A stretch of 64,000 nt of DNA from a virus, in IMG/VR virus record IMGVR_UViG_3300027762_000001; one strand, given 5' to 3'. The translations under genes and the position numbers were made by a program. Below are positions 1-64,000 of the stretch, one piece after another. The number at the start of each line of letters is the position of its first letter. Position 1 is the first letter of the stretch. The notes beneath the pieces are model-generated. The model saw only the letters and a program-made list of their open reading frames with translations. It made no database searches and was not told where the DNA came from.

Positions 1-1248
1 GCAATTGACGAGCTGTATCTTGAGAAATTATCATACGAAAACAATCAAAATAATGAAGATAAAAAAAAGAAAAGAAATATAGCGCCTTACATAATTGGAG
101 CATCTATATTGGGAGCTGGCGCTGCTGAAGCTATAAAAACAGGAAATCCATTAAGGCCACTGAGAACTGCAGGTAAAGCCTTGAAGGAATTTGGGCACAA
201 GCTACCTAAAGCTGTACTTGGCAGAAGTGGAAAACCTATATTTGAAGGTTTAAGAAAATCTAAACAGATAGTTCAGGATACCAAAAAGTTTGATAAAGCA
301 TTACATGGAGGATCGCCACAAAATCTTCTCCATTATTATTTGCCAGGCGTTGTTTTTGGTGGAGGTATGGGTGCAAGCAATTTAGCGGTTCATTTGTTGG
401 GAGATAAATACTTTGATAAAAAAGTTAATAGAAAATCATATAATAATTTCCCAAGCCCTAGTGTTCAAATATATAGAAAGAGAAAATCAGCATCAGATAT
501 GATAGATAATAATTTCATGGAAAAAATAGCACAACTAAAAGGCAAAGCTTTTGCTAAAAAATTATTTGTTGAAGATTTTTTACAAAATAGTTTAAAAACA
601 ATACCTTTTGCACTAACTCCAATAGCTGTATCTCATGCAATGAATAGAAATTTAAAAACTGATTTTAGTCCAATAAGAGGAAGTAAAGCTCAAAATCATA
701 ATGTTGATAAAATTATAATCGAAGTGCCAAGAGAAAAACTTATTAAAACAGCAAACGTAAAAAAAAATTTTCAACTATATAAAAAATTAAAAGGTAAAAA
801 TTTTAAAGGGTTTACTTTCAGTAAATTTAAACCTAAAGCTGATTCAGGTATAGAGTCATGGGAAAATTTTGCAAAATATAGGGTGCCTGAAGGCATGGTC
901 AGGTCTTTAAGTTGGTTTGGAGTTCCTGCGGCTATAACTGCGCTAACTGGAAGAAATATAAAAGGCTTAGGAGAAAAAGTTAAAAAACATGAAGATATAG
1001 ATCCTGATAAAGTCAGAATAACAGTTGATAGAGGTTCTGAATACGATGATGCAAATAAATTTATGGATGCATCTAGAATGTCAAGAATGGCAGATACTAA
1101 TGAATTATTTATTGAGAAAAAATCAAGTGTGACAAAAGACATAGATAAAATAGTGAAAAATATTTTATCTGAAAATAAAAAACTTAAATCAATAAATCCA
1201 AGAGTTATAACTCAAGGTATTCAAAAAAACAAAAAAATGTTAGGATGA
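1..1248 (+). CDS. K-x-A tag protein with Gly-rich hydrophobic segments (putative internal virion protein); 5'-truncated
   Basis: Frame 1 is open from base 1 (AIDELYLEKLSYE...), matching the IDELYIEKLA leader of 35537-36202. Internal tags: KSASDMIDNNFMEKIA, LIKTA, ELFIEKKS. Confidence 0.7.
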   Translation, partial: AIDELYLEKLSYENNQNNEDKKKKRNIAPYIIGASILGAGAAEAIKTGNPLRPLRTAGKALKEFGHKLPKAVLGRSGKPIFEGLRKSKQIVQDTKKFDKALHGGSPQNLLHYYLPGVVFGGGMGASNLAVHLLGDKYFDKKVNRKSYNNFPSPSVQIYRKRKSASDMIDNNFMEKIAQLKGKAFAKKLFVEDFLQNSLKTIPFALTPIAVSHAMNRNLKTDFSPIRGSKAQNHNVDKIIIEVPREKLIKTANVKKNFQLYKKLKGKNFKGFTFSKFKPKADSGIESWENFAKYRVPEGMVRSLSWFGVPAAITALTGRNIKGLGEKVKKHEDIDPDKVRITVDRGSEYDDANKFMDASRMSRMADTNELFIEKKSSVTKDIDKIVKNILSENKKLKSINPRVITQGIQKNKKMLG

Positions 1249-1499
1249 TAATTTTGAATAATATAATAAGCGTAATAACTGAAGCTGCATCAAAGAAAAA
1301 ATTAGTTGAAATAACATATCAAGACTCAAAAGGTCTTGTTACAAACAGAGAGACAGAGCCATATGAAATAAGAGATAATTCTTATTATGGATTTTGTATT
1401 TTAAAAAACAGTATAAGAAAATTTAAATTATCTAACATTTTGTCAGCCAAAATGTTAGATAATGAGTATAGACCTAAGTGGTCAGTTAAAATTCCGTAA
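1245..1499 (+). CDS. stand-alone WYL-domain protein
   Basis: ITYQDSKG..TNRETEPYEI....YYGFC...NSIRKFKLSNI fits the WYL pattern; paralogous to the N-terminus of 19863-21995. Confidence 0.75.
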   Translation: MIILNNIISVITEAASKKKLVEITYQDSKGLVTNRETEPYEIRDNSYYGFCILKNSIRKFKLSNILSAKMLDNEYRPKWSVKIP

Positions 1500-1572
1500 A
1501 GATAGGCTGCTTTACTTTGATTGCTATTTATAATAAAATTTAAATTGAAAACATAATAAAGGAGGTTTAATC

Positions 1573-1716
1573 ATGGAATATAAAAATCATCCAGGATTTA
1601 TCGCTTTTAAAGCTTCTAATGTAAAAGAAGATGTAAGCTGTAAAGAAGAAAATATTGATAAAGATATCGTTGAGCCTGAGAAAAAGAATGAAGGTGGTGA
1701 CGAAGGCAAAGAGTAA
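1573..1716 (+). CDS. small acidic hypothetical protein (47 aa, MEYKNHPGFIAFK...), not in ORF track
   Basis: AAAGGAGG RBS at 1558-1565, ATG 1573, TAA 1714-1716. Confidence 0.6.
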   Translation: MEYKNHPGFIAFKASNVKEDVSCKEENIDKDIVEPEKKNEGGDEGKE

Positions 1717-3586
1717 AATCTTTGCCTTAATACTTATGAGAAAATTATCTGATTCTATAATAAAAGAAGCATGTGAAGAACTAAATGTTGAAGGAAAGCT
1801 AGAAAAAAAGGCTTTAAACTTTGCAGATTTTTCTTTTTTGCCAGGATCTATATTGGGCTCAATAACTGGCTCAATTATAGCTGGGAATAAAGTTAAAGCT
1901 GAGAACCTTCAAAGAAGAATGGAAGAAGAGGACAGAACAGCTTTAAGCGGAAATTATTATAACCAGGCTCAAAATATAGTTAATAACTTAAAAGTTGTAT
2001 TCACGCCATTTGGAGTTATATATATAGTAAAAGATGGCCCTAAAGAAACTACGATTGAAAATATAAACACAAATGAAATGAATACAGCTATGTACTCTGC
2101 TTGGCAAGCTAAAGATGCAGAATACTTTAAAAATATACTATTAAACAAAATGCAAAGTGAGCTTCAATTTGTTGAACAAATGTTTGCAAAAAAAATGGTG
2201 GAAAAACAGCTTGGTATAAATAATACGATAAAACAAGAAAAGAAAGCATCTATAGATTTTAATGACTTAACTTTATATGAAACTTTAGAGTATGTATCAA
2301 AAATGAAGGATATGTATTCTAAACAAAATGAAGCTACAGAGAAGATAGCATCTCTTTTAATTAATGAGATGGATGAAAGAGAAGATGATTATGTTATATC
2401 TTTAAAGTTAGAAAGACCAGTAGAAAAATATGCTTTCTTCGGAGAGGCTTTAAAATTTATGGGGCTTGAAGTAGGAAGTAAAGACATAAAATCATTACAA
2501 GGAAAATTTCTTAATCCATCACATTTAAATAATAGAGTTCAAGTAGGCTTTTTACCTGATAGAGTTGTTTTTATAGTTGATAATAAGGTTATGTCTTCTC
2601 TTCTTGCTATGGATATGAATGAGGAGGGATTTGAGAATTTTAATAAAAGTAATGAAGGTTACTTTAGAAACTTATTTAAAGAAGAAGCTAAAAAAGGAAT
2701 GTTAAGAATTCAAGGTAAGATTCCGCCTAATTCTCCTTTAATGAAAATGCAAGAAAAAAAAGCATCTTTTGAGGATAATGACTTATCTCAAATCTTTAAA
2801 AGAAACGACATACATCCTTTAATTTATTATAAAGCTTTAACAAAAACATTCGGTGATACATGGATTTCATGGGACGGCAATGCACTTGTTAAAGCAATAG
2901 AAAACTCTTTTAATTTAAAAGATGGTGTACCTAGTATTCCACTAAATAAAATATTATCAATAGAAGTTTGTAATTCTAGCTATACTCCATATACAAGTAA
3001 GCATGCTTTCGAGAAGATAATAAGAGGTTTTACTGAAAAATCAGTTAACTTTATGGAGAGAGAAATCTCAGATATAACTCCAGAAGATTTAGCTCTAGGT
3101 ATAGATGCTTTAGATTTAGTAACTCCTAATGATGATATATATGATAATTTCAATCATGAAGTCTTCTCTCATATAATTGAAATCTTATTGATAAATAATT
3201 GTAAAATATTTTATCCGTCAGAAATGACAGACTCTGTTTTAAAAGATGAATTTTATAGTCAATTAAATGAATATCTTTTAAATGCTACAAATAAAAAAGA
3301 TATTGAAGCTATAGACAATAAGAAGCTTGAGAGTAAAACCATAAGTAATAATACGATAATAAATAAAGTATCTTTATCTATACTTAACAATATAAGGAAA
3401 GTAAAAAAATCTTCTGATTTTGATAATATAAAATTCATTTCAGATGTACTAAATAAAACAAGTATAGAAGATAATATAAAAAGCATTATTGAAAAACAAG
3501 TTACAAATAATATATTTTTAGATGAAGTATTGGTTATCAAAACAAGAGTATTAAAAGAGCAACTCGCTTTTCTTGAGCTAAATTAG
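1688..3586 (+). CDS. putative virion head protein with multiple EK-x-A tags (start uncertain: 1655, 1688 or 1736)
   Basis: Long ORF just upstream of the portal. Tags LEKKA, QEKKAS (x2), TEKIAS, VEKYA; one Gly-rich segment GSILGSITGSIIAG. Confidence 0.6.
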   Translation: MKVVTKAKSKIFALILMRKLSDSIIKEACEELNVEGKLEKKALNFADFSFLPGSILGSITGSIIAGNKVKAENLQRRMEEEDRTALSGNYYNQAQNIVNNLKVVFTPFGVIYIVKDGPKETTIENINTNEMNTAMYSAWQAKDAEYFKNILLNKMQSELQFVEQMFAKKMVEKQLGINNTIKQEKKASIDFNDLTLYETLEYVSKMKDMYSKQNEATEKIASLLINEMDEREDDYVISLKLERPVEKYAFFGEALKFMGLEVGSKDIKSLQGKFLNPSHLNNRVQVGFLPDRVVFIVDNKVMSSLLAMDMNEEGFENFNKSNEGYFRNLFKEEAKKGMLRIQGKIPPNSPLMKMQEKKASFEDNDLSQIFKRNDIHPLIYYKALTKTFGDTWISWDGNALVKAIENSFNLKDGVPSIPLNKILSIEVCNSSYTPYTSKHAFEKIIRGFTEKSVNFMEREISDITPEDLALGIDALDLVTPNDDIYDNFNHEVFSHIIEILLINNCKIFYPSEMTDSVLKDEFYSQLNEYLLNATNKKDIEAIDNKKLESKTISNNTIINKVSLSILNNIRKVKKSSDFDNIKFISDVLNKTSIEDNIKSIIEKQVTNNIFLDEVLVIKTRVLKEQLAFLELN

Positions 3587-3597
3587 GAGGGTAAACA

Positions 3598-5565
3598 ATG
3601 AGTGATATAAATAAAGACATAACAGAATTAGATGAACTTCCAATGAACGCCATAGATCTTGACAATCCTCTTGATGGTGATGATAAAAAAATTGCAATGT
3701 TAAGAGAGGAAAAAGATAAGGCTATAAGTATGGTGAAGATTGCATCTTTTGATGGAAGACTTCAAGACCCATACCCTACTCCATTTTTAAATTTATCCGA
3801 TACCAAGATACCTAGGACATCAACTGAAATTTTTAAATGGTGTAAATATTTTTATACTTTTGACCCGCTAATTGCAGGAGCCATTAATGCACTATCCACT
3901 TTTCCAGTTACTGAAATTTATTTAGAAGATGTAGATGAAAACGGAAAAGGCGATAAAAATGAAGATAGTGATACTTTAATTTTATATAAAAAAATCTTTT
4001 TTAAAGATTTAAATATATATAAAATGTTAATTGAAATAGGTATAGATTATTATTTGTATGGCAACTGCTTTATATTTGGAGAACTACATACAAATAAAGC
4101 AACTGGTAGTGTTGAGTGGAAGAACATGGTGAGACTTGATCCTAATAGAGTTATTATAGATTATAACCCGGCTACAAAAGAAAAGAAATTTAAATGGAGA
4201 GTATCTCCATCTATTGCTAAAATTATAAAAGATAAAAAGCCAAAAGATGAGTATAATAAAATACCAGATATAATGAAAGAGGCAGTACTTAAAAATAACT
4301 CTATAGTATTAAATTCAAATAATATATATCACTTCCCAAGACCTACAGATTCAGCGGGAGATAATAATATTTGGGGAACACCTATTATTGCAAATGTACT
4401 AAAACTTTTAATGTATAGAAATATATTAAGACAATCTCAGGAGGCTATTGCGAGAGAACATATAGTGCCTATGAGAGTTTATTATTTAGATAGAACCAAT
4501 GATTATAATCCTACGGCTGATTGGAATAAAGTTGCATCTAACTTTGCTGCTGAACTTAATAAATCAGTAAAAGACCCTAATTATAAAGTTGTATCTCCTG
4601 TTCCTGTTAATTTGATAAATGTTGGAGGTCAAGGAAGGGCTTTATTATTAACTCCAGAAATAGAGCAAATACAAGCTGAGATTTTGGCAGGAATGAATGT
4701 TCCAAGAGAGTTTATATTTGGTGGAGTTGGTTATTCTGGAAGTTCTATATCTTTAAAAATATTAGAAAATCAGTTTATAACTTATAGACTTTTACTAAAA
4801 GACTTTATGCAAAACTTTATAATAAAAAATATGGCTAAAGCTAGAAAAGAATGGGTTAGTGAAAAGGATGATAGTTCATTAATTACAGTTAAAATGATGG
4901 ACTTAAAAATGCAAGATGACGTACAGCAAAAACAATTAGTAATACAATTAAATCAAGCTGGCAAATGTACTAATGAGTATATGTGGAAAGTTATAGGAAT
5001 GGACCCTGATAAAATGAGGGAGTCATTAAAAGATGAAGCAATAGAAGCTATAAAAACTGATACAGAAATAAAAATGGAGCAGTTAAAATCACAATTAGAA
5101 CTTCAAAAGGTGCAGATGCAAGTAGATCAAGAAATAAGAAAATTCCAATTAGAGATGTATAAAAGTGACCCACAAATGAATCAGGAAGAAGCTCAAATGA
5201 GTCAGGAACAACAAATGATGCAACAGCCTATGCAAGGACAGGGTCAAAGTCAAGACCAAGGTATGCATCCAGCGGCACAAGGTCAAATGCAACCAGAGCA
5301 AATGCAACCAGAGCAAAATCCAGCTATTGACGAATCTGATGTCGTCAATGAGGATGCTCAGATTCAAAATGTTGCTCTTCAATTAATTAAAACAGGGGAA
5401 AAAGGAAGAGATGCTTTCTTAGCTTCCTTGCCTGATAGATATAAACAAAAAGTTATAAAGAAAATGCAAGAATTAACAACATCTATGAATAATCAGCAAG
5501 GTGCAGGAATAGATATGAGACCTATGCCAGAACAAAAACCACCAAGAAGAGATAGCCTAAAATAA
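3598..5565 (+). CDS. phage portal protein with Q/M-rich C-terminal tail
   Basis: Portal-like segments DPLIAGAIN, IGIDYYLYGNCFI, RLDPNRV, IYHFPR, WGTPII; GGAGG RBS; terminase 9 kb away. Confidence 0.75.
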   Translation: MSDINKDITELDELPMNAIDLDNPLDGDDKKIAMLREEKDKAISMVKIASFDGRLQDPYPTPFLNLSDTKIPRTSTEIFKWCKYFYTFDPLIAGAINALSTFPVTEIYLEDVDENGKGDKNEDSDTLILYKKIFFKDLNIYKMLIEIGIDYYLYGNCFIFGELHTNKATGSVEWKNMVRLDPNRVIIDYNPATKEKKFKWRVSPSIAKIIKDKKPKDEYNKIPDIMKEAVLKNNSIVLNSNNIYHFPRPTDSAGDNNIWGTPIIANVLKLLMYRNILRQSQEAIAREHIVPMRVYYLDRTNDYNPTADWNKVASNFAAELNKSVKDPNYKVVSPVPVNLINVGGQGRALLLTPEIEQIQAEILAGMNVPREFIFGGVGYSGSSISLKILENQFITYRLLLKDFMQNFIIKNMAKARKEWVSEKDDSSLITVKMMDLKMQDDVQQKQLVIQLNQAGKCTNEYMWKVIGMDPDKMRESLKDEAIEAIKTDTEIKMEQLKSQLELQKVQMQVDQEIRKFQLEMYKSDPQMNQEEAQMSQEQQMMQQPMQGQGQSQDQGMHPAAQGQMQPEQMQPEQNPAIDESDVVNEDAQIQNVALQLIKTGEKGRDAFLASLPDRYKQKVIKKMQELTTSMNNQQGAGIDMRPMPEQKPPRRDSLK

Positions 5566-5577
5566 GGATGTGATTAA

Positions 5578-5793
5578 ATGAAAAGAGGAATAAAAACATT
5601 TATACTTCCTATGCAGGATAAAGAAGCTTCAATTTTTATGAATAATAAAGATATAGTTGTAACACTAAAGGAGAGACACTTTGCCCCAAAAGAGGGATTA
5701 CTATATTTATATATAGAATATGACGACTTCGCTCCTGAAGGTGAAGATTATGAAGATTGTGATGAAGGTGGGTGTTTATTAAATGATACATGA
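5578..5793 (+). CDS. small acidic hypothetical protein between portal and RNAP
   Basis: ORF with RBS-like AAGGATGTG; overlaps the RNAP start. Confidence 0.6.
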   Translation: MKRGIKTFILPMQDKEASIFMNNKDIVVTLKERHFAPKEGLLYLYIEYDDFAPEGEDYEDCDEGGCLLNDT

Positions 5794-8700
5794 AAAAACT
5801 GAAGATTTAAAAAGAAGACTTATGAATTTTATGCAGAGGAATACACCCATTAAGGCTGATACTAGAAGTTTACATATTGAGAACTTAACTATAACAGAGC
5901 CTTCAGCAGTAAATGATTTAGACCAACAGCTTAACATGAAGTATTCTGAATCAGGAAATTTAAAGGGTTGGCTTAGGGGAAATGTTACAGTTACAGACAA
6001 TAAAACAAATAAAGAAATAGCAAAAACTAATCCGATAAATTTAATACCTGTATATTATATGACTGATAGAGGTACATATATAAGTAATGGTATTGAGAAA
6101 AATATTTTAACTCAAATGAGATTAAAACCTGGAGTCTATACTGAAAAAGGTGCTGACATAAGAACCAATCTTATGTTTGATATGACAAAACAGTATCTTC
6201 CTAGAATAGATATTATATTTGATCCAGGTGCAATGTCATTTAAAATTATTATAAAAAGAGGAAAAGACACTAAATTTGATGGCATTGGATTTTTAAGAGA
6301 ATTAGGTTTTTCTGATGCTGAAATAAAAAGAGCTATTGGTAACGATTCAGTTTCTGATATGCTATTTTCAGTAAGCAGAGAAAGAAAAAGTATATACGAT
6401 ATATTTAAAGCTATAACTGGTAAAACATCTAGTGATACGCCAGATAAAACAAGAGATATGTTATTTTCTTATTTTGATAATGAAATGACGTTTGGAGAAG
6501 ATGGTAAGGAGTCAGTTAAATCAACTATAAATTCAAGTTCTAAAAGTTTAAATAAAGATATAATATTAAGGTCTGTAAATAAAAACTTTGCGGTATTTAG
6601 AAATGAAGTTGAAGAAGACGATAAAGATGATTTAAGATTTAAAGTTGTATCAGATGATAATGATTTGATAATGGAAGAAGTTGCACAAGACTTTGAGGTA
6701 TTTAAATCATCTGTAATAAATACTTTAAATACAAGAGAAGTTTTAAATTCATCAGACTTAAGAGGATTAACTAAGTTAGGGAAAAATATTGATAAATTCA
6801 TGAAAGAAAGTGATTTATCGCAAAATCCGGAACAGACTAATCCACTAGAAATAGCATCCATTGATAGAAAAGTTACTCAGATAGGTGGGTTTCAAGGTAT
6901 ATCAAAAGACAATGCTGACAAAGTTATTAAACCAAGAAACTTAAAAGCTATGGCAATTAATAGATTAGATCCAGTTGAAACTCCAGAGTCAACAAAGATA
7001 GGATTAATAGAACATTTAACTCAAAGTGCTGAGGTTAAAAATAAAACTATTAGTACAGAGTTTATAAAAGTAAAAGATGGCGTTGCCGTAAATACTCTTG
7101 CCAATGTAGTTAAATTAACTCCAGATAAAGAGTATGACTCTAAAGTTGCCTTTTATGATTTAAGATATATAAGAAAAGATGGTAACAAAATAATATTTAC
7201 AAAAGATGTAATTCCAGGAAGATATAAAAGTAAAATTCAAGATATTCATATAAGTGAAATACAGTATGTTGATAGAGCTCCGCAAAACCTTTTAAATTAT
7301 GCTGCAAATATGATACCCTTCGTAAGTCATGATGATGGAAACAGAACACTTATGGGTACTAATATGCAAAGACAGGCTGTCTCAATTATCAACAGAGAAG
7401 TTCCACTTGTTATGTCTGCGTCTGACGATAAAAGGACATATGAAGATGTTATAGGGGAAAAATATGGGAAGCCAGTAAATTCAACGACTAGTGGAGTTGT
7501 AAAAGATATAACTTCATCTAGAATAATAATTAAGGATGAAAAAGGAAAAGAGCATGCTCATAATTATTACGACCATTTTCCTGTCAATCAAAGTTTTATC
7601 AATAATGAGCTATTAATAAAAAAAGGACAAGAAGTAAAAAAAGGTCAAATGCTTGCAGAAGGATGGCAAACTAGAGACGGTAAACTTGCCTTAGGTGCAA
7701 ATGCAAGAGTTGCTTATATGCCATTTAAAGGCTTTAACTATGAAGATGGTGTAGTTGTAAGTAAAGACTTTGCTAATAAAATGTCAAGCGAAGAAATGCA
7801 TCAAGTAGAAATTGAAATTTATTCTGACTACTTAGGTGGTAAAGGTAGTAACATACGGGATGAGCTAAAAAAGTACACAGTTAACCAAGAAATTTTAACT
7901 AGGCTAGATAAAGACGGAATAATAAAAGAGGGCTCATACGTAAAGCCAGGCAATATACTAGTGGCATTCTTAGCTCCAGAAGATAAATATGAAACTTATG
8001 GACTATCAGAAGTCTTAGGAATTAAAAAGAAAAATGTAACTTATAAGCTGGGCCAAAAAATAATAGAGGAATCTAGTTATTTAGAAGGTACAGTTAAAAG
8101 AATAAATATAATAGAAAGTCCTGAAGCAGGAATAAAACAAAAAATAGTAGTATCTCTTTTAAGTGAAAAGTCATTAAAGCTAGGAGATAAAATTTCTGGT
8201 AAGCACGGAAATAAAGGAATAATAACAAAGATACTCCCTACATCTGAGATGCCTGTAGCTGAAGATGGCAAAAATGTTGACTTAATCTTTTCTCCATTAG
8301 CGGTACCTTCAAGGAAAAATTTAGGCCAATTATTAGAAGTCAATGCTGGATTAATAGCAGAGAAAAAGGGAAAACCTTTTATTGTAAATAATTTTGACCC
8401 TAAAGAAAAAGAGAGAGTTGAAAAAGAATTAAAAGAAATAGGTATTCCTGATGGAAAAATGAAAGTTAGCTTAAGAGAAAGACAAGACGATGACAGCATT
8501 AAAGAAATCCCTGTAGACAATCGTGTTACAGTTGGCAATATGTATATAATGAAATTAAAACACAAAATTGATGATAAAGTTCAATCAAGAAGTAACATTG
8601 AAGGTGTTGCTCCTGAAAGAAAAACATTTATGCCTGCTAAAAAATTAGGTCAGGCACAAGGCGAAAAGTACAATCCTCAAAGACTTGGTGAAATGGAAAT

Positions 8701-11700
8701 GAGGGTATTGCAAGCTCATGGAGCTGTTCATAATATATTAGAGAGCTCCACTATAAAAGCTGACGGTGGAGGAAATGAACAAAATAGAATAGCAATATAC
8801 AATGCTATAGCCACAGGAAAACTAGATAGCTTAGATTTTTCTGCCACTCCAGAGACTATAAATGTAATGGCTGATACATTAAAAGGGCTAGGCTTAAATG
8901 TAAAACCTATCAATAATGGAGATGTAGCTAAATCATTTGATGAAGCTTATGATAGTTTAGCTGTTGTGCCTATGAAACCTAGTCAAATGATTAAAATGAT
9001 AGGTAAGGATAACGAGGTTACTCAGCCAAAAATGTATGACGCAAAAGCTGGAGGAAGACAAGTCCCATATAGAAGGGGGCTTGCTGACCCTGAAATTTTT
9101 GGAGATGATAAGAGCTCAGATTTAGAGGATAGAAAAAAATGGGGTTATATAAAACTTGGCACTCCAATTCCAAACCCTATACTTATGTCCAATGCATCAT
9201 ACAATCCATACTCTTTAATAACTGGGATGAAAGATAGTCAGTTGAAAGAGTTAATGGACGGTAAGAAAGTTATGGTAATTGACCCTGAAAAATATGAGGC
9301 TTTTAAGGGTAATAAAGAAAAGATAGAGGAAGTAAAAGCGAATATGGATAAGCTAGGTTTTAAGCCTGGTGATTTAGTTGATCCTCAAAAGCTTGAAAAA
9401 TTAGATTTAGATAGTAATGTAATTTTATGGAAAGCTGGAGGAGAAGGCATTCAGCATTTATTAGATAATGTTGATCTGGAATCTGAACTGAAAAAATCAG
9501 AACAAAAACTAAAAGATGCCAAGCCTAAAGATATAGATAAACATTATAAAAAATATAAATCACTTTTAACATTAAAAAATAACAACTTAAATCCTGGTGA
9601 CTTAATGCTTCACTATCTACCTGTTACGCCTCACTACTTTAGACCCACTCAAATGCAAGGTAAAAAAGTAGTATTGTCAGATTTAAGTGAACTCTATGGT
9701 AATGTTATAAAATCTAATAACTCTATAATTAATAACTATGAAAGTGGCTTTGACATGATAGGTGACTCAGACCCTGAACAGGCTGCAAGACTTACTAGGT
9801 CACTTTATAAGACAGTGTCTTATGCAACTGGAGACAAGGAATATTATCATCCACGAAAGAAACGAAAAATGCTAGGAATAATAGAGAGTTTAGGTAAAAA
9901 AGAAGGCCTTATAAGAAATAAAATGCTAGGGAAAAGAGTAGATTTTTCTGGAAGGTCAGTTATTGGTGTTGATCCTAACTTAAAGTTAGATGAGGTTGGA
10001 ATTCCTCTTGATATGGCTAAAAATATTTACAAGCCTTTTATAGTTAAAGAATTAATGAGTAGAGGCTTGGCTAAAGACAGAAAAGAAGCTACTAAGAAGA
10101 TAAAAAAAGGTGATAGTGATGTTAAAAAGATATTAGATGATTTAGCAAAAGACAGACCAGTATTATTAAATAGAGCTCCATCACTACATAAATTTAATAT
10201 ACAGGCTTACACTCCCGTTATAAAAGATTATCAGGATGGCGAAGCTGTGAAGATAATACAATTAAATCCGTTGTCTGTATCAGGCTACAACGCTGATTTT
10301 GACGGGGACACTATGTCTGTCCACCTCCCTGTAACTGAAAAGGCCAATGAGGAAGCTAAGAAACTAATGAGACCATCAGATAATTTAATAAATCCTACAA
10401 ATGGAAAAATGATAGTTGAAATACGTCATGAGATGGCATTAGGCATATATTATCTAACGATGAGCTCTGACAAGGTAAAAGGTGAAGGTAAAACATATAG
10501 CAATATAGAGCAATTAAGAAAAGATTTTAAAGATGGAAATATAAATGTAAAAGATAAAGTTACTATCGGAGGCAAGACATCAACAGCAGGTCAAGCAATG
10601 TATAATTTACTCTTACCTGAAAAATATAGAAATTATAGTTTAGCATGGTCCGCAAAAGATATATCTAAGATGTTTTTAGAGATGTATCAAGAAGCAGAAA
10701 GAACTAATGGAAAAGCTATATCTATAAGTGAAGTTAGTAGAATATTAGATAATGTAAAAGATTTAGGTTTTGAAGCATCTACAAGGTCTGGAATTAGTAT
10801 AGGTATTGGTGACTTTAAAAAGATAGAAGATGCAGATCAATTATTCGATTCACATGTGAAAAAAGAAATGAAGACAAATAAAAATCCTAATGATGCTAAA
10901 ATACAAGGTTGGCTTAAAGCTGAAGGAGAAATACAGGATAGGCTTAAAAAAGGTGAAATTTTAGCATATGATAATCCTGTTCAAATAATGATGGCATCAG
11001 GTGCAAGGTCAAAACCTGACCAAGTAAGAAGAATGATGGTAAGTGTTGGTGTTGGTATGGATTTGACCGATAAATTAACAAGCCCAGTTAAACACTCTCA
11101 CTTAGATGGATTATCTCCACAAGAGTACTGGACTCACAGTTACGACTCTAGAAAAGGTATGTATGATAGAACCGTAGAAACGAGAGAGCCAGGAGCATTC
11201 TCTAGAGAGGTATGGAGTGTAACTCAGGATATTGTGATAAAAGAAAAAGATTGCAAGACTCGTGACGGAATAAGTATACCAAAATCAAACCCATCAGCAT
11301 TAGGAAGATTTTTATCTGAAGATGTTTTAGGTACATCTTCAATAATTGCAACGAGAGATTCGCTAATAACAAAAGAGGTATATGATAAAATTTATAAAGA
11401 TGAAACTGTGAAAATGATAAAGATAAGGTCTCCATTAAAATGTAAGGTTGTAAATGGCCTTTGTCAGAAGTGTTACGGAACTATGCCTGGTACTATGCAA
11501 ACTGCAAGTATAGGCTCTCCAACAGGAGTTATAGCATCACAAGCATTATCTGAGCCTGCAACGCAGATGACAATGAATACATTCCATAGTGGAGGAACAG
11601 GGTCAGCTGCAACAGTTGGATTTCCTAGAATTAAACAAATACTTAATTTATCAAAAGATAGTGAGAGTAAAGCAGTCTTAGCTAGAACATCGGGCAATGT

Positions 11701-12613
11701 TATATCTATCAAAAAGGGTGCAAAGGGAACATTTGATATAGTTAGAATAAGTAATGTTGACCATAACGTTCCTCACACAAAAGAAGGTGCTAGTCAAAAG
11801 ATTAAAGTTTCTATTGGTGATAATGTAATAAAGGGTGACTTTTTAACTTACGGAGATATAGATGATATAAATGCTGGAGAAAAATTAATATTATCAGCAG
11901 ACCCAAGAGAGATGTTTGCGTTGAAGAGTGAAGAGCTAGGTCAAGATAAGGCATGGGATTATACTCAGAACTATTTAACTAACAGCATACAAAGAGCTTA
12001 TGAAGATACATTTGGAATAGGGGCTGTAGATAATAGGCATTTAGAAACAGTGGTGTCTAAAATGACTTCGAGAGTTACGATAATGGATCCGGGAGATTCA
12101 AACTTTATAAGAGGCGATGTAGTAGAAAAGAATCAAGCAGACCAATGGAACTCTATCAATGCTGGTGAGTTTAGTGTTAAAACTAAGAATGTAAGTAATG
12201 CAGGTGAAATCTTAAACAGTGTTGCGCATGAAACATATAAAGATAGAGCTGGAAATACAATAGTTTCAAAAGGTGATATGTTTACAGAAGAAAATATTCC
12301 AAAATTAATGTTAGCAAATATAAGCCAAGTAAAAGTTAAACCAAAGCCAGTTAAATATAATATAGAATTATTAAGTAAGAATCAGGCGGTAACAAAAGGG
12401 CATGATAATTGGCTTAGTAATATGGGTCATGAAAATGTAAAAGAACAATTAACAAGAGCGGTTGTTAAAGGACAAGTTGATAAATTAAATGACCCTAGAA
12501 CTAGACTCATGACAGGAAAGCTGTTAAATATCGGTGAAGGGTTTAATGCTGTTAAACAGAAAGCTAACAGTATTGCAAATAGGATGTTCAACTTCTTTAG
12601 TAAAGATGATTAA
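5783..12613 (+). CDS. rpoBC: single-chain fused beta-beta' DNA-directed RNA polymerase (phage-encoded)
   Basis: Beta motifs: PVETPES, HDDGNRTLMGTNMQRQA, GFNYEDG, GDKISGKHGNKG, PSRKNLGQ, QRLGEME. Beta' motifs: LGKRVDFSGRSVI, NRAPSLH, catalytic NADFDGD (10289-10309), SEPATQMTMNTFH, CQKCYG. No stop between the two halves. Confidence 0.95.
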   Translation: MIHEKTEDLKRRLMNFMQRNTPIKADTRSLHIENLTITEPSAVNDLDQQLNMKYSESGNLKGWLRGNVTVTDNKTNKEIAKTNPINLIPVYYMTDRGTYISNGIEKNILTQMRLKPGVYTEKGADIRTNLMFDMTKQYLPRIDIIFDPGAMSFKIIIKRGKDTKFDGIGFLRELGFSDAEIKRAIGNDSVSDMLFSVSRERKSIYDIFKAITGKTSSDTPDKTRDMLFSYFDNEMTFGEDGKESVKSTINSSSKSLNKDIILRSVNKNFAVFRNEVEEDDKDDLRFKVVSDDNDLIMEEVAQDFEVFKSSVINTLNTREVLNSSDLRGLTKLGKNIDKFMKESDLSQNPEQTNPLEIASIDRKVTQIGGFQGISKDNADKVIKPRNLKAMAINRLDPVETPESTKIGLIEHLTQSAEVKNKTISTEFIKVKDGVAVNTLANVVKLTPDKEYDSKVAFYDLRYIRKDGNKIIFTKDVIPGRYKSKIQDIHISEIQYVDRAPQNLLNYAANMIPFVSHDDGNRTLMGTNMQRQAVSIINREVPLVMSASDDKRTYEDVIGEKYGKPVNSTTSGVVKDITSSRIIIKDEKGKEHAHNYYDHFPVNQSFINNELLIKKGQEVKKGQMLAEGWQTRDGKLALGANARVAYMPFKGFNYEDGVVVSKDFANKMSSEEMHQVEIEIYSDYLGGKGSNIRDELKKYTVNQEILTRLDKDGIIKEGSYVKPGNILVAFLAPEDKYETYGLSEVLGIKKKNVTYKLGQKIIEESSYLEGTVKRINIIESPEAGIKQKIVVSLLSEKSLKLGDKISGKHGNKGIITKILPTSEMPVAEDGKNVDLIFSPLAVPSRKNLGQLLEVNAGLIAEKKGKPFIVNNFDPKEKERVEKELKEIGIPDGKMKVSLRERQDDDSIKEIPVDNRVTVGNMYIMKLKHKIDDKVQSRSNIEGVAPERKTFMPAKKLGQAQGEKYNPQRLGEMEMRVLQAHGAVHNILESSTIKADGGGNEQNRIAIYNAIATGKLDSLDFSATPETINVMADTLKGLGLNVKPINNGDVAKSFDEAYDSLAVVPMKPSQMIKMIGKDNEVTQPKMYDAKAGGRQVPYRRGLADPEIFGDDKSSDLEDRKKWGYIKLGTPIPNPILMSNASYNPYSLITGMKDSQLKELMDGKKVMVIDPEKYEAFKGNKEKIEEVKANMDKLGFKPGDLVDPQKLEKLDLDSNVILWKAGGEGIQHLLDNVDLESELKKSEQKLKDAKPKDIDKHYKKYKSLLTLKNNNLNPGDLMLHYLPVTPHYFRPTQMQGKKVVLSDLSELYGNVIKSNNSIINNYESGFDMIGDSDPEQAARLTRSLYKTVSYATGDKEYYHPRKKRKMLGIIESLGKKEGLIRNKMLGKRVDFSGRSVIGVDPNLKLDEVGIPLDMAKNIYKPFIVKELMSRGLAKDRKEATKKIKKGDSDVKKILDDLAKDRPVLLNRAPSLHKFNIQAYTPVIKDYQDGEAVKIIQLNPLSVSGYNADFDGDTMSVHLPVTEKANEEAKKLMRPSDNLINPTNGKMIVEIRHEMALGIYYLTMSSDKVKGEGKTYSNIEQLRKDFKDGNINVKDKVTIGGKTSTAGQAMYNLLLPEKYRNYSLAWSAKDISKMFLEMYQEAERTNGKAISISEVSRILDNVKDLGFEASTRSGISIGIGDFKKIEDADQLFDSHVKKEMKTNKNPNDAKIQGWLKAEGEIQDRLKKGEILAYDNPVQIMMASGARSKPDQVRRMMVSVGVGMDLTDKLTSPVKHSHLDGLSPQEYWTHSYDSRKGMYDRTVETREPGAFSREVWSVTQDIVIKEKDCKTRDGISIPKSNPSALGRFLSEDVLGTSSIIATRDSLITKEVYDKIYKDETVKMIKIRSPLKCKVVNGLCQKCYGTMPGTMQTASIGSPTGVIASQALSEPATQMTMNTFHSGGTGSAATVGFPRIKQILNLSKDSESKAVLARTSGNVISIKKGAKGTFDIVRISNVDHNVPHTKEGASQKIKVSIGDNVIKGDFLTYGDIDDINAGEKLILSADPREMFALKSEELGQDKAWDYTQNYLTNSIQRAYEDTFGIGAVDNRHLETVVSKMTSRVTIMDPGDSNFIRGDVVEKNQADQWNSINAGEFSVKTKNVSNAGEILNSVAHETYKDRAGNTIVSKGDMFTEENIPKLMLANISQVKVKPKPVKYNIELLSKNQAVTKGHDNWLSNMGHENVKEQLTRAVVKGQVDKLNDPRTRLMTGKLLNIGEGFNAVKQKANSIANRMFNFFSKDD

Positions 12614-12620
12614 AACTTTA

Positions 12621-12644
12621 AAAGAGCCGAGAGGCTCTTTTTTT
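12621..12644 (+). terminator. intrinsic terminator after RNAP
   Basis: AAAGAGCC-GAGA-GGCTCTTT plus T-run. Confidence 0.85.
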
Positions 12645-12657
12645 ATTTTCCAAAAAA

Positions 12658-12674
12658 TAGCATTAGAAATAAAA
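12658..12674 (+). promoter_or_regulatory. conserved phage promoter-like motif (variant)
   Basis: TAGCATTAGAAATAAAA between a terminator and an RBS. Confidence 0.6.
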
Positions 12675-12697
12675 TTAATGAAAGGAAAGTGAATAGT

Positions 12698-12862
12698 ATG
12701 ATTAAAAAGATGAAAGAATGTTGGAGTGAAATGGATAGAGGTGAAAAATTAAAAACAGTATTATATGGTGCCGCAGGAATTGGATTTGTATTTATGGTAG
12801 CTGGGACATATGGAGCTGTAAAATTATCAAAAGAATTATATGAAATTATGAAACCGCAATAA
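12698..12862 (+). CDS. small single-TM protein (54 aa, MIKKMKECWSEM...), not in ORF track
   Basis: RBS AAAGGAAAGTG, hydrophobic VLYGAAGIGFVFMVAGTYGAV, flanked by the promoter motif and a terminator. Confidence 0.7.
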   Translation: MIKKMKECWSEMDRGEKLKTVLYGAAGIGFVFMVAGTYGAVKLSKELYEIMKPQ

Positions 12863-12864
12863 CG

Positions 12865-12891
12865 AAAAAGAGCCGAAAGGCTCTTTTTTTT
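12865..12891 (+). terminator. intrinsic terminator
   Basis: AAAAGAGCC-GAAA-GGCTCTTTT plus T-run; near copy of 12621-12644. Confidence 0.85.
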
Positions 12892-12898
12892 GCAATTA

Positions 12899-12917
12899 TA
12901 GCATAAGATATAAAAGG
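12899..12917 (+). promoter_or_regulatory. conserved phage promoter-like motif
   Basis: TAGCATAAGATATAAAAGG. Confidence 0.7.
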
Positions 12918-12923
12918 AAAGGA

Positions 12924-13139
12924 GTGATTAAAATGAGTGATAAAAATTCTAAAAAAACAAAAATACCATCTGATTTACATGAGGAAGATAAAGAAACTTT
13001 AAAGGAATTTATTGATTCTGGAGCTGATGTAGATATAAGAGATGAGGGAGATCATTTAGTTGCAAATATAACGAATTTAGACGAAGAAACAATAAAGTTT
13101 ATAAAAGAATATTTAGATATTCCTGATGATGAAAATTAA
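12924..13139 (+). CDS. small acidic hypothetical protein (likely start 12933)
   Basis: ORF with GGAGTG RBS, followed by a terminator at 13143-13168. Confidence 0.65.
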   Translation: MIKMSDKNSKKTKIPSDLHEEDKETLKEFIDSGADVDIRDEGDHLVANITNLDEETIKFIKEYLDIPDDEN

Positions 13140-13193
13140 TCTTGAGCTTTAATAAGCTCCTTTTTTTTGTCGTTTTTTATTTCCATTTTTTGG

Positions 13194-13210
13194 TAGTATA
13201 AGGAATAAAA
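13194..13210 (+). promoter_or_regulatory. conserved phage promoter-like motif
   Basis: TAGTATAAGGAATAAAA. Confidence 0.7.
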
Positions 13211-13227
13211 TGAAGGGAGATGATAGT

Positions 13228-13710
13228 ATGAACTATGAAGAATTTGCAGGCTTGCAAAATAAAGTATCAGAGCTAAATGGAAATTTTAGATTTAAAATTA
13301 TGCAAAAAGTATTTGAAGATTCAGGCATAAATTTTACAAAAAGAATGATGTTTTATTATATAGAAGATAATTTAATTCCACCAATTCATAAATTAAATAA
13401 AAATCAAGCTTACTATACAAAGGAGCATATTTACAGATACTATCTTATATCTTTATTGAAAGAGTGTCTGAGTTACGAAGAGATAAAAATATTCTTTGTG
13501 CAAAATAAAGAAGATATAGATAAAATGGATTCAGAAAAGTTGATAGAGTTAAATTTTAAGATACTGCCTAAAATACACACTGAATTATATAATAGAATTC
13601 TCTTAAGTGAAGAAAGAGAGCAGTGCGATTTTAAGAATCTTTATGACAAATTTGTAAATCTATCAATTTTATATAACTCTAAAAAAATGCTTATAAATAG
13701 AGATGAATAA
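13228..13710 (+). CDS. MerR-like/DUF1836-type HTH regulator
   Basis: TKRMMFYYIEDNLIPP...YYTKEHI....LI..LK..LSYEEIK is MerR-like; GGGAG RBS before ATG 13228. Confidence 0.6.
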   Translation: MNYEEFAGLQNKVSELNGNFRFKIMQKVFEDSGINFTKRMMFYYIEDNLIPPIHKLNKNQAYYTKEHIYRYYLISLLKECLSYEEIKIFFVQNKEDIDKMDSEKLIELNFKILPKIHTELYNRILLSEEREQCDFKNLYDKFVNLSILYNSKKMLINRDE

Positions 13711-13730
13711 AATGAAGGAGGATGATTGAT

Positions 13731-13931
13731 ATGTTTGTTAGCGTAGAGAAGGAGCGTAAAAAAAAATATTATGAAGAAAATAAAGATAAAATACTTGAGA
13801 GACAAAGAGAGAATAGAAGAAAAAAAAGATTGAAAAATAAACCAAAAGTAAAGGCCCGTCAAATAAATCGTTGGGTTGAAAATGTTTTAAAATATGTTGC
13901 AAAAGCAGAGAATCATGAGAGTGAAGAATAA
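13731..13931 (+). CDS. small basic hypothetical protein (KKYYEENKDKI motif)
   Basis: GGAGG RBS; similar to the repeats in 45524-45949. Confidence 0.6.
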   Translation: MFVSVEKERKKKYYEENKDKILERQRENRRKKRLKNKPKVKARQINRWVENVLKYVAKAENHESEE

Positions 13932-13946
13932 AAGGAGGATGATAAT

Positions 13947-14306
13947 ATGACAAATTTAAATGATGTACTAAAATATGCAAAGATAATAAATAAAATAATT
14001 GAACGATACACAAATGATAATGATATTGAAAAGTTTAAAAAGTCAATGGAAGGGATTGAAAGGAAATTAAAAAGAGATATAGCTAACAGTAAACCATTAG
14101 AAATTGGACCTTCAAATTTCTGTATGGGAGCACTTGTAATTGAAAAGGCTATTTCGCATTTACTAGAAATAAAATCTAGGCATGAGCCTAAATCACAAAA
14201 TATTAAATTGGTGCCAACAAGAAAGATTATCAAAAAAGATTTAGAAAAAATTAAAGATATTAGCGCTAAATCTTTTAAAAGATATAAAGAGGAATGTGAA
14301 GAATAA
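13947..14306 (+). CDS. hypothetical protein flanked by 30-bp direct repeats
   Basis: GGAGG RBS; repeats at 13921-13950 and 14296-14325. Confidence 0.7.
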   Translation: MTNLNDVLKYAKIINKIIERYTNDNDIEKFKKSMEGIERKLKRDIANSKPLEIGPSNFCMGALVIEKAISHLLEIKSRHEPKSQNIKLVPTRKIIKKDLEKIKDISAKSFKRYKEECEE

Positions 14307-14321
14307 AAGGAGGATGATTAT

Positions 14322-14411
14322 ATGAATTGGGATAAAATTACTGATATAGGCCTAGGAATAACTAGCATTATACTTGGAGTTGCATTAATTGCACTAAGAA
14401 TAAAAAAATAA
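14322..14411 (+). CDS. 29-aa single-TM peptide (MNWDKITDIGLGITSIILGVALIALRIKK)
   Basis: GGAGG RBS; followed by a hairpin terminator at 14418-14439. Confidence 0.6.
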   Translation: MNWDKITDIGLGITSIILGVALIALRIKK

Positions 14412-14443
14412 TCTACAGAGCTTCATAGCTCTTTTTTTTCGTC

Positions 14444-16060
14444 CTATAACGTCTGACCATAAGCACTAGAAAACGCAATACCAGTATCTCCAGCTTCAGG
14501 ATATAAAAGTTGAGCTAAATATGCATATATGCAGGAGTGCATACCATCGTCAGGTTGACCCTCTGGATGAGTGTAAATTAAATCTTCAGATCTTCCATTC
14601 TGACTTTTTCTATACTCTTTCATTTCAGCTAAGTGATGGTCAAACATCCACATAAATTTATCTTTATCATAACCTGCCCATGCAACTCTTTGTTCATATA
14701 CAAATCTTACATAGTTAGTTATAACTTTACTTCTATTTACAACCCATTTTAAATCCTTTTGGTCCCACTTTGTTTCTTCTTTTTGATTAAAAGAATAATA
14801 ACATGCCATAACTCTTAATCCAAATCTCTTTTGAAGTTCTTTATATTGAGTAAAACCAAAACCCCAGTCAACTATACAACATGCAATTTTAAAAATCTGC
14901 ATTAAGTTAGATATATCTCTTAACTGATAATCAGGCTCTATCTCTTCACTTCTATGATATTTTTTAGTATAAAGCATCTGATACTTTCCTTCTGCATTAA
15001 AAGAAAATATGCTAACTATAGTAAATGATTTTTCTCCTTTACCCCAGTCTACCCCCATGAAGTTTCTGGTGTTCGTAAAATAGCCTTCTGCTCGATTATA
15101 AAGCTTAAAGGTGTTATTAGATATCTGAGATAGAATTAAGTGGTTAAATGGCTTTTCTGCGTCCTCATAGCTACGTCCTAAAACCTCGTTATGAAACTTA
15201 TCCATTGAGTATGTTTCATACTTATCCCAAATGTCTCCAGGTAATATCCATGGCACCATAAGTTGCGATATTCTAAACCCATACATTTTTTTGCCAGGCT
15301 GCAAGGGATACCACATTCCACATGATATAGATTCTTTAGGAATTTCCATTCTACATTTTCTACATAAAAAAGCATCAGGGGATAAATTCTTAACCCCTAA
15401 TATCTGATATTTATTACAATGAGGGCATTTTACGACCCACTCATTTTGATTACTTCTATCCCAATACTGCTGAATTGTATTTCCGAAAGTCTTAGGTGTT
15501 CCTGTGTACCATGTAACTCTTATTCCTGCACCTGTATCTAAAGCATGAGACTGTGTTTCTTTTATAACAGGAATTGCATCTATGTGTATATCTTGTATTT
15601 CATCCCCCCAGATTCCGTTACAAGTTATACCCCTTATATTATCTCCATATTCAAAGCAATGCTTAAAATAATTAACAGAGCCATTTGTGAACTCTTTTAA
15701 CATAACAGCTTGAGCACAATTTTTATCTATGTAACTCTTTTTTATTATGCTCTCCTGACTATACTCATAAAGCTTTCCTATTCTCTCTCTTGAAAATGTT
15801 CTGACTTGCTCTGTGAGTGGAGCAAAATATAAAGCCCTAAAATGAGGTATTAAAAGAGTATGATTAGCCATATGTACAGAACTTGTCGTAGATTTCTCTA
15901 CCTGACGCCCCGACATTATCATACCCTCTTCTATAATACTATTATATATTGGCAATAGATAACTTCTATTTTTAAGCCTAAAAGGTTTCCCCTCTAACAT
16001 ATAGACGCTTTCTGCAAATGTTGAAGGAATAACCTCTAATTTTTTTTGCTCTTCACTCAA
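14444..16060 (-). CDS. terL: terminase large subunit
   Basis: Walker A-like SGRQVEKST, Walker B WGDEIQD, coupling motif TGTP, CPHC/CRKC Zn ribbon, RNase H-like GVDWG...DDGMHS. Confidence 0.88.
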   Translation of the reverse strand: MSEEQKKLEVIPSTFAESVYMLEGKPFRLKNRSYLLPIYNSIIEEGMIMSGRQVEKSTTSSVHMANHTLLIPHFRALYFAPLTEQVRTFSRERIGKLYEYSQESIIKKSYIDKNCAQAVMLKEFTNGSVNYFKHCFEYGDNIRGITCNGIWGDEIQDIHIDAIPVIKETQSHALDTGAGIRVTWYTGTPKTFGNTIQQYWDRSNQNEWVVKCPHCNKYQILGVKNLSPDAFLCRKCRMEIPKESISCGMWYPLQPGKKMYGFRISQLMVPWILPGDIWDKYETYSMDKFHNEVLGRSYEDAEKPFNHLILSQISNNTFKLYNRAEGYFTNTRNFMGVDWGKGEKSFTIVSIFSFNAEGKYQMLYTKKYHRSEEIEPDYQLRDISNLMQIFKIACCIVDWGFGFTQYKELQKRFGLRVMACYYSFNQKEETKWDQKDLKWVVNRSKVITNYVRFVYEQRVAWAGYDKDKFMWMFDHHLAEMKEYRKSQNGRSEDLIYTHPEGQPDDGMHSCIYAYLAQLLYPEAGDTGIAFSSAYGQTL

Positions 16061-16515
16061 GGAGTGTCACTTCCTTTAATTATGTGGTCATATGCACGAG
16101 TATATGAAAGCTCACCTTCTGCAGATAGATGTTCTCCCCAAGAAACTGTTGGTGTTGAAACTTCATCAATTGTAACTATCTTTTTATCTTTACTCATTAT
16201 TTCAGTACTTTCAACGCCATTTCTATCTTTTATAATTAAATAGTTTTTTATATCATAGTCGAAATTTTCTGCATTAGTAATAATTATACCAGCATTAATG
16301 CATTCTCCAAATTTAATGTACTTATCATTTAATGTAACGCCTACTCTTTTTCCTGTATATGATTTAACAAAATCAAAACAATCAGAGATATCATCATAAA
16401 AATTAACAGTTTCTCTTTGCTGATTTATTATATGATCCATCTTACTGTCCGTTATAGTGAGGAAACTTTTTATCTCTTTTATATCATTTAAAAATTCTTT
16501 TATTTTTCTAAACAT
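16057..16515 (-). CDS. hypothetical protein
   Basis: ORF overlapping the terL start; co-oriented. Confidence 0.65.
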   Translation of the reverse strand: MFRKIKEFLNDIKEIKSFLTITDSKMDHIINQQRETVNFYDDISDCFDFVKSYTGKRVGVTLNDKYIKFGECINAGIIITNAENFDYDIKNYLIIKDRNGVESTEIMSKDKKIVTIDEVSTPTVSWGEHLSAEGELSYTRAYDHIIKGSDTP

Positions 16516-16820
16516 AAGTCATCACCATCTAATAAGTCTTTTTTTCTTGCATCTATGCTGTGTTCAAATATTAATTTAATATTTGATACTGAGTCATCTT
16601 TTCTAGTATCAATAATTTGTTTAAAGTTATTTAACCTGCTAGCATATTTTACACTATCATTACTATGTATTATAATATTTATACAGTCCTCTTCACCAAT
16701 TAATAAATCACAAAATAACCTTAAGATATCTACTCTGTTAAGTTTATGCCTTTTTGCTAAATTACTAACTGCTGACTCTTGTTCTTCACTTAGTTCTAAT
16801 AATATTCTTTTTCTAAACAC
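16500..16820 (-). CDS. hypothetical protein, possible ribbon-helix-helix N-terminus
   Basis: RILLELSEEQESAVSNLAKRHKLNRVDILR resembles the CopG/RHH pattern. Confidence 0.5.
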   Translation of the reverse strand: MFRKRILLELSEEQESAVSNLAKRHKLNRVDILRLFCDLLIGEEDCINIIIHSNDSVKYASRLNNFKQIIDTRKDDSVSNIKLIFEHSIDARKKDLLDGDDLCLEK

Positions 16821-16940
16821 TATTTGATCACCCTACACCATCATAATATATATTTTTTTAAAAATCAATATATTATTCGTGCTTGATATATATATAAAGT
16901 TTTGATAGAATATATATCAAGCACCGAGAAAGGTGATGAA

Positions 16941-17207
16941 ATGACAAAAAAAACGGTGGGAGCTATTGTTTTTAAATTAGGAGATAACAGTGAAATTATT
17001 GAAAGATTAGAAGACGCGGGATTTGAAATCACGAAATTAAGTGAAAATGATTTTTATGTATATAAAGATGAGAACGACATAACTCCGATAGATGTTCTAT
17101 TAAAATTAAGAGAACTTGGAGTTTATGTATCAACTCAAAGTATAGTCAAGACATCAGTTTATTCCGGTGGAGAAGTATACAAAGAAAAAATAGAGTATTT
17201 AATGTGA
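16941..17207 (+). CDS. hypothetical protein
   Basis: AAAGGTG RBS before ATG 16941 (MTKKTVG). Confidence 0.65.
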   Translation: MTKKTVGAIVFKLGDNSEIIERLEDAGFEITKLSENDFYVYKDENDITPIDVLLKLRELGVYVSTQSIVKTSVYSGGEVYKEKIEYLM

Positions 17208-17214
17208 GGGAAAA

Positions 17215-17859
17215 ATGGCTAGAAAAAAAAGAAGTGTTAAGCAGATAGAAGAGTCAATCGAGACACTAAGTAATAAATTATTTGAAAGACTAAAAGAATT
17301 CAGAGATAGTGGAACTAAATTTTGTATAATTGATAGATTCAATGGATATGATTTTTTTGAAGTTTTTAAAGATGCGTTATATTCATATAGGTCAGATGCA
17401 GTTATTTGTGAAAGACTTTATTATGAAAAAAAATGTTATCTTGCAAAAAGAAAAACTTTTGACATCTCTGACGATGCAAAAAAACTTTATGAAAGCTTTA
17501 TAAAGTTTTCTAAAAAAATAGAAAAAGAGAATATTAGCGAATTATCAGATGAAGAAGTAAAACAAAGAGAAAATAAAATAGAAGATTATAAGAAAAAATT
17601 AGAAGACAATCCTCCCGAAGAAAAAGATATTAGTCTGTTATCATATAAAACTGACTTTAATGGGGAGGGATATTTAGTAACAGAATTAAATAAAATTTCA
17701 GATGAAATTTTATTACAGATAAGTAAAACGACAGTAAACTTTGTTTTTAGCTATTTTTCAACTTTTAAATATATGGCAATGGATGGATACTCAATTAGTA
17801 TAACGCCTATATTTAGTGAAGATTATATAGATATCATCGCCATAATGAAGGAAATGTGA
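17215..17859 (+). CDS. hypothetical protein
   Basis: 214-aa ORF with GAGGG RBS. Confidence 0.7.
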   Translation: MARKKRSVKQIEESIETLSNKLFERLKEFRDSGTKFCIIDRFNGYDFFEVFKDALYSYRSDAVICERLYYEKKCYLAKRKTFDISDDAKKLYESFIKFSKKIEKENISELSDEEVKQRENKIEDYKKKLEDNPPEEKDISLLSYKTDFNGEGYLVTELNKISDEILLQISKTTVNFVFSYFSTFKYMAMDGYSISITPIFSEDYIDIIAIMKEM

Positions 17860-17889
17860 TCACTATCCTGTAATTCTCCTTTTAATAAA

Positions 17890-17917
17890 TAGACTAGGGT
17901 TAAACCCCTAGTCTATT
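17890..17917. terminator. bidirectional terminator between convergent genes
   Basis: TAGACTAGGG-TTAAAC-CCCTAGTCTA hairpin. Confidence 0.7.
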
Positions 17918-19160
17918 TATTATCCTCATCCACTTCAAAACTTACTCCTAATTCATCTATACCCTCAATATCTTCTGGTATTATTTTTTCATCTAATGGC
18001 TCTATGCCAGACTCTTTTAATCTCTCATTTGTTTTTTTGATTTGCTCATCTAAAATATCTTCTGTTCTTTGTTTATAAAGTTCCATGAGTATTGCATTCG
18101 AATGTTTATCTGCATTACCCGTTGATACTCCTGTCTTTATATTCTCCACTTTATCATGAGCAAAACTCATGATTTTTGCAACTTTAAATAATGAATCAAC
18201 AACATCTCTATCTTTGTGTCCGTCTAACTGTAGGAATCTCTCATAACCTTTAGCCACAACATCTGTGAACATTTTTTCAAAATCACCCTGTTCTGCTTGA
18301 GCTGTTCTAAAGGAGAACTCGGAATACACCATGTTTAATGTTTTAATATTATCATCTAATTCTTTAACTCTTTGTTCTGATTGTTTTTTAATAACTAATT
18401 TCTCTCCAACCTCTAAATCTTTATACGCTGACAAATTATCTATATCTTTTAAAAGATTAACTAATGCTGCCTTTTCGCCTTCTAATGTCTTTATTTTAGA
18501 TTCTATATCATGAGTCTTTATATTGAAGAACACTTTCTTATAAAGACCTATATCATAATTAAAGATTTTCATATCTAAATTTTTATTACAATACTCGCAT
18601 ATTCTAGAATCTGGAACACATTCTAATAACATTTTATCTACCAAATATCTTTTTGGATGAATTAATATTTTTTCTATAGATTGTCTCGTAAATGTTGTAT
18701 CAATTAATCTTTCACCATTTTGGTCAACAGGGACATTTGTAGTTGAGCCATAAAATCTGACTATTTCATTTGCCCATAGAGCATCTACCTCTAAATCTTT
18801 TACCATTTTGCAAAAACTTTCTTGATCGTCTGGTGCATCAGATAGTTCAAGATTAAAATTTAATATATTTTTTTGAAATGCTTTACTCTTTTTATTTGTT
18901 AATATTTTATTCTTGTAATCACTATATACGTATCCTAAGTTATATTGTTTTATTACAGGGTCTATCACATTTAAGTAATATATAACAAGATTAGGCTCGT
19001 GAGGAGCTGAAAGTCCAAGTTTGAAAAGTTCTGCCTTTATAAAAGTTGGAGAGTATCTTTTTGTTAAAAGATATCTTATATATCTTACGTGTGGTTTTGA
19101 CTCAATTGCCTTTATTATGTTTATGCATCTTTCTTTGCTAAAATTAAAATCTGTAGCCAT
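17913..19160 (-). CDS. hypothetical coiled-coil protein
   Basis: 415-aa ORF with GGGGG RBS; acidic C-terminus. Confidence 0.7.
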   Translation of the reverse strand: MATDFNFSKERCINIIKAIESKPHVRYIRYLLTKRYSPTFIKAELFKLGLSAPHEPNLVIYYLNVIDPVIKQYNLGYVYSDYKNKILTNKKSKAFQKNILNFNLELSDAPDDQESFCKMVKDLEVDALWANEIVRFYGSTTNVPVDQNGERLIDTTFTRQSIEKILIHPKRYLVDKMLLECVPDSRICEYCNKNLDMKIFNYDIGLYKKVFFNIKTHDIESKIKTLEGEKAALVNLLKDIDNLSAYKDLEVGEKLVIKKQSEQRVKELDDNIKTLNMVYSEFSFRTAQAEQGDFEKMFTDVVAKGYERFLQLDGHKDRDVVDSLFKVAKIMSFAHDKVENIKTGVSTGNADKHSNAILMELYKQRTEDILDEQIKKTNERLKESGIEPLDEKIIPEDIEGIDELGVSFEVDEDNK

Positions 19161-19169
19161 GTCTACCCC

Positions 19170-19472
19170 CTACTTTATTGTCCTAATTTGATTATTTTTT
19201 AGTTCCTTCATTTTCTCTCCAGGCTTTTTAATTGTAACAAATGAAGTAAAAGAACTTTCGTCTGGAGCAATGCTTACATTTGTATAGTCCTTAACAATGT
19301 CCTCAACTAAGGTTCTAATTACAGGCATTAATTGTACAAGCTCTGGCATTACTTGCTCAGCTTCAATATTTAGCTTATCTTTCTTATTAAAAAATCTTTT
19401 TGCTGCCTCATAAATATCATCAAAAGGATTATTTTTAATATGCAAAATATATTTTTTAATTTGTGCGTTCAT
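19170..19472 (-). CDS. hypothetical protein
   Basis: GAGGGGTG RBS. Confidence 0.65.
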   Translation of the reverse strand: MNAQIKKYILHIKNNPFDDIYEAAKRFFNKKDKLNIEAEQVMPELVQLMPVIRTLVEDIVKDYTNVSIAPDESSFTSFVTIKKPGEKMKELKNNQIRTIK

Positions 19473-19567
19473 AACTCACCCCTCTTTCATTATTGCATAT
19501 CCGCGTCTTGTTTTCAAGTAAGATGCAAATTATGATAGTTTTGCGTTTTAAGTTTTTTTTAAAAATT

Positions 19568-19584
19568 TAGTATAAGAAATAAAA
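19568..19584 (+). promoter_or_regulatory. conserved phage promoter-like motif
   Basis: TAGTATAAGAAATAAAA. Confidence 0.7.
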
Positions 19585-19612
19585 TAAATTAATTAAAAGG
19601 GGAAATGAAAAC

Positions 19613-19828
19613 ATGAAATTTTTTAACTTTAGTGAGAAGGCAAAGAAGCGAATTAAAGTAGGAACGGCAGTTGGAACGGCTATTTTAGGGGTAGTACTTG
19701 TAGTTTTTGGATTCAATTCAAAAAGTAAAAATTCAGAAGAAGATTCAAATGACCAAGAAGACACAGAAAATGAAACTGTAGATAACAACAATGACGAAGA
19801 TAATGAAATAAAGATCACAGAGTTTTAA
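19613..19828 (+). CDS. small single-TM protein with acidic tail
   Basis: Hydrophobic VGTAVGTAILGVVLVVFGF; own promoter motif and terminator (19836-19862). Confidence 0.7.
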   Translation: MKFFNFSEKAKKRIKVGTAVGTAILGVVLVVFGFNSKSKNSEEDSNDQEDTENETVDNNNDEDNEIKITEF

Positions 19829-19862
19829 ATTTAATAAAGGGCCTAACGGCCCTTATTTTTTT

Positions 19863-21995
19863 TCATGCAGTTCCCTTTATGGAGTTATGAAACTTACTTA
19901 TAGCACCTTTTAATGTGTCCGCTTTACCGCATGCTCTATGTGTATGAGTCACATATGTAGTTTTTCCATCCTTGTTTACACTTTTCCAAACTGCTGAGTC
20001 ACCATTACTCCATGTAGCTTTAGACTTATAAACTTCTTCTTTTTCTTCTTTTGATAATGGAACTTTATTATCTTTTAACTTTTCAAAATTTGATTTTGTC
20101 TTAGCTTCTTTATACATTCCATCTATATAGTCTGCAACTTTATTATTCTCTTTTAGCGTATCAAATAATAATTTATTTTGTTTGTCTTTATGTTGAGCGA
20201 TTTCATATATAAATTCATCAGGTGTCTTATCTCTTGACTTAAATATACCTAAAAACTTTGGCATAGTAGCTATATATCTATTTACATTTACAACTCTATC
20301 TTTCTTAGGTCTATGACTTAACCCACCACTTCTTACACCTCTTGCCTCCATCTGCTTCATTTTTTCAGGATTATAATGAGGGTCCAATACACCTTCCCAA
20401 GTTGTATCATTTAATGATAAACCCTCTCCACCAGCAGAAGATATTATCATAACCTTTTTATTGCCTTTATTAAAATCCTCTATATCTTTTTGTCTTCCTT
20501 CTTCTGTAATTCCAAAATTACCTTTGCCTGTAAATTTACCATATTGAATACCTTTTGATTTTAACCCCTGTTCAATAGAATCTGTACCACCCTTTATTAA
20601 GTGACTAAATAATATTGCTCTTCCATCAGGAGTTTTCCCTAAATGTTCTTCCATATCGCGCAAAAGAGTGTTTAGTTTTGGAGTTAATTTTGGACCGTCT
20701 TTTGGTGATATCTTTGGGTTTATAGCACTTATATCGTTCATTAATTTTCTTGCTTCAACTAATTTTGAAAAAACTTGAGCAGCCTCTTCATCTTTTAAAG
20801 TTTCAAGCCTCTTTGTTCTTATCATTTTTCTAACTGCTGGATTATCCTTTAATATACCTTTATATAATTTTTTTTGCTCTTTACTGAGAGGTACCTTCGT
20901 AATACTTACAGCTTTATCAGGCATTTTAGCTATTTCTTTTATATCATTAACATCTAAATAATCTACATATTTTTTTAATTCGTTTTGTAATAATCTTTTA
21001 TTTTTAAAACCTAAAACAGGCTTTCTTTTTTCATGCAAGTCTCTATACTTCCAAGACCTATCTCTTTTTAGCCACATTTGCTCAAATTGTTTTTTATTTT
21101 TTCCTAATATATGTTTTTGTCCAGAGGCAACATCAACTAAAGGCTGAATATCAGCTAATGAGTTAGATACTACAGAGCCTGTTAATCCAATATAATTAGG
21201 ATAAAGTTTTCTTGTTTTCTTTAGAGCTTCAGTAACTGCTGTATCTTCATTTTTACCTTTGTGACTCTCATCTGTTATAACTGTGTCAGCTCCAGTTTCC
21301 CTTATATAATACTCAGGGTCTTTTTTAAATAAATCATAAGATACTATATTGTAATCTTTATTCTTGTCAGGTAGTCCATATTTGCTATTTTTCTTTGATA
21401 GCTCAGCTTTATTTCCAACAATATTGTATGAACTGTTTGTGAATTTTTTTATTCCAGATGAACCAAAATTCATTCTAAGTCCAGATGGTACGACTACCAA
21501 TGCTCTATTGGCCTTTCCATCTTGTTTCATTTTTTCAAATTTAGCAATTGCAGTTAAGGTCTTTCCGCTTCCAACAGGATGCGCTAAAACTTTTTCTGTG
21601 CTAGGATCTTCTGCTACACGTTTTTGATGAGGGTAAAGCTGGATGTTGTCTCTTAAAGCAGCCTCTTTATACATTCCATCTATATAGTCTGCAACTTTAA
21701 TATCCCATCTAGGCTCATAAGTTTTCTTAGAAAGATTTGCTTGATTTATATTTTTTATTTTGAATCGTCTAATATTATTTCTTAGTTTACAATAGCCGAA
21801 ATAATCGTCTCCACGAATCTCGTAAGGCTCTGTTAATCTCATTGTGGAGTCACCTTTTTTATCAGTATACCAAATCTTTAAAAGATTTTTATTGTTGCCA
21901 GCTTTTTTTATTTTGCTTTTTACTTTTTCTTCAAGGGGTATAGCATGCCTCCCCATTGCATATTTATATATAATTTCTTTATATGAATCCTTCAA
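19863..21995 (-). CDS. WYL - SNF2-family helicase - small domain polyprotein, modules separated by KVADYIDGMYKEA
   Basis: LYPHQ, HPVGSGKT (motif I), TDESHK (II), GLTGS (III), SSAGGEGLSL (V), QMEARGVRSG (VI); N-terminal WYL-like domain. Confidence 0.85.
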   Translation of the reverse strand: MKDSYKEIIYKYAMGRHAIPLEEKVKSKIKKAGNNKNLLKIWYTDKKGDSTMRLTEPYEIRGDDYFGYCKLRNNIRRFKIKNINQANLSKKTYEPRWDIKVADYIDGMYKEAALRDNIQLYPHQKRVAEDPSTEKVLAHPVGSGKTLTAIAKFEKMKQDGKANRALVVVPSGLRMNFGSSGIKKFTNSSYNIVGNKAELSKKNSKYGLPDKNKDYNIVSYDLFKKDPEYYIRETGADTVITDESHKGKNEDTAVTEALKKTRKLYPNYIGLTGSVVSNSLADIQPLVDVASGQKHILGKNKKQFEQMWLKRDRSWKYRDLHEKRKPVLGFKNKRLLQNELKKYVDYLDVNDIKEIAKMPDKAVSITKVPLSKEQKKLYKGILKDNPAVRKMIRTKRLETLKDEEAAQVFSKLVEARKLMNDISAINPKISPKDGPKLTPKLNTLLRDMEEHLGKTPDGRAILFSHLIKGGTDSIEQGLKSKGIQYGKFTGKGNFGITEEGRQKDIEDFNKGNKKVMIISSAGGEGLSLNDTTWEGVLDPHYNPEKMKQMEARGVRSGGLSHRPKKDRVVNVNRYIATMPKFLGIFKSRDKTPDEFIYEIAQHKDKQNKLLFDTLKENNKVADYIDGMYKEAKTKSNFEKLKDNKVPLSKEEKEEVYKSKATWSNGDSAVWKSVNKDGKTTYVTHTHRACGKADTLKGAISKFHNSIKGTA
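20107..21699. repeat. 36-bp perfect direct repeat (20107-20142 and 21664-21699) flanking the SNF2 module
   Basis: TCTTTATACATTCCATCTATATAGTCTGCAACTTTA at both sites; encodes KVADYIDGMYKE on the minus strand. Confidence 0.9.
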
Positions 21996-22022
21996 GAAAA
22001 ATCACCACCTTACCTAAGATTA

Positions 22023-22040
22023 TAGCATAAGAAATAAAAG
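22023..22040 (+). promoter_or_regulatory. conserved phage promoter-like motif
   Basis: TAGCATAAGAAATAAAAG. Confidence 0.75.
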
Positions 22041-22066
22041 ATTTAAAAGAAGGGAAGGATGTATTA

Positions 22067-22645
22067 ATGAATTCAAAAATTTTAGATGTAGGATTTAAAT
22101 TATTGGTGTTAGTAGGAGTAGCTGTAGCTGGAGGAGCATTAGGAATTTATATCTCAGAAAAGAAAGAGAATATTATTATTGAAGATTTAAATGAGGAAGT
22201 TGAATTTAGAAATAATGAAATAAATGAGTTAACTGTTAAACTTGAATGTTTAGAAGAGGAACTTTTAAATAGAAGTATAGAGCTTCAAAAAAGTAATGAT
22301 AAGATGAAAAGATTAAAAACATGGGAGGAAGACTTAAGTTTAAGAGAAAATTCAACATCATCTATAGAGGATAAACTTAATGGAGAGAAAAAGGAGCTTA
22401 GTTTAAAATCTCAACAATTAGATGAGAAAGAAGCTAAATTAAAAGCTATGGCTCTTAATGATTTAAAATATAAAATTGATACAGTAGAAGAGATTATCAA
22501 GGAAATAGATAAACTAAAAGAAGAAAATAGTGACTCGTCAGTATTAATAAAGGAAATAGACAGATTATTAAAAGATAAAAACGATTCAAGTATAGATAAA
22601 TTTCTATTTAGGTCTGATATAAATTTAACATCAATAGAAATTTAA
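22067..22645 (+). CDS. N-terminal TM plus coiled-coil protein
   Basis: LLVLVGVAVAGGALGIYI followed by a heptad-rich charged region. Confidence 0.7.
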   Translation: MNSKILDVGFKLLVLVGVAVAGGALGIYISEKKENIIIEDLNEEVEFRNNEINELTVKLECLEEELLNRSIELQKSNDKMKRLKTWEEDLSLRENSTSSIEDKLNGEKKELSLKSQQLDEKEAKLKAMALNDLKYKIDTVEEIIKEIDKLKEENSDSSVLIKEIDRLLKDKNDSSIDKFLFRSDINLTSIEI

Positions 22646-22672
22646 AAAAATATTTTTAAAACGCATTTTCTG

Positions 22673-22690
22673 TAGTATAAGGGATAAAAG
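22673..22690 (+). promoter_or_regulatory. conserved phage promoter-like motif
   Basis: TAGTATAAGGGATAAAAG. Confidence 0.7.
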
Positions 22691-22828
22691 TAAAAGAAAG
22701 GAAGTGATAACAATAAGTGGAAGTGTAAAAACAATCATAGCAGTTTTAAGGTCTGTACTAATACGTATCTTCAAGTTTTAACATAAATATAACTAATAAA
22801 ATTTTAAAAAATGAAAGGGTGTTGAATT

Positions 22829-23251
22829 ATGATGGAATTTATTAAAAACGAGGTAGTTAAAAAGGTAATGGAATATCTAGGGATAGCATTTGTTTCAGTA
22901 TTTATATTGAAGATATTTGAAAAGATACTAGATATAATGAATGAGGCAAAACCGGCAGAAAAGAAAACAGCAGTAGACTTATTTAAATCCGCAACAAGAA
23001 GAGCAAAAAGAGGAGAAGGGTTCGATAATGTTGAAGGTGTTGCTACTGATGCAATAGTTAAATATAAGATTGAACTAGCAAAGAAAATAAAAGATAAAGA
23101 AAAAGAAGTTGAAAATAATAAACCTGCAGAACCTAAAGCTGAGGAAGTTAAAGCAGAACCTAAAGCTGAGGAAGTTAAAGCAGAACCTAAAGCTGAGGAA
23201 GTTAAGGCAGAAGAAAAGAAAACTGAAGAAAAGAAAGATAATAAAAAATAA
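22829..23251 (+). CDS. single-TM protein with AEPKAEEVK tandem repeats
   Basis: Hydrophobic YLGIAFVSVFIL; 27-nt unit x3 at 23126-23206. Confidence 0.7.
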   Translation: MMEFIKNEVVKKVMEYLGIAFVSVFILKIFEKILDIMNEAKPAEKKTAVDLFKSATRRAKRGEGFDNVEGVATDAIVKYKIELAKKIKDKEKEVENNKPAEPKAEEVKAEPKAEEVKAEPKAEEVKAEEKKTEEKKDNKK

Positions 23252-23328
23252 GGCAGCTTAAGTCAGACACAATAACTAAAAACAAAAAGGGGTGCAAACC
23301 TCTTTTTTTTCTTCTTTTTTTAAAATTT

Positions 23329-23347
23329 TAGCATAAGATATAAAAGG
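23329..23347 (+). promoter_or_regulatory. conserved phage promoter-like motif
   Basis: TAGCATAAGATATAAAAGG immediately after a terminator at 23284-23310. Confidence 0.75.
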
Positions 23348-23395
23348 AGAGACGGAATAGGTACAATAATAATAACAGTAAAGGAGAGTCAAATC

Positions 23396-23650
23396 ATGAA
23401 ACAAATTTTTACAGAGGTAGGAAAGAAAGTAGCAGTAATAGCTGGAGGTTATCTTCTAGGTAAGGGAATCGAGATGCTTGTAGATTGGGGAATCGATAAG
23501 TATCGCAAAAAAAAAGAAAGTAAAAATATTTCAAGTTATGACGAAGACATTAGTACCGAAAATAGCACGGGGATTAATGACACAATCATCAGAAGAGAGA
23601 CAATAAGAAGTGAGTCAGTTAAAGGTGATGTGAAAAAGAAAGCAGCATGA
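23396..23650 (+). CDS. small membrane-associated hypothetical protein
   Basis: AAGGAG RBS; VAVIAGGYLLG; terminator at 23653-23677. Confidence 0.65.
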   Translation: MKQIFTEVGKKVAVIAGGYLLGKGIEMLVDWGIDKYRKKKESKNISSYDEDISTENSTGINDTIIRRETIRSESVKGDVKKKAA

Positions 23651-23809
23651 CAAGAGAGGGTAAAACCTCTTTTTTTTCGATGTATTTTTAAGAAAGTCCT
23701 TCAAGTTAAGCCTTTTTGTTTTATTTTGTTAATTTTGATAAAATATAATTATAGATATTTTACTTCAAGTCTAACTAGAATCTCTTAAAATAAAAAGGAG
23801 GGATTTAAT

Positions 23810-24694
23810 ATGGATGATTTGAAAAAGGATCAGGAAAGGCTTTTGAAGGAATTGTTTCCAGAGCAAGAACAAGAAAAACTGTTAGATGAAATATCTCCCG
23901 AGCAAGAAAGACTTTTGAATGAACTATTCCCCGAATCAGAATTTAAGGAATACACAAGACCGATACCAATAATTAAAAATTATAATCCAAAAATAAAAAA
24001 TACTATTATGGCACTTAAAACACTTAAAAAAATGGACTTATCATTAATCTTAAGTGTTGTCAGTATCTTATTTATTTTAATTTCATCAATTACTTTATAC
24101 TCACACTATAATAAATTGAAAAACGAAAATGATAAAATTAACAATGAAAATAATAAAATTAAAAATAAAGTAAATCTAATTGAGAATAAAATAAAAAAAA
24201 CTGATGAAGATATAAAAAATATAAAAGATGAGACAAATGAAAGAATGGAAGATTTAAGTCGAAATATGGGCGTAATACAAAGTACACTGGAGACTATAAA
24301 TGAATCTATAAAAAAACTATACACTATTGTAACCGGGAGACAAAGTGCATCCGTGGGAGGGGAGACACTTGATATGAGGGCAACAGTATATGATTTAAGT
24401 GTTGAGAGTTGTGGCAAAACAAGAGACCACCCAGAGTATGGGATTACTAGATCCGGTGTAAAGGCTACCAAAAATAGAACAGTTGCCGTTGACCCTAAAG
24501 TAATACCTTTAGGGTCAAAATTATACATAACGTTTCCTGAGAAATATAAATTTATGAATGGTAATTATGTTGCTGAAGATACTGGCGGTGCAATAAAGGG
24601 AAACAAGATAGATATATTTTTGGGCGAGTCAGTAGATAGAGATTATATGATGGAATTTGGGATACAGCCTGTAAAGGTTAAATTAATAAAGTAA
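23810..24694 (+). CDS. membrane-anchored coiled-coil 3D-domain (MltA-like) cell-wall enzyme
   Basis: ATVY...GITRSG....RTVAVDPKVIPLGSKLYI...AEDTGGAIKGNKIDIF is the 3D domain; TM at aa about 77-97. Confidence 0.88.
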   Translation: MDDLKKDQERLLKELFPEQEQEKLLDEISPEQERLLNELFPESEFKEYTRPIPIIKNYNPKIKNTIMALKTLKKMDLSLILSVVSILFILISSITLYSHYNKLKNENDKINNENNKIKNKVNLIENKIKKTDEDIKNIKDETNERMEDLSRNMGVIQSTLETINESIKKLYTIVTGRQSASVGGETLDMRATVYDLSVESCGKTRDHPEYGITRSGVKATKNRTVAVDPKVIPLGSKLYITFPEKYKFMNGNYVAEDTGGAIKGNKIDIFLGESVDRDYMMEFGIQPVKVKLIK

Positions 24695-24763
24695 ACAAAA
24701 AAAGACAATGCAATATAGTCTTTTTTTTATATAAAAAAATAAAATAAAAAGGAGATTTGATTT

Positions 24764-25144
24764 ATGAAATTACAAGAAAAAGTGTGGAGTAAAATACCAT
24801 ACTTAAAAGAGTTAGTAGAAAAAGGTGATGTTAAAAGATTCACAGATAATGAAATTTTAGATTTAACAGAGGGAAATAAGTTAAAGATAAAAGAGATGGA
24901 GGAGACAAATAAAAGTATAAATTTAAAAATTATAGCTGTATTAGATCAAACTGCTCATTTTCCTGATGAAAGTGTAAACATGACAAGCTATGTTTATATG
25001 GATAGTCAAACTAAGCCATGGATAATAGAAGGTGACGCGATAGGCTTCTTTGCAAATGTAATAAATGAAGCATGGTTTGTAGAAGAAATAGGTAGCATTG
25101 GAATAAAAGAGCTCCCCAGTGGTTTTATTCGAAGAGTAATGTGA
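24764..25144 (+). CDS. hypothetical protein
   Basis: AAGGAG RBS; 126 aa. Confidence 0.65.
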   Translation: MKLQEKVWSKIPYLKELVEKGDVKRFTDNEILDLTEGNKLKIKEMEETNKSINLKIIAVLDQTAHFPDESVNMTSYVYMDSQTKPWIIEGDAIGFFANVINEAWFVEEIGSIGIKELPSGFIRRVM

Positions 25145-25181
25145 TAAAATGTTACTATAAAATAAAAAGGGAGGAATATCC

Positions 25182-25661
25182 ATGTTTAAAAAAGTAGTGT
25201 TCACATTGGCGGTAGTATCAATACTTTCCATCAATGTATCTTTTGCTGAGGCTTGTATTTTTAAATTCAAGCCAGTTATCCCTAAGTGTCCTATAGTAAT
25301 AGTTACGCCTACTCCTTCATCAACAGTAACTCCTGTGATTACACCAATACCTGTTAAGCCAAAACCAGTAATACCTGTACCTACAGTGCCTGTAATTCCT
25401 AAGACTCCTAAGCCTACAATTACCCCGATACCCACAGTAACACCTATACCAACGATAACACCTACAATTACTCCAAGACCTACTGTACCATCTCCAACGG
25501 GACCAATAATTCCTAAAACGCCTGCACCAGAATATGAGGAGATAAAAGTACTTCCAAAGACAGGCGAGAAAAAATCTATGAATTTAGTACATATTTTTGC
25601 TGGAGTTTTATTATTAATGGCTGGTTCAACAATATTTTTATATAAGAAAATTGGAGTATAA
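25182..25661 (+). CDS. Pro/Thr-rich LPxTG (sortase-anchored) surface protein
   Basis: Signal peptide ending VSFA, PT-rich stalk, LPKTG followed by TM and basic tail. Confidence 0.85.
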   Translation: MFKKVVFTLAVVSILSINVSFAEACIFKFKPVIPKCPIVIVTPTPSSTVTPVITPIPVKPKPVIPVPTVPVIPKTPKPTITPIPTVTPIPTITPTITPRPTVPSPTGPIIPKTPAPEYEEIKVLPKTGEKKSMNLVHIFAGVLLLMAGSTIFLYKKIGV

Positions 25662-25699
25662 ATTTTAAAGTGGTGGCCATATGGCCACCACTTTAAAAT
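25662..25699. terminator. 38-bp perfect palindrome, likely bidirectional terminator
   Basis: ATTTTAAAGTGGTGGCCAT|ATGGCCACCACTTTAAAAT between convergent units. Confidence 0.6.
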
Positions 25700-25765
25700 G
25701 CTTGAATTTGCGGATAAGAACATGAACAGGATTATTTAAATTATATCATTTAATTTTATGAATCG

Positions 25766-26188
25766 CTACTTTAATTTCAATATGTAATATAATTCCTGAG
25801 GACTATAAGACTTATTATCTATCTTTGTTATTTCTGATTGATTTAAACCATTAACTACAAACTCAACACAATTATCGGAATTAAAATTATCTGGAATAAA
25901 TTTTAGAAGCCATCTTAATAATTCTCTGTAATCATATGGCTTTCTTGTTTCGGTTAAATATTCCATTAATAATTCATATTTATACATTTGATTTATAGGA
26001 ATTTTTACTTCCTCGAATTTTCCATCTAATTCTTTTATATCGTAGACTTTTACACTTCTAAAAATATCAGTATCTATTAAATAATCATTAATCCTAAAAG
26101 CAACATGACTAAATTCACTATCAGTGAAGAGTTGGATTATTTTAGATATAAATCCAACTCCTTTATAAAATAAAATATTTATTACCAT
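25766..26188 (-). CDS. permuted papain-like (YaeF/YiiX-type) amidase
   Basis: SEFSHVAF ... KPYDY ... NCVEFV (His before Cys). Confidence 0.7.
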   Translation of the reverse strand: MVINILFYKGVGFISKIIQLFTDSEFSHVAFRINDYLIDTDIFRSVKVYDIKELDGKFEEVKIPINQMYKYELLMEYLTETRKPYDYRELLRWLLKFIPDNFNSDNCVEFVVNGLNQSEITKIDNKSYSPQELYYILKLK

Positions 26189-26721
26189 GTTATTGACATA
26201 ACATCTTCAACTGTAGTTGCATTATTAACTTGAGTTTCTTTTGTTCTAAACTTTGTAACATTAGTTTGAACATGTGTTACAGAGTCCAAATATAATTGTA
26301 TTATTTGAGATTTATTGTGGGCTATACATTCTCTCGTATCATGTATTCTCCACTCTATAGTTGCATTTTCTGGATAATAAGGTATTGCATCAATTGCTAT
26401 TGTTAAGTTACGTTGAGCTTCTGTATCATATGAGTATAAATGAGGAGTGCCTAACGCTGAAGATGTAAATGAACTATTTATTGTATTTGAACATGATACT
26501 TGTAACTCACTTATCTTTCTCTCTTTAGCTGCACTTAATTTTATACTTTCTATATTATTAATTATAGCCTGTATAGCTTCTTGATTTTCGTTATCATTAA
26601 ATGTAAATGTGCCTACTCCATTTGATACTGTAACTAGTAATGGAGTAATACCTTCTTTAATAAAATAATCATGTAATACATTTAAACTGCAATCAGCACA
26701 ATTATTAATATAAAAAATCAT
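26182..26721 (-). CDS. tail-fibre-associated protein (DUF4376-like)
   Basis: AKERKISEL...FTSSALGTPHLY..D.EAQ.NL ... QVNNATTVEDV..ITW; sits in the fibre cluster. Confidence 0.65.
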   Translation of the reverse strand: MIFYINNCADCSLNVLHDYFIKEGITPLLVTVSNGVGTFTFNDNENQEAIQAIINNIESIKLSAAKERKISELQVSCSNTINSSFTSSALGTPHLYSYDTEAQRNLTIAIDAIPYYPENATIEWRIHDTRECIAHNKSQIIQLYLDSVTHVQTNVTKFRTKETQVNNATTVEDVMSITW

Positions 26722-27293
26722 CCTAGCACCTCCACTTGTAAATATGTATTTGAAGTTAAAATATTTCTAGATGAACCACTATTTTGATATAATCTAATTT
26801 GTAAATAATCGCTAGTAGACACATCTAGAATTCTACTTACAATTTTTAAATACCTGTCTCTAGAACTATTTTCCCATCCATATTCATGCTCTTCTATAAC
26901 ACTACCGTTTAATAGTAATTGTATGTAGTGTATACGAACTTCTCTTAAATCATCTACATTTAATAGGCATGAAAGCCTTACTTTAGTTATACCGGATGGA
27001 ATAGTTATTCTATTATTCTGACTTGAATTCCAAAATCCATGAATATCACTTTGCGGATTCCAAGTTACCAGCGTAACTGAGCCAGAAGAGATAGATTGTG
27101 TAGATGTTTTATTAAAATTGCTAAACTCAATATTGGAATATAGTCCACCCGCAATTTTAATTAAAGGATTACCTAGCCCATTTCCTACATATAACTCTCT
27201 TGTATCTGTGCATATAAATGGTTCCCCAGTCAAACCTTCACTTGGAAGGTTTGACTTAAGGCCACGTTTTAATTTTATAAATGTATTCATCAA
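26718..27293 (-). CDS. short tail-fibre/receptor-binding protein with Mtd-like N-terminal module
   Basis: IKLKRG...GEPFICTDTRELYVGNG followed by a beta-rich, C1q-like C-terminus. Confidence 0.65.
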   Translation of the reverse strand: MMNTFIKLKRGLKSNLPSEGLTGEPFICTDTRELYVGNGLGNPLIKIAGGLYSNIEFSNFNKTSTQSISSGSVTLVTWNPQSDIHGFWNSSQNNRITIPSGITKVRLSCLLNVDDLREVRIHYIQLLLNGSVIEEHEYGWENSSRDRYLKIVSRILDVSTSDYLQIRLYQNSGSSRNILTSNTYLQVEVLG

Positions 27294-27311
27294 TTTTCAC
27301 ATCCTGACATT

Positions 27312-30300
27312 TTATGCTGATACAACTTCTAAGTAAAATTCACCATCTTTAACTACAAACCTATATTGAACACCTGTGTAGTCTGGATTAGTACCTTCGT
27401 CTTCGTAACTGTGAGGATTAGCCATATTATCTAAGTGATTGTCTGTCTTTTTATCAGCTCTTACTATCATATCACTATTATCATTAATCTGTGCTTTAAT
27501 AGTAGTACCGTAACTGTAAGTAGTAGTAGGTATAGTTCCTGTTCCACTTGAATATACAGTTCCTGACTTTTGAGCCTGTAATATTTGTGGGTCGTAAGTT
27601 GTTATAGTAGGAGTTGCTAGTTGATAATATACTTTAGTGCCAGCTAGAGCTGTTTTAGCTGCAGCTAAAGTTGCATATGTGCCTAACGCTACTACGAATC
27701 CTAACCTACCAGTAGTTGACACATAATATTTACCAATTTCACTTGTGGGAAGATTAGTTGGGTCTACATAGCTTGATGCATCTTTTCCAATAACTCTTGT
27801 TTTACCATTAGTTGCAGGAGATAATGATAGATCGCCAGTTAAAAAATTAGTGCCAGTATATGCAACTTGAACATTAGTCATATTCTCGATATTCGTAATA
27901 TCTGCTTCAACTAAGCTGTACTCATTACTTACATTCTTCGTATGAACTCCAGTCTGAACATCAAAACTATCTGATATAGCAGGAACATTTCTTAATGCAA
28001 CTGGTGTTTCTGCTACTGTTTCTTTGTATTCTTCGTATGTTGTAGCTGATGAGCCTTGTTCTAACTGTAATTCAATAGCTTCAAAATCCTCTCCTATATC
28101 CCATGTTGATGAAGGATTTTTTCTAAAATTGAAAAATACATATTCTGTCTTAGTTAATGTAAATGTAGTTGTTAGTGGTTGCATACTCCCAAATATATCG
28201 CCACTATTTTGAGTTATCGCTTTATAGTATATTGCTTGGCTGCTTGACATTATGTATGTTCCAGCACCTAATAATATATGATTAGTATGTCTATAAATTG
28301 TTGTGTCAGCACCTTCACCCTCATAAGGTGGATAAGTTAAATCATAACCAGTGTAAAAAGACTGATTTTGCAATAAATTCTTCCCAACACTTGTTATAGT
28401 TTGTGACTGTGTATGTGCTGTGTCTCTATGATAAGCGTATTTTTCGAGTAAAGCATTAGCACCTAAGGCATATTCTGTAGCTGTTATTTCTTGTACCATT
28501 AGTGCATCTATATATCCATATTGATTTTCTGCTCCATCAATATATCCCATTATAAATATTGACGATGAAGCATCAAAGTCTGTTGGTTGTACAACTACTC
28601 CAACTCTAGTCCATGATGTAGAAGTTACAAAGCTGGATGCTACTGTATTATCTCCTATGGGAACAACTTGCATTCTAATTCCTGAACCTGATAAATTACC
28701 ATTTTTTAAATACCCTGACACAAAATAATATTTACCAGCAGTGAATATAGAAGAATTACTATAATTTGCATAACCATTTGTTTGACCAGCACTTAATGTC
28801 ATTTTAATACAATTATCGCCTTCATACTCATTACTACTATCTAATGACCTTACACATCTAGTATTTCCCCAAGAAGTAACATCTTCACAACCAGCTATTG
28901 TATCAGGTAATTTATTAGTTACTGTATTACCTTTAACTACCATTTTAAGTTCTGATCTTTCTATATTATTAGAAGGTAAACTTATTATACTTTGTGTAAC
29001 TTCAGTATTTGTTGAATAACTAGCTACTAATAAATTATCAATTCCATGAGCATTGGCTACATTATCAATATGACTTTCTACTTTATCATCTACCCTATCT
29101 ATCATTTCACTATTATCATCTACTTGTGCTTTAATAGTAGTACCATAGCTATAAGTAGTAGTAGGAATAGTTCCTGCTCCACTTAAATATACAGTTCCTG
29201 ATTTTTGAGCTTGAAGTATTTGTGGGTCGTAATTAGTTATAGTAGGTGTTGCTATTTGATAATATAACTTAGTTCCTGCTAGAGCTGTTTTAGCAGTGGC
29301 TAGACTTGCATATGTGCCTTTAGCCACTACAAAAGCAATTTCATTACTGAATGCAGTTAGCTTAAAAGTTCTAATATATGACACATTATCAATACTTGTT
29401 CCTGATGTTGTTTGATTTTCTGAGTAGCCAATTAATCTGTAAGTGTCATATATGGCAACTGCTGTACTACCATATGCTTTTGATAAAGCATTTTTATTAA
29501 TTTTAACATAATCAACATTAGTTAAACTTGTTACTAATTCAACTATATCTGCTTCAACTAAACTATACTCATCACTTACATTCTTAGTATGAATACCAGT
29601 CTGTACATCAAAAGTATCACTTATAACAGGAACGCTTCTAAGTGCAATTGGTGTTTCTGCTACTGTATCTTTGTATGGTTCGTAAGTTGTAGCTGATGTG
29701 CCTAACTCAACTTGTTCTGTATTATGGTTATCTAATAAATCAGATATTTTAATCCAATATCCATTAGCAGGAATAGTGATTGTTGCACTATCTTGAGCGC
29801 CACTTATAAATGTTTTATTTATATCGTATATTGCGTGTCTACGTTGAGCGCCTCCACTACCAGACCTTCTATAAGATGTGCTAGGAGTAACGGAAATCCA
29901 ATCAGAAGCATAATGTAATACATTCGCGGTTAAATTACCAGTAATAGATGATATTAAATAACCACTTGCTTTAGTATTTTTGTTAAACAAATTCTTCCCA
30001 ACACTCGTTATAGTCTGTGGCTCGGTGTGTGCTGTACCTCTATGGAAAGCGTACTTGCTAAGTAAAGCAGTAGTACCTAATGCGTATTCTGTGGCTGTTA
30101 TTTCCTGTAGCATTAGTGCATCAACAAAGGCGTATTGTGTTTCTGTGCCAGTTACTCTTGTTTGTAATCTTAGTTGTGTTGCACTTGCCATGTCACTAGG
30201 TTGTACAACTATACCAACTCTAGTATAACTTGTCGCAGTTATGTATGAAGATGTTTTAGTCGCACCACCGCTAACAAATTCAGTTTCTAGTCTTATCCCA

Positions 30301-33300
30301 GTTGTAGCATTTCCGTTTTTCAAACGAATTGATATTAAATAATACTTAGAAATATCCAAACTTGCTAATATGTTTCTATAATTGTATGAAGTTGTTTGTC
30401 CCGCACTTAAAGTCTGCTTAAGGCAATTAGTTCCTTCAAACTCGTTGTCACTATCTGTTGCTAATGTACCTTGTACTACACTCCACCCAGTAGTAGACTC
30501 ACACCCTGCCACAGTATCTGCTAGCAAGTTAGTTACTGTATTACCTTTAACTGTTGTTTTAAGTTCACTTGTTTCAATATTAGTCGAAGGTAAACTTATT
30601 ATACTTTGCGTTACCTCTGTATCTGCTAAATAACTAGCCACTAATAAATTATCCATTCCATGAGCGTCAGTTTCATTACCTAAATGAGATGCAAGATTTG
30701 AAGCTGTTGCATAGTGACTTCCTTCTTGACCATCAAGTAAATCGGCATCTAAACCTGAAGTAGTACCGTCTACTGTTTTAATGGCTGTCAATATTTCATT
30801 AGCTGTCATATCAGCAGTTGCATTTGATTCAACTCCATCCAACTTCGTTTTATCTGATGCACTCATTAAACCTGAGGCAGAAGTTGTAGCATTTGCTATA
30901 ATATCAGAACCTCCAGTTATATGAGATGAAGCGTGGGCTCCAGGAAGTAATCCTGTATGACTGTGAGAACTAATTGCTCCTGTTAATTTGGCCTCAATTT
31001 CAGCCTTAGTTATATCGCTATTTTTTTGAGCATCAGAAGGAGCATGAGCTACTTGACTATGGTCATAAGCTGTTTTACCTCTGTCGCCTCTATATGCTGT
31101 AGTATCTGTTTCTCCCAAAGCTAAATTAGATTTAGCATTCCAGGTACTTTTCTCAGTATCTGTTACAAATCTATTATTTGTATCTTGAGTAATAATAGAT
31201 GGAGCGTGATTTGCGGGATGTGTATAGTTGTTAGCATTTGTAGCTACTCCATCTAATTTTGTTTTATCAGTTGAACTCATAAATCCATTAACAGAAGTGG
31301 TCGCCGCTCCATGCGCTGCACCTGTTGCTCCTACATGAGAGCTTGCAGCAAAGTCTGAAGCTAGATATCCACTATCCTTTAAAAGTTTTCCAGTAACGCC
31401 ATCGAAGGCCGCTAATCTATTAGTTATTGAAGATGCAGGGCCTATAACAGCTCCATCAATATTTACTTGAATTATGTTAAAATTAGCCCCTACAGCAGCA
31501 TGAGTTCCAGAAGCAGTCCCATCAACTGTACAAATTATCATATCGCCAACTTCAACATTAGGACCTGATGCACCACCTATTTTACCGGAAACACTTACTT
31601 TCCAAGTATGACCAGCACTACCCGCAGAATAATTAGGATTAGCTGAACAATCAATAACTCCCTTATATACCATAGCGTCATTAGCGCCAATTAAATTATC
31701 AACATAAGTTTTAACCGCATCTGCTCTTGCAAGAGCTGTAGAACTACCAGTTAATGTAGTCTCAACAGTATATCCATCATTTAAGGCATCCCCTGTAGCG
31801 CCATTCCATGTCGGAACAGCTCCACTTGTAGATGAAGCTCTCTTTTTGACTTGAGCGTCATCTGTAACATTAGTAAGCCCTACTTGAGCTTTAGTTACAG
31901 TATGAGGGTTAGATGTACTTCCTGTATGAGAGGTTAAATTTGAAGCTGTAGCATAATGACTTCCTTCTTGACCATCTAATAAGTCAGCATCTAATCCTGA
32001 AGTTGTGCCATCAACTGTTTTTATAGCTGTTAATATTTCATTAGCTGTCATATCAGCAGTTGCATTTGATTCAACGCCATCTAACTTTGTTTTATCTGAT
32101 GCACTCATTAAACCTGCAACGCTTGTTGTAGCATTTGCTATAACATCAGAGCCCCCAGTTATATGAGTGGAAGCATGAGTTCCAGGAGTTAATCCTGTAT
32201 GGTCATGAGAGCTAATAGAACCTGTTAATTTAGCTTCTATTTCAGCTTTAGTTATATCACTATTTTTTTGAGCATCAGAAGGAGCATGAGCTACTTGACT
32301 ATGGTCATAAGCTGTTTTTCCTCTGTCACCCCTGTAAGCTGTAGTATCTGTTTCTCCCAAAGCTAAATTAGATTTAGCATTCCAAGTACTCTTTTCAGTA
32401 TCTGTAACAAATCTATTATTAGTATCTTGAGTTATAATAGAAGGATCATGATTTGCTGGATGAGTATAATTGTTAGCACTTGTAGCAACTCCATCTAATT
32501 TAGTCTTATCAGTTGAGCTCATAAATCCGTCAACGGAAGTAGTTGATACTCCATGAGCATTGCCAGTTGCTCCTACATGAGAACTTGCAGCAAAATCAGA
32601 TACTAAATATCCACTATCTTTTAAAAGTTTCCCTGTAACACCATCAAAAGCTGCTAATCTATTATTTGTTGATGAGGCAGGTCCAATAACCGATCCATCA
32701 ATATTTACTTGAATTATATTAAAATTAGAACCAACAGTTGCGTGGTCTCCAGAAGACGTGCTGTCCACTGTACATATTATCATGTCTCCAACTTCAACGT
32801 TAGGCCCTGATGCTCCACCTATTTTTCCTGCTACACTTACCTTCCAAGTGTGACCAGCATCACCCGCGGAATAATTTGGATTAGCGGAACAATCAATAGC
32901 GCCTTTAAATACCATTGCATCATTGGCACCAATTAAATTATCCACATAAGTTTTTACAGCGTCAGCTCTTGGTATTGATGTGGAACCTCCAGATAGTGTA
33001 GTTTCTACACCATATCCGTCAGTTAGAGCATCACCATTTGAGCCATTCCATGTTGGTATATTTCCACCTGTTGAAGAAGCTCTCTTTTTGACTTGAGCAT
33101 CATCTGTAACATTTGTAAGTCCTACTTGAGCTTTAGTTACAGTGTGAGGGTTATTAGTCAGTGAAGTATGATCATAAGCTGTTTTTCCTCTGTCTCCTCT
33201 ATAAGCATTAGTTGATAATTCTCCTAAAGCTAAATCTGATTTTGCATTCCATGTACTCTTCTCAGCATCTGTAACAAATCTATTATTTGTATCTTGAGTT

Positions 33301-33713
33301 ATTATAGAGGGATCATGATTTGCAGGATGGGTATAATTATTAGCATTCTCTGCTATATTGGCTAATTTACTTTTCTCAGTTGTAGTATAATCTTCAGTTG
33401 AAAGACCTTTACCTGTGATCTTGTCGACTTTATCACCTAAAGCAGAAGCTGTGGCATAATAACTTCCCTCTTGACCATCTAACTTATCTGAATCATCTAC
33501 AATGCCATCTTGGTTAGTGTCGTATATAGCTCTAACCATATCTCCGCCGGCACTACCAGGTATATATTCTAAGTCATTCCATGCAGTTATGCCATCACCT
33601 ATTTTAATTTTTAGCGTATCTGTTTCTACTCCAACTTCTCCTTCTGCCAATATAGGATTTATTATAGTCCAATTTTCAGCAGTATCTCTTCTTAACTGAA
33701 TTTGTTGTGCCAT
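27312..33713 (-). CDS. giant tail fibre (about 2133 aa) with internal 414-aa and 538-aa duplications
   Basis: N-terminal IQLRRDTAENW...LAEGEVGVETDTLKIKIGDG; NPH.VTKAQVGL, MSSTDKTKLDG, LDADLLDG fibre motifs; GKNL carbohydrate-binding-like repeats; GGAGG RBS before ATG 33713. Confidence 0.85.
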   Translation of the reverse strand: MAQQIQLRRDTAENWTIINPILAEGEVGVETDTLKIKIGDGITAWNDLEYIPGSAGGDMVRAIYDTNQDGIVDDSDKLDGQEGSYYATASALGDKVDKITGKGLSTEDYTTTEKSKLANIAENANNYTHPANHDPSIITQDTNNRFVTDAEKSTWNAKSDLALGELSTNAYRGDRGKTAYDHTSLTNNPHTVTKAQVGLTNVTDDAQVKKRASSTGGNIPTWNGSNGDALTDGYGVETTLSGGSTSIPRADAVKTYVDNLIGANDAMVFKGAIDCSANPNYSAGDAGHTWKVSVAGKIGGASGPNVEVGDMIICTVDSTSSGDHATVGSNFNIIQVNIDGSVIGPASSTNNRLAAFDGVTGKLLKDSGYLVSDFAASSHVGATGNAHGVSTTSVDGFMSSTDKTKLDGVATSANNYTHPANHDPSIITQDTNNRFVTDTEKSTWNAKSNLALGETDTTAYRGDRGKTAYDHSQVAHAPSDAQKNSDITKAEIEAKLTGSISSHDHTGLTPGTHASTHITGGSDVIANATTSVAGLMSASDKTKLDGVESNATADMTANEILTAIKTVDGTTSGLDADLLDGQEGSHYATASNLTSHTGSTSNPHTVTKAQVGLTNVTDDAQVKKRASSTSGAVPTWNGATGDALNDGYTVETTLTGSSTALARADAVKTYVDNLIGANDAMVYKGVIDCSANPNYSAGSAGHTWKVSVSGKIGGASGPNVEVGDMIICTVDGTASGTHAAVGANFNIIQVNIDGAVIGPASSITNRLAAFDGVTGKLLKDSGYLASDFAASSHVGATGAAHGAATTSVNGFMSSTDKTKLDGVATNANNYTHPANHAPSIITQDTNNRFVTDTEKSTWNAKSNLALGETDTTAYRGDRGKTAYDHSQVAHAPSDAQKNSDITKAEIEAKLTGAISSHSHTGLLPGAHASSHITGGSDIIANATTSASGLMSASDKTKLDGVESNATADMTANEILTAIKTVDGTTSGLDADLLDGQEGSHYATASNLASHLGNETDAHGMDNLLVASYLADTEVTQSIISLPSTNIETSELKTTVKGNTVTNLLADTVAGCESTTGWSVVQGTLATDSDNEFEGTNCLKQTLSAGQTTSYNYRNILASLDISKYYLISIRLKNGNATTGIRLETEFVSGGATKTSSYITATSYTRVGIVVQPSDMASATQLRLQTRVTGTETQYAFVDALMLQEITATEYALGTTALLSKYAFHRGTAHTEPQTITSVGKNLFNKNTKASGYLISSITGNLTANVLHYASDWISVTPSTSYRRSGSGGAQRRHAIYDINKTFISGAQDSATITIPANGYWIKISDLLDNHNTEQVELGTSATTYEPYKDTVAETPIALRSVPVISDTFDVQTGIHTKNVSDEYSLVEADIVELVTSLTNVDYVKINKNALSKAYGSTAVAIYDTYRLIGYSENQTTSGTSIDNVSYIRTFKLTAFSNEIAFVVAKGTYASLATAKTALAGTKLYYQIATPTITNYDPQILQAQKSGTVYLSGAGTIPTTTYSYGTTIKAQVDDNSEMIDRVDDKVESHIDNVANAHGIDNLLVASYSTNTEVTQSIISLPSNNIERSELKMVVKGNTVTNKLPDTIAGCEDVTSWGNTRCVRSLDSSNEYEGDNCIKMTLSAGQTNGYANYSNSSIFTAGKYYFVSGYLKNGNLSGSGIRMQVVPIGDNTVASSFVTSTSWTRVGVVVQPTDFDASSSIFIMGYIDGAENQYGYIDALMVQEITATEYALGANALLEKYAYHRDTAHTQSQTITSVGKNLLQNQSFYTGYDLTYPPYEGEGADTTIYRHTNHILLGAGTYIMSSSQAIYYKAITQNSGDIFGSMQPLTTTFTLTKTEYVFFNFRKNPSSTWDIGEDFEAIELQLEQGSSATTYEEYKETVAETPVALRNVPAISDSFDVQTGVHTKNVSNEYSLVEADITNIENMTNVQVAYTGTNFLTGDLSLSPATNGKTRVIGKDASSYVDPTNLPTSEIGKYYVSTTGRLGFVVALGTYATLAAAKTALAGTKVYYQLATPTITTYDPQILQAQKSGTVYSSGTGTIPTTTYSYGTTIKAQINDNSDMIVRADKKTDNHLDNMANPHSYEDEGTNPDYTGVQYRFVVKDGEFYLEVVSA

Positions 33714-33714
33714 T

Positions 33715-33930
33715 TTATGCTCCACCTCCATTTATTCCTTGTGTACCACCATACACAGAACTTGCATTTCCACCATCTGCTTGAAAAAATGCAGCAATTT
33801 TAACAGGTGGGCTGCCAGGACCAACTCCAATATATAATTCTTTAGTATCTGTACAAAAAAGCGGTTCACCGCTAGCACCTTCAGATGGAAGATCTTGTTT
33901 TAGTCCCCTTCGAATTTTAATCGTGGCCAT
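33715..33930 (-). CDS. small Mtd-N-like tail-fibre module protein
   Basis: IKIRRG...GEPLFCTDTKELYIG. Confidence 0.65.
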   Translation of the reverse strand: MATIKIRRGLKQDLPSEGASGEPLFCTDTKELYIGVGPGSPPVKIAAFFQADGGNASSVYGGTQGINGGGA

Positions 33931-34025
33931 ATTATCTCCCCTTTATAATAATATCTTTAATATTATTATAAATCATATTTTGTTAAAATAAAAACTTTAT
34001 AATCTATCTTGTATTTATTATATAA

Positions 34026-34055
34026 AAATAGTGGGGTTATATAACCCCACTATTT
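34026..34055 (-). terminator. 30-bp palindrome/terminator downstream of 34081-34788
   Basis: AAATAGTGGGGTTAT|ATAACCCCACTATTT. Confidence 0.6.
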
Positions 34056-34080
34056 ATTAATATGTTAATAATTAAAATTA

Positions 34081-34788
34081 TTATGCAGTAAATTCTCCAC
34101 CGTCAACTTCATAAACATAAAGTCCAGAAGTTTCGTCAATTTTAATAGTTGCATTATCAACTATAGCTTCAGCTTTTAATCCTGTAGCTGAATCACTTAA
34201 GTTAATTGAAGTTGAATCTTCATATCTTAAGTTGAATTTTACTTGATTGTTTACATCATCATAAACTGCGTCGATAGTATTTGTATCAACTAGTAATTCA
34301 ACTATTCTAGCTTCTACAGCTGCATCCCAGTCAGAGATATCTGAACTGTCGATGTTAGCAGCGCCTTTGTATAGATCGAAGTCTGTAGCAACAACAGGAT
34401 CAGAAGCTGTTTTATTAAAGATTACTTTGTCGCCATCTTCATAATCAACTCCACCTATTGTAGCTGTAGCACCTCTTACTATATACATGTTACCAATTTC
34501 TGCTCCAGCAAGCCCTGCTAAACCATCAGTAGTAGCATCCCAAGCGCCTTTATACAAAACGCCTTCTGCAAATGCTCCAACTAATGTATCAACGTGAGAC
34601 GCTGAATAAACATTGTCAGTTGTTGATAGGGAATCATTTATAAGATATTTTCCAACTAAATTGTTGTTAGTTCCGTCGTTTATAAATAGCTCTTTAGTAT
34701 CTGTGCAAAAAGCCATTTCGCCAGAAAGTAAACCAGCATTTCCGATGTTAGCTTTCAAACCTCTTTTGACTCTGATTATTTGACCCAT
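34081..34788 (-). CDS. tail-fibre-associated protein with Mtd-N-like module
   Basis: IRVKRG...GEMAFCTDTKELFI, YKGAWDA; ends VDGGEFTA. Confidence 0.7.
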   Translation of the reverse strand: MGQIIRVKRGLKANIGNAGLLSGEMAFCTDTKELFINDGTNNNLVGKYLINDSLSTTDNVYSASHVDTLVGAFAEGVLYKGAWDATTDGLAGLAGAEIGNMYIVRGATATIGGVDYEDGDKVIFNKTASDPVVATDFDLYKGAANIDSSDISDWDAAVEARIVELLVDTNTIDAVYDDVNNQVKFNLRYEDSTSINLSDSATGLKAEAIVDNATIKIDETSGLYVYEVDGGEFTA

Positions 34789-34852
34789 TTTAAATTCCTC
34801 CTTTATAATTTTATTCTACCTAATTTAATTATACATAAAATGATTTAATAAA

Positions 34853-35056
34853 TCAAAATTCTCCACCATCAACATCGCGATAAACAACTTTCCCTGTTAC
34901 GGTATCGTATGTTAGTATTTTTCCTGTGGCAATATTGGCTTCATCAACAGCTTTAGTGCCGACGTAACCTTCTTTAGAAAAGAGATATATTATATCGGTA
35001 GCGTTTTTATTAACTCTTCTTAAAATTCTACCATCTTCATAATCAACTCTAGGCAT
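34853..35056 (-). CDS. small structural protein ending VDGGEF
   Basis: GGAGGTG RBS; shares its C-terminal motif with 34081-34788. Confidence 0.6.
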   Translation of the reverse strand: MPRVDYEDGRILRRVNKNATDIIYLFSKEGYVGTKAVDEANIATGKILTYDTVTGKVVYRDVDGGEF

Positions 35057-35510
35057 CTAAAGCTTCACCTCCAAAGCTGATTCTCTCACCTACAGTTCCG
35101 CAAGCATAAATTAAATTAAGATTTGAAACTGTAAATGTGGTTGTGCTTCCAGGCCCTAATACATACATATGAGAAGTAGGTGATACACTTGAATTCCCTA
35201 AATAAACATAATCTAAATTGTCAGGATGAGCTTGGATAGTTACTACTTTGCATGTTTCATTTGCTGCTAACTGTACAGCGTTTGTATCTGTAAAAGTTAT
35301 ATTTCCTTGTATAAGTCTGTTGTTTGGAGGAATACTAACATCTAAGTTGTCAATATTTACAGACACACTTCCAGCACCTAAATTGATTGGTAGTGGATTA
35401 TCTTTTGATACTGGTATCATATCATTTACCGCTTCGTCAAAATACTGAAGTGGTATAACATTACTATCTAACTGACTTCTTTTTAATAATTTATTGATTG
35501 CTCCACTCAT
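35049..35510 (-). CDS. putative virion structural protein (beta-rich)
   Basis: PVSKDNPLPI; VTIQAHPDN..YVYLG; GGGAGG RBS. Confidence 0.6.
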   Translation of the reverse strand: MSGAINKLLKRSQLDSNVIPLQYFDEAVNDMIPVSKDNPLPINLGAGSVSVNIDNLDVSIPPNNRLIQGNITFTDTNAVQLAANETCKVVTIQAHPDNLDYVYLGNSSVSPTSHMYVLGPGSTTTFTVSNLNLIYACGTVGERISFGGEALDA

Positions 35511-35536
35511 TTTTTAAAAACCTCCCTTTTTTATTG

Positions 35537-36202
35537 TTAAAGATTTGCTCTGTCTAAATGATCTGCATCGTAAACACTGGTTCCCTCATAAGGATCGTTA
35601 TCATCGCTTTCTTCTCTTAAATTTCTAACTTCAGATGGCTTAACACCGCCTATAGCTCCACAATTAGGGCATTCACCATAAACTGTAGTCTCGCCTTCAT
35701 AGTCACAATTTTCACACTTTATTGTTTGTAAGTCAGTTTTCTCTTTTGGAGTATTTGCCTTTTCTTTTTCTTTGTTTGTTGGTGTCTCTATAGTTGCAGT
35801 TTTATACATGAAATCTATATACTCTGATGCTGTTTTAACATTATTTAAACTTTTTAAATTATTATAAATCTCATCTAATTTGGCTCTATCTTCATTTGCT
35901 AGTGATACATTTTTTCTAATTTCGTTAATTGCAGACATAAGAGCAAAACTTCCTCCAACTTTACCTGCATGTAAATACTTGTTAGTGTTTTCTGTTATCT
36001 TGTCAAGTGTTGGCTTACTTATCTTGCCTTTCATAAATAGATTATTCATAGCATTGAGAATTCCAGCCTGTAGTCCCCACGCTATAGCAGAACCTAATGT
36101 TCCTGCTGACATGACTTGTGGTATCATTGGCGAATATTTTTTTAAATTATTATCCTCTGCCAATTTTTCAATATAAAGTTCATCAATAAATTCTCTTATC
36201 AT
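35537..36202 (-). CDS. K-x-A tag protein with C-terminal Zn-ribbon module
   Basis: Leader IDELYIEKLA; internal VKTASEYIDFMYKTA; CENC...CPNC. Confidence 0.75.
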   Translation of the reverse strand: MIREFIDELYIEKLAEDNNLKKYSPMIPQVMSAGTLGSAIAWGLQAGILNAMNNLFMKGKISKPTLDKITENTNKYLHAGKVGGSFALMSAINEIRKNVSLANEDRAKLDEIYNNLKSLNNVKTASEYIDFMYKTATIETPTNKEKEKANTPKEKTDLQTIKCENCDYEGETTVYGECPNCGAIGGVKPSEVRNLREESDDNDPYEGTSVYDADHLDRANL

Positions 36203-36320
36203 TTAAAATCACCTCGTAATTAAATTATATAATAATTTAACCCTAAAATACACATGACAAAATGCAGTATAGAAAATAAAAAATAGAAAGAGCTCTTAAA
36301 GAATAAAAATATTGAAAAAA

Positions 36321-36338
36321 TAGCATAAGAAATAAAAG
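36321..36338 (+). promoter_or_regulatory. conserved phage promoter-like motif
   Basis: TAGCATAAGAAATAAAAG. Confidence 0.75.
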
Positions 36339-36457
36339 GTAAAGGGAGGTTTTATACAAATGAACAGCAAAAGAAACACAAAGAAAAGTGATAAAATTAA
36401 TTTTATCCAAATTTTCGTAACAAAAAACACAAAAACATCAAAAAGGGGGCTGAACTA

Positions 36458-36916
36458 ATGAGTAAAATGGTAAAAGCAGTAGCAAGTGGAGTTTTAATTT
36501 TAGGTGCAACAGTTATCGGATCTGAACAATTAGGATTTTCAAGTAAATTAACCTCCGATAAGAAAAAAGATTTGGTTGGAAAGTACATGAATCGATGCAA
36601 GGAATTTAAAATACTTTATAGTATGACAAATAATGCTTGGTCAAGATTGGTGGAGCACCATAAGCATAATAAAATAAAGATGTGCTCGATACCTGTTACA
36701 GAATATGAAATCGAATCTTTAAACGAAGATTATGAGTCTATCCTAAAGAATAAAATAAAGGTTATAAATATTGCAAAATCAATAGGTGGAGATATAGTTT
36801 TAACATCTGCAAGCTTAATAGAGGTTTTAGACTTGATAGATGATTACCATAAAAAATACAGTTGTGTTTATGACAAAATTTTAGCATATGAAGAAGGCTT
36901 AGGAGCAAAAATATAA
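36458..36916 (+). CDS. hypothetical protein with hydrophobic N-terminus
   Basis: AVASGVLILGATVIG; terminator at 36923-36951. Confidence 0.65.
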   Translation: MSKMVKAVASGVLILGATVIGSEQLGFSSKLTSDKKKDLVGKYMNRCKEFKILYSMTNNAWSRLVEHHKHNKIKMCSIPVTEYEIESLNEDYESILKNKIKVINIAKSIGGDIVLTSASLIEVLDLIDDYHKKYSCVYDKILAYEEGLGAKI

Positions 36917-36971
36917 TTATCTAAGAAAGGCTAAGTTAGCCTTTCTTTTTTTAGGATTAGGGGGTAAAATT

Positions 36972-37136
36972 ATGAAAGATGTTAAATTAAAATCAAGCGA
37001 ATTAAGGGTTTATATTAAAGATAATAAAATTTATTGTGCGTCTCAAATGTGTAAACAAAATGACGATATATGCCCTAGAATCGACAAATGTAAAATTCTA
37101 AAAATAACTTTAAGTGAGGTGGATAAGTCATGTTAG
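36972..37136 (+). CDS. small Cys-rich protein (54 aa), not in ORF track
   Basis: GGGGG RBS, ATG 36972; YCASQMC...ICPRIDKC. Confidence 0.5.
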   Translation: MKDVKLKSSELRVYIKDNKIYCASQMCKQNDDICPRIDKCKILKITLSEVDKSC

Positions 37137-37393
37137 AACATTTTATAGACTCGTTTTCAATTTTTATAGCAGTATTATCTTTATCGTTTAGTATCATTTT
37201 GACTTTTCTTAATTTTATAAAATTAAGAGAACAAGACAAAGTAATAAAAATGTTAGAAAAAGAAAATTCAAATATAATAAAAGATTTTTCTAACATAAAT
37301 AAAAGAATTGATAGTCTAGCTGAATTTTATTTAAAAATATTAGTTGAAAAAGATGAAAAAGAGAGGCGGAAAAGTGATGAGAGCAGAATTTGA
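37130..37393 (+). CDS. single-TM hypothetical protein
   Basis: GAGGTG RBS; hydrophobic N-terminus. Confidence 0.6.
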   Translation: MLEHFIDSFSIFIAVLSLSFSIILTFLNFIKLREQDKVIKMLEKENSNIIKDFSNINKRIDSLAEFYLKILVEKDEKERRKSDESRI

Positions 37394-37832
37394 TTTAGTA
37401 TCAGCAGCTGAAATAATAGTAAAATTATCAGATCTTTTAGATGTCGATATTAAAGAAGTGTGGGAAAAAGATGCTCCAAGTGCAATCAAACAAAATTTTT
37501 CATATGAAGAAATTGAAAAAGAAATAATTGCTAATCACGATATGTCAATTCAATCTCCCATCCCATGGGAGAGAGGAGACGCTGAAACTTTAAGCTCTGA
37601 CATAGTTGATAAATATGGAAACGATATAGCGAATTTTGACAGAAGAGCAGATATCGGATATACATTAAAATGTGTTAATGGGTATGAAAAGTTAATGAAC
37701 TTAATACTTAAAGTAAAAGAAACTTCAGTTAATTGTGGAGGGGCTCTAAGTGCAATCATAGTTAAATTAATTGATGAATCACTAAGAGAAGAGATGGATA
37801 AGATGGCGGATTATGAGGATTCAGAGTCTTAA
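37377..37832 (+). CDS. hypothetical acidic protein
   Basis: GAGGCGG RBS before ATG (MRAEFDL). Confidence 0.6.
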   Translation: MRAEFDLVSAAEIIVKLSDLLDVDIKEVWEKDAPSAIKQNFSYEEIEKEIIANHDMSIQSPIPWERGDAETLSSDIVDKYGNDIANFDRRADIGYTLKCVNGYEKLMNLILKVKETSVNCGGALSAIIVKLIDESLREEMDKMADYEDSES

Positions 37833-37939
37833 TTTGAATTTTAATGGAAAAATATGATATAATTAAAGTAACAAAAAGGCTTAACGACTAAAAATTGTTA
37901 AGCCTTTTTGTTAAAAATTAAATAAGGAGGGATCTGAAA

Positions 37940-38599
37940 ATGCTTAAGATCACTAAGAAATTTACAGTACTCCTAACTTTAATTACTTTAATCACAAGTG
38001 TTACAAATTATTCTTATGCAAGTTCATCGAGGCTAGGTGTAGTCTCAGTATGGATGGGCTATTTAAATTTAAGGTCAGGACCTGGAATACACTATAGAGT
38101 AAAATCTAAAATGCCAAAAAATACAATAATAAGAGTCCATTCTACAAGTGGTACATGGTATAAAGTGTCATACGGGAGAACAGTAGGTTACGCAGACAAG
38201 AGATATATAAAATTATACTCAAACACAAGGGCAGTAAGAGCGACAAGTGAAGCTTTAAGTTTCATGGGAGTTAGATATGTTTGGGGAGGAACATCTCCTA
38301 GGGGATTCGACTGCTCTGGAGTTGTGCAATATGTGTATAAAAGGCAAGGTATAAACTTGCCAAGAGTTGCACATGCTCAGTCTAGAACTGGTAAGTGGGT
38401 ATCTAAGAAAAATTTAATAGTTGGAGATTTAGTATTTTTTTCATCAAGTAGAAGCTATAATAATGTCACACATGTTGGAATTTATATAGGCCAAGGAAAA
38501 TTTGTACATGCATCATCTGGAGCTAAATGTGTTACTGTTAGTTATTTAAGTAAATTATATTATTTGAGAACTTATGTTGGAGCAAGAAGAGTTTACTAA
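37940..38599 (+). CDS. secreted SH3b plus NlpC/P60 peptidoglycan endopeptidase
   Basis: Signal peptide; LNLRSGPG...WYKV...GY (SH3b); YVWGG.SP.GFDCSG...HVGIY...HAS. Confidence 0.92.
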   Translation: MLKITKKFTVLLTLITLITSVTNYSYASSSRLGVVSVWMGYLNLRSGPGIHYRVKSKMPKNTIIRVHSTSGTWYKVSYGRTVGYADKRYIKLYSNTRAVRATSEALSFMGVRYVWGGTSPRGFDCSGVVQYVYKRQGINLPRVAHAQSRTGKWVSKKNLIVGDLVFFSSSRSYNNVTHVGIYIGQGKFVHASSGAKCVTVSYLSKLYYLRTYVGARRVY

Positions 38600-38673
38600 G
38601 GCTCAAAATTAAGATATAAGCTAATAAAATATAAAGAGAGTGGAAATATTGCTCTCTCTTTTTTTTGTCATTA

Positions 38674-38691
38674 TAGCATAAGAAATAAAAG
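38674..38691 (+). promoter_or_regulatory. conserved phage promoter-like motif
   Basis: TAGCATAAGAAATAAAAG after a terminator at 38634-38666. Confidence 0.75.
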
Positions 38692-38823
38692 AAATATTAT
38701 ATAGAAAAGGTCAATAAGTTTAAGCAAGCAATAGTTTTAAATTCTCACTTTCTTACCCAGAAAACATTTATATCTTTCTTTAATTGCTTGCTTAAACTAT
38801 GACAAATAAGGAGGGGTCAACTT

Positions 38824-38982
38824 GTGAACACTTTTATTGAAGGCGCACAATTTGCTATAGGGGTAATTGTGGTTAATATTACTATTGCAGGAAGTTGTAA
38901 AATCATTGATTGCATTGATAAAAAGATGAATAAAAAAAGGCGTAATATTACTATAGGCTTTAATCGCAAAACAAACAATTAG
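38824..38982 (+). CDS. small hydrophobic protein (52 aa), not in ORF track
   Basis: GGAGGGG RBS, GTG 38824. Confidence 0.5.
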   Translation: MNTFIEGAQFAIGVIVVNITIAGSCKIIDCIDKKMNKKRRNITIGFNRKTNN

Positions 38983-39009
38983 GGGATAAAAATTAGGAGG
39001 AGAATAAGT

Positions 39010-39231
39010 ATGGATTTTTATGTAGGATTAGCGGTAGGGATTTTTGCAGGAGTAACAGGGGCATTTTGTTATATGTTCTCAGATGTTAAAAAGGAAAAGG
39101 ACAAGTATATTGGATTTTCAAGTGCATATGCTGAGATAATGGACAATAAATGCAGAAATATTTTTAATACATCAAATGCAAAAATAGAGAGTAAGAGACA
39201 TAAAGGAAGTAAAAGTATGTCGAGGCGTTAA
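39010..39231 (+). CDS. small single-TM protein
   Basis: GGAGG RBS; FYVGLAVGIFAGVTGAFCY. Confidence 0.65.
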   Translation: MDFYVGLAVGIFAGVTGAFCYMFSDVKKEKDKYIGFSSAYAEIMDNKCRNIFNTSNAKIESKRHKGSKSMSRR

Positions 39232-39264
39232 GCCTCTTTTTCTATTTTTAAAAGTGTTTTTTGG

Positions 39265-39283
39265 TAGTATAAGGAAGAAAAGG
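39265..39283 (+). promoter_or_regulatory. conserved phage promoter-like motif
   Basis: TAGTATAAGGAAGAAAAGG. Confidence 0.65.
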
Positions 39284-39312
39284 ATAATATATAAAATAAG
39301 GAGTTGATAGCC

Positions 39313-39609
39313 ATGGAAACATTAATTCATTTTAACAGATTAGATGTATTAGAAAACGTTATCATCAAAAGTGGACTATCTGGTAAATTAAATATTACAA
39401 AGTCACTAATTGAAAAATGGAAAAGAGAAGAAATTATACCTAGAGGAGATTTTTATGGAATATGTCTAGCCATACTATGTTTTACTAAAGAGCATAAAAG
39501 TACTATAACTGAAGAACTAGTACTTGAACTTCTAGGATGTGTAAAAACACAAGACCATGCATTGTCAGTAAAATGTCTAAATAAAATTGCAGATGTTTTA
39601 TGTAAGTAG
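39313..39609 (+). CDS. hypothetical protein
   Basis: AGGAG RBS before ATG (METLIHF). Confidence 0.6.
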   Translation: METLIHFNRLDVLENVIIKSGLSGKLNITKSLIEKWKREEIIPRGDFYGICLAILCFTKEHKSTITEELVLELLGCVKTQDHALSVKCLNKIADVLCK

Positions 39610-39627
39610 GAAGGAATAGGTGATTTT

Positions 39628-40938
39628 ATGAAAAAATTAACAATGGTATTTTTAGTAACAATAATAACTGCAACATTCGGAGCTATAAGTTTTGCAGATT
39701 CACCACTTAGTTCAACAGATTTTTACAGAGCATATAATGATAAAGAAATGGTTCATTATGCTATAAAAGTAGGAGTAGTTGATGAGGTTATAGCTAAATA
39801 TTTAAGTATTAGTGAATATGATATAAATGTCGAATTTCGCCCAACAACTGAAGAAAAATTAGCAGTTATAAATGCAATATATTTAAGTGCTAGTAATTTT
39901 AATAGAACTGGAAATGCTGATAGGTTTTTAAAGATAGTATATAATTTGACACTAGAAGATATCGGAAAAGATTTAGGATATTTTTATTACATGAACAGAT
40001 TTAAATCAAAAGAGGATTCCAAAAAAACTCTAATAAGAGAAGATGAGTGTCTTGCATATTTAATGGCTATGGACGATTTACAGGGAGCACATGGTTATAA
40101 AACTGGGCCTAATTATGCTGAAGATGAAAAACTACATCCTCTAGAAGTTATATCATTAAATTATGAAAGTAGCTTCTCTAAAAACATTATTCGCGCATTA
40201 ATAATGGCCCAATATAAAGCAGACAGTAGACATCATGAAAATGAAGAAAGTAAAATATGGTCTCCTATTGAAGATGTAATTTATAATAATTATACCGATG
40301 GAGGATATAGCAATTATACTAAACACGAAGATGAGTTAATTGAAGATATGAGACCTGAGGCAGCATCTATAATATATGAATATATGCAAATATATGATAC
40401 ATATTCTGCAGAATCTAAAGTCAATCCATTCTTACCAGGTGCAAAATGGGATGTCAAAGAGGGAATGTGGGATGGTTCGCAAGCAATAGTTGGAACAATT
40501 TATTACCCTTACTATGAGGAGTACTATAGATATTATGAAAAAACAGAAAACATTATGATGACTAAGGGAAAATATATTGCTGAAAACGATACCGATGAAC
40601 AAGAACCTATAGTAGAAGAAGAAGCGGAAGAAATTTATGAAGAAACTTATGAAGAAACTTATGAAGAACCTAAAAAAGAAACTTGGTATGATAGACGTTT
40701 AAGAGAAATAGAAGAAGAAAAGGCAAATGCAAAATTTAAAGATGTTAATAATAATCATTGGGCAAAAGAAGATATAAACAAAATGTCGGAAGTAGGAGTT
40801 ATTAAAGGAAAAAGCGATGGAAAGTTTGACCCTAATGGAACTATCACAAGAGCAGAAGCTGCAACATTAATGAATAGACTAATGGAACATATAATAAAAA
40901 CATTAACTGAAATGCTTACTCAACTCCTTTCGAGATAA
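39628..40938 (+). CDS. secreted protein with C-terminal S-layer homology (SLH) domain
   Basis: Signal peptide ending ISFA; FKDV...HWA..I..M...GVIKG..DGKFDPNGTITRAEAA. Confidence 0.85.
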   Translation: MKKLTMVFLVTIITATFGAISFADSPLSSTDFYRAYNDKEMVHYAIKVGVVDEVIAKYLSISEYDINVEFRPTTEEKLAVINAIYLSASNFNRTGNADRFLKIVYNLTLEDIGKDLGYFYYMNRFKSKEDSKKTLIREDECLAYLMAMDDLQGAHGYKTGPNYAEDEKLHPLEVISLNYESSFSKNIIRALIMAQYKADSRHHENEESKIWSPIEDVIYNNYTDGGYSNYTKHEDELIEDMRPEAASIIYEYMQIYDTYSAESKVNPFLPGAKWDVKEGMWDGSQAIVGTIYYPYYEEYYRYYEKTENIMMTKGKYIAENDTDEQEPIVEEEAEEIYEETYEETYEEPKKETWYDRRLREIEEEKANAKFKDVNNNHWAKEDINKMSEVGVIKGKSDGKFDPNGTITRAEAATLMNRLMEHIIKTLTEMLTQLLSR

Positions 40939-40988
40939 CATAATCTTAATTAATCTTGGAGCTTTATGCTCTTTTTTTTTCGTCATTA

Positions 40989-41006
40989 TAGTATAAGAAA
41001 TAAAAG
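40989..41006 (+). promoter_or_regulatory. conserved phage promoter-like motif
   Basis: TAGTATAAGAAATAAAAG after a terminator at 40959-40980. Confidence 0.75.
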
Positions 41007-41036
41007 AAAGATAAATTAAAAAGGGGTGAAAAATAA

Positions 41037-41654
41037 GTGAGAAAGGATGAGCAAAAAGAGAATCTTAAAGAGATCTTTAGTCTTTTAATTGAGGATGAGA
41101 AAGAGAAAAAATTAGCAAATGGCAACAGGAGTAGAGTTTCTGGTAAAAGCCATATGAGAACGCCTGTTGACTTTTTAACTGGCAAAGAAAAAGAGGAGTA
41201 TATGAAAAATGGAGAGGTGGTTGTGTATAACATGAAATATGATGACTTGAAATATGAGGAATTTAAGCTGTTAGAGAAAGAGGAAAAGAAAAAAGCATTT
41301 CTTTATCTTTGCGATGTATTTAAAGGTAACTTTGATGACATTGCAAAGCATTTAGGATGTGCAAAGAAAAAGATATATGACATTAGATACACTCTTGGTA
41401 TAACAGAAAAAAATGTAAACTATAAAAGAAAAAATATGAAAAAGGCGGATACTAAAGTGGATGTAAAGGCAGATATAAAAGTGGATACAAAAGTTAATGA
41501 AGTAAAAGTAGAGAGAAAAGTAGTTAGTACTTTCACATTAAACTTTGAAACTTCAGGAGAAAATTTAAAAGCAAGACTTGAGGGACTTTTGAAGATGGTT
41601 GGCGATGATGGTACTTATAGTCTTAATTTGGAGTTTAAGGAGTATGAGAAATGA
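41037..41654 (+). CDS. hypothetical protein with possible HTH
   Basis: FDDIAKHLGCAKKKIYDIRYTLGI. Confidence 0.6.
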   Translation: MRKDEQKENLKEIFSLLIEDEKEKKLANGNRSRVSGKSHMRTPVDFLTGKEKEEYMKNGEVVVYNMKYDDLKYEEFKLLEKEEKKKAFLYLCDVFKGNFDDIAKHLGCAKKKIYDIRYTLGITEKNVNYKRKNMKKADTKVDVKADIKVDTKVNEVKVERKVVSTFTLNFETSGENLKARLEGLLKMVGDDGTYSLNLEFKEYEK

Positions 41655-42031
41655 AATTTAAAAAGAAAAATTGGCTTACAATTAGTATAATAAAGCTTAT
41701 AATGTTTCTCACAAAAAATATTAAGACTGTAGTTCTACTTGGATACTTGTCAGCAGTTATGATAACAACTCATGCATTTTTATATCAATGGCAATTAGGC
41801 GCTATACTTTATATGATATTTGGTCTTTTACATGTAATATCTATATATAATTTAAGGAAAGATGTGCCTCCAGATTCCGATGAGTTTTCTGAAGAAGTAG
41901 ATCCAGTATTAGATTCTATAGAAACAGATAAGGCATATGCTATGATGTTCATTGTGGCGCAAGGAAGTCAATGGCCTATTTTCATATTTTATCTATTAAG
42001 TGGTATGAAAAATGGGGGCGTAAGAAAATGA
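41651..42031 (+). CDS. membrane protein, paralog of 43314-43631
   Basis: WQLG..YM.FG..HV..IY...KDVPP...LD..E.DK..AM.F...WP is shared. Confidence 0.7.
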   Translation: MKFKKKNWLTISIIKLIMFLTKNIKTVVLLGYLSAVMITTHAFLYQWQLGAILYMIFGLLHVISIYNLRKDVPPDSDEFSEEVDPVLDSIETDKAYAMMFIVAQGSQWPIFIFYLLSGMKNGGVRK

Positions 42032-42588
42032 GTAAGATTGATACATTCCTTTCTAACTTAACAAATATAAGAAATTTATTAGGTTTAACTCAAGATGAAT
42101 TAGCGGAATATTCTAAAATATCAAAACCTGTCCTGATAAGACTAGAGGCTTATAGATTAGAATCAAATAGGGAAGATGAATGCAAGATTGGGGCGCTAGA
42201 AAAAAGAAACATGATAACTGTGATGACGTTTATAATTTATGCAATATTTAATATTAATAAAATTGCTAAAAAAAATAAAGTATACATTAAAAATACTGTT
42301 ATTGAGCCAACAATAAAAAGAATAAATAAATCAATAAAATTCCACATTAAAACAGATGATATTGATAATGATATTCCTTTTAGCCTAGAAGAAATTATTA
42401 TACATCTTAATTCTAAGAAAGAAACAATATTAACAAATTATATTTTAGTTGGCTTATTTAATAATATAGCTCCACTAATCAATAAGCCAACTATATCTGA
42501 TGAGTTAATATTCGGTGAAAAAATTGATACAAGTAAATATTTAAATCCTATGGATTTAATTGAGTTCCTTTATGAGGGAGGAGAATAA
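42028..42588 (+). CDS. XRE-family HTH protein
   Basis: IRNLLGLTQDELAEYSKISKPVLIRLE. Confidence 0.65.
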   Translation: MSKIDTFLSNLTNIRNLLGLTQDELAEYSKISKPVLIRLEAYRLESNREDECKIGALEKRNMITVMTFIIYAIFNINKIAKKNKVYIKNTVIEPTIKRINKSIKFHIKTDDIDNDIPFSLEEIIIHLNSKKETILTNYILVGLFNNIAPLINKPTISDELIFGEKIDTSKYLNPMDLIEFLYEGGE

Positions 42589-42591
42589 TAA

Positions 42592-42879
42592 ATGAAACTA
42601 TATAAGTTTATACAAGATGCATCCTTAGTAGAGTTTAAAGAAAATACAATGGATAATATAGAACCTGGAAACTTCGGATATTTAATTGATGATTTTGAAT
42701 ATGCGGTGAAATTTATGACGGAAAATCCAGACTTATACCCATACACACTGGTAGCAGGAGACTATGGCAGTGCTTATATTATAAGTGGATGGCACATAGT
42801 CAATAGGATTGCATATTGCTTTGGGGAAGTAGATGTAGGAGAGGTAGAAGTTGAATACTGGGAAGAAGATGAGAATTAG
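42592..42879 (+). CDS. acidic hypothetical protein
   Basis: GGAGG RBS. Confidence 0.65.
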   Translation: MKLYKFIQDASLVEFKENTMDNIEPGNFGYLIDDFEYAVKFMTENPDLYPYTLVAGDYGSAYIISGWHIVNRIAYCFGEVDVGEVEVEYWEEDEN

Positions 42880-42891
42880 GAGATGATATTT

Positions 42892-42990
42892 ATGTTTTTA
42901 GTATTTGAAATAATAGCTTCAGCAGTTATATCTTTAGTCTTAGCGATAATATTCTTACCTTATATTAATTTTAAAAAAAGGATAAAGTGA
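42892..42990 (+). CDS. 32-aa single-TM peptide, not in ORF track
   Basis: AGGAG RBS; MFLVFEIIASAVISLVLAIIFLP... Confidence 0.5.
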   Translation: MFLVFEIIASAVISLVLAIIFLPYINFKKRIK

Positions 42991-43000
42991 GGTTGTAAAA

Positions 43001-43324
43001 ATGTGGTATGAAATAGGAAGTTTAATAAGAAAAAGAAGACAGCATTTAAAATTAACATACGGCGAATTAGGAAGAAAATCTGGTACTAGAATACATTCAA
43101 TTCAAAGCTATGAAAAAAATAATATAAAAAATATGTCAGTTGAAAAATTAATCAAAATAGCCGATGCCCTAGATGTAAAAATGAGCTACTTCTTCGGTGA
43201 AAATAATTTTGATAAATTGAAAAATCATGTCGGACATAATATTGTATGCGTTAATTATAAAGACCAAAACATGGCAATTGAGTGTGAAACATGTAATGAG
43301 GTGTTGGTGGATTATGAGAGATAA
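43001..43324 (+). CDS. XRE-family HTH regulator with C-terminal HxxH/CxxC
   Basis: IRKRRQHLKLTYGELG...SIQSYE....N.SVEKLIKIADALDV. Confidence 0.75.
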   Translation: MWYEIGSLIRKRRQHLKLTYGELGRKSGTRIHSIQSYEKNNIKNMSVEKLIKIADALDVKMSYFFGENNFDKLKNHVGHNIVCVNYKDQNMAIECETCNEVLVDYER

Positions 43325-43631
43325 GTATAGAGTATTAATAATTTTAATTATTTACATAATGGCTTTAATATTAACACTCGTAACATTTATTTATAAATGG
43401 CAATTAGGTCTAATCACTTATATGGTCTTTGGTATGATACATGTTGTATATATTTATAGTGTATTTAAAGATGTACCACCAGAATATTTCAATCCTGAAG
43501 ATACGCTTCCAGAAATTTTAGATGCTGTAGAATCTGATAAAAAAATTGCCATGATATTTTGTATAGAACATTGTATCAAATGGCCTATGATGATTGAATC
43601 GCTAGTTGAGGGAGGAGTAATAGATGAATAA
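43314..43631 (+). CDS. membrane protein, paralog of 41651-42031
   Basis: Shared motifs; ATG 43314 after GAGGTG/GGTGG. Confidence 0.65.
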   Translation: MRDKYRVLIILIIYIMALILTLVTFIYKWQLGLITYMVFGMIHVVYIYSVFKDVPPEYFNPEDTLPEILDAVESDKKIAMIFCIEHCIKWPMMIESLVEGGVIDE

Positions 43632-43869
43632 TCAAGTGACACTTATATCTATTTCGATATATTTATTAATTGGCGCTACGATAGGATATTATGTTTATGA
43701 ATATTTTGTTTACAATGCTGACGATAGTGAATTAGATAGTGAAGCAAAGTTTGCAAGGAGCACACTTAGACATTCAAAAGAATCAAAACCATTGTTTATT
43801 ACTGTTGTTTCATTCTTCTGGTTGCCAATTCTAATTACAAATAAATTAAATAATAAAGAGGAGGAGTAA
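43624..43869 (+). CDS. small 2-TM protein (YLLIG...WLP family)
   Basis: GGAGG RBS; motif shared with 43874, 46284 and 48441. Confidence 0.7.
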   Translation: MNNQVTLISISIYLLIGATIGYYVYEYFVYNADDSELDSEAKFARSTLRHSKESKPLFITVVSFFWLPILITNKLNNKEEE

Positions 43870-43873
43870 ATTT

Positions 43874-44092
43874 ATGAGCTTGTTAGAAATATTTACTGTA
43901 GTATATTTATTGATTGGTATGTTTTATGGGCTTTATAACTTTAAAATATGCGTTAACTCTAAGGATGATAAGCGAAAAGAAGATATTGAACTTTTAAAAA
44001 GAAATTACCTTCAGCATCTATTTATAAGTACAATCTTCTGGCTACCATTTCTAATAAAAATATATTTAAATAAAGAGGAGATTGAAAAATGA
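43874..44092 (+). CDS. small 2-TM protein (YLLIG...WLP family)
   Basis: GGAGG RBS; YLLIG, FWLP. Confidence 0.7.
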   Translation: MSLLEIFTVVYLLIGMFYGLYNFKICVNSKDDKRKEDIELLKRNYLQHLFISTIFWLPFLIKIYLNKEEIEK

Positions 44093-44184
44093 AATTTATA
44101 ATAATAATTTCATTCATTGGGTTTGCAGCGTTGTCGCTTGTAGTTGCCGCAATGATTGAAACTATAAAAAGAGGAAGGCCTTAA
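44089..44184 (+). CDS. 31-aa single-TM peptide, not in ORF track
   Basis: GAGGAG RBS; MKFIIIISFIGFAALSLVVAAM...; ends in a terminator hairpin at 44175-44198. Confidence 0.5.
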   Translation: MKFIIIISFIGFAALSLVVAAMIETIKRGRP

Positions 44185-44214
44185 GGCCTTTTTATTTTTA
44201 AAGATTAAAACTGG

Positions 44215-44233
44215 TAGTATAAGGTATAAAAGG
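44215..44233 (+). promoter_or_regulatory. conserved phage promoter-like motif
   Basis: TAGTATAAGGTATAAAAGG. Confidence 0.7.
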
Positions 44234-44248
44234 AAAGGAGTTGGTAAT

Positions 44249-44395
44249 ATGGATAAGGCAGATAAAATTAAAGTATTAGAAAAAACACTTAATCAATACA
44301 AAAGAGAAAGAGAAGAAAATACAGATAAAGATAAAATTGAGCAGTTAGATAGAATAATTATTTATATGACTGATTTAATAGAACGTATAAATTAA
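44249..44395 (+). CDS. small hypothetical protein (48 aa), not in ORF track
   Basis: AAGGAG RBS, ATG 44249. Confidence 0.55.
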   Translation: MDKADKIKVLEKTLNQYKREREENTDKDKIEQLDRIIIYMTDLIERIN

Positions 44396-44411
44396 GAAAG
44401 GAGTGATATAG

Positions 44412-44618
44412 ATGAGTAAAGAGCATGAAGAAAAAATGAAAAAACTAAAGAGAATAGAGAAAGAAGTTGATGAAGAGCTTGACAATATAAATGGCCTCGA
44501 TAATTTAAACGAAAGGCTTGGAGCTATAAATGAGTTATTCAAGCGAGAAAATATTAAAGACATGTTTGGAAATAATAAAAAATCTATAAAAAGGCATGGA
44601 GAAGGAAAGGATGATTAA
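44412..44618 (+). CDS. small hypothetical protein
   Basis: AAGGAGTG RBS. Confidence 0.6.
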   Translation: MSKEHEEKMKKLKRIEKEVDEELDNINGLDNLNERLGAINELFKRENIKDMFGNNKKSIKRHGEGKDD

Positions 44619-44777
44619 ATGAATATTATTTTAATATGTATTATAGCATCTTTGATATTAGGGAGAATACTAAAATCATTTATGAAAATTCAAACAAGTA
44701 AAGTAAGCAAAAGTGTAGTCGATAATATTCCGCATTATAACTATCAGCCAAAATTATTTAATAGGGAGAGTGATTAA
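44619..44777 (+). CDS. small single-TM protein (52 aa), not in ORF track
   Basis: AAGGA RBS; MNIILICIIASLILGRIL... Confidence 0.5.
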   Translation: MNIILICIIASLILGRILKSFMKIQTSKVSKSVVDNIPHYNYQPKLFNRESD

Positions 44778-44778
44778 T

Positions 44779-44925
44779 ATGTTAAATATTATGGGTGAAA
44801 TACCAAAGTTAATAAAAAAATACGAGGAAGATAAAGAGTTTATAACTAAAAGATTTGACGAAATAGATAAAACATTAAAAGAGTTAAAAGAGTTAATTAA
44901 GGAAAATAAAAAGGAGGATGATTAA
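44779..44925 (+). CDS. small coiled-coil protein (48 aa), not in ORF track
   Basis: GGGAG RBS, ATG 44779. Confidence 0.5.
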   Translation: MLNIMGEIPKLIKKYEEDKEFITKRFDEIDKTLKELKELIKENKKEDD

Positions 44926-45219
44926 ATGTTTAAAAAAATTAAAGAAATAATCAATGATGTAATAGAAACTAACAGGATAAATAAAGAAATAGCTGCTGAA
45001 AATGAAAGACTCTTAAGGGAATCAGAAAAACCAATTGATTTAGGTCCTAGCTTTGAAGAATTAATAAATATGCCAGATTCTTCTGATGATTCCTTTGTCA
45101 GTAAAATAAATTCTAACTCAACAGAAGAAGAAATATCTAAGCGTCTAGAAGAAATAGAAGAAGAGCTAGATAAATTATGCGAAGATTTAGATTTAGATGA
45201 AGATGAAGAGGAGGAATAA
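44926..45219 (+). CDS. very acidic hypothetical protein
   Basis: GGAGG RBS; D/E-rich. Confidence 0.65.
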   Translation: MFKKIKEIINDVIETNRINKEIAAENERLLRESEKPIDLGPSFEELINMPDSSDDSFVSKINSNSTEEEISKRLEEIEEELDKLCEDLDLDEDEEEE

Positions 45220-45224
45220 AGAGG

Positions 45225-45527
45225 ATGAATAAGGATAAGCTTGTAGATTGTGATTTAAAATTATTTAGAGTAATCATAGGCTTAACACAAGAAAAATTAG
45301 CTAAGGAGCTAGATATAACAAGGCAAACTCTTACAAATCATGAAAGGAAAAAGAAGGTACCGAAAGCTTTATTTTTAGCAACTTGTCTTATAGCATCACT
45401 TGAGGTAGAAGATTCAAATAAAGCTGTATTGAGGGCTTTTCTTGAAAATGTAAATTCTACACTAGGAGATGAAGCCCTTAAAAATATGATAAGCCTATTG
45501 GGCGGAATGGAGGATGATGGAAAGTGA
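45225..45527 (+). CDS. XRE-family HTH protein
   Basis: LKLFR...GLTQEKLAKELDITRQTLTNHER. Confidence 0.75.
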   Translation: MNKDKLVDCDLKLFRVIIGLTQEKLAKELDITRQTLTNHERKKKVPKALFLATCLIASLEVEDSNKAVLRAFLENVNSTLGDEALKNMISLLGGMEDDGK

Positions 45528-45949
45528 GCTACAATAAAGAATACTATAAAAAAAATAAAGAAAACGAGAAAGAGCGTAAAGCAAGATGGTATAAAGAAAA
45601 TAAAAATCAGAGAAAAAAATATCAAAAAGAATATGATGATAAAAATAAGGAGAATAAGAAAGAATACTATCAGAAAAATAAAGAGAAAATAAATGAACAA
45701 AAAAAAGAATACTATCAGAAAAATAAGGAACGAATGAGGGAACAAAAAAAAGAATACTATCAGAAAAATAAAGAAAAAATAAATGAACGAATGAAAGAAT
45801 ATTGTCAGAAAAATAAGGAGCAAATAAAAGAATATTACCAAGAAAATAAAGAGAAAATGAAAGAATACTATCAGAAAAATAAGGAACGAGTGAAGGAACG
45901 AATGAAAGAATACTACAAGAAAAAGAAAGAAGGGAAATTAAGTGAATAA
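45524..45949 (+). CDS. repetitive charged helical protein (KEYYQKNKE repeats)
   Basis: About 8 imperfect KEYYQKNKE units. Confidence 0.65.
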   Translation: MSYNKEYYKKNKENEKERKARWYKENKNQRKKYQKEYDDKNKENKKEYYQKNKEKINEQKKEYYQKNKERMREQKKEYYQKNKEKINERMKEYCQKNKEQIKEYYQENKEKMKEYYQKNKERVKERMKEYYKKKKEGKLSE

Positions 45950-46283
45950 ACTAACTCTAGGCTTAATAAAAGGTAGACATGACATTAAACCTGTAACTGA
46001 CTACATATTTGAAGAAAGTGTCATAGAGCCTTTTGACTATGCTTATATGAGAAAAACAATACATCAAAAACTGGGCGACTGCAACTGTTTACATCTCTAC
46101 GTTACTGGACTTACTCAAGCTTTAATAGAAGTTGTTAATTACTGCATATTTAGCAATATTAAATTGACACTTTATCACTTTAATAGAGATACAAATAAGT
46201 ATGAGACTCAGGATGTTTTAACTGATGTTCATAAACACTTATTAATAGAAGGTGGGTATTTGAGGGAGTGGGAGGTGTTTTAA
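45942..46283 (+). CDS. hypothetical alpha/beta protein
   Basis: GRH...LYVTGLT.AL....N...LTLYH; function not recognised. Confidence 0.65.
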   Translation: MNKLTLGLIKGRHDIKPVTDYIFEESVIEPFDYAYMRKTIHQKLGDCNCLHLYVTGLTQALIEVVNYCIFSNIKLTLYHFNRDTNKYETQDVLTDVHKHLLIEGGYLREWEVF

Positions 46284-46514
46284 GTGCTATATGTATTGAT
46301 GTATTTACTAATAGGATTAGTCTTATCTATTTTAGATATAATAATCCCAACTTCCCCTAGAAGTAACGCTAATACTTACACTATATCAGGATATAGAATA
46401 GTTAGAATAATTATAGCGTGGCCTCTTTATGTGTTATTAGCACTTTTGTTGACATTTATAATGCTGTTAATGTTTACTATAGTTTTGATTGAAAAGATAA
46501 AAGAAAGGAAATAG
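46284..46514 (+). CDS. small membrane protein (YLLIG...WP family)
   Basis: GGAGG RBS; YLLIG, AWP. Confidence 0.65.
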   Translation: MLYVLMYLLIGLVLSILDIIIPTSPRSNANTYTISGYRIVRIIIAWPLYVLLALLLTFIMLLMFTIVLIEKIKERK

Positions 46515-46523
46515 GTGATAAAT

Positions 46524-47279
46524 ATGAATAAGAAAATTAAATTTGAGATTAAAAGTTATGTGGATAGAATACTTGACCTGGGAAGTCATTTTCAAAAAGG
46601 TGATGAAAGGCCTAAGCGTATGACTGTGAAGAAACTATTTAAGAGAGTTGAAGAACTGTGTAATCTTAAATTTGTTAAAGCTGAAAAACTTAATAAATGG
46701 TATGAAACTTCTGAGGTCAGCAGTGCAGAGTTATTCTACGCTTTATCGGCTTCTTTAGTGATAGCAATGACTGTAAGAAAAGAAAATAAATCTTTTGATA
46801 AAGCGAGTGATTTTATTACAGAACAAATCATTGAAGCTAACACAACAAAAAATATAGAAGACGCAAAAACAGCAATTAAAAATGTATTTGAATTAATGAT
46901 ATCTATTTTAAGTCTATATGCAGAAATCTATTCTAATTTAATTGTATTTAAAATATTATTTAAAAAATATCATGAAAAGATAAGGGAAAATGAGGAATAT
47001 GATTATCGATTGTTGGCCCTTGTTAGTGGATTTGATGAATCAAAAATAGAGGATCCTAAAGCTATTAAAGAAATAACTGCAAAGATTTCTGAAAAATTCA
47101 AAAATATAAAAACATATGATGAATTGATAGAAAATCTGGATAACATAAAAGTGAATTTATATATGGACAAAGTATCAACAGAGATGGTTATAGACGGGGA
47201 TACGAGAACAGCTACAGAATGTCGCTTAAATGCTGAGAGAATGATAGAAGTATTTAAGAATAAAGAAGCTAAATTATAG
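46524..47279 (+). CDS. hypothetical protein
   Basis: AGGTG RBS before ATG (MNKKIK). Confidence 0.7.
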   Translation: MNKKIKFEIKSYVDRILDLGSHFQKGDERPKRMTVKKLFKRVEELCNLKFVKAEKLNKWYETSEVSSAELFYALSASLVIAMTVRKENKSFDKASDFITEQIIEANTTKNIEDAKTAIKNVFELMISILSLYAEIYSNLIVFKILFKKYHEKIRENEEYDYRLLALVSGFDESKIEDPKAIKEITAKISEKFKNIKTYDELIENLDNIKVNLYMDKVSTEMVIDGDTRTATECRLNAERMIEVFKNKEAKL

Positions 47280-47280
47280 G

Positions 47281-47370
47281 TAATATAAACCCTTTGAGCA
47301 GTGAGCCCTTTATTACATTGCAAGTGTGTTGAATTTATTTACAATGCTTACTGCTCAATTTTATTTAATG
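47281..47370 (+). ncRNA. putative structured intergenic RNA element (copy 1)
   Basis: 13-bp stem 47294-47306/47346-47358 enclosing ATTGCAAGTGT; homologous to 48326-48420. Confidence 0.5.
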
Positions 47371-47389
47371 AAAGGAACAGGTGATATAT

Positions 47390-47887
47390 ATGGATATTAA
47401 AATCGTGGAAATGAGTTTAGGAGAAATTTCTAGAAGTGATTCAGGCTTACCAATGCTAGAGATAAAAGTGAAGTTAAATGAGGATAAAAAGACTTGCTAC
47501 TACTTAATGCCATTTAGAGGATATAAAATGCAAGTATGTGGCGACAAGAAAGGTCAATGTGATATAGCTTCTGGTATGGTGATAGGATTACAAAATATAC
47601 TACTTTGCACAAAAGGATACAAAGAAAAACATAATGAATTATTTGATAAACTAGGACACTGGACACCAATATGTAGTAATCATAGCTATAGTTCAGGAGA
47701 AGTAGCTGAAGTTCTATTTGAAGCATTAATAAATGAAACACTGTTAAAATGTATAGATAGGGTCAAGATTATAGCAAAGAGAGAAGAAGGCGGTAAAGTT
47801 GTAGTTGACTTTAATTATGACAAAAAGATTGTGCGAGAATTTAATGAAGAAGTTTACAAACACATTACTGATATTTGTAAGGACTAA
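47390..47887 (+). CDS. hypothetical protein
   Basis: AGGTG RBS before ATG 47390. Confidence 0.65.
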   Translation: MDIKIVEMSLGEISRSDSGLPMLEIKVKLNEDKKTCYYLMPFRGYKMQVCGDKKGQCDIASGMVIGLQNILLCTKGYKEKHNELFDKLGHWTPICSNHSYSSGEVAEVLFEALINETLLKCIDRVKIIAKREEGGKVVVDFNYDKKIVREFNEEVYKHITDICKD

Positions 47888-47974
47888 AATGGAAAAGGTT
47901 TAACAGGCAAGTTACAATAAATTTAATAACTTGCCTGTTATTTTTATTTAATGAAAGGAAAAAAGGTGATAAAT

Positions 47975-48328
47975 ATGAAGGATATATATAATAAAATATG
48001 TATACTATTAAAAATAGGTAAAAGAGAAGATGAGGTCAAACAAAGAATCTGGACAGACAGAGATAATAATCAGCATATTATATTTGGAGATATCAGTGAT
48101 GAGTATGCTGAAATTATATTATATAGCTTTTATCAGGGTGGCGACTTATGCCTTGTCAGAACTAGACAATCTCATGAGTTTCAGTTAAAACACAAACTAC
48201 CTTTAGTCTTCTCAGTTGTTACAATAGCAAGCATTATAGCTGAAGAAGGTGGCGTTAATGAGTGTACTTGTATGCATGTAGCTTGTACGCTTTCTGAATT
48301 GATTGCATTAATAAATAACTATAGATAA
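47975..48328 (+). CDS. hypothetical protein
   Basis: AGGTG RBS before ATG 47975; preceded by a 14-bp hairpin at 47901-47940. Confidence 0.6.
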   Translation: MKDIYNKICILLKIGKREDEVKQRIWTDRDNNQHIIFGDISDEYAEIILYSFYQGGDLCLVRTRQSHEFQLKHKLPLVFSVVTIASIIAEEGGVNECTCMHVACTLSELIALINNYR

Positions 48329-48420
48329 TATAAATCCTTTAAGCAGTGGACAATTCCTTCTAATATATTGCAAGTGTATCGGTACTTCGCTAACGTCCAC
48401 TGCTTAATTTTATTTAAAGA
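48326..48420 (+). ncRNA. putative structured intergenic RNA element (copy 2)
   Basis: 13-bp stem 48339-48351/48395-48407 enclosing ATTGCAAGTGT. Confidence 0.5.
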
Positions 48421-48440
48421 AAGGAAAAAAGGTGATAAAT

Positions 48441-48704
48441 ATGTTAATTAATTATTTAGTAATAGGTTTAATAATAGCTCCATTTTACGTTATATTCTAC
48501 AAATTCATGAACAAAAAATATTTAAACTCAAAACTTGTAAAAGAAACATTGGGAGAAGATTATGGAAAAGCGTTTAAAACACCTTTAATATTAGAGTTAC
48601 TAGCGATACTTATGTCGATAATATTATGGCCGTTAACTGTGATAGGTTTTATAACAGCTCCATTTTACTATCCTGTATTGAAAAGATTTTATGATATGAC
48701 TTAG
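48441..48704 (+). CDS. small 2-TM protein (YLVIG...WP family)
   Basis: AGGTG RBS; YLVIG, LWP. Confidence 0.65.
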   Translation: MLINYLVIGLIIAPFYVIFYKFMNKKYLNSKLVKETLGEDYGKAFKTPLILELLAILMSIILWPLTVIGFITAPFYYPVLKRFYDMT

Positions 48705-48883
48705 AAAAAAATATTGACAATATATAAAAAAGATTATTAAAATAGTCTTAGTAAACATTATTCTCATGAGCTTTAAAAAAGCTCTTTTTTTTTGCCTATT
48801 TTTATTGATTTATTATTTAATTGTTATATAATATAGTTAAATGTGAGTAATCAACCATAGTCTGTTACCTCATAACTGACAAA

Positions 48884-48917
48884 AAATAACTACTATTAGA
48901 TAGTAGTTATTTTTTTG
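48884..48917. terminator. bidirectional terminator
   Basis: A-run-TAACTACTA-TTAGA-TAGTAGTTA-T-run. Confidence 0.7.
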
Positions 48918-49092
48918 ATTCGTAAAATTTATAAATGGCTTCAATTGTAGACTCTGCTTTTAATTTAGCTCTTATGTTAAACATGTGATTTTTAACAGTC
49001 GCAGTTTTTATGTTAAGCTTTGCCGCGACTTCTTTTTGATATAGCCCTGTCCTTATTAAGTCTAAAACTTCAATTTCTCTTTTAGATAGCAC
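48907..49092 (-). CDS. stand-alone LuxR/GerE-type HTH regulator
   Basis: LSKREIEVL.LI..G...KEVA.KLNI...TVKNHM.NI..KL. Confidence 0.85.
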   Translation of the reverse strand: MLSKREIEVLDLIRTGLYQKEVAAKLNIKTATVKNHMFNIRAKLKAESTIEAIYKFYESKK

Positions 49093-49103
49093 GTTATCAG
49101 CCC

Positions 49104-50531
49104 CTATAAAATAACTCTTCTCGCAAAAGCAAATTGACTTTTATACCATCCACTAAAACTTCTCACAAAGATACCATCACCAATTTTATCAACTGTTGAA
49201 TCTATTAATGTGTTCTCATCAATAAAAATCATTACATGAGATATTTTAGTCTTTGCTGCGTTAAAAGTAAAGAGCAGGTCTCCCTTTTCTAATTTTTCTG
49301 ATAATGCAAGTTTTATTCCAGCAACTTCAGATTGTCTATCAACTGCTGATGAAAACTTTATTCCAAGTCCATAGTTATATACCCATGAAGTAAAATTAGA
49401 ACAATCCATACCAAGCTCTGGAATATGTTTATGTTCATACGGTACCCCTATATATTTTTTAGCCACTTCAATAATTCTATCTTGTTGCCACATTATAGGG
49501 TCTACATTTTTAGGAATTATAACCTTAGGATAAATGGTTGCAGGAGGTCCCCATGTTGATTTACTGAACCACTCCTCAGGTGGTGTCGGCGTTTGAGGAA
49601 TACTATCTCTTTCTAAAAAGTCATAAGTTAAAGAGGCTCTATATTCTTCTTCAGTTAAAGGTCTAGGCTTAAACTCTGACTTAACTATTAGATCTTTTAT
49701 TAAATTATGCATAGCGTCATTATATTCACTATAGAAAATTGATACATTCTTTTTAGCATTTTCTATCGCTATATCTTTTATAGTATCAAAACTTCCCTCG
49801 ATTAATACCATATAAGTTTTGCTTGGTGCTACAATAACATCATCTTCTATGACTTTATCATCTTCCTCTGTAAGATAAATTAATGACTCAGTTATCATGG
49901 TATAATTTTTAACATCTAAATCAGGTCTAAAACTAAATAATATAACTCTACCCTCTCCATAATTAGAACTTACTATCGCGGGTATATTAGCAAAAAAATC
50001 ACCAGATTTTAAAGTGGTAGAGCCTACCCCTGTATAATTTGCAACTATATTAAGGTTATCTTTTGTACTATCAAAAACTTCAGGTCTCCATATAGGACCA
50101 TTTTGCATCCTTATTGTTGCCTTTGACTCATTTAAGTAAGAATCAAAAACGTCACTAGAATCAGATGTCATTATAATTTCTAAATCTCCACTTCCAGAAC
50201 TTCCACTAGAGTAATCAATATTTACAAGTCCTAACATTTTACAAGAACCTAAATATGCTCCAGATGAAATCCCTAAAAAACCTCCGCCACTTCTTATGTA
50301 ATCTAAAAGCGCTGACCTTCCATTCTCGCCTAGTCCATCATATTGTTTTTTTGCACTATCTCCAGGAAAATATAATACATGATAATTTTTAAAAAGGTTT
50401 AGCCAATCGTTGTAAGAAAAAGAGGCTTTGTCGGAAAATAAAGTTTTAGTAACACTTATGTCGCACTCGTTTGTTGATAGCGATGCAAGATTTGACCCTT
50501 CGAATTGTAAGACATTAATTAAAGCTGTCAT
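49104..50531 (-). CDS. BPL_N-like (class I GATase fold) domain fused to NlpC/P60 hydrolase
   Basis: FPGD...LGENG...L.DYI.SGGGFLGISSGAY...YGEGRVILF; C-terminal IGVPY...GMDCSNFT...SHVMIF. Confidence 0.75.
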   Translation of the reverse strand: MTALINVLQFEGSNLASLSTNECDISVTKTLFSDKASFSYNDWLNLFKNYHVLYFPGDSAKKQYDGLGENGRSALLDYIRSGGGFLGISSGAYLGSCKMLGLVNIDYSSGSSGSGDLEIIMTSDSSDVFDSYLNESKATIRMQNGPIWRPEVFDSTKDNLNIVANYTGVGSTTLKSGDFFANIPAIVSSNYGEGRVILFSFRPDLDVKNYTMITESLIYLTEEDDKVIEDDVIVAPSKTYMVLIEGSFDTIKDIAIENAKKNVSIFYSEYNDAMHNLIKDLIVKSEFKPRPLTEEEYRASLTYDFLERDSIPQTPTPPEEWFSKSTWGPPATIYPKVIIPKNVDPIMWQQDRIIEVAKKYIGVPYEHKHIPELGMDCSNFTSWVYNYGLGIKFSSAVDRQSEVAGIKLALSEKLEKGDLLFTFNAAKTKISHVMIFIDENTLIDSTVDKIGDGIFVRSFSGWYKSQFAFARRVIL

Positions 50532-50668
50532 AAATTCACCTCATTAAAAATATTTTACTTTAATTTTATCATTTAAAATAAAATAAAACTAAAGGTAAAT
50601 AGAGGTAAAAAAAGAATGGCTAATTTCTTAGCCATTATAAGTTAAGGAGTCTATGTGTGATTGTTGAT

Positions 50669-51814
50669 TTAATTTTCTTCTTTTTTTCTGTTTAATGCTT
50701 TATATACGCCATATCCACCCAGACCTACTGGGGCACCATAAACAGCTCCAGTTTCACCTAAACCTTTTGCTATTTGTTTTAAAGATTCTTTTCTTACATC
50801 TTTAGCGAAAACATTCTTTCTAGCATCTGTCATTCCCCAGTTTTTAGCTCCTGCTTCAATTTCAGATTTTGAATTTTTTAATCTTTTTACACCTTCTCTT
50901 AAGTTAGTAGCTTTAGCGCCTCTACCGGCAAATTGTCCAGCTCTTGAGTTAACAGCTTTCTCAACATTCTTTGTTACGAAATTTTTTATAGCTTCAAATT
51001 TCGCTTCTTTGTACATCTCTTCTGCGTAATAATAAGCTGCTTTTTCTTCATTCTCTCTTTTCTTTAGAAGTTTACTAGCTCCATAAGCGCCTAAACCAAT
51101 AGGAGCTCCATAGACAGCGCCAGTTTCACCTACTCCTTTTGCTAAATCTTTCCAAGCTTCTTTTTCTTTTAAGCCAAATAATTTTAATTCTTCAATTCCA
51201 TCTCTTATATTTTTAGCTTTAGCTCCTCTTTCAATAAATCTTCCAGCCTTTGAATTTTTAACTTTGCCAGCACCCTCTATTGCTAATTGTGATGCTCTAC
51301 CACCAAGTTCTCTTGCTTTACCAGCGCCTCCTGCAATAAGATCTTTCATAGCTTCAAATTTTGCCACTTTATACATCTCTTCATACATTTCGTAAGCTGC
51401 TTTTTCTTCATCTTTTCTTTTCTTCAAAAGCTTATTAGCCCCATAAGCACCTAAACCAATAGGAGCCCCATAGACTAATCCAGTTTCACCTACTCCTTTT
51501 GCCAAATCTTTCCAAGCTTCTTTTTCTTTTAAGCCAAATAATTTTAATTCTTCAATTCCATCTCTTATATTTTGGGCTTTAGCTCCTCTTTCAATAAATC
51601 TTCCGGCTTTTGAATTTTTAACTTTGCCAGCACCCTCTATTGCTAATTGTGATGCTCTACCACCAAGTTCTCTTGCTTTGCCAGCACCCTCTATTGCTAA
51701 TTGTGATGCTCTACCACCAAGTTCTCTTGCTTTGCCAGCACCTCCTGCAATAAGATCTTTCATTGCCTCAAATTTTGCTACTTTATACATCTCTTCATAC
51801 ATCTCTTCATACAT
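50669..51814 (-). CDS. three-module K-x-A tag polyprotein with Gly-zipper helices
   Basis: Tags EEMYKVA (x2) and EEMYKEA; about 360-372-nt tandem repeats; each module ends YGAP.GLG.YG..K.L.K. Confidence 0.8.
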   Translation of the reverse strand: MYEEMYEEMYKVAKFEAMKDLIAGGAGKARELGGRASQLAIEGAGKARELGGRASQLAIEGAGKVKNSKAGRFIERGAKAQNIRDGIEELKLFGLKEKEAWKDLAKGVGETGLVYGAPIGLGAYGANKLLKKRKDEEKAAYEMYEEMYKVAKFEAMKDLIAGGAGKARELGGRASQLAIEGAGKVKNSKAGRFIERGAKAKNIRDGIEELKLFGLKEKEAWKDLAKGVGETGAVYGAPIGLGAYGASKLLKKRENEEKAAYYYAEEMYKEAKFEAIKNFVTKNVEKAVNSRAGQFAGRGAKATNLREGVKRLKNSKSEIEAGAKNWGMTDARKNVFAKDVRKESLKQIAKGLGETGAVYGAPVGLGGYGVYKALNRKKEEN

Positions 51815-51830
51815 AACATTTGCCTCCTTA

Positions 51831-52505
51831 TTATTTTGAATTTACCATATCATTTAAAATCTTTTGTCTATAAGCTGCTGCAGCATAATTCGCAGCATCT
51901 GACATTTTTTTGTCACTTAATGATTTTACATAATCAGTTGGTGACATATTTTCTCTTATTAAATTTTTCATCTTACTTCCAGGTAATCTTTCAACATCTT
52001 CCCAAGTCTCATCTCTCATTGGACCGTGAATACCTTTTCTATGTTTTTCATCCATTAAAAGCTTACCTATACCTCCAACTCCAGCCCCTAATAAAGCTCC
52101 GATACCTACTGCTCCTGGTTTTACTCCTTTTGCAAAGTTTTTCAATGCTTCTCCTCTAGCTCCAGCATTTTGAAGAACAGCTTTTGCCCCTTGTAAATTA
52201 GAAAGTATAGCTCCTCCTATAGCAGATCCAGCTATAGCTCCAGCCAAAGCTTTTCCGCCATGAGGATGTTTTGTTTTATATCTTTCATCGTTGAAGGCTT
52301 CATCTTCTACATATTGATTAAAGAGTGGATGCCCCTCAACATAGTCTCTAACGTCTTTTTCAAAGTAACTTCTCATTTCAGGGGTTCCTGCTTCGCCATA
52401 ACCAACAAATCCATCCATTAATTCATTTAATTTATTGCCCTTATATTCCGGTGTTACTTCTGCTAACTTGTAGATAGCGTCTTTATACATTGCTACTTTG
52501 TTCAT
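51831..52505 (-). CDS. K-x-A tag protein with Gly-zipper helices
   Basis: Leader MNKVAMYKDAIYKLA; GAIAGSAIGGAI, GIGALLGAGVGG. Confidence 0.8.
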   Translation of the reverse strand: MNKVAMYKDAIYKLAEVTPEYKGNKLNELMDGFVGYGEAGTPEMRSYFEKDVRDYVEGHPLFNQYVEDEAFNDERYKTKHPHGGKALAGAIAGSAIGGAILSNLQGAKAVLQNAGARGEALKNFAKGVKPGAVGIGALLGAGVGGIGKLLMDEKHRKGIHGPMRDETWEDVERLPGSKMKNLIRENMSPTDYVKSLSDKKMSDAANYAAAAYRQKILNDMVNSK

Positions 52506-52516
52506 CTTTACCCTCC

Positions 52517-53437
52517 TTAATATTGATTTTGATTTTGGTTTTGATTATTGCCACTCATGATACTTCCACCCGCATAACCTAAACCAAGCCCACCTAGTCC
52601 AACCTTTGTTCTAGTTAGCCATGGTTTTTTTGTTACATTTTGAACTAATCCTGAATCCTCAGGCTTTATAGTGCTTGCAATATTAATTTTTTTAATTTGA
52701 TCAATTTGATTAACTTTAGCTCTCGGCATAACTTTACTCGCAACATTTTTAGCTCCAGTCGCAATATTTTTACCCCACCTTGTAAAGGTAGGAAGTTGTC
52801 TTGCAGCAAATCCTGCAACAGCTCCCGCAACCGCCTCTTTATATATTGCCTCTTTGTAAAATTCACACAAGTATTCACTTGCTTCTTTGTTGTTCAATAT
52901 CTGTGGTGCTACTTTTTTAGTTTTATGCGGAATATTTTTATTTTCTAATATATCAGCTAACATTGCTCTTGTCTTGTAATCCATTTTATCGCTATATTCT
53001 TTAGATATTCTGTTTTGTTTTGCCTCATATTCCTTTGCCTTTGACTCATATCTCTTACCTTTTTTATAAGCTCCAGCTCCAGCTAAACCAGTTAAACCTA
53101 AAGCAACTGCATATGGTGTATTGGGATTTGATGGCTTATAAGAACCGGAACCAGTAAAACCTAGTGCAGATTTTAATCCTTGATAACCACCGCTAAATCC
53201 ACCCTTGAGAGCGCCTTTAGCTGCTCCAGCTGTAGCTCCAGCCTCCATAGATCTAGCAACATTTTGAACAGGTCTTGATCTGTAAAATGTTGTAAACCCT
53301 TCTTTTATACCTGAGCCGATTGATGATAGTTTATCTTTAACTCCTTTACCCATTTGCAATATTTTACTTTTAATATTTGCCTCTTTATATATTGCCTCTT
53401 TATACATTGCAACTTTCTCCATTGCTATTTTATCCAT
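52517..53437 (-). CDS. two-module K-x-A tag protein with Gly-zipper helices
   Basis: MDKIAMEKVAMYKEAIYKEA; internal KEASEYLCEFYKEAIYKEA. Confidence 0.8.
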   Translation of the reverse strand: MDKIAMEKVAMYKEAIYKEANIKSKILQMGKGVKDKLSSIGSGIKEGFTTFYRSRPVQNVARSMEAGATAGAAKGALKGGFSGGYQGLKSALGFTGSGSYKPSNPNTPYAVALGLTGLAGAGAYKKGKRYESKAKEYEAKQNRISKEYSDKMDYKTRAMLADILENKNIPHKTKKVAPQILNNKEASEYLCEFYKEAIYKEAVAGAVAGFAARQLPTFTRWGKNIATGAKNVASKVMPRAKVNQIDQIKKINIASTIKPEDSGLVQNVTKKPWLTRTKVGLGGLGLGYAGGSIMSGNNQNQNQNQY

Positions 53438-53470
53438 TTTTTTTAAATCCCCCTTTATATAAAATATTTC

Positions 53471-54838
53471 TTAGATTTTTTTGTTAGCTTTATCTTTTAC
53501 ACCTTCGTGGCTTTCATTGATATTGTTCAATGAGTCTATATTTTTACTTGCATCTCCGACACTCTTTCTTAATTTATTAAATTTATATCCGTACTTAACT
53601 GTCTTATTAAACATTGCAGCTTCTTTTTTTATATCATCTTTCTTTAAAAGGTTTTTCCCTATTCCATATGCAGCTCCAAGTCCTGCGCCTATCACCACAT
53701 ATTTTCCAGTTTTCTTCGACACACGTTTTAATTTTTCGAGCTTTTTCGCGTGTTTTAAGTTATCTCTATTTTTTAATATATCATAAATAGCTATAGGAAT
53801 GCCAGTACCAGCTCCAATTAATAATCCATTTTCTATATAAGGATTTATTCCTTTTTCTTTTGCAAGTTCATATAGACTGTTTTTGTCATTTTTCTCTCTT
53901 TTTTTTAAGAAGAAAGCTTTTTTCTCTAATTGCGAATTTAACTCTAAAAGTCTTTTATCATAATAATCTTTATCAACCAAATATTCTTCTCGATTATTAT
54001 TAATAAGATCTTCTATACCTTTTTTCTCATATCTTTTAAACCAAGGAGTTTGACTTATAACTCCTAATGCCATAAAAGGTGTTGTCATAATACCTAATCC
54101 TGTTCCAATGGTTGCCACTGTTTGCTTTCCCATTTCTTTATATAATTGATTGTTAAATTTTTCAGCTCTACCAATTAGCTGCTTTGATCTGTTTATTCTA
54201 GATTCAGCTAATGCTTGATATGACCGCCTAACAGGATTTAAAGCTTCGCCCCAAGCATTATTGTCTAAAAAATTAGGCTTTACTCTTCTTGCTTGATCTA
54301 AAAGATAATTAGCTTCATCTATTGGTTTTTGAGAAGATTCTAATACTTTCATCTGTAGAGCTTGATATTTATCAATATTTCTACCCTTCATAATATCAGC
54401 ATAAGACTTAAAAGGTTTTGTTATTTTTTTTACAATATTAAGTTTGGCAGTTTTATTTATCTCACTTTTTTTACCCTTATTTTTTAATTCATTATATTGC
54501 TTTATACCTTTTACTAGCCCAGGTATAGCTACTGTACCTATTCCTATTCCGGCACCTAAACCAATTCCTCCCAAGAATTGACTTGCAGCAAGTCTACGTG
54601 CTAATCTTTCATAACTTTTAGCAAGCTCTGGTTCAAATGATTTTATTGCATCAGAAGGTTTAACTTTTTTATATATATTTTGTGCCATTAAAGTGCCTGG
54701 CACAACTCCTAAACCTCCACCAATAGCCATATGTTTTAAGGTCTTCAAGTTTCTTAATTTATGACTCGGATCATATTCTTCTGTTTTTATATTTGCTATC
54801 TTTATTATATACTCTCTATACGTTGTCACTTTATCCAT
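53471..54838 (-). CDS. multi-module K-x-A tag protein with Gly-zipper helices
   Basis: MDKVTTYREYIIKIA; internal NKTA, EKKA, KKEA; several GxGxG hydrophobic segments. Confidence 0.8.
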   Translation of the reverse strand: MDKVTTYREYIIKIANIKTEEYDPSHKLRNLKTLKHMAIGGGLGVVPGTLMAQNIYKKVKPSDAIKSFEPELAKSYERLARRLAASQFLGGIGLGAGIGIGTVAIPGLVKGIKQYNELKNKGKKSEINKTAKLNIVKKITKPFKSYADIMKGRNIDKYQALQMKVLESSQKPIDEANYLLDQARRVKPNFLDNNAWGEALNPVRRSYQALAESRINRSKQLIGRAEKFNNQLYKEMGKQTVATIGTGLGIMTTPFMALGVISQTPWFKRYEKKGIEDLINNNREEYLVDKDYYDKRLLELNSQLEKKAFFLKKREKNDKNSLYELAKEKGINPYIENGLLIGAGTGIPIAIYDILKNRDNLKHAKKLEKLKRVSKKTGKYVVIGAGLGAAYGIGKNLLKKDDIKKEAAMFNKTVKYGYKFNKLRKSVGDASKNIDSLNNINESHEGVKDKANKKI

Positions 54839-54878
54839 AAAAGCACTCCTTTATCATAGGATTCCTGATGAACCATAT

Positions 54879-57281
54879 TTACTCTCTTTTTAATCTATTA
54901 TTTATTGTATCCTCTATCATTTTTTGAGTTTTAAGACCTGTCTTATATTGTGTATCAGAAGATAATCCACTTAAAACTCCTCCTCCTAACATTGAGCCTG
55001 CTGTAGTTAGAGCGGTAAATGCTCTTAACCCGCCTTCATCAACTGGCTTACCTTTGTAAAATTTATCTTTTATTTTTTTCCCTTGAGATTTCAAATTGTC
55101 CATGCCGGTTGAAATTTTATTTGTTTTATGAGCTATACCCTCTAAATCTTTTAAATCCTCAGTATTAATTTTTTCTGCATTTTTAAATTTATTTGTAATT
55201 TTAGATCTTAAATTTTTAGTTGTTTGAACTAAGTCATCAGTTTCTCTTAAAACCTCTTGGCCTTTATCTTTATATTTTGAGAAAGGCCCTAATGATTTAG
55301 TGTATCTATAAAGAGCTTTTGGATTAAATGCATCTAAGGCTCCCCTTGTCATAATACTAAATTCTTTTGATAAAGATGGATTTTTCTTTTTTAATGCTAA
55401 AGCAGTAGCACCTGTTAATGCTGCAGGGAGAAGAACACCTGCAGTTGCTCCGCTTATAACCCCGCCAATATTGCCTATCCGCCTATGTCTATTATGATCC
55501 TCTTTGTCTTTTAATGCTTTTTTAAAAGTCATAACGCCTGTGGGATCAATTCCTGCAGCAAAATCATGTAAATAAGATTTTGCTTTTGATTCCGCCATCT
55601 TTACTATCTCTTCTTTGTATCTCGCTATTTTATTCATACCATATTCCTCCATTGCCTCTTTATCTTCTATATCTTCTATATTTTTATCTTTTTTTATTGC
55701 TTTATTTAAAAGCATAGTACCGCCTGATGCCAGGGCAACTCCACTACCAAATCTTCCTGGGTATTTTTTTATATATCCTGGAAGATTTTTGCCTACATAT
55801 TTCATTTTATCTATTAGTTTAGCGTCACTTCCTTTTATGGCTTCAATAGGTATATCATGATTTGTTTTTGCTCCAAGCATATGTTTTACTAAAAATTCGC
55901 CAATTCTATTTATAGGCTTTGCCATATGTTCATCAGGTAAGGCTTTATTCCATTGATCATAAGGTAGATTTATTTTTACAAGCTTACCACCTTTTTGCAT
56001 TTTAACGAAAAGATTATCTATTATATACTTACTTTTTTCATTTGCTATATTTGCAAACTGTCTTGCAATACTTTTTCTTTTAGTAAAGTGTACATTACCC
56101 TTACTGGTATCCTTGAATATCTTTGATGCACCTGAATTATTAGATGCTCTTGCAAGAGCATCGGAGGCTCCTCCAGTACTACCCTTTGATGCTCTTAGCC
56201 CGCCACTTTTTATTCCATCCCAATTTTTTAAAGTAGTTCCATGATAAACTCTCTGTTGGCCTAACAATCTTTTTTTAGATGCTGATAATAAACCAATTCC
56301 ACCTGCACCTGCAACTAATCTTGTAGACGTTGAAGTTTCCTTCTCTTCTGCCATCTTTATTATCTCTTCTTTATACATTGCCTCTTTATCTTCTATGTTT
56401 TTATCTACATGCCACCCTGCAAATGATGGCTTTACTAACACTTTATTTTTAGATAAGTCTAATGCCTTTACCTTTGCAACTAACCCTTTATACTTATCAG
56501 GATTTTTTAACATATCCTCTTTTTCTTTGTGATTAAAGCCTGTTCCAACTTTTCCTACAGCCTTTCCATCTGGTGTCCATGAATATGTAAATCCTCCCGC
56601 CATAGACTTTCTTCCTGCCTTTACTCCCTCTTCTTTAAATATATCTTTTATGTAAACGTCGTAATCGTCTATAATCTTAGCTTTTATAAATGGTTTATTA
56701 GTTAAGTGTAAGTCGTGTACTACTAATCCTTCTTTTGTTTGAGGATGACTTTTACTTAGTATTTTATTTAATAGTGACTCTTTTTCTTTTTCACTATATG
56801 CAATGTCAGGTAATATATAGTTTGGATTTTTCTTTACTATATCTTCTAATATTTTTCTTTTAACGGAAAATGGAGCGCGTCTTAAATCTTCTCCATCATA
56901 CTCATCTACATCTATTAGAGCTGTCCTAGTTTTAATGTCTAATTTTTTTTGTAAATCTAATGACTTTTGAGTTTTGCTATTTAAAAGCGCAGTTACAACA
57001 TCAGGGTGAACAGCTTTGCCTTTTTTATCAGTGGCAAAAGTTTCACCCCTTACTATAGCATTACAGTCACATATAGGTTTTTGAACATGTAAAAGTTTAG
57101 GGGTATAATCTATCGGCTCACCTGTTCTTTTAGAAATCCTATGAGAGAAGTGTTTTGGCACTTCCCCTGGATTCATATTGATAATTGTATGAGCACCATC
57201 TATTTTAGCAGTCCACGCTTCAGCTAAAGATGGATTTAATTTTTTAATGTCTTGCTTTTTATAAACTGGTTTAGTTGGCAT
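54879..57281 (-). CDS. polyprotein: ATP-dependent DNA ligase + ADP-ribosyltransferase-like domain + Gly-zipper module
   Basis: Ligase motifs KIDG (I), RGE (III), EGLVV (IV), KAK (V), VGTGF (OB). Then MYKEEIIKMA and RVYHGTT..WDGIKSGGL...VHFT (ART-like). Then MNKIARYKEEIVKMA. Confidence 0.75.
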   Translation of the reverse strand: MPTKPVYKKQDIKKLNPSLAEAWTAKIDGAHTIINMNPGEVPKHFSHRISKRTGEPIDYTPKLLHVQKPICDCNAIVRGETFATDKKGKAVHPDVVTALLNSKTQKSLDLQKKLDIKTRTALIDVDEYDGEDLRRAPFSVKRKILEDIVKKNPNYILPDIAYSEKEKESLLNKILSKSHPQTKEGLVVHDLHLTNKPFIKAKIIDDYDVYIKDIFKEEGVKAGRKSMAGGFTYSWTPDGKAVGKVGTGFNHKEKEDMLKNPDKYKGLVAKVKALDLSKNKVLVKPSFAGWHVDKNIEDKEAMYKEEIIKMAEEKETSTSTRLVAGAGGIGLLSASKKRLLGQQRVYHGTTLKNWDGIKSGGLRASKGSTGGASDALARASNNSGASKIFKDTSKGNVHFTKRKSIARQFANIANEKSKYIIDNLFVKMQKGGKLVKINLPYDQWNKALPDEHMAKPINRIGEFLVKHMLGAKTNHDIPIEAIKGSDAKLIDKMKYVGKNLPGYIKKYPGRFGSGVALASGGTMLLNKAIKKDKNIEDIEDKEAMEEYGMNKIARYKEEIVKMAESKAKSYLHDFAAGIDPTGVMTFKKALKDKEDHNRHRRIGNIGGVISGATAGVLLPAALTGATALALKKKNPSLSKEFSIMTRGALDAFNPKALYRYTKSLGPFSKYKDKGQEVLRETDDLVQTTKNLRSKITNKFKNAEKINTEDLKDLEGIAHKTNKISTGMDNLKSQGKKIKDKFYKGKPVDEGGLRAFTALTTAGSMLGGGVLSGLSSDTQYKTGLKTQKMIEDTINNRLKRE

Positions 57282-58454
57282 AGTTAATCACCTATCTATT
57301 TTCTCTATATTCATTACTTCTTCTTAAATTATCTTCAAGATTTTTTCTGCTTTCCTCTTTTTCTTTTTTTCTTCTGTATGTCTTTAAGAGACTATTATAA
57401 ATGCCTCCTGCCACTACAGGTGCTCCCGCCCCCATAACAGCACCAGCAATGCCACCTTTTAGTTTTGGTTTTAAATATTTTGCACCCAAGAATCCTCCTG
57501 CTGTGCTACTTGCACCCATTGTGAAAGCACCTAAAGCACTCTTTCTAGCTTGTGCCTTATCTACCATACCATCATCTAATAAATCAAAGTCACGTGGAAG
57601 TGGAGTATTATTTGCCATTGCTTCCTTGTATGCTTTTGCTCTTGGACTTCCTGGTGCTCCTTTATATGTTGCCATCTTTACTATCTCTTCTTTGTACATT
57701 GCAACTTTATCCATATTTATCATTCTCCTTTATTGATTAAGTTTTTTTAATGTAGTTGCTGCCACTGCTCTTACTTCAAATGATTTGTCATTTAAAGACA
57801 TTCTTTTTAAAACGTCTAAAGGGGTATTTTGATTTTTTGCAACACCGAGTCTAACATTATCGTTTTTATCATAAGAAAAATCTATTAATATTCCATCATA
57901 TTTAGTTTTTTTAGCAACATTATAACGATCAATATTAGATAAACTATGTGCTAAGTTTTCATCAGTCTGATTCCAATTTTTTTTAGTAAATAAAAAGTTA
58001 TTATTTGCCATCTTTACTATCTCTTCTTTGTATGAGGCAAGCTTAGTCTGACCTTTAGATAGATTGTCATACTCTTTTGCATACATAGATGCAGTACCTG
58101 GTTTAAAGTAATTTGAGTCGAAGGTGCTGGTTAAATCAGTTATTTCACTTCTGTCTAGATCTGGGCCAATGATATCATCATCAATTAAGTCTCCAGCTCT
58201 TCTAGCTTTATTTAAAACATTTAACATTATTTTTTCACTATGAGGATTATCCCAATCTACTTCTCTATAATTATCGTCTTTCCTGCTAGTAATATTATAA
58301 TCCTGATTAGTGGTTTGATTAGTGATTTGATTACTGATAGGTTTTTTATTAAACTTATTAGTAAATTTAGAAAATATACTAGCTCCAACAGGGCCAATAA
58401 AATTTTCTAAAGAAGCCATCTTTACTATCTCTTCTTTGTACATTGCAACTTTAT
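55594..58454. repeat. five dispersed near-identical 26-40-bp repeats encoding YKEEIVKMA
   Basis: GCCATCTTTACTATCTCTTCTTTGTA at 55594, 57671, 58007 and 58415, with a 2-mismatch copy at 56350; 57671-57710 and 58415-58454 are identical over 40 bp. Confidence 0.9.
57292..57714 (-). CDS. K-x-A tag protein with Gly-zipper helices
   Basis: AAGGAG RBS; leader MDKVAMYKEEIVKMA. Confidence 0.8.
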   Translation of the reverse strand: MDKVAMYKEEIVKMATYKGAPGSPRAKAYKEAMANNTPLPRDFDLLDDGMVDKAQARKSALGAFTMGASSTAGGFLGAKYLKPKLKGGIAGAVMGAGAPVVAGGIYNSLLKTYRRKKEKEESRKNLEDNLRRSNEYRENR

Positions 58455-59220
58455 TCATGTTGTCATCTCCTTTACTAGCTGTTTTCTTTAAAGCACTTCT
58501 TAAAAGCCCTCCACCGCCTACCATTAATCCTAAGCTTCCTGCAACACCTAGAGCGCCTTTTGTAAATTTACCAGGGTTATTTTTAATGTAATCTTTTATC
58601 TCAGGAATACTTAACTTTTTATAGTGAGGACTTTCTTTTATATATTCAGGGCCAACGTCTCCTTCTATGACTGCGGTGCCTTTAGGGCCCCAAGCTTTAA
58701 GTTCTCTTTTATTTGAATTTAATATTCCCTTATTTATATGTAAGAGTTCAATGTCTCTATATAACCTATTTTCTCTTACAATTCCCCTTCCCTCTTTAAT
58801 TCTATCAATTAAAAGTTCAGCTATTGGATTTTTACTTTCTTTAAATCTCCATATAGGAATACTTATATTTAAGGTTAATCTTGGGTCTTGAGTTTTTTGA
58901 TCATGATTCATATATGATATTGATCCTTCAAAAGAATCTATAACATCTTTATTTTTAGCTAGATAAACTTTATTTTTAAGATCTTTTTTTGAGATAGGAG
59001 TTTTATTTACCTTTAAATTTAAATTAGTAAAGTTATCAGGGTCACTAGCCTTACTGGCTAACAACCCTTGCTCTAATATTTGCTCAACATTTTTTGAAGC
59101 AGTATTATGAAACATATTTTCTCTACCAGTTAATAAAGAATGTTTATCATATATTTTTTTACCAAGGCCTACTCCAGCCAATATAGATGCTAATCCACCT
59201 AAAGCCTTTGCCTTATTCAT
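57730..59220 (-). CDS. polyprotein: ART-like domain + tag modules + C-terminal LRV/HEAT-like repeats
   Basis: MFHNT..KNV.QIL.QGL...VYLA; tags KKTAS, MNKVAMYKEEIVKMA, KLASYKEEIVKMA; VRLGVAKN.NTP.DVL..M..D....VR. Confidence 0.7.
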   Translation of the reverse strand: MNKAKALGGLASILAGVGLGKKIYDKHSLLTGRENMFHNTASKNVEQILEQGLLASKASDPDNFTNLNLKVNKTPISKKDLKNKVYLAKNKDVIDSFEGSISYMNHDQKTQDPRLTLNISIPIWRFKESKNPIAELLIDRIKEGRGIVRENRLYRDIELLHINKGILNSNKRELKAWGPKGTAVIEGDVGPEYIKESPHYKKLSIPEIKDYIKNNPGKFTKGALGVAGSLGLMVGGGGLLRSALKKTASKGDDNMNKVAMYKEEIVKMASLENFIGPVGASIFSKFTNKFNKKPISNQITNQTTNQDYNITSRKDDNYREVDWDNPHSEKIMLNVLNKARRAGDLIDDDIIGPDLDRSEITDLTSTFDSNYFKPGTASMYAKEYDNLSKGQTKLASYKEEIVKMANNNFLFTKKNWNQTDENLAHSLSNIDRYNVAKKTKYDGILIDFSYDKNDNVRLGVAKNQNTPLDVLKRMSLNDKSFEVRAVAATTLKKLNQ

Positions 59221-59224
59221 ATCC

Positions 59225-61615
59225 TTACCTCCTATGAAGCCCGCATGCCATTTTAAACATACTGTCCATATGCTTTATAGCCCCTGTAATATATCCAGGA
59301 TTTACAATGTGGTTTCTATTTTTATATTGGTCATGCTTTAACTCAATTAAGGAAGATGCTGTCTTTTCTAAAAATTCTCTTGAGTCTACTATGTCATCTA
59401 CTACTTCATTTAATTTAGCGTAGACTTTTCCTTTTGACACTTCTGCAAGCTTTTCATTAAAGTGAGTCGCTAAAGTCATAATAGCTGCTACATCTCTCAT
59501 GTGCTCACTTCTTTTTTCTATTGCTATCTTTTCAAATGCAGTAGATAAATTCTGTGACTCCTTTGCAAATTTACTTACTTGGTCAAATACAGCCATGCCA
59601 GTTACACCAGATGATAGAGCAGCGCCTGCAACTAAAGCTCCTAATACATCAGCTGCTACAGCATCTACGACATCTTTATTTACAACTTTCTCTCTTACAA
59701 ATTTCATAGTGTCGTCTACCCTATTACTTACTTGAGCTCCTTCTAATCTTCCAGGCTCAGCTCCTTGAGGTAATTCAAAAGTTACAAACGGCTCATTTTT
59801 TGCTCTTTGTAAAATCTCTGATATCTTAGGTGAATCAAAGTTTAATACTTTTAAAACTCCACGAACTTCATTTATTGCCATGTGCTGATAATCTTTATGA
59901 ATAGCTTTAAAGATAGCTTTAGACTTATCTACATAATTTACTTTTACATGATAAGTTTCTCTATATTTATCTGCTAATCTTATCTCAATGTTATTTGTAG
60001 TTGCTGCACTTTTAAATAATTGGAAGTCGCCTTCGGTAGAGCCTACCATGTCATGTAAATCTTCTGGATTTTTAAGATAACCTTTTATGACTCCTTTTAT
60101 CTTTGTAACTAAAGTTTTTCCATCAGTTACAAATACTTTTCCAGCTTTTGAATTTATAATTAATGACCTAGGTAATATTTTTATTACATCCATTTCATTT
60201 AATCCAATCTTTTTTGATGTAACCTTTATAAATTCTTCATATGGCAATTCATTAAAGCTTTGACCATCTAGTAAAACTAAAGTTATGCTTCTATAATCCA
60301 TATCAACGCTAGTGTCTCCAAAGATTGTTTTTAATGAATCATCATATGTTACAGGTCTTAGAGTTAAAATCTTAACTTGTGCCCCATTACTATTTGGAAT
60401 AGTGTAAGAATTATCAAAGCTACTATCTGATTCTTTCACTTCTCCATTTTCTATTTTAAAACTTTTTATCTTAATGTGTGCAAGTCTTGATGGGTAAAGA
60501 GCTTTGTCTCCATCGAACGCAACGAACACGTCGCCTTCATTTAAAGATTCGATGCCGACTGATGGAAGCTTTAGTCCATCACCTTTAATTCTTTTACATA
60601 AAAATCTTTCGTTGTTATTTAAAATTTTCATCTTATTATCTTTTGTCACAACGACTTTTATATTATGTTTTTGTTCTACACCATCTACGCTTATGTAGTC
60701 AGAGATGATAACGCCTTGGTTCATGCTTATCTCTTTACTTTTGGCTTCGTCTGAGATTTCAGGGAACGCAACGCATGAGCCACTTGGCATGCTTGAAGCA
60801 TTTTCAAAGTTAATATCTTTTAGTCTTGTAAAAATATTTACAGTATCATCTTTTTCATTTTTTAATTCTTCTGCTTCTTTGGCTAATTTTTCAACTTCTC
60901 TTTTTGTCACAGCAACTTTCACAACTTCTGCCAATTTTTCCCAATCCTTATCAGTTGTCACCTTCATAGTTGCTATATTATCTAGAGCCTTTGCGATTTT
61001 TTCTATGCCATCATTTATTTTATTTGCTGTCACATAATTTCCGTTTGGATTTCCTTTTGACATCTCTTGGTCTTGGATTCTTAAAATGTCACCTAAAAAT
61101 CCTATCGATGAAGTTGTGTTGACCGACTTTTCTGTGCCGAGGTATGGCTTAAACTCTTCAACGGGAGAGTCGCTTTTTTTGCCATTATAAATTCCATGAA
61201 TAATTTTTTTGATATTTTCTCTAGAGTATGGTACTCTTTGATTATCTAGTTTAATAATGTCAAACGGAATAAATTCTCCGTCCATAATCATAAATGGCAG
61301 TTCCAAAGTTGCGTCTTTAATTTTGACGGAAGCGACTCCCTGACCTTCATTTACATAATCAGATTTTTCGACGTTATACGACATGGGGGCAACACTAATG
61401 CGTACAACCGTTGGTGCGCCTATGTTTGAGAGTTCTGACAATGTATATTTATGAACAAAGTTTTCTATATTATCAACTGTTGGTTGATAAATATTGACGC
61501 CTGCATATTTAGAAATTGCAAAATCCTCTTTTCTAATATCAAATTGTTGCTTCTCCTCTTTGAAACCAAAAGATAAAGACGCCTCGAACGCGTCGCTGGT
61601 TTTGTAATTTTTCAT
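59225..61615 (-). CDS. large putative virion head/core protein with multiple K-x-A sites
   Basis: SKYA, IEKIA, VEKLA, FKSA, SKFA, FEKIA, LEKTAS; first gene of the minus-strand tag cluster; AGGAGTG RBS. Confidence 0.65.
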   Translation of the reverse strand: MKNYKTSDAFEASLSFGFKEEKQQFDIRKEDFAISKYAGVNIYQPTVDNIENFVHKYTLSELSNIGAPTVVRISVAPMSYNVEKSDYVNEGQGVASVKIKDATLELPFMIMDGEFIPFDIIKLDNQRVPYSRENIKKIIHGIYNGKKSDSPVEEFKPYLGTEKSVNTTSSIGFLGDILRIQDQEMSKGNPNGNYVTANKINDGIEKIAKALDNIATMKVTTDKDWEKLAEVVKVAVTKREVEKLAKEAEELKNEKDDTVNIFTRLKDINFENASSMPSGSCVAFPEISDEAKSKEISMNQGVIISDYISVDGVEQKHNIKVVVTKDNKMKILNNNERFLCKRIKGDGLKLPSVGIESLNEGDVFVAFDGDKALYPSRLAHIKIKSFKIENGEVKESDSSFDNSYTIPNSNGAQVKILTLRPVTYDDSLKTIFGDTSVDMDYRSITLVLLDGQSFNELPYEEFIKVTSKKIGLNEMDVIKILPRSLIINSKAGKVFVTDGKTLVTKIKGVIKGYLKNPEDLHDMVGSTEGDFQLFKSAATTNNIEIRLADKYRETYHVKVNYVDKSKAIFKAIHKDYQHMAINEVRGVLKVLNFDSPKISEILQRAKNEPFVTFELPQGAEPGRLEGAQVSNRVDDTMKFVREKVVNKDVVDAVAADVLGALVAGAALSSGVTGMAVFDQVSKFAKESQNLSTAFEKIAIEKRSEHMRDVAAIMTLATHFNEKLAEVSKGKVYAKLNEVVDDIVDSREFLEKTASSLIELKHDQYKNRNHIVNPGYITGAIKHMDSMFKMACGLHRR

Positions 61616-61844
61616 AATTAAAAATCACTCCTTTTTTATATTTTAACTTTTAAAATAACCTTCATCATTTAAGCTAATTATAACACAGGGATTTTATTAT
61701 AAACAAACAAAGCTAAAGTTCAAAATTCAATTGTAAAAAAACATAAACAAAAGTATTCTTTATGTTAAAGTTTACCTTGGTATAAAAATCATATTTCTTA
61801 ACAATTAAACATATGTTCTTCATAAGTAAATTTATTCAAGTTTT

Positions 61845-62405
<561 letters not shown>

Positions 62406-62753
62406 CTTACATTTTTTTTCTCTACAACATAGTGGTATCAATGGTTTTCAGACTTTTGTAAACACCAGTATACACATTTTCCCAGACTTTTACAACTCGG
62501 ACAAGCTTACTTAGCTTGTCCAGAAACCATATTTTAACAGTATGATTTTGTATATATATTTTTACAGATAATCCCTGTAAATGTCTTACAGTAAACGTAT
62601 ACAAAACCTTACTTTATATATTTTAAGTCAATATATATATAAAAAACATACAGGATATATACAGAAGTTATGTAAATATAAAACATTTATTACTAACATG
62701 CACATCTCCCCATTTTTAATTTATATATATTTTTTTAAAAATTTTATATATAG

Positions 62754-62771
62754 TAGTATAAGATATAAAAG
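62754..62771 (+). promoter_or_regulatory. conserved phage promoter-like motif
   Basis: TAGTATAAGATATAAAAG. Confidence 0.7.
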
Positions 62772-62798
62772 AAAATATAATAATTTTTGGAGGTGAAA

Positions 62799-63029
62799 TT
62801 GGAAATTATGAAAGGATATTTTTTAACAATAGCAGAGGCTAAAAAAGATGCACAATTAAAATTAGAGGATTTATATAAAAAAGCGACAAGAGTCGAGAAT
62901 TTTTTAACTAAAAATCCTAATGATTTAACCATTAAAAAGAAGCTAAATAGGATGAGAGATTATATCGACTATTTAAAAGAGGAGATTAATAACTTTGAGA
63001 ACATTGAAAAAATTACGAGGGTAAATTAA
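62799..63029 (+). CDS. small coiled-coil hypothetical protein (start uncertain)
   Basis: GGAGGTG RBS; first gene after the promoter motif. Confidence 0.6.
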   Translation: MEIMKGYFLTIAEAKKDAQLKLEDLYKKATRVENFLTKNPNDLTIKKKLNRMRDYIDYLKEEINNFENIEKITRVN

Positions 63030-63118
63030 TGGGCAGATTTATAATAGGTTTTTCAATAGGTATAACACTTTCTATGATTATTTGTTTGTTATATCGAATT
63101 TATAAAGAATTAAAATAA
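63029..63118 (+). CDS. 29-aa single-TM peptide, not in ORF track
   Basis: GAGGG RBS; MGRFIIGFSIGITLSMIICLLYRIYKELK. Confidence 0.5.
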   Translation: MGRFIIGFSIGITLSMIICLLYRIYKELK

Positions 63119-63136
63119 TAAAAGGAGGCAGTAGAT

Positions 63137-63355
63137 ATGAGCAATAACAAAAAGGTGCAAGACATGCTTATAAACTTAATAAAAAATGCAAAAGCAATAG
63201 TTGAAGTTAATATTGAACATGACATAAGACAGGAACATTCATGGACTGGTGAATTACAAGTTATTGACACAGGTTTAAGAATTATAACAATAAGATTAGT
63301 AAAAGGAGATGATAAATATGGCTACGAAAAAGAAAATGGAGAGGCAACCACTTAG
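63137..63355 (+). CDS. hypothetical protein
   Basis: GGAGG RBS. Confidence 0.6.
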   Translation: MSNNKKVQDMLINLIKNAKAIVEVNIEHDIRQEHSWTGELQVIDTGLRIITIRLVKGDDKYGYEKENGEATT

Positions 63356-63656
63356 TATACCGCTCAACTCTAGAAATTTCCCACCTGAGGAGTTTTACAT
63401 TAACTATCCTAAGAAAGAGAAAAAGTTTATGTTACTTGGGGTATCTAATAAAGAGGATTTAATTCCTGTCAGTATTGATACTGAGGAATTAGTTAGAGCT
63501 GTTACATTTGGTCACATAAGGCAATATATATATACAGGAGCTGACGGAGATTTATATGACATATGTATCTACAAAGACGAGAGAGGCGAGTGTCATGTCT
63601 ATGATATACGTCATAGGCAAATAGAAAAAGAAAAAAGAGAAAGAGAGAGGGCATAA
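63318..63656 (+). CDS. hypothetical protein
   Basis: AGGAG RBS before ATG 63318. Confidence 0.6.
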   Translation: MATKKKMERQPLSIPLNSRNFPPEEFYINYPKKEKKFMLLGVSNKEDLIPVSIDTEELVRAVTFGHIRQYIYTGADGDLYDICIYKDERGECHVYDIRHRQIEKEKRERERA

Positions 63657-63683
63657 AATTAATTAATAAAGGAGAGAAGGAAA

Positions 63684-64000
63684 TTGGAGCAGGGGGTAAT
63701 TAAAAGTAATTCATGTTTTTATTGTGAAAAAGAAAAGGAAGATATAGTTTTACTTGGAAAGTTAAAATGTGATGATAAAATTTCGATGTATGGAATTTAT
63801 GAATATGAGCCATGTGATAAGTGCAAAAAGAATATGGATAAGGGCATTACATTTTTAGCTGTAGATAATAATCTAAATCCGACGGGCAAATACTGTGTAG
63901 TAAAAGAAGAGACTATTGATAAGATGATACATGATTACACTTTAAAAGAAGAGATAAAAAAAGTTAGAAAGTGTAAGATATCGCCTGAAGAATTTGATGA
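63684..64000 (+). CDS. CxxC...CxxC protein, 3'-truncated
   Basis: AGGAG RBS, TTG 63684; CFYC...CDKC; open to the window end. Confidence 0.55.
   Translation, partial: MEQGVIKSNSCFYCEKEKEDIVLLGKLKCDDKISMYGIYEYEPCDKCKKNMDKGITFLAVDNNLNPTGKYCVVKEETIDKMIHDYTLKEEIKKVRKCKISPEEFD

Follow-up and report, generated by a model that had tools for sequence, protein, structure and literature searches.

Introduction

The closest described relatives of the enzyme reported here are found in Salmonella phage Arash (gp206 plus gp216; OQ632216; PMC10585845) and Vibrio phage D69 (VPHD69_0261 plus 0264). Both phages infect Gram-negative hosts, and each genome encodes one RNA polymerase (RNAP) together with a phage sigma factor. 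The published Arash annotation names the RNAP pieces simply 'beta' and leaves a fusion unmentioned. Mass spectrometry of Arash virions detected gp206 more than any other protein, the major capsid protein included (3516 spectra and 128 peptides), and gave 1210 spectra for gp216, 877 for the portal and 467 for the sigma factor gp10 (PMC10585845). Of about 270 proteins, 116 counted as virion-associated in that preparation, and the authors caution that non-structural proteins, where abundant, may be carry-over (PMC10585845).

Another relevant group is the mReC phages (multi-subunit RNAP-encoding Caudovirales; Weinheimer and Aylward 2020, PMC7481178), whose beta and beta' are treated as two subunits, fusion being mentioned for crAssphage only. 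What defines this clade is a capsid of the Gp23 type (PF07068) together with a PF03237 terminase (PMC7481178). The RNAPs of the phiKZ/AR9 jumbo phages (PMC7598289, PMC7824862) are likewise of the multisubunit type and without alpha or omega, and one set is packaged for early transcription.

This report addresses a 64,000-nt stretch of viral DNA, IMG/VR record IMGVR_UViG_3300027762_000001, which is called the window throughout. The source phage genome is roughly 150 kb in size, its contig measuring 152.6 kb. The window contains a gene for a continuous beta-beta' RNAP chain, and the literature searched, coverage of which was incomplete, yielded no phage RNAP described as a single bacterial-type beta-beta' chain. 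The first-pass annotation had set the gene beside the Helicobacter and Wolbachia fusions and the phiKZ/AR9 enzymes, an incomplete comparison, as the closest relatives are the Arash-like and mReC-type phage RNAPs.

The RNA polymerase chain and its domains

The gene product, P0001, and its parts are laid out as follows.

5783..12613, + strand: single-chain beta-beta' RNA polymerase (P0001), 2276 aa
5783..8899, + strand: beta part, compact, with shortened lobe (residues 1-1039; Pfam Rpb2_3, Rpb2_6, Rpb2_7)
6815..6886, + strand: equivalent of rifampicin cluster I with non-consensus residues, from alignment to 8i23_C (LSQNPEQTNPLEIASIDRKVTQIG against the bacterial segment)
7997..8038, + strand: flap-tip region, retained, aligned to bacterial beta segment (l)LRAIFGEKAREV
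8183..8218, + strand: beta active-site motif GDKISGKHGNKG (residues 801-812), the GxKxxxxHGxKG lysine motif
8900..8968, + strand: beta to beta' linker (residues 1040-1062), from the family alignment
9092..9157, + strand: site of the missing beta' zinc-binding domain (CxC...CxxC, about 28 aa), a gap in the junction alignment
9665..9829, + strand: clamp helices (coiled coil), retained, from an AF2 model of residues 1040-1420
10289..10309, + strand: catalytic NADFDGD of beta', from the motif and the Rpb1_2 match
11252..11473, + strand: second zinc site of beta', retained (C1824, C1887, C1894, C1897)
11573..11596, + strand: trigger-loop motif MNTFHSGG, from the motif and the Rpb1_5 match

The ORF is free of internal stops, and its start codon is backed by the conserved N-termini of five relatives. 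Pfam places Rpb2_3, Rpb2_6 and Rpb2_7 at residues 350-1042 and Rpb1_1 to Rpb1_5 at residues 1077-2106; seven beta/beta' domains exceed their curated cut-offs (best E 2e-64), and Rpb1_4 falls below its own (19.2 vs 24.8 bits). The beta double-psi barrel domain is matched by PF00562 at E 2.4e-64, with PF04560 matched as well. The motifs ETPESTKIGLI, DDGNRTLMGTNMQRQAV, GDKISGKHGNKG, NADFDGD (residue 1503) and MNTFHSGG can be read along the chain, which is about 30% identical to bacterial beta and beta' and has strong Pfam and PDB sequence matches. Domain order and motifs show that P0001 is a true single-chain bacterial-type beta-beta' enzyme with every catalytic module, as the first-pass annotation had claimed for this one 2276-aa ORF. 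The junction, which it had put near 8850-9030, lies within that range, and the linker is short and conserved, with no stop or frame change in 11 of 11 aligned family members.

The beta part aligns from end to end with beta subunits of cyanobacterial or plastid size, and at residues 211-224 the alignment leaves it about 120 aa less than Firmicutes beta. The changes at rifampicin cluster I are, in E. coli numbering, D516E, H526I, R529K and S531T. In bacterial RNAP the flap tip is the docking site of sigma region 4, and the clamp helices are that of sigma region 2. The AF2 model of residues 1040-1420 contains two long helices (1295-1320 and 1331-1349) with a pLDDT, averaged over 10-residue blocks, of about 74-87 and one dip to 54. 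Foldseek aligns this clamp model with bacterial beta'/gamma chains over about 315 columns at probability 1.0, and phmmer aligns the segment before the helices to beta' 166-269. The N-terminal zinc-binding domain of beta' (about 28 aa) is deleted in 11 of 11 aligned family members, a gap visible on alignment with the cellular fusions P0097, P0103 and P0120, while the second zinc site accounts for all four cysteines of P0001. Across the family the clamp helices are kept and this zinc-binding domain of beta' is lost. The word 'streamlined', used of the enzyme at first, thus fits the shortened beta lobe and the absent zinc-binding domain, but not the remainder of the chain, in which all other modules are present.

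A conserved portal-linked module

The RNAP gene lies in a transcription unit with the portal gene, bounded by the following features.

3598..5565, + strand: portal protein, first gene of the module (phrog_16240, E 1.7e-18)
5578..5793, + strand: 71-aa ORF between portal and RNAP, its position conserved in relatives
12620..12641, + strand: intrinsic terminator at the end of the portal-RNAP transcription unit (9-pair stem with 4 GC pairs, then a T-run)

Only 12 nt separate the end of the portal from the 71-aa ORF, whose own end is overlapped by 11 nt by the RNAP, starting at the ATG at 5783. The direct succession of portal, 71-aa gene and RNAP, and the terminator behind them, had both been read correctly from the DNA at the outset. 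The portal is 56-62% identical to those of six relatives (L001-L006) and homologous to Arash gp204 and the portal of D69 (E 1e-32 to 6e-35). The 71-aa ORF has counterparts at the equivalent position in L001, L002, L004, L005 and L024; a word-indexed search with it returned only the self-match, and it was a profile search that recovered relatives, reaching 67 cluster representatives. Its AF2 model is a beta-alpha-beta-beta arrangement (pLDDT 79), for which fold searches gave only generic small alpha/beta matches, with Z at most 5.3.

Five loci from IMG/VR and a single MAG contig keep the portal-RNAP synteny, and every relative has the RNAP gene in the same orientation as the portal and joined to it by translational coupling. 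These observations support the RNAP gene being part of a conserved portal-linked module. Other proteins of this phage that are putatively internal to the head carry a KVADYIDGMYKE-type leader. In a search of all six frames this leader occurs in the SNF2 gene only and is absent from the RNAP.

Sigma factor, alpha, omega and a promoter-like motif

The first-pass annotation saw no alpha, omega or sigma gene in the window, and Pfam found none of these families among 38 window ORFs. These comprise every ORF of at least 140 aa in a greedy non-overlapping set, the 84-aa WYL ORF and the 71-aa ORF; ORFs overlapping a longer one (such as 25182-25661) and most of those below 140 aa fall outside the scan. 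Since short window ORFs were left out, an omega-sized gene (about 53 residues) is covered only by the search of the complete relatives. In these two relatives, G001 and G002, alpha (PF01000, PF01193) and omega (PF01192) are absent, with the positive controls detected in 10 to 14 genomes. For sigma the original statement does not hold beyond the window, since both complete relatives encode a SigF/E/K-like sigma70-family factor with r2 and r4 domains, although their sigma gives no tblastn match in the window itself. Against Arash, the G001 sigma gave a marginal match only (E 0.004), at a locus other than that expected of gp10, and against D69 none. There is one gene for catalytic beta' per complete genome.

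Because the clamp helices and flap tip are kept and the complete relatives carry a sigma, the enzyme is probably sigma-dependent, and a phage-encoded factor is its likely partner. That it needs neither host alpha nor host omega is slightly favoured. Alpha-independence is plausible by analogy with the phiKZ/AR9 enzymes, which are an established precedent that phage RNAPs without alpha and omega can be active (PMC7598289).

A candidate for the DNA target of the enzyme begins just behind the terminator.

12658..12674, + strand: promoter-like motif TAGYATAAGRWATAAAA, first copy, probable target class of the enzyme

All copies in the window lie on the + strand, 10 of them exact and 3 with one mismatch, those at 12658, 12899 and 13194 being among them, and 0 of 100 shuffles reach this total; G001 has 15 copies, G002 has 7 and the control has 0. 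One of the G001 copies stands 69 nt upstream of the sigma gene. Co-occurrence of motif and enzyme suggests that the RNAP reads this TATAAG-type motif. No copy is present in 1-12613, and none drives the portal-RNAP unit. A scan of 1-17000 for sigma-70 consensus promoters stayed at shuffle level (87 found vs 88 expected) and was uninformative.

Family and phylogeny

Phage contigs of 130-170 kb carry the same fusion in at least 85 clusters from metagenomes, at 32-56% identity and with lengths of 2200-2340 aa; two complete genomes with terminal repeats belong to the family. The hosts of the family are likely Bacillota. No split form was found among the close relatives; P0121 begins mid-domain, with V at residue 1163, and is on that account a contig-end fragment.

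In a beta' tree, obtained by a quick LG+G4 search with the top-scoring hits (CPR, Firmicutes, Campylobacterota) as the bacterial sample, the family is monophyletic (99-100) and sister to the Arash/D69 group (99). When the tree is rooted on archaeal A'+A'', an outgroup whose rpoB/rpoA loci were picked up by a degenerate-pattern scan of genome contigs, all phage RNAPs are jointly sister to the sampled Bacteria. Nesting within host rpoB/rpoC, which on short branches was one of the outcomes that the first-pass annotation had named as refuting its claim, is not seen; the family forms a clade outside the sampled Bacteria. P0001 is very probably the active RNAP core of a deep phage lineage.

Proposed mechanism and alternative explanations

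We regard as fairly likely a scheme in which a single-chain core and a phage sigma are packaged and start transcription without the host enzyme. The chain would fold into a crab-claw core with neither an alpha2 platform nor omega, the beta-beta' tether taking over the assembly role of alpha. The phage sigma would dock on this core via the kept clamp helices and flap tip, and the holoenzyme would read phage-specific TAGYATAAG-type promoters that head non-structural gene cassettes. The RNAP gene would be expressed with the portal, late in infection, and the enzyme, probably with sigma, would enter the capsid and reach the next cell along with the DNA, so that the next infection could begin transcription independently of the rifampicin-sensitive host enzyme. 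Packaging of the RNAP in the virion, suggested by analogy with Arash, is itself somewhat favoured.

An origin by recent capture of a host rpoB-rpoC pair, or by bacterial contamination or misassembly, might be suspected, as several 'phage' database matches at 29-30% identity (H1-H4, H9-H12) are in fact bacterial rpoBC in mislabelled records. Captured genes would be hard to reconcile with best cellular beta' matches of no more than 28-32% identity, in which CPR and Firmicutes are equally represented, or with 185,579 species genomes in which no prophage copy and only two small MAG contigs were matched. Contamination is opposed by a gene order that recurs on independent contigs, the two complete genomes among them, and by a GC content (0.30-0.34) in line with the flanks. 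Together with the separate clade, these results refute this explanation, the chance of which we consider negligible. A more serious alternative holds that the fused chain still recruits alpha2 and omega from the host, and perhaps host sigma A too. Cellular rpoBC fusions and an engineered E. coli beta::beta' fusion do assemble with alpha2 and omega, fused forms in cells still use alpha, and P0001, at about 30% identity and with all Pfam domains, is much closer to bacterial beta/beta' than the phiKZ/AR9 enzymes are. Yet the two complete relatives lack alpha and omega genes and encode their own sigma, a packaged enzyme would have to carry host subunits along, and phage RNAPs devoid of alpha and omega are active (PMC7598289); host assistance of this kind is doubtful.

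It could also be that nothing is packaged, and that the RNAP is made during infection to transcribe middle or late genes with the phage sigma, leaving the earliest genes to host RNAP. No leader for head targeting can be recognised in the RNAP, host sigma A could in principle be first to read the TATAAG-type motif, which is similar to a -10 element, and the sigma gene of G001 itself stands behind such a motif, so that some factor must read the motif before new sigma exists. The -10-like hexamer, however, ends in G where sigma A favours T. In every relative the gene is tied to the portal by translational coupling, and it lacks a TATAAG promoter of its own; if produced along with the portal, the enzyme would arrive too late for middle genes, and only one RNAP is available per genome. 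In the Arash virion, gp206 out-scored even the major capsid protein, although the authors of that work allow for carry-over of abundant proteins. A purely intracellular role is rather unlikely, and the packaged core with phage sigma is the preferred reading.

Comparison with known systems and implications

Arash and D69 resemble the window in having a homologous portal followed by a small ORF and then directly by the RNAP gene, the likeness of their small ORF to the 71-aa ORF being one of position, and in having beta fused to beta' at the same junction. They differ from P0001 in sequence, with only about 26% identity, and in that their beta' is cut after the catalytic barrel and continued in a separate gene (in Arash 4.7 kb away), whereas beta' of the window is continuous. 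Arash gp206 corresponds to residues 11-1596 of P0001 and gp216 to about 1656-2118; the 640-nt spacer splitting the D69 RNAP gene contains no intron by Rfam. The mReC enzymes share with the window family a beta and beta' recognisable with cellular HMMs and a branch that is sister to Bacteria and lies within no cellular clade. Rhizobium phage Y65 has Gp23 (PF07068), which G001, G002, Arash and D69 all lack, and the window TerL matches PF05876 and phrog_675 only, so it is not of the PF03237 type that defines mReC.

The cellular rpoBC fusions (Helicobacter, Wolbachia and the CPR/MAG proteins P0120, P0103 and P0097) have the same order, beta then beta', and are joined, like P0001, where the two termini meet in the clamp. 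Unlike P0001 they keep the zinc-binding domain and have longer linkers, with 2300-2890 aa in total. Helicobacter-type fusions nest inside the bacterial clade and the window family lies outside it; the phage beta-beta' fusion is of independent origin from the cellular ones.

A broader interpretation is offered tentatively. The family and the Arash-like group may form one large unnamed lineage of tailed phages, whose capsids would contain a two-protein holoenzyme (a single-chain core without alpha, omega or the zinc-binding domain, plus phage sigma) and which would be host-independent from the first minute, with a private promoter class bearing G at the last -10 position. If this is true, the enzyme would be a minimal natural form of the bacterial transcription machine, a self-assembling single chain with one sigma, which would test the roles of the alpha platform, omega and the beta' zinc domain and be a convenient object for structural and synthetic-biology work. 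Through the portal-RNAP module, hundreds of uncultured phage genomes of 130-190 kb are tied to the cultured and tractable Arash and D69, and the deep-branching phage RNAP clade is extended beyond the T4-like mReC.

Among virion-delivered enzymes, the N4 vRNAP is T7-like. Together with crAss-like gp66 and the tape-measure-fused RNAP of P23-45 (PMC10770324), it is delivered from the virion as one very large polypeptide that transcribes early genes, as is proposed for P0001; the crAss and P23-45 enzymes have no ordinary sequence similarity to beta/beta', unlike P0001. The phiKZ/AR9 RNAPs comprise 4-5 polypeptides in two sets per genome, lack a sigma70-family factor and are far more diverged, whereas the window family has one chain and one set, with a sigma in the complete relatives. 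If packaging is true, these phages would represent a third, sigma-dependent route to virion-delivered transcription, beside those of N4/crAss and phiKZ.

The fused RNA polymerase gene and its operon

The RNA polymerase (RNAP) of this phage, hereafter P0001, is encoded by one open reading frame of 2276 codons. Its Pfam domains are Rpb2_3, Rpb2_6 and Rpb2_7 within residues 350-1042 and, after them, Rpb1_1 to Rpb1_5 within 1077-2106; the beta motifs (ETPESTKIGLI, DDGNRTLMGTNMQRQAV and GDKISGKHGNKG) and beta' motifs (NADFDGD and MNTFHSGG) are intact. Solved bacterial beta chains can be aligned to the beta part from about residue 83 to 1042, and the beta' part to beta' of Firmicutes, mycobacteria, Thermus and E. 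coli. The junction between the two lies at residues 1040-1062 (nt 8900-8968). The main features of the operon are as follows:

3598-5565, + strand: portal gene (phrog_16240)
5783-12613, + strand: fused RNAP gene
12620-12641: terminator (hairpin and T-run), 3' of the RNAP gene

A 71-aa ORF starts 12 nt past the end of the portal gene, and its end shares 11 nt with the start of the RNAP gene, whose ATG is preceded by an AAGGTGG-like ribosome site. No alpha, omega or sigma domain was found by Pfam in the window, the scan covering every ORF of at least 140 aa in a non-overlapping set together with two small ORFs; the sigma factor of relatives, used as a tblastn query, had no match in the window either. 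The first-pass annotation, which had described all main beta and beta' motifs in one 2276-aa ORF, a junction near 8850-9030, a gapless run of portal, 71-aa gene and RNAP closed by a terminator, and a window devoid of alpha, omega and sigma genes, is thus borne out on each of these points.

The position of the 71-aa ORF is conserved, and its family comprises 67 cluster representatives. Its predicted fold is a beta-alpha-beta-beta unit, for which fold searches with the model returned no specific relative; the product may assist either the portal or the RNAP. Further upstream, the operon contains a stand-alone WYL-domain protein of 84 aa (1245-1499, +), found at the same position in the related loci L001, L004 and L005, and an SNF2 helicase elsewhere in the window (19863-21995, -) is headed by a paralogous WYL domain. 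Between 1560 and 1660, a strong ribosome site (AGGAGG) with an ATG at 1575 is out of frame with a 643-aa ORF (listed start TTG 1655), and may be where this conserved gene really begins, or else belong to a short ORF upstream of it.

Domains retained, lost and changed

The beta lobe of P0001 is about 120 residues shorter than that of Firmicutes beta, the difference falling between residues 211 and 224. None of the 11 aligned family members retains the beta' zinc-binding domain (CxC...CxxC), which has been excised cleanly, and P0001 has no cysteines beyond the four of the second beta' zinc site. Residues 1040-1420 were modelled with AF2 from 6 input sequences (mean pLDDT 62); in this model, residues 1121-1369 reach a mean pLDDT per 10-residue block of mostly 74-90, with local dips. 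The model contains two long helices, 1295-1320 and 1331-1349, and bacterial beta'/gamma clamp regions match it with probability 1.0; as modelled, these are the clamp helices, the dock for sigma region 2. The flap-tip segment is alignable too. The equivalent of rifampicin cluster I carries non-consensus residues, at what we take to be positions D516, H526, R529 and S531 of E. coli, and the enzyme is therefore likely, judging from its sequence, to be insensitive to rifampicin.

A large family on phage contigs

The window belongs to a contig of 152,624 bp with a GC content of about 30% all along, and also encodes tail-fibre proteins with Mtd_N domains, NlpC/P60 lysins, an SLH-domain protein and a terminase:

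14444-16060: large terminase (phrog_675)

The source is most likely a large tailed phage of a Gram-positive host. Metagenome-assembled genomes (MAGs) binned with relatives of P0001 were assigned to Herbinix, Paraclostridium and Bacillus. Among 185,579 species genomes, the gene occurs in just two small MAG contigs, with no prophage copy. The Mtd_N (major tropism determinant N-terminal) domain begins three proteins (27312-33731, 34081-34788 and 26718-27293, all -), one of them 2139 aa long, which look like a paralogous set of tail-fibre or receptor-binding proteins. An 800-aa protein (54879-57281, -) joins an N-terminal ATP-dependent DNA ligase domain to about 500 residues without a family match, and a tail lysin lies in the same block.

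By protein search, the P0001 family numbers at least 85 clusters, 2200-2340 aa long and with 32-56% identity over the full length, many of them on contigs of 130-170 kb. Shorter near matches are fragments only; P0121, considered as a split form, was rejected, as its first residue is a V that corresponds to position 1163, which indicates a cut at the contig end. Cellular beta' proteins, of CPR bacteria as well as Firmicutes, come next, with 28-32% identity. Five IMG/VR loci and one MAG contig share the gene order internal protein, WYL protein, 643-aa protein, portal, small ORF and RNAP, and these loci include two complete genomes with direct terminal repeats, G001 (166,758 bp) and G002 (160,540 bp). 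Inteins lie within the RNAP gene of some relatives (locus L005, 10001-18379; proteins P0006, P0084, P0093 and P0095), and such insertions, with Hom_end and LAGLIDADG_3 domains, lengthen the fused product to 2600-3100 aa. Several phage-collection records labelled as Enterococcus, Staphylococcus, Listeria, Salmonella or Acinetobacter phages matched at 29-31% identity via ordinary bacterial rpoB/rpoC, which suggests contamination by host DNA or bacterial contigs under a wrong label.

Phylogeny of the beta' part

A beta' tree was computed from 58 sequences and 1050 columns (LG+G4, SH-aLRT); it is a quick search under a site-homogeneous model, with bacteria sampled from top hits and several rows skewed in composition. 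The P0001 family is monophyletic (support 100). A second clade (100) unites fused phage proteins of 2000-2170 aa with the cultured Salmonella phage Arash and Vibrio phage D69, and a third (100) holds every bacterial beta' in the sample, the Helicobacter-type and CPR fusions among them. Four archaeal A'+A'' sequences served to root the tree; the two fused phage clades are then sisters (99). Joined by beta' of the T4-like Rhizobium phage Y65, they make up a clade of phages alone (93), whose sister group is the sampled Bacteria (99). Nesting among host genes, which the first-pass annotation had set against its own reading and proposed to examine by phylogeny, is not seen among the sampled bacterial beta' of this 58-sequence tree, and a recent capture from the host is refuted, because the phage clade stands outside, and sister to, the sampled Bacteria. 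The tree agrees with the deep-branching clade described for the RNAPs of Caudovirales that encode a multi-subunit RNAP (mReC) (Weinheimer and Aylward, PMC7481178).

Partner subunits and a promoter-like motif

Each of G001 and G002 has one gene with Sigma70_r2 and r4 domains, SigF/E/K-like in that the best matches are sporulation-type sigma factors, far under the equivalog cut-offs. Alpha (PF01000, PF01193) and omega (PF01192) had no match in G001 and G002, while the same searches were positive in 14 of 14 control genomes. In cells as in engineered constructs, fused beta-beta' chains still work with alpha. The covalent tether is a plausible stand-in for the alpha assembly platform, and the beta/beta' core of jumbo-phage RNAPs works without alpha and omega (PMC7598289). 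On balance, we lean slightly towards an enzyme that is independent of alpha.

A promoter-like motif, TAGYATAAGRWATAAAA, occurs in the window between 12658 and 62770 in 10 exact and 3 one-mismatch copies, on the + strand only, a count reached by no shuffle:

12658, 12899, 13194, 22023, 36321, 38674, 40989, 44215 and 62754, + strand: examples of TAGYATAAGRWATAAAA copies

The distance to the start codon and ribosome site downstream is 15-70 nt for most copies and about 140-340 nt for three; many copies directly follow terminators, the first being 17 nt past that of the RNAP gene. The motif is conserved, with 15 copies in G001 and 7 in G002, always on one strand, and none for a reversed-pattern control. 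The motif is absent from window 1-12613, and in G001 all copies are on the strand opposite the portal-RNAP unit, so that this unit and the motif-headed cassettes fall into different temporal classes. The phage holoenzyme would read this motif; the final base of its -10-like hexamer, a G, speaks against host sigma A. The sigma ORF of G001 has one copy 69 nt upstream.

Proposed packaging in the virion

LC-MS of purified Arash particles gave the following values (PMC10585845).

Spectra of Arash proteins in purified particles
gp206 (beta and N-terminal part of beta'): 3516, more than any other protein (128 unique peptides; coverage 100%)
gp226 (major capsid protein): 1333
gp216 (C-terminal part of beta'): 1210
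gp204 (portal): 877
gp10 (sigma): 467

Its authors caution that abundant infection proteins were possibly carried over, 116 proteins being scored (PMC10585845). Gp205, the equivalent of the 71-aa ORF in position, is absent from the listed virion proteins. By analogy with Arash, we consider it fairly probable that RNAPs of the P0001 family are packaged. The invariant coupling to the portal gene counts in favour, as do an RNAP unit without a promoter of the early-type class and the presence of one multisubunit-type RNAP per genome (a single beta' catalytic gene in each of G001, G002, Arash and D69). Furthermore, the sigma gene of G001 stands behind the promoter class that the holoenzyme is thought to read, so pre-made sigma or host help would be needed. 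Against packaging counts that the RNAP lacks a leader of the KVADYIDGMYKE type found on other proteins of this phage. This peptide occurs twice in the WYL-SNF2 protein (window 20107-20142 and 21664-21699), and the genes either side of the G001 sigma gene (L010:502-1026 and 2276-3139) start with the similar leaders MDKVAYYEDIIYKEA and MDKIAYYEDCIYKMA.

Comparison with known systems

Phage-encoded bacterial-type RNAPs (mReC), virion RNAPs, and RNAP with sigma in Arash particles are already published, and sequences of the P0001 family are public in databases under automatic names. In the searchable literature, we found no description of beta and beta' as one chain in these phages, of a fusion that ties the Arash/D69 group to a large Gram-positive-associated family via a portal-linked module, or of the zinc-binding domain shed with the sigma docks kept in this enzyme.

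In Arash (OQ632216), the portal gp204 precedes gp205, which is small and overlapping, after which comes gp206 under the annotation 'RNAP subunit beta'; D69 has the same order in 0259-0260-0261, and each of these two portals is matched by that of the window (E 1e-32 to 6e-35). Gp206 spans P0001 residues 11-1596, which is all of beta and beta' through the catalytic barrel, and gp216 spans about 1656-2118. The beta-beta' junction is therefore common to both clades and probably ancestral to them, whereas the Arash group has an extra split within beta', which is continuous in P0001. In D69, a 640-nt spacer with two small ORFs (L016:7365-8004) interrupts the RNAP gene after the catalytic barrel, with no intron detected in it by Rfam; in D181 and D148, sister phages of D69, the matched region contains a homing endonuclease. 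G001, G002, Arash and D69 lack the Gp23-type capsid, the defining trait of most mReC, which phage Y65 does have, and the window terminase is GpA-like, not PF03237. The morphogenetic module therefore differs from that of T4-like mReC, although the RNAPs of both fall in one deep phage clade.
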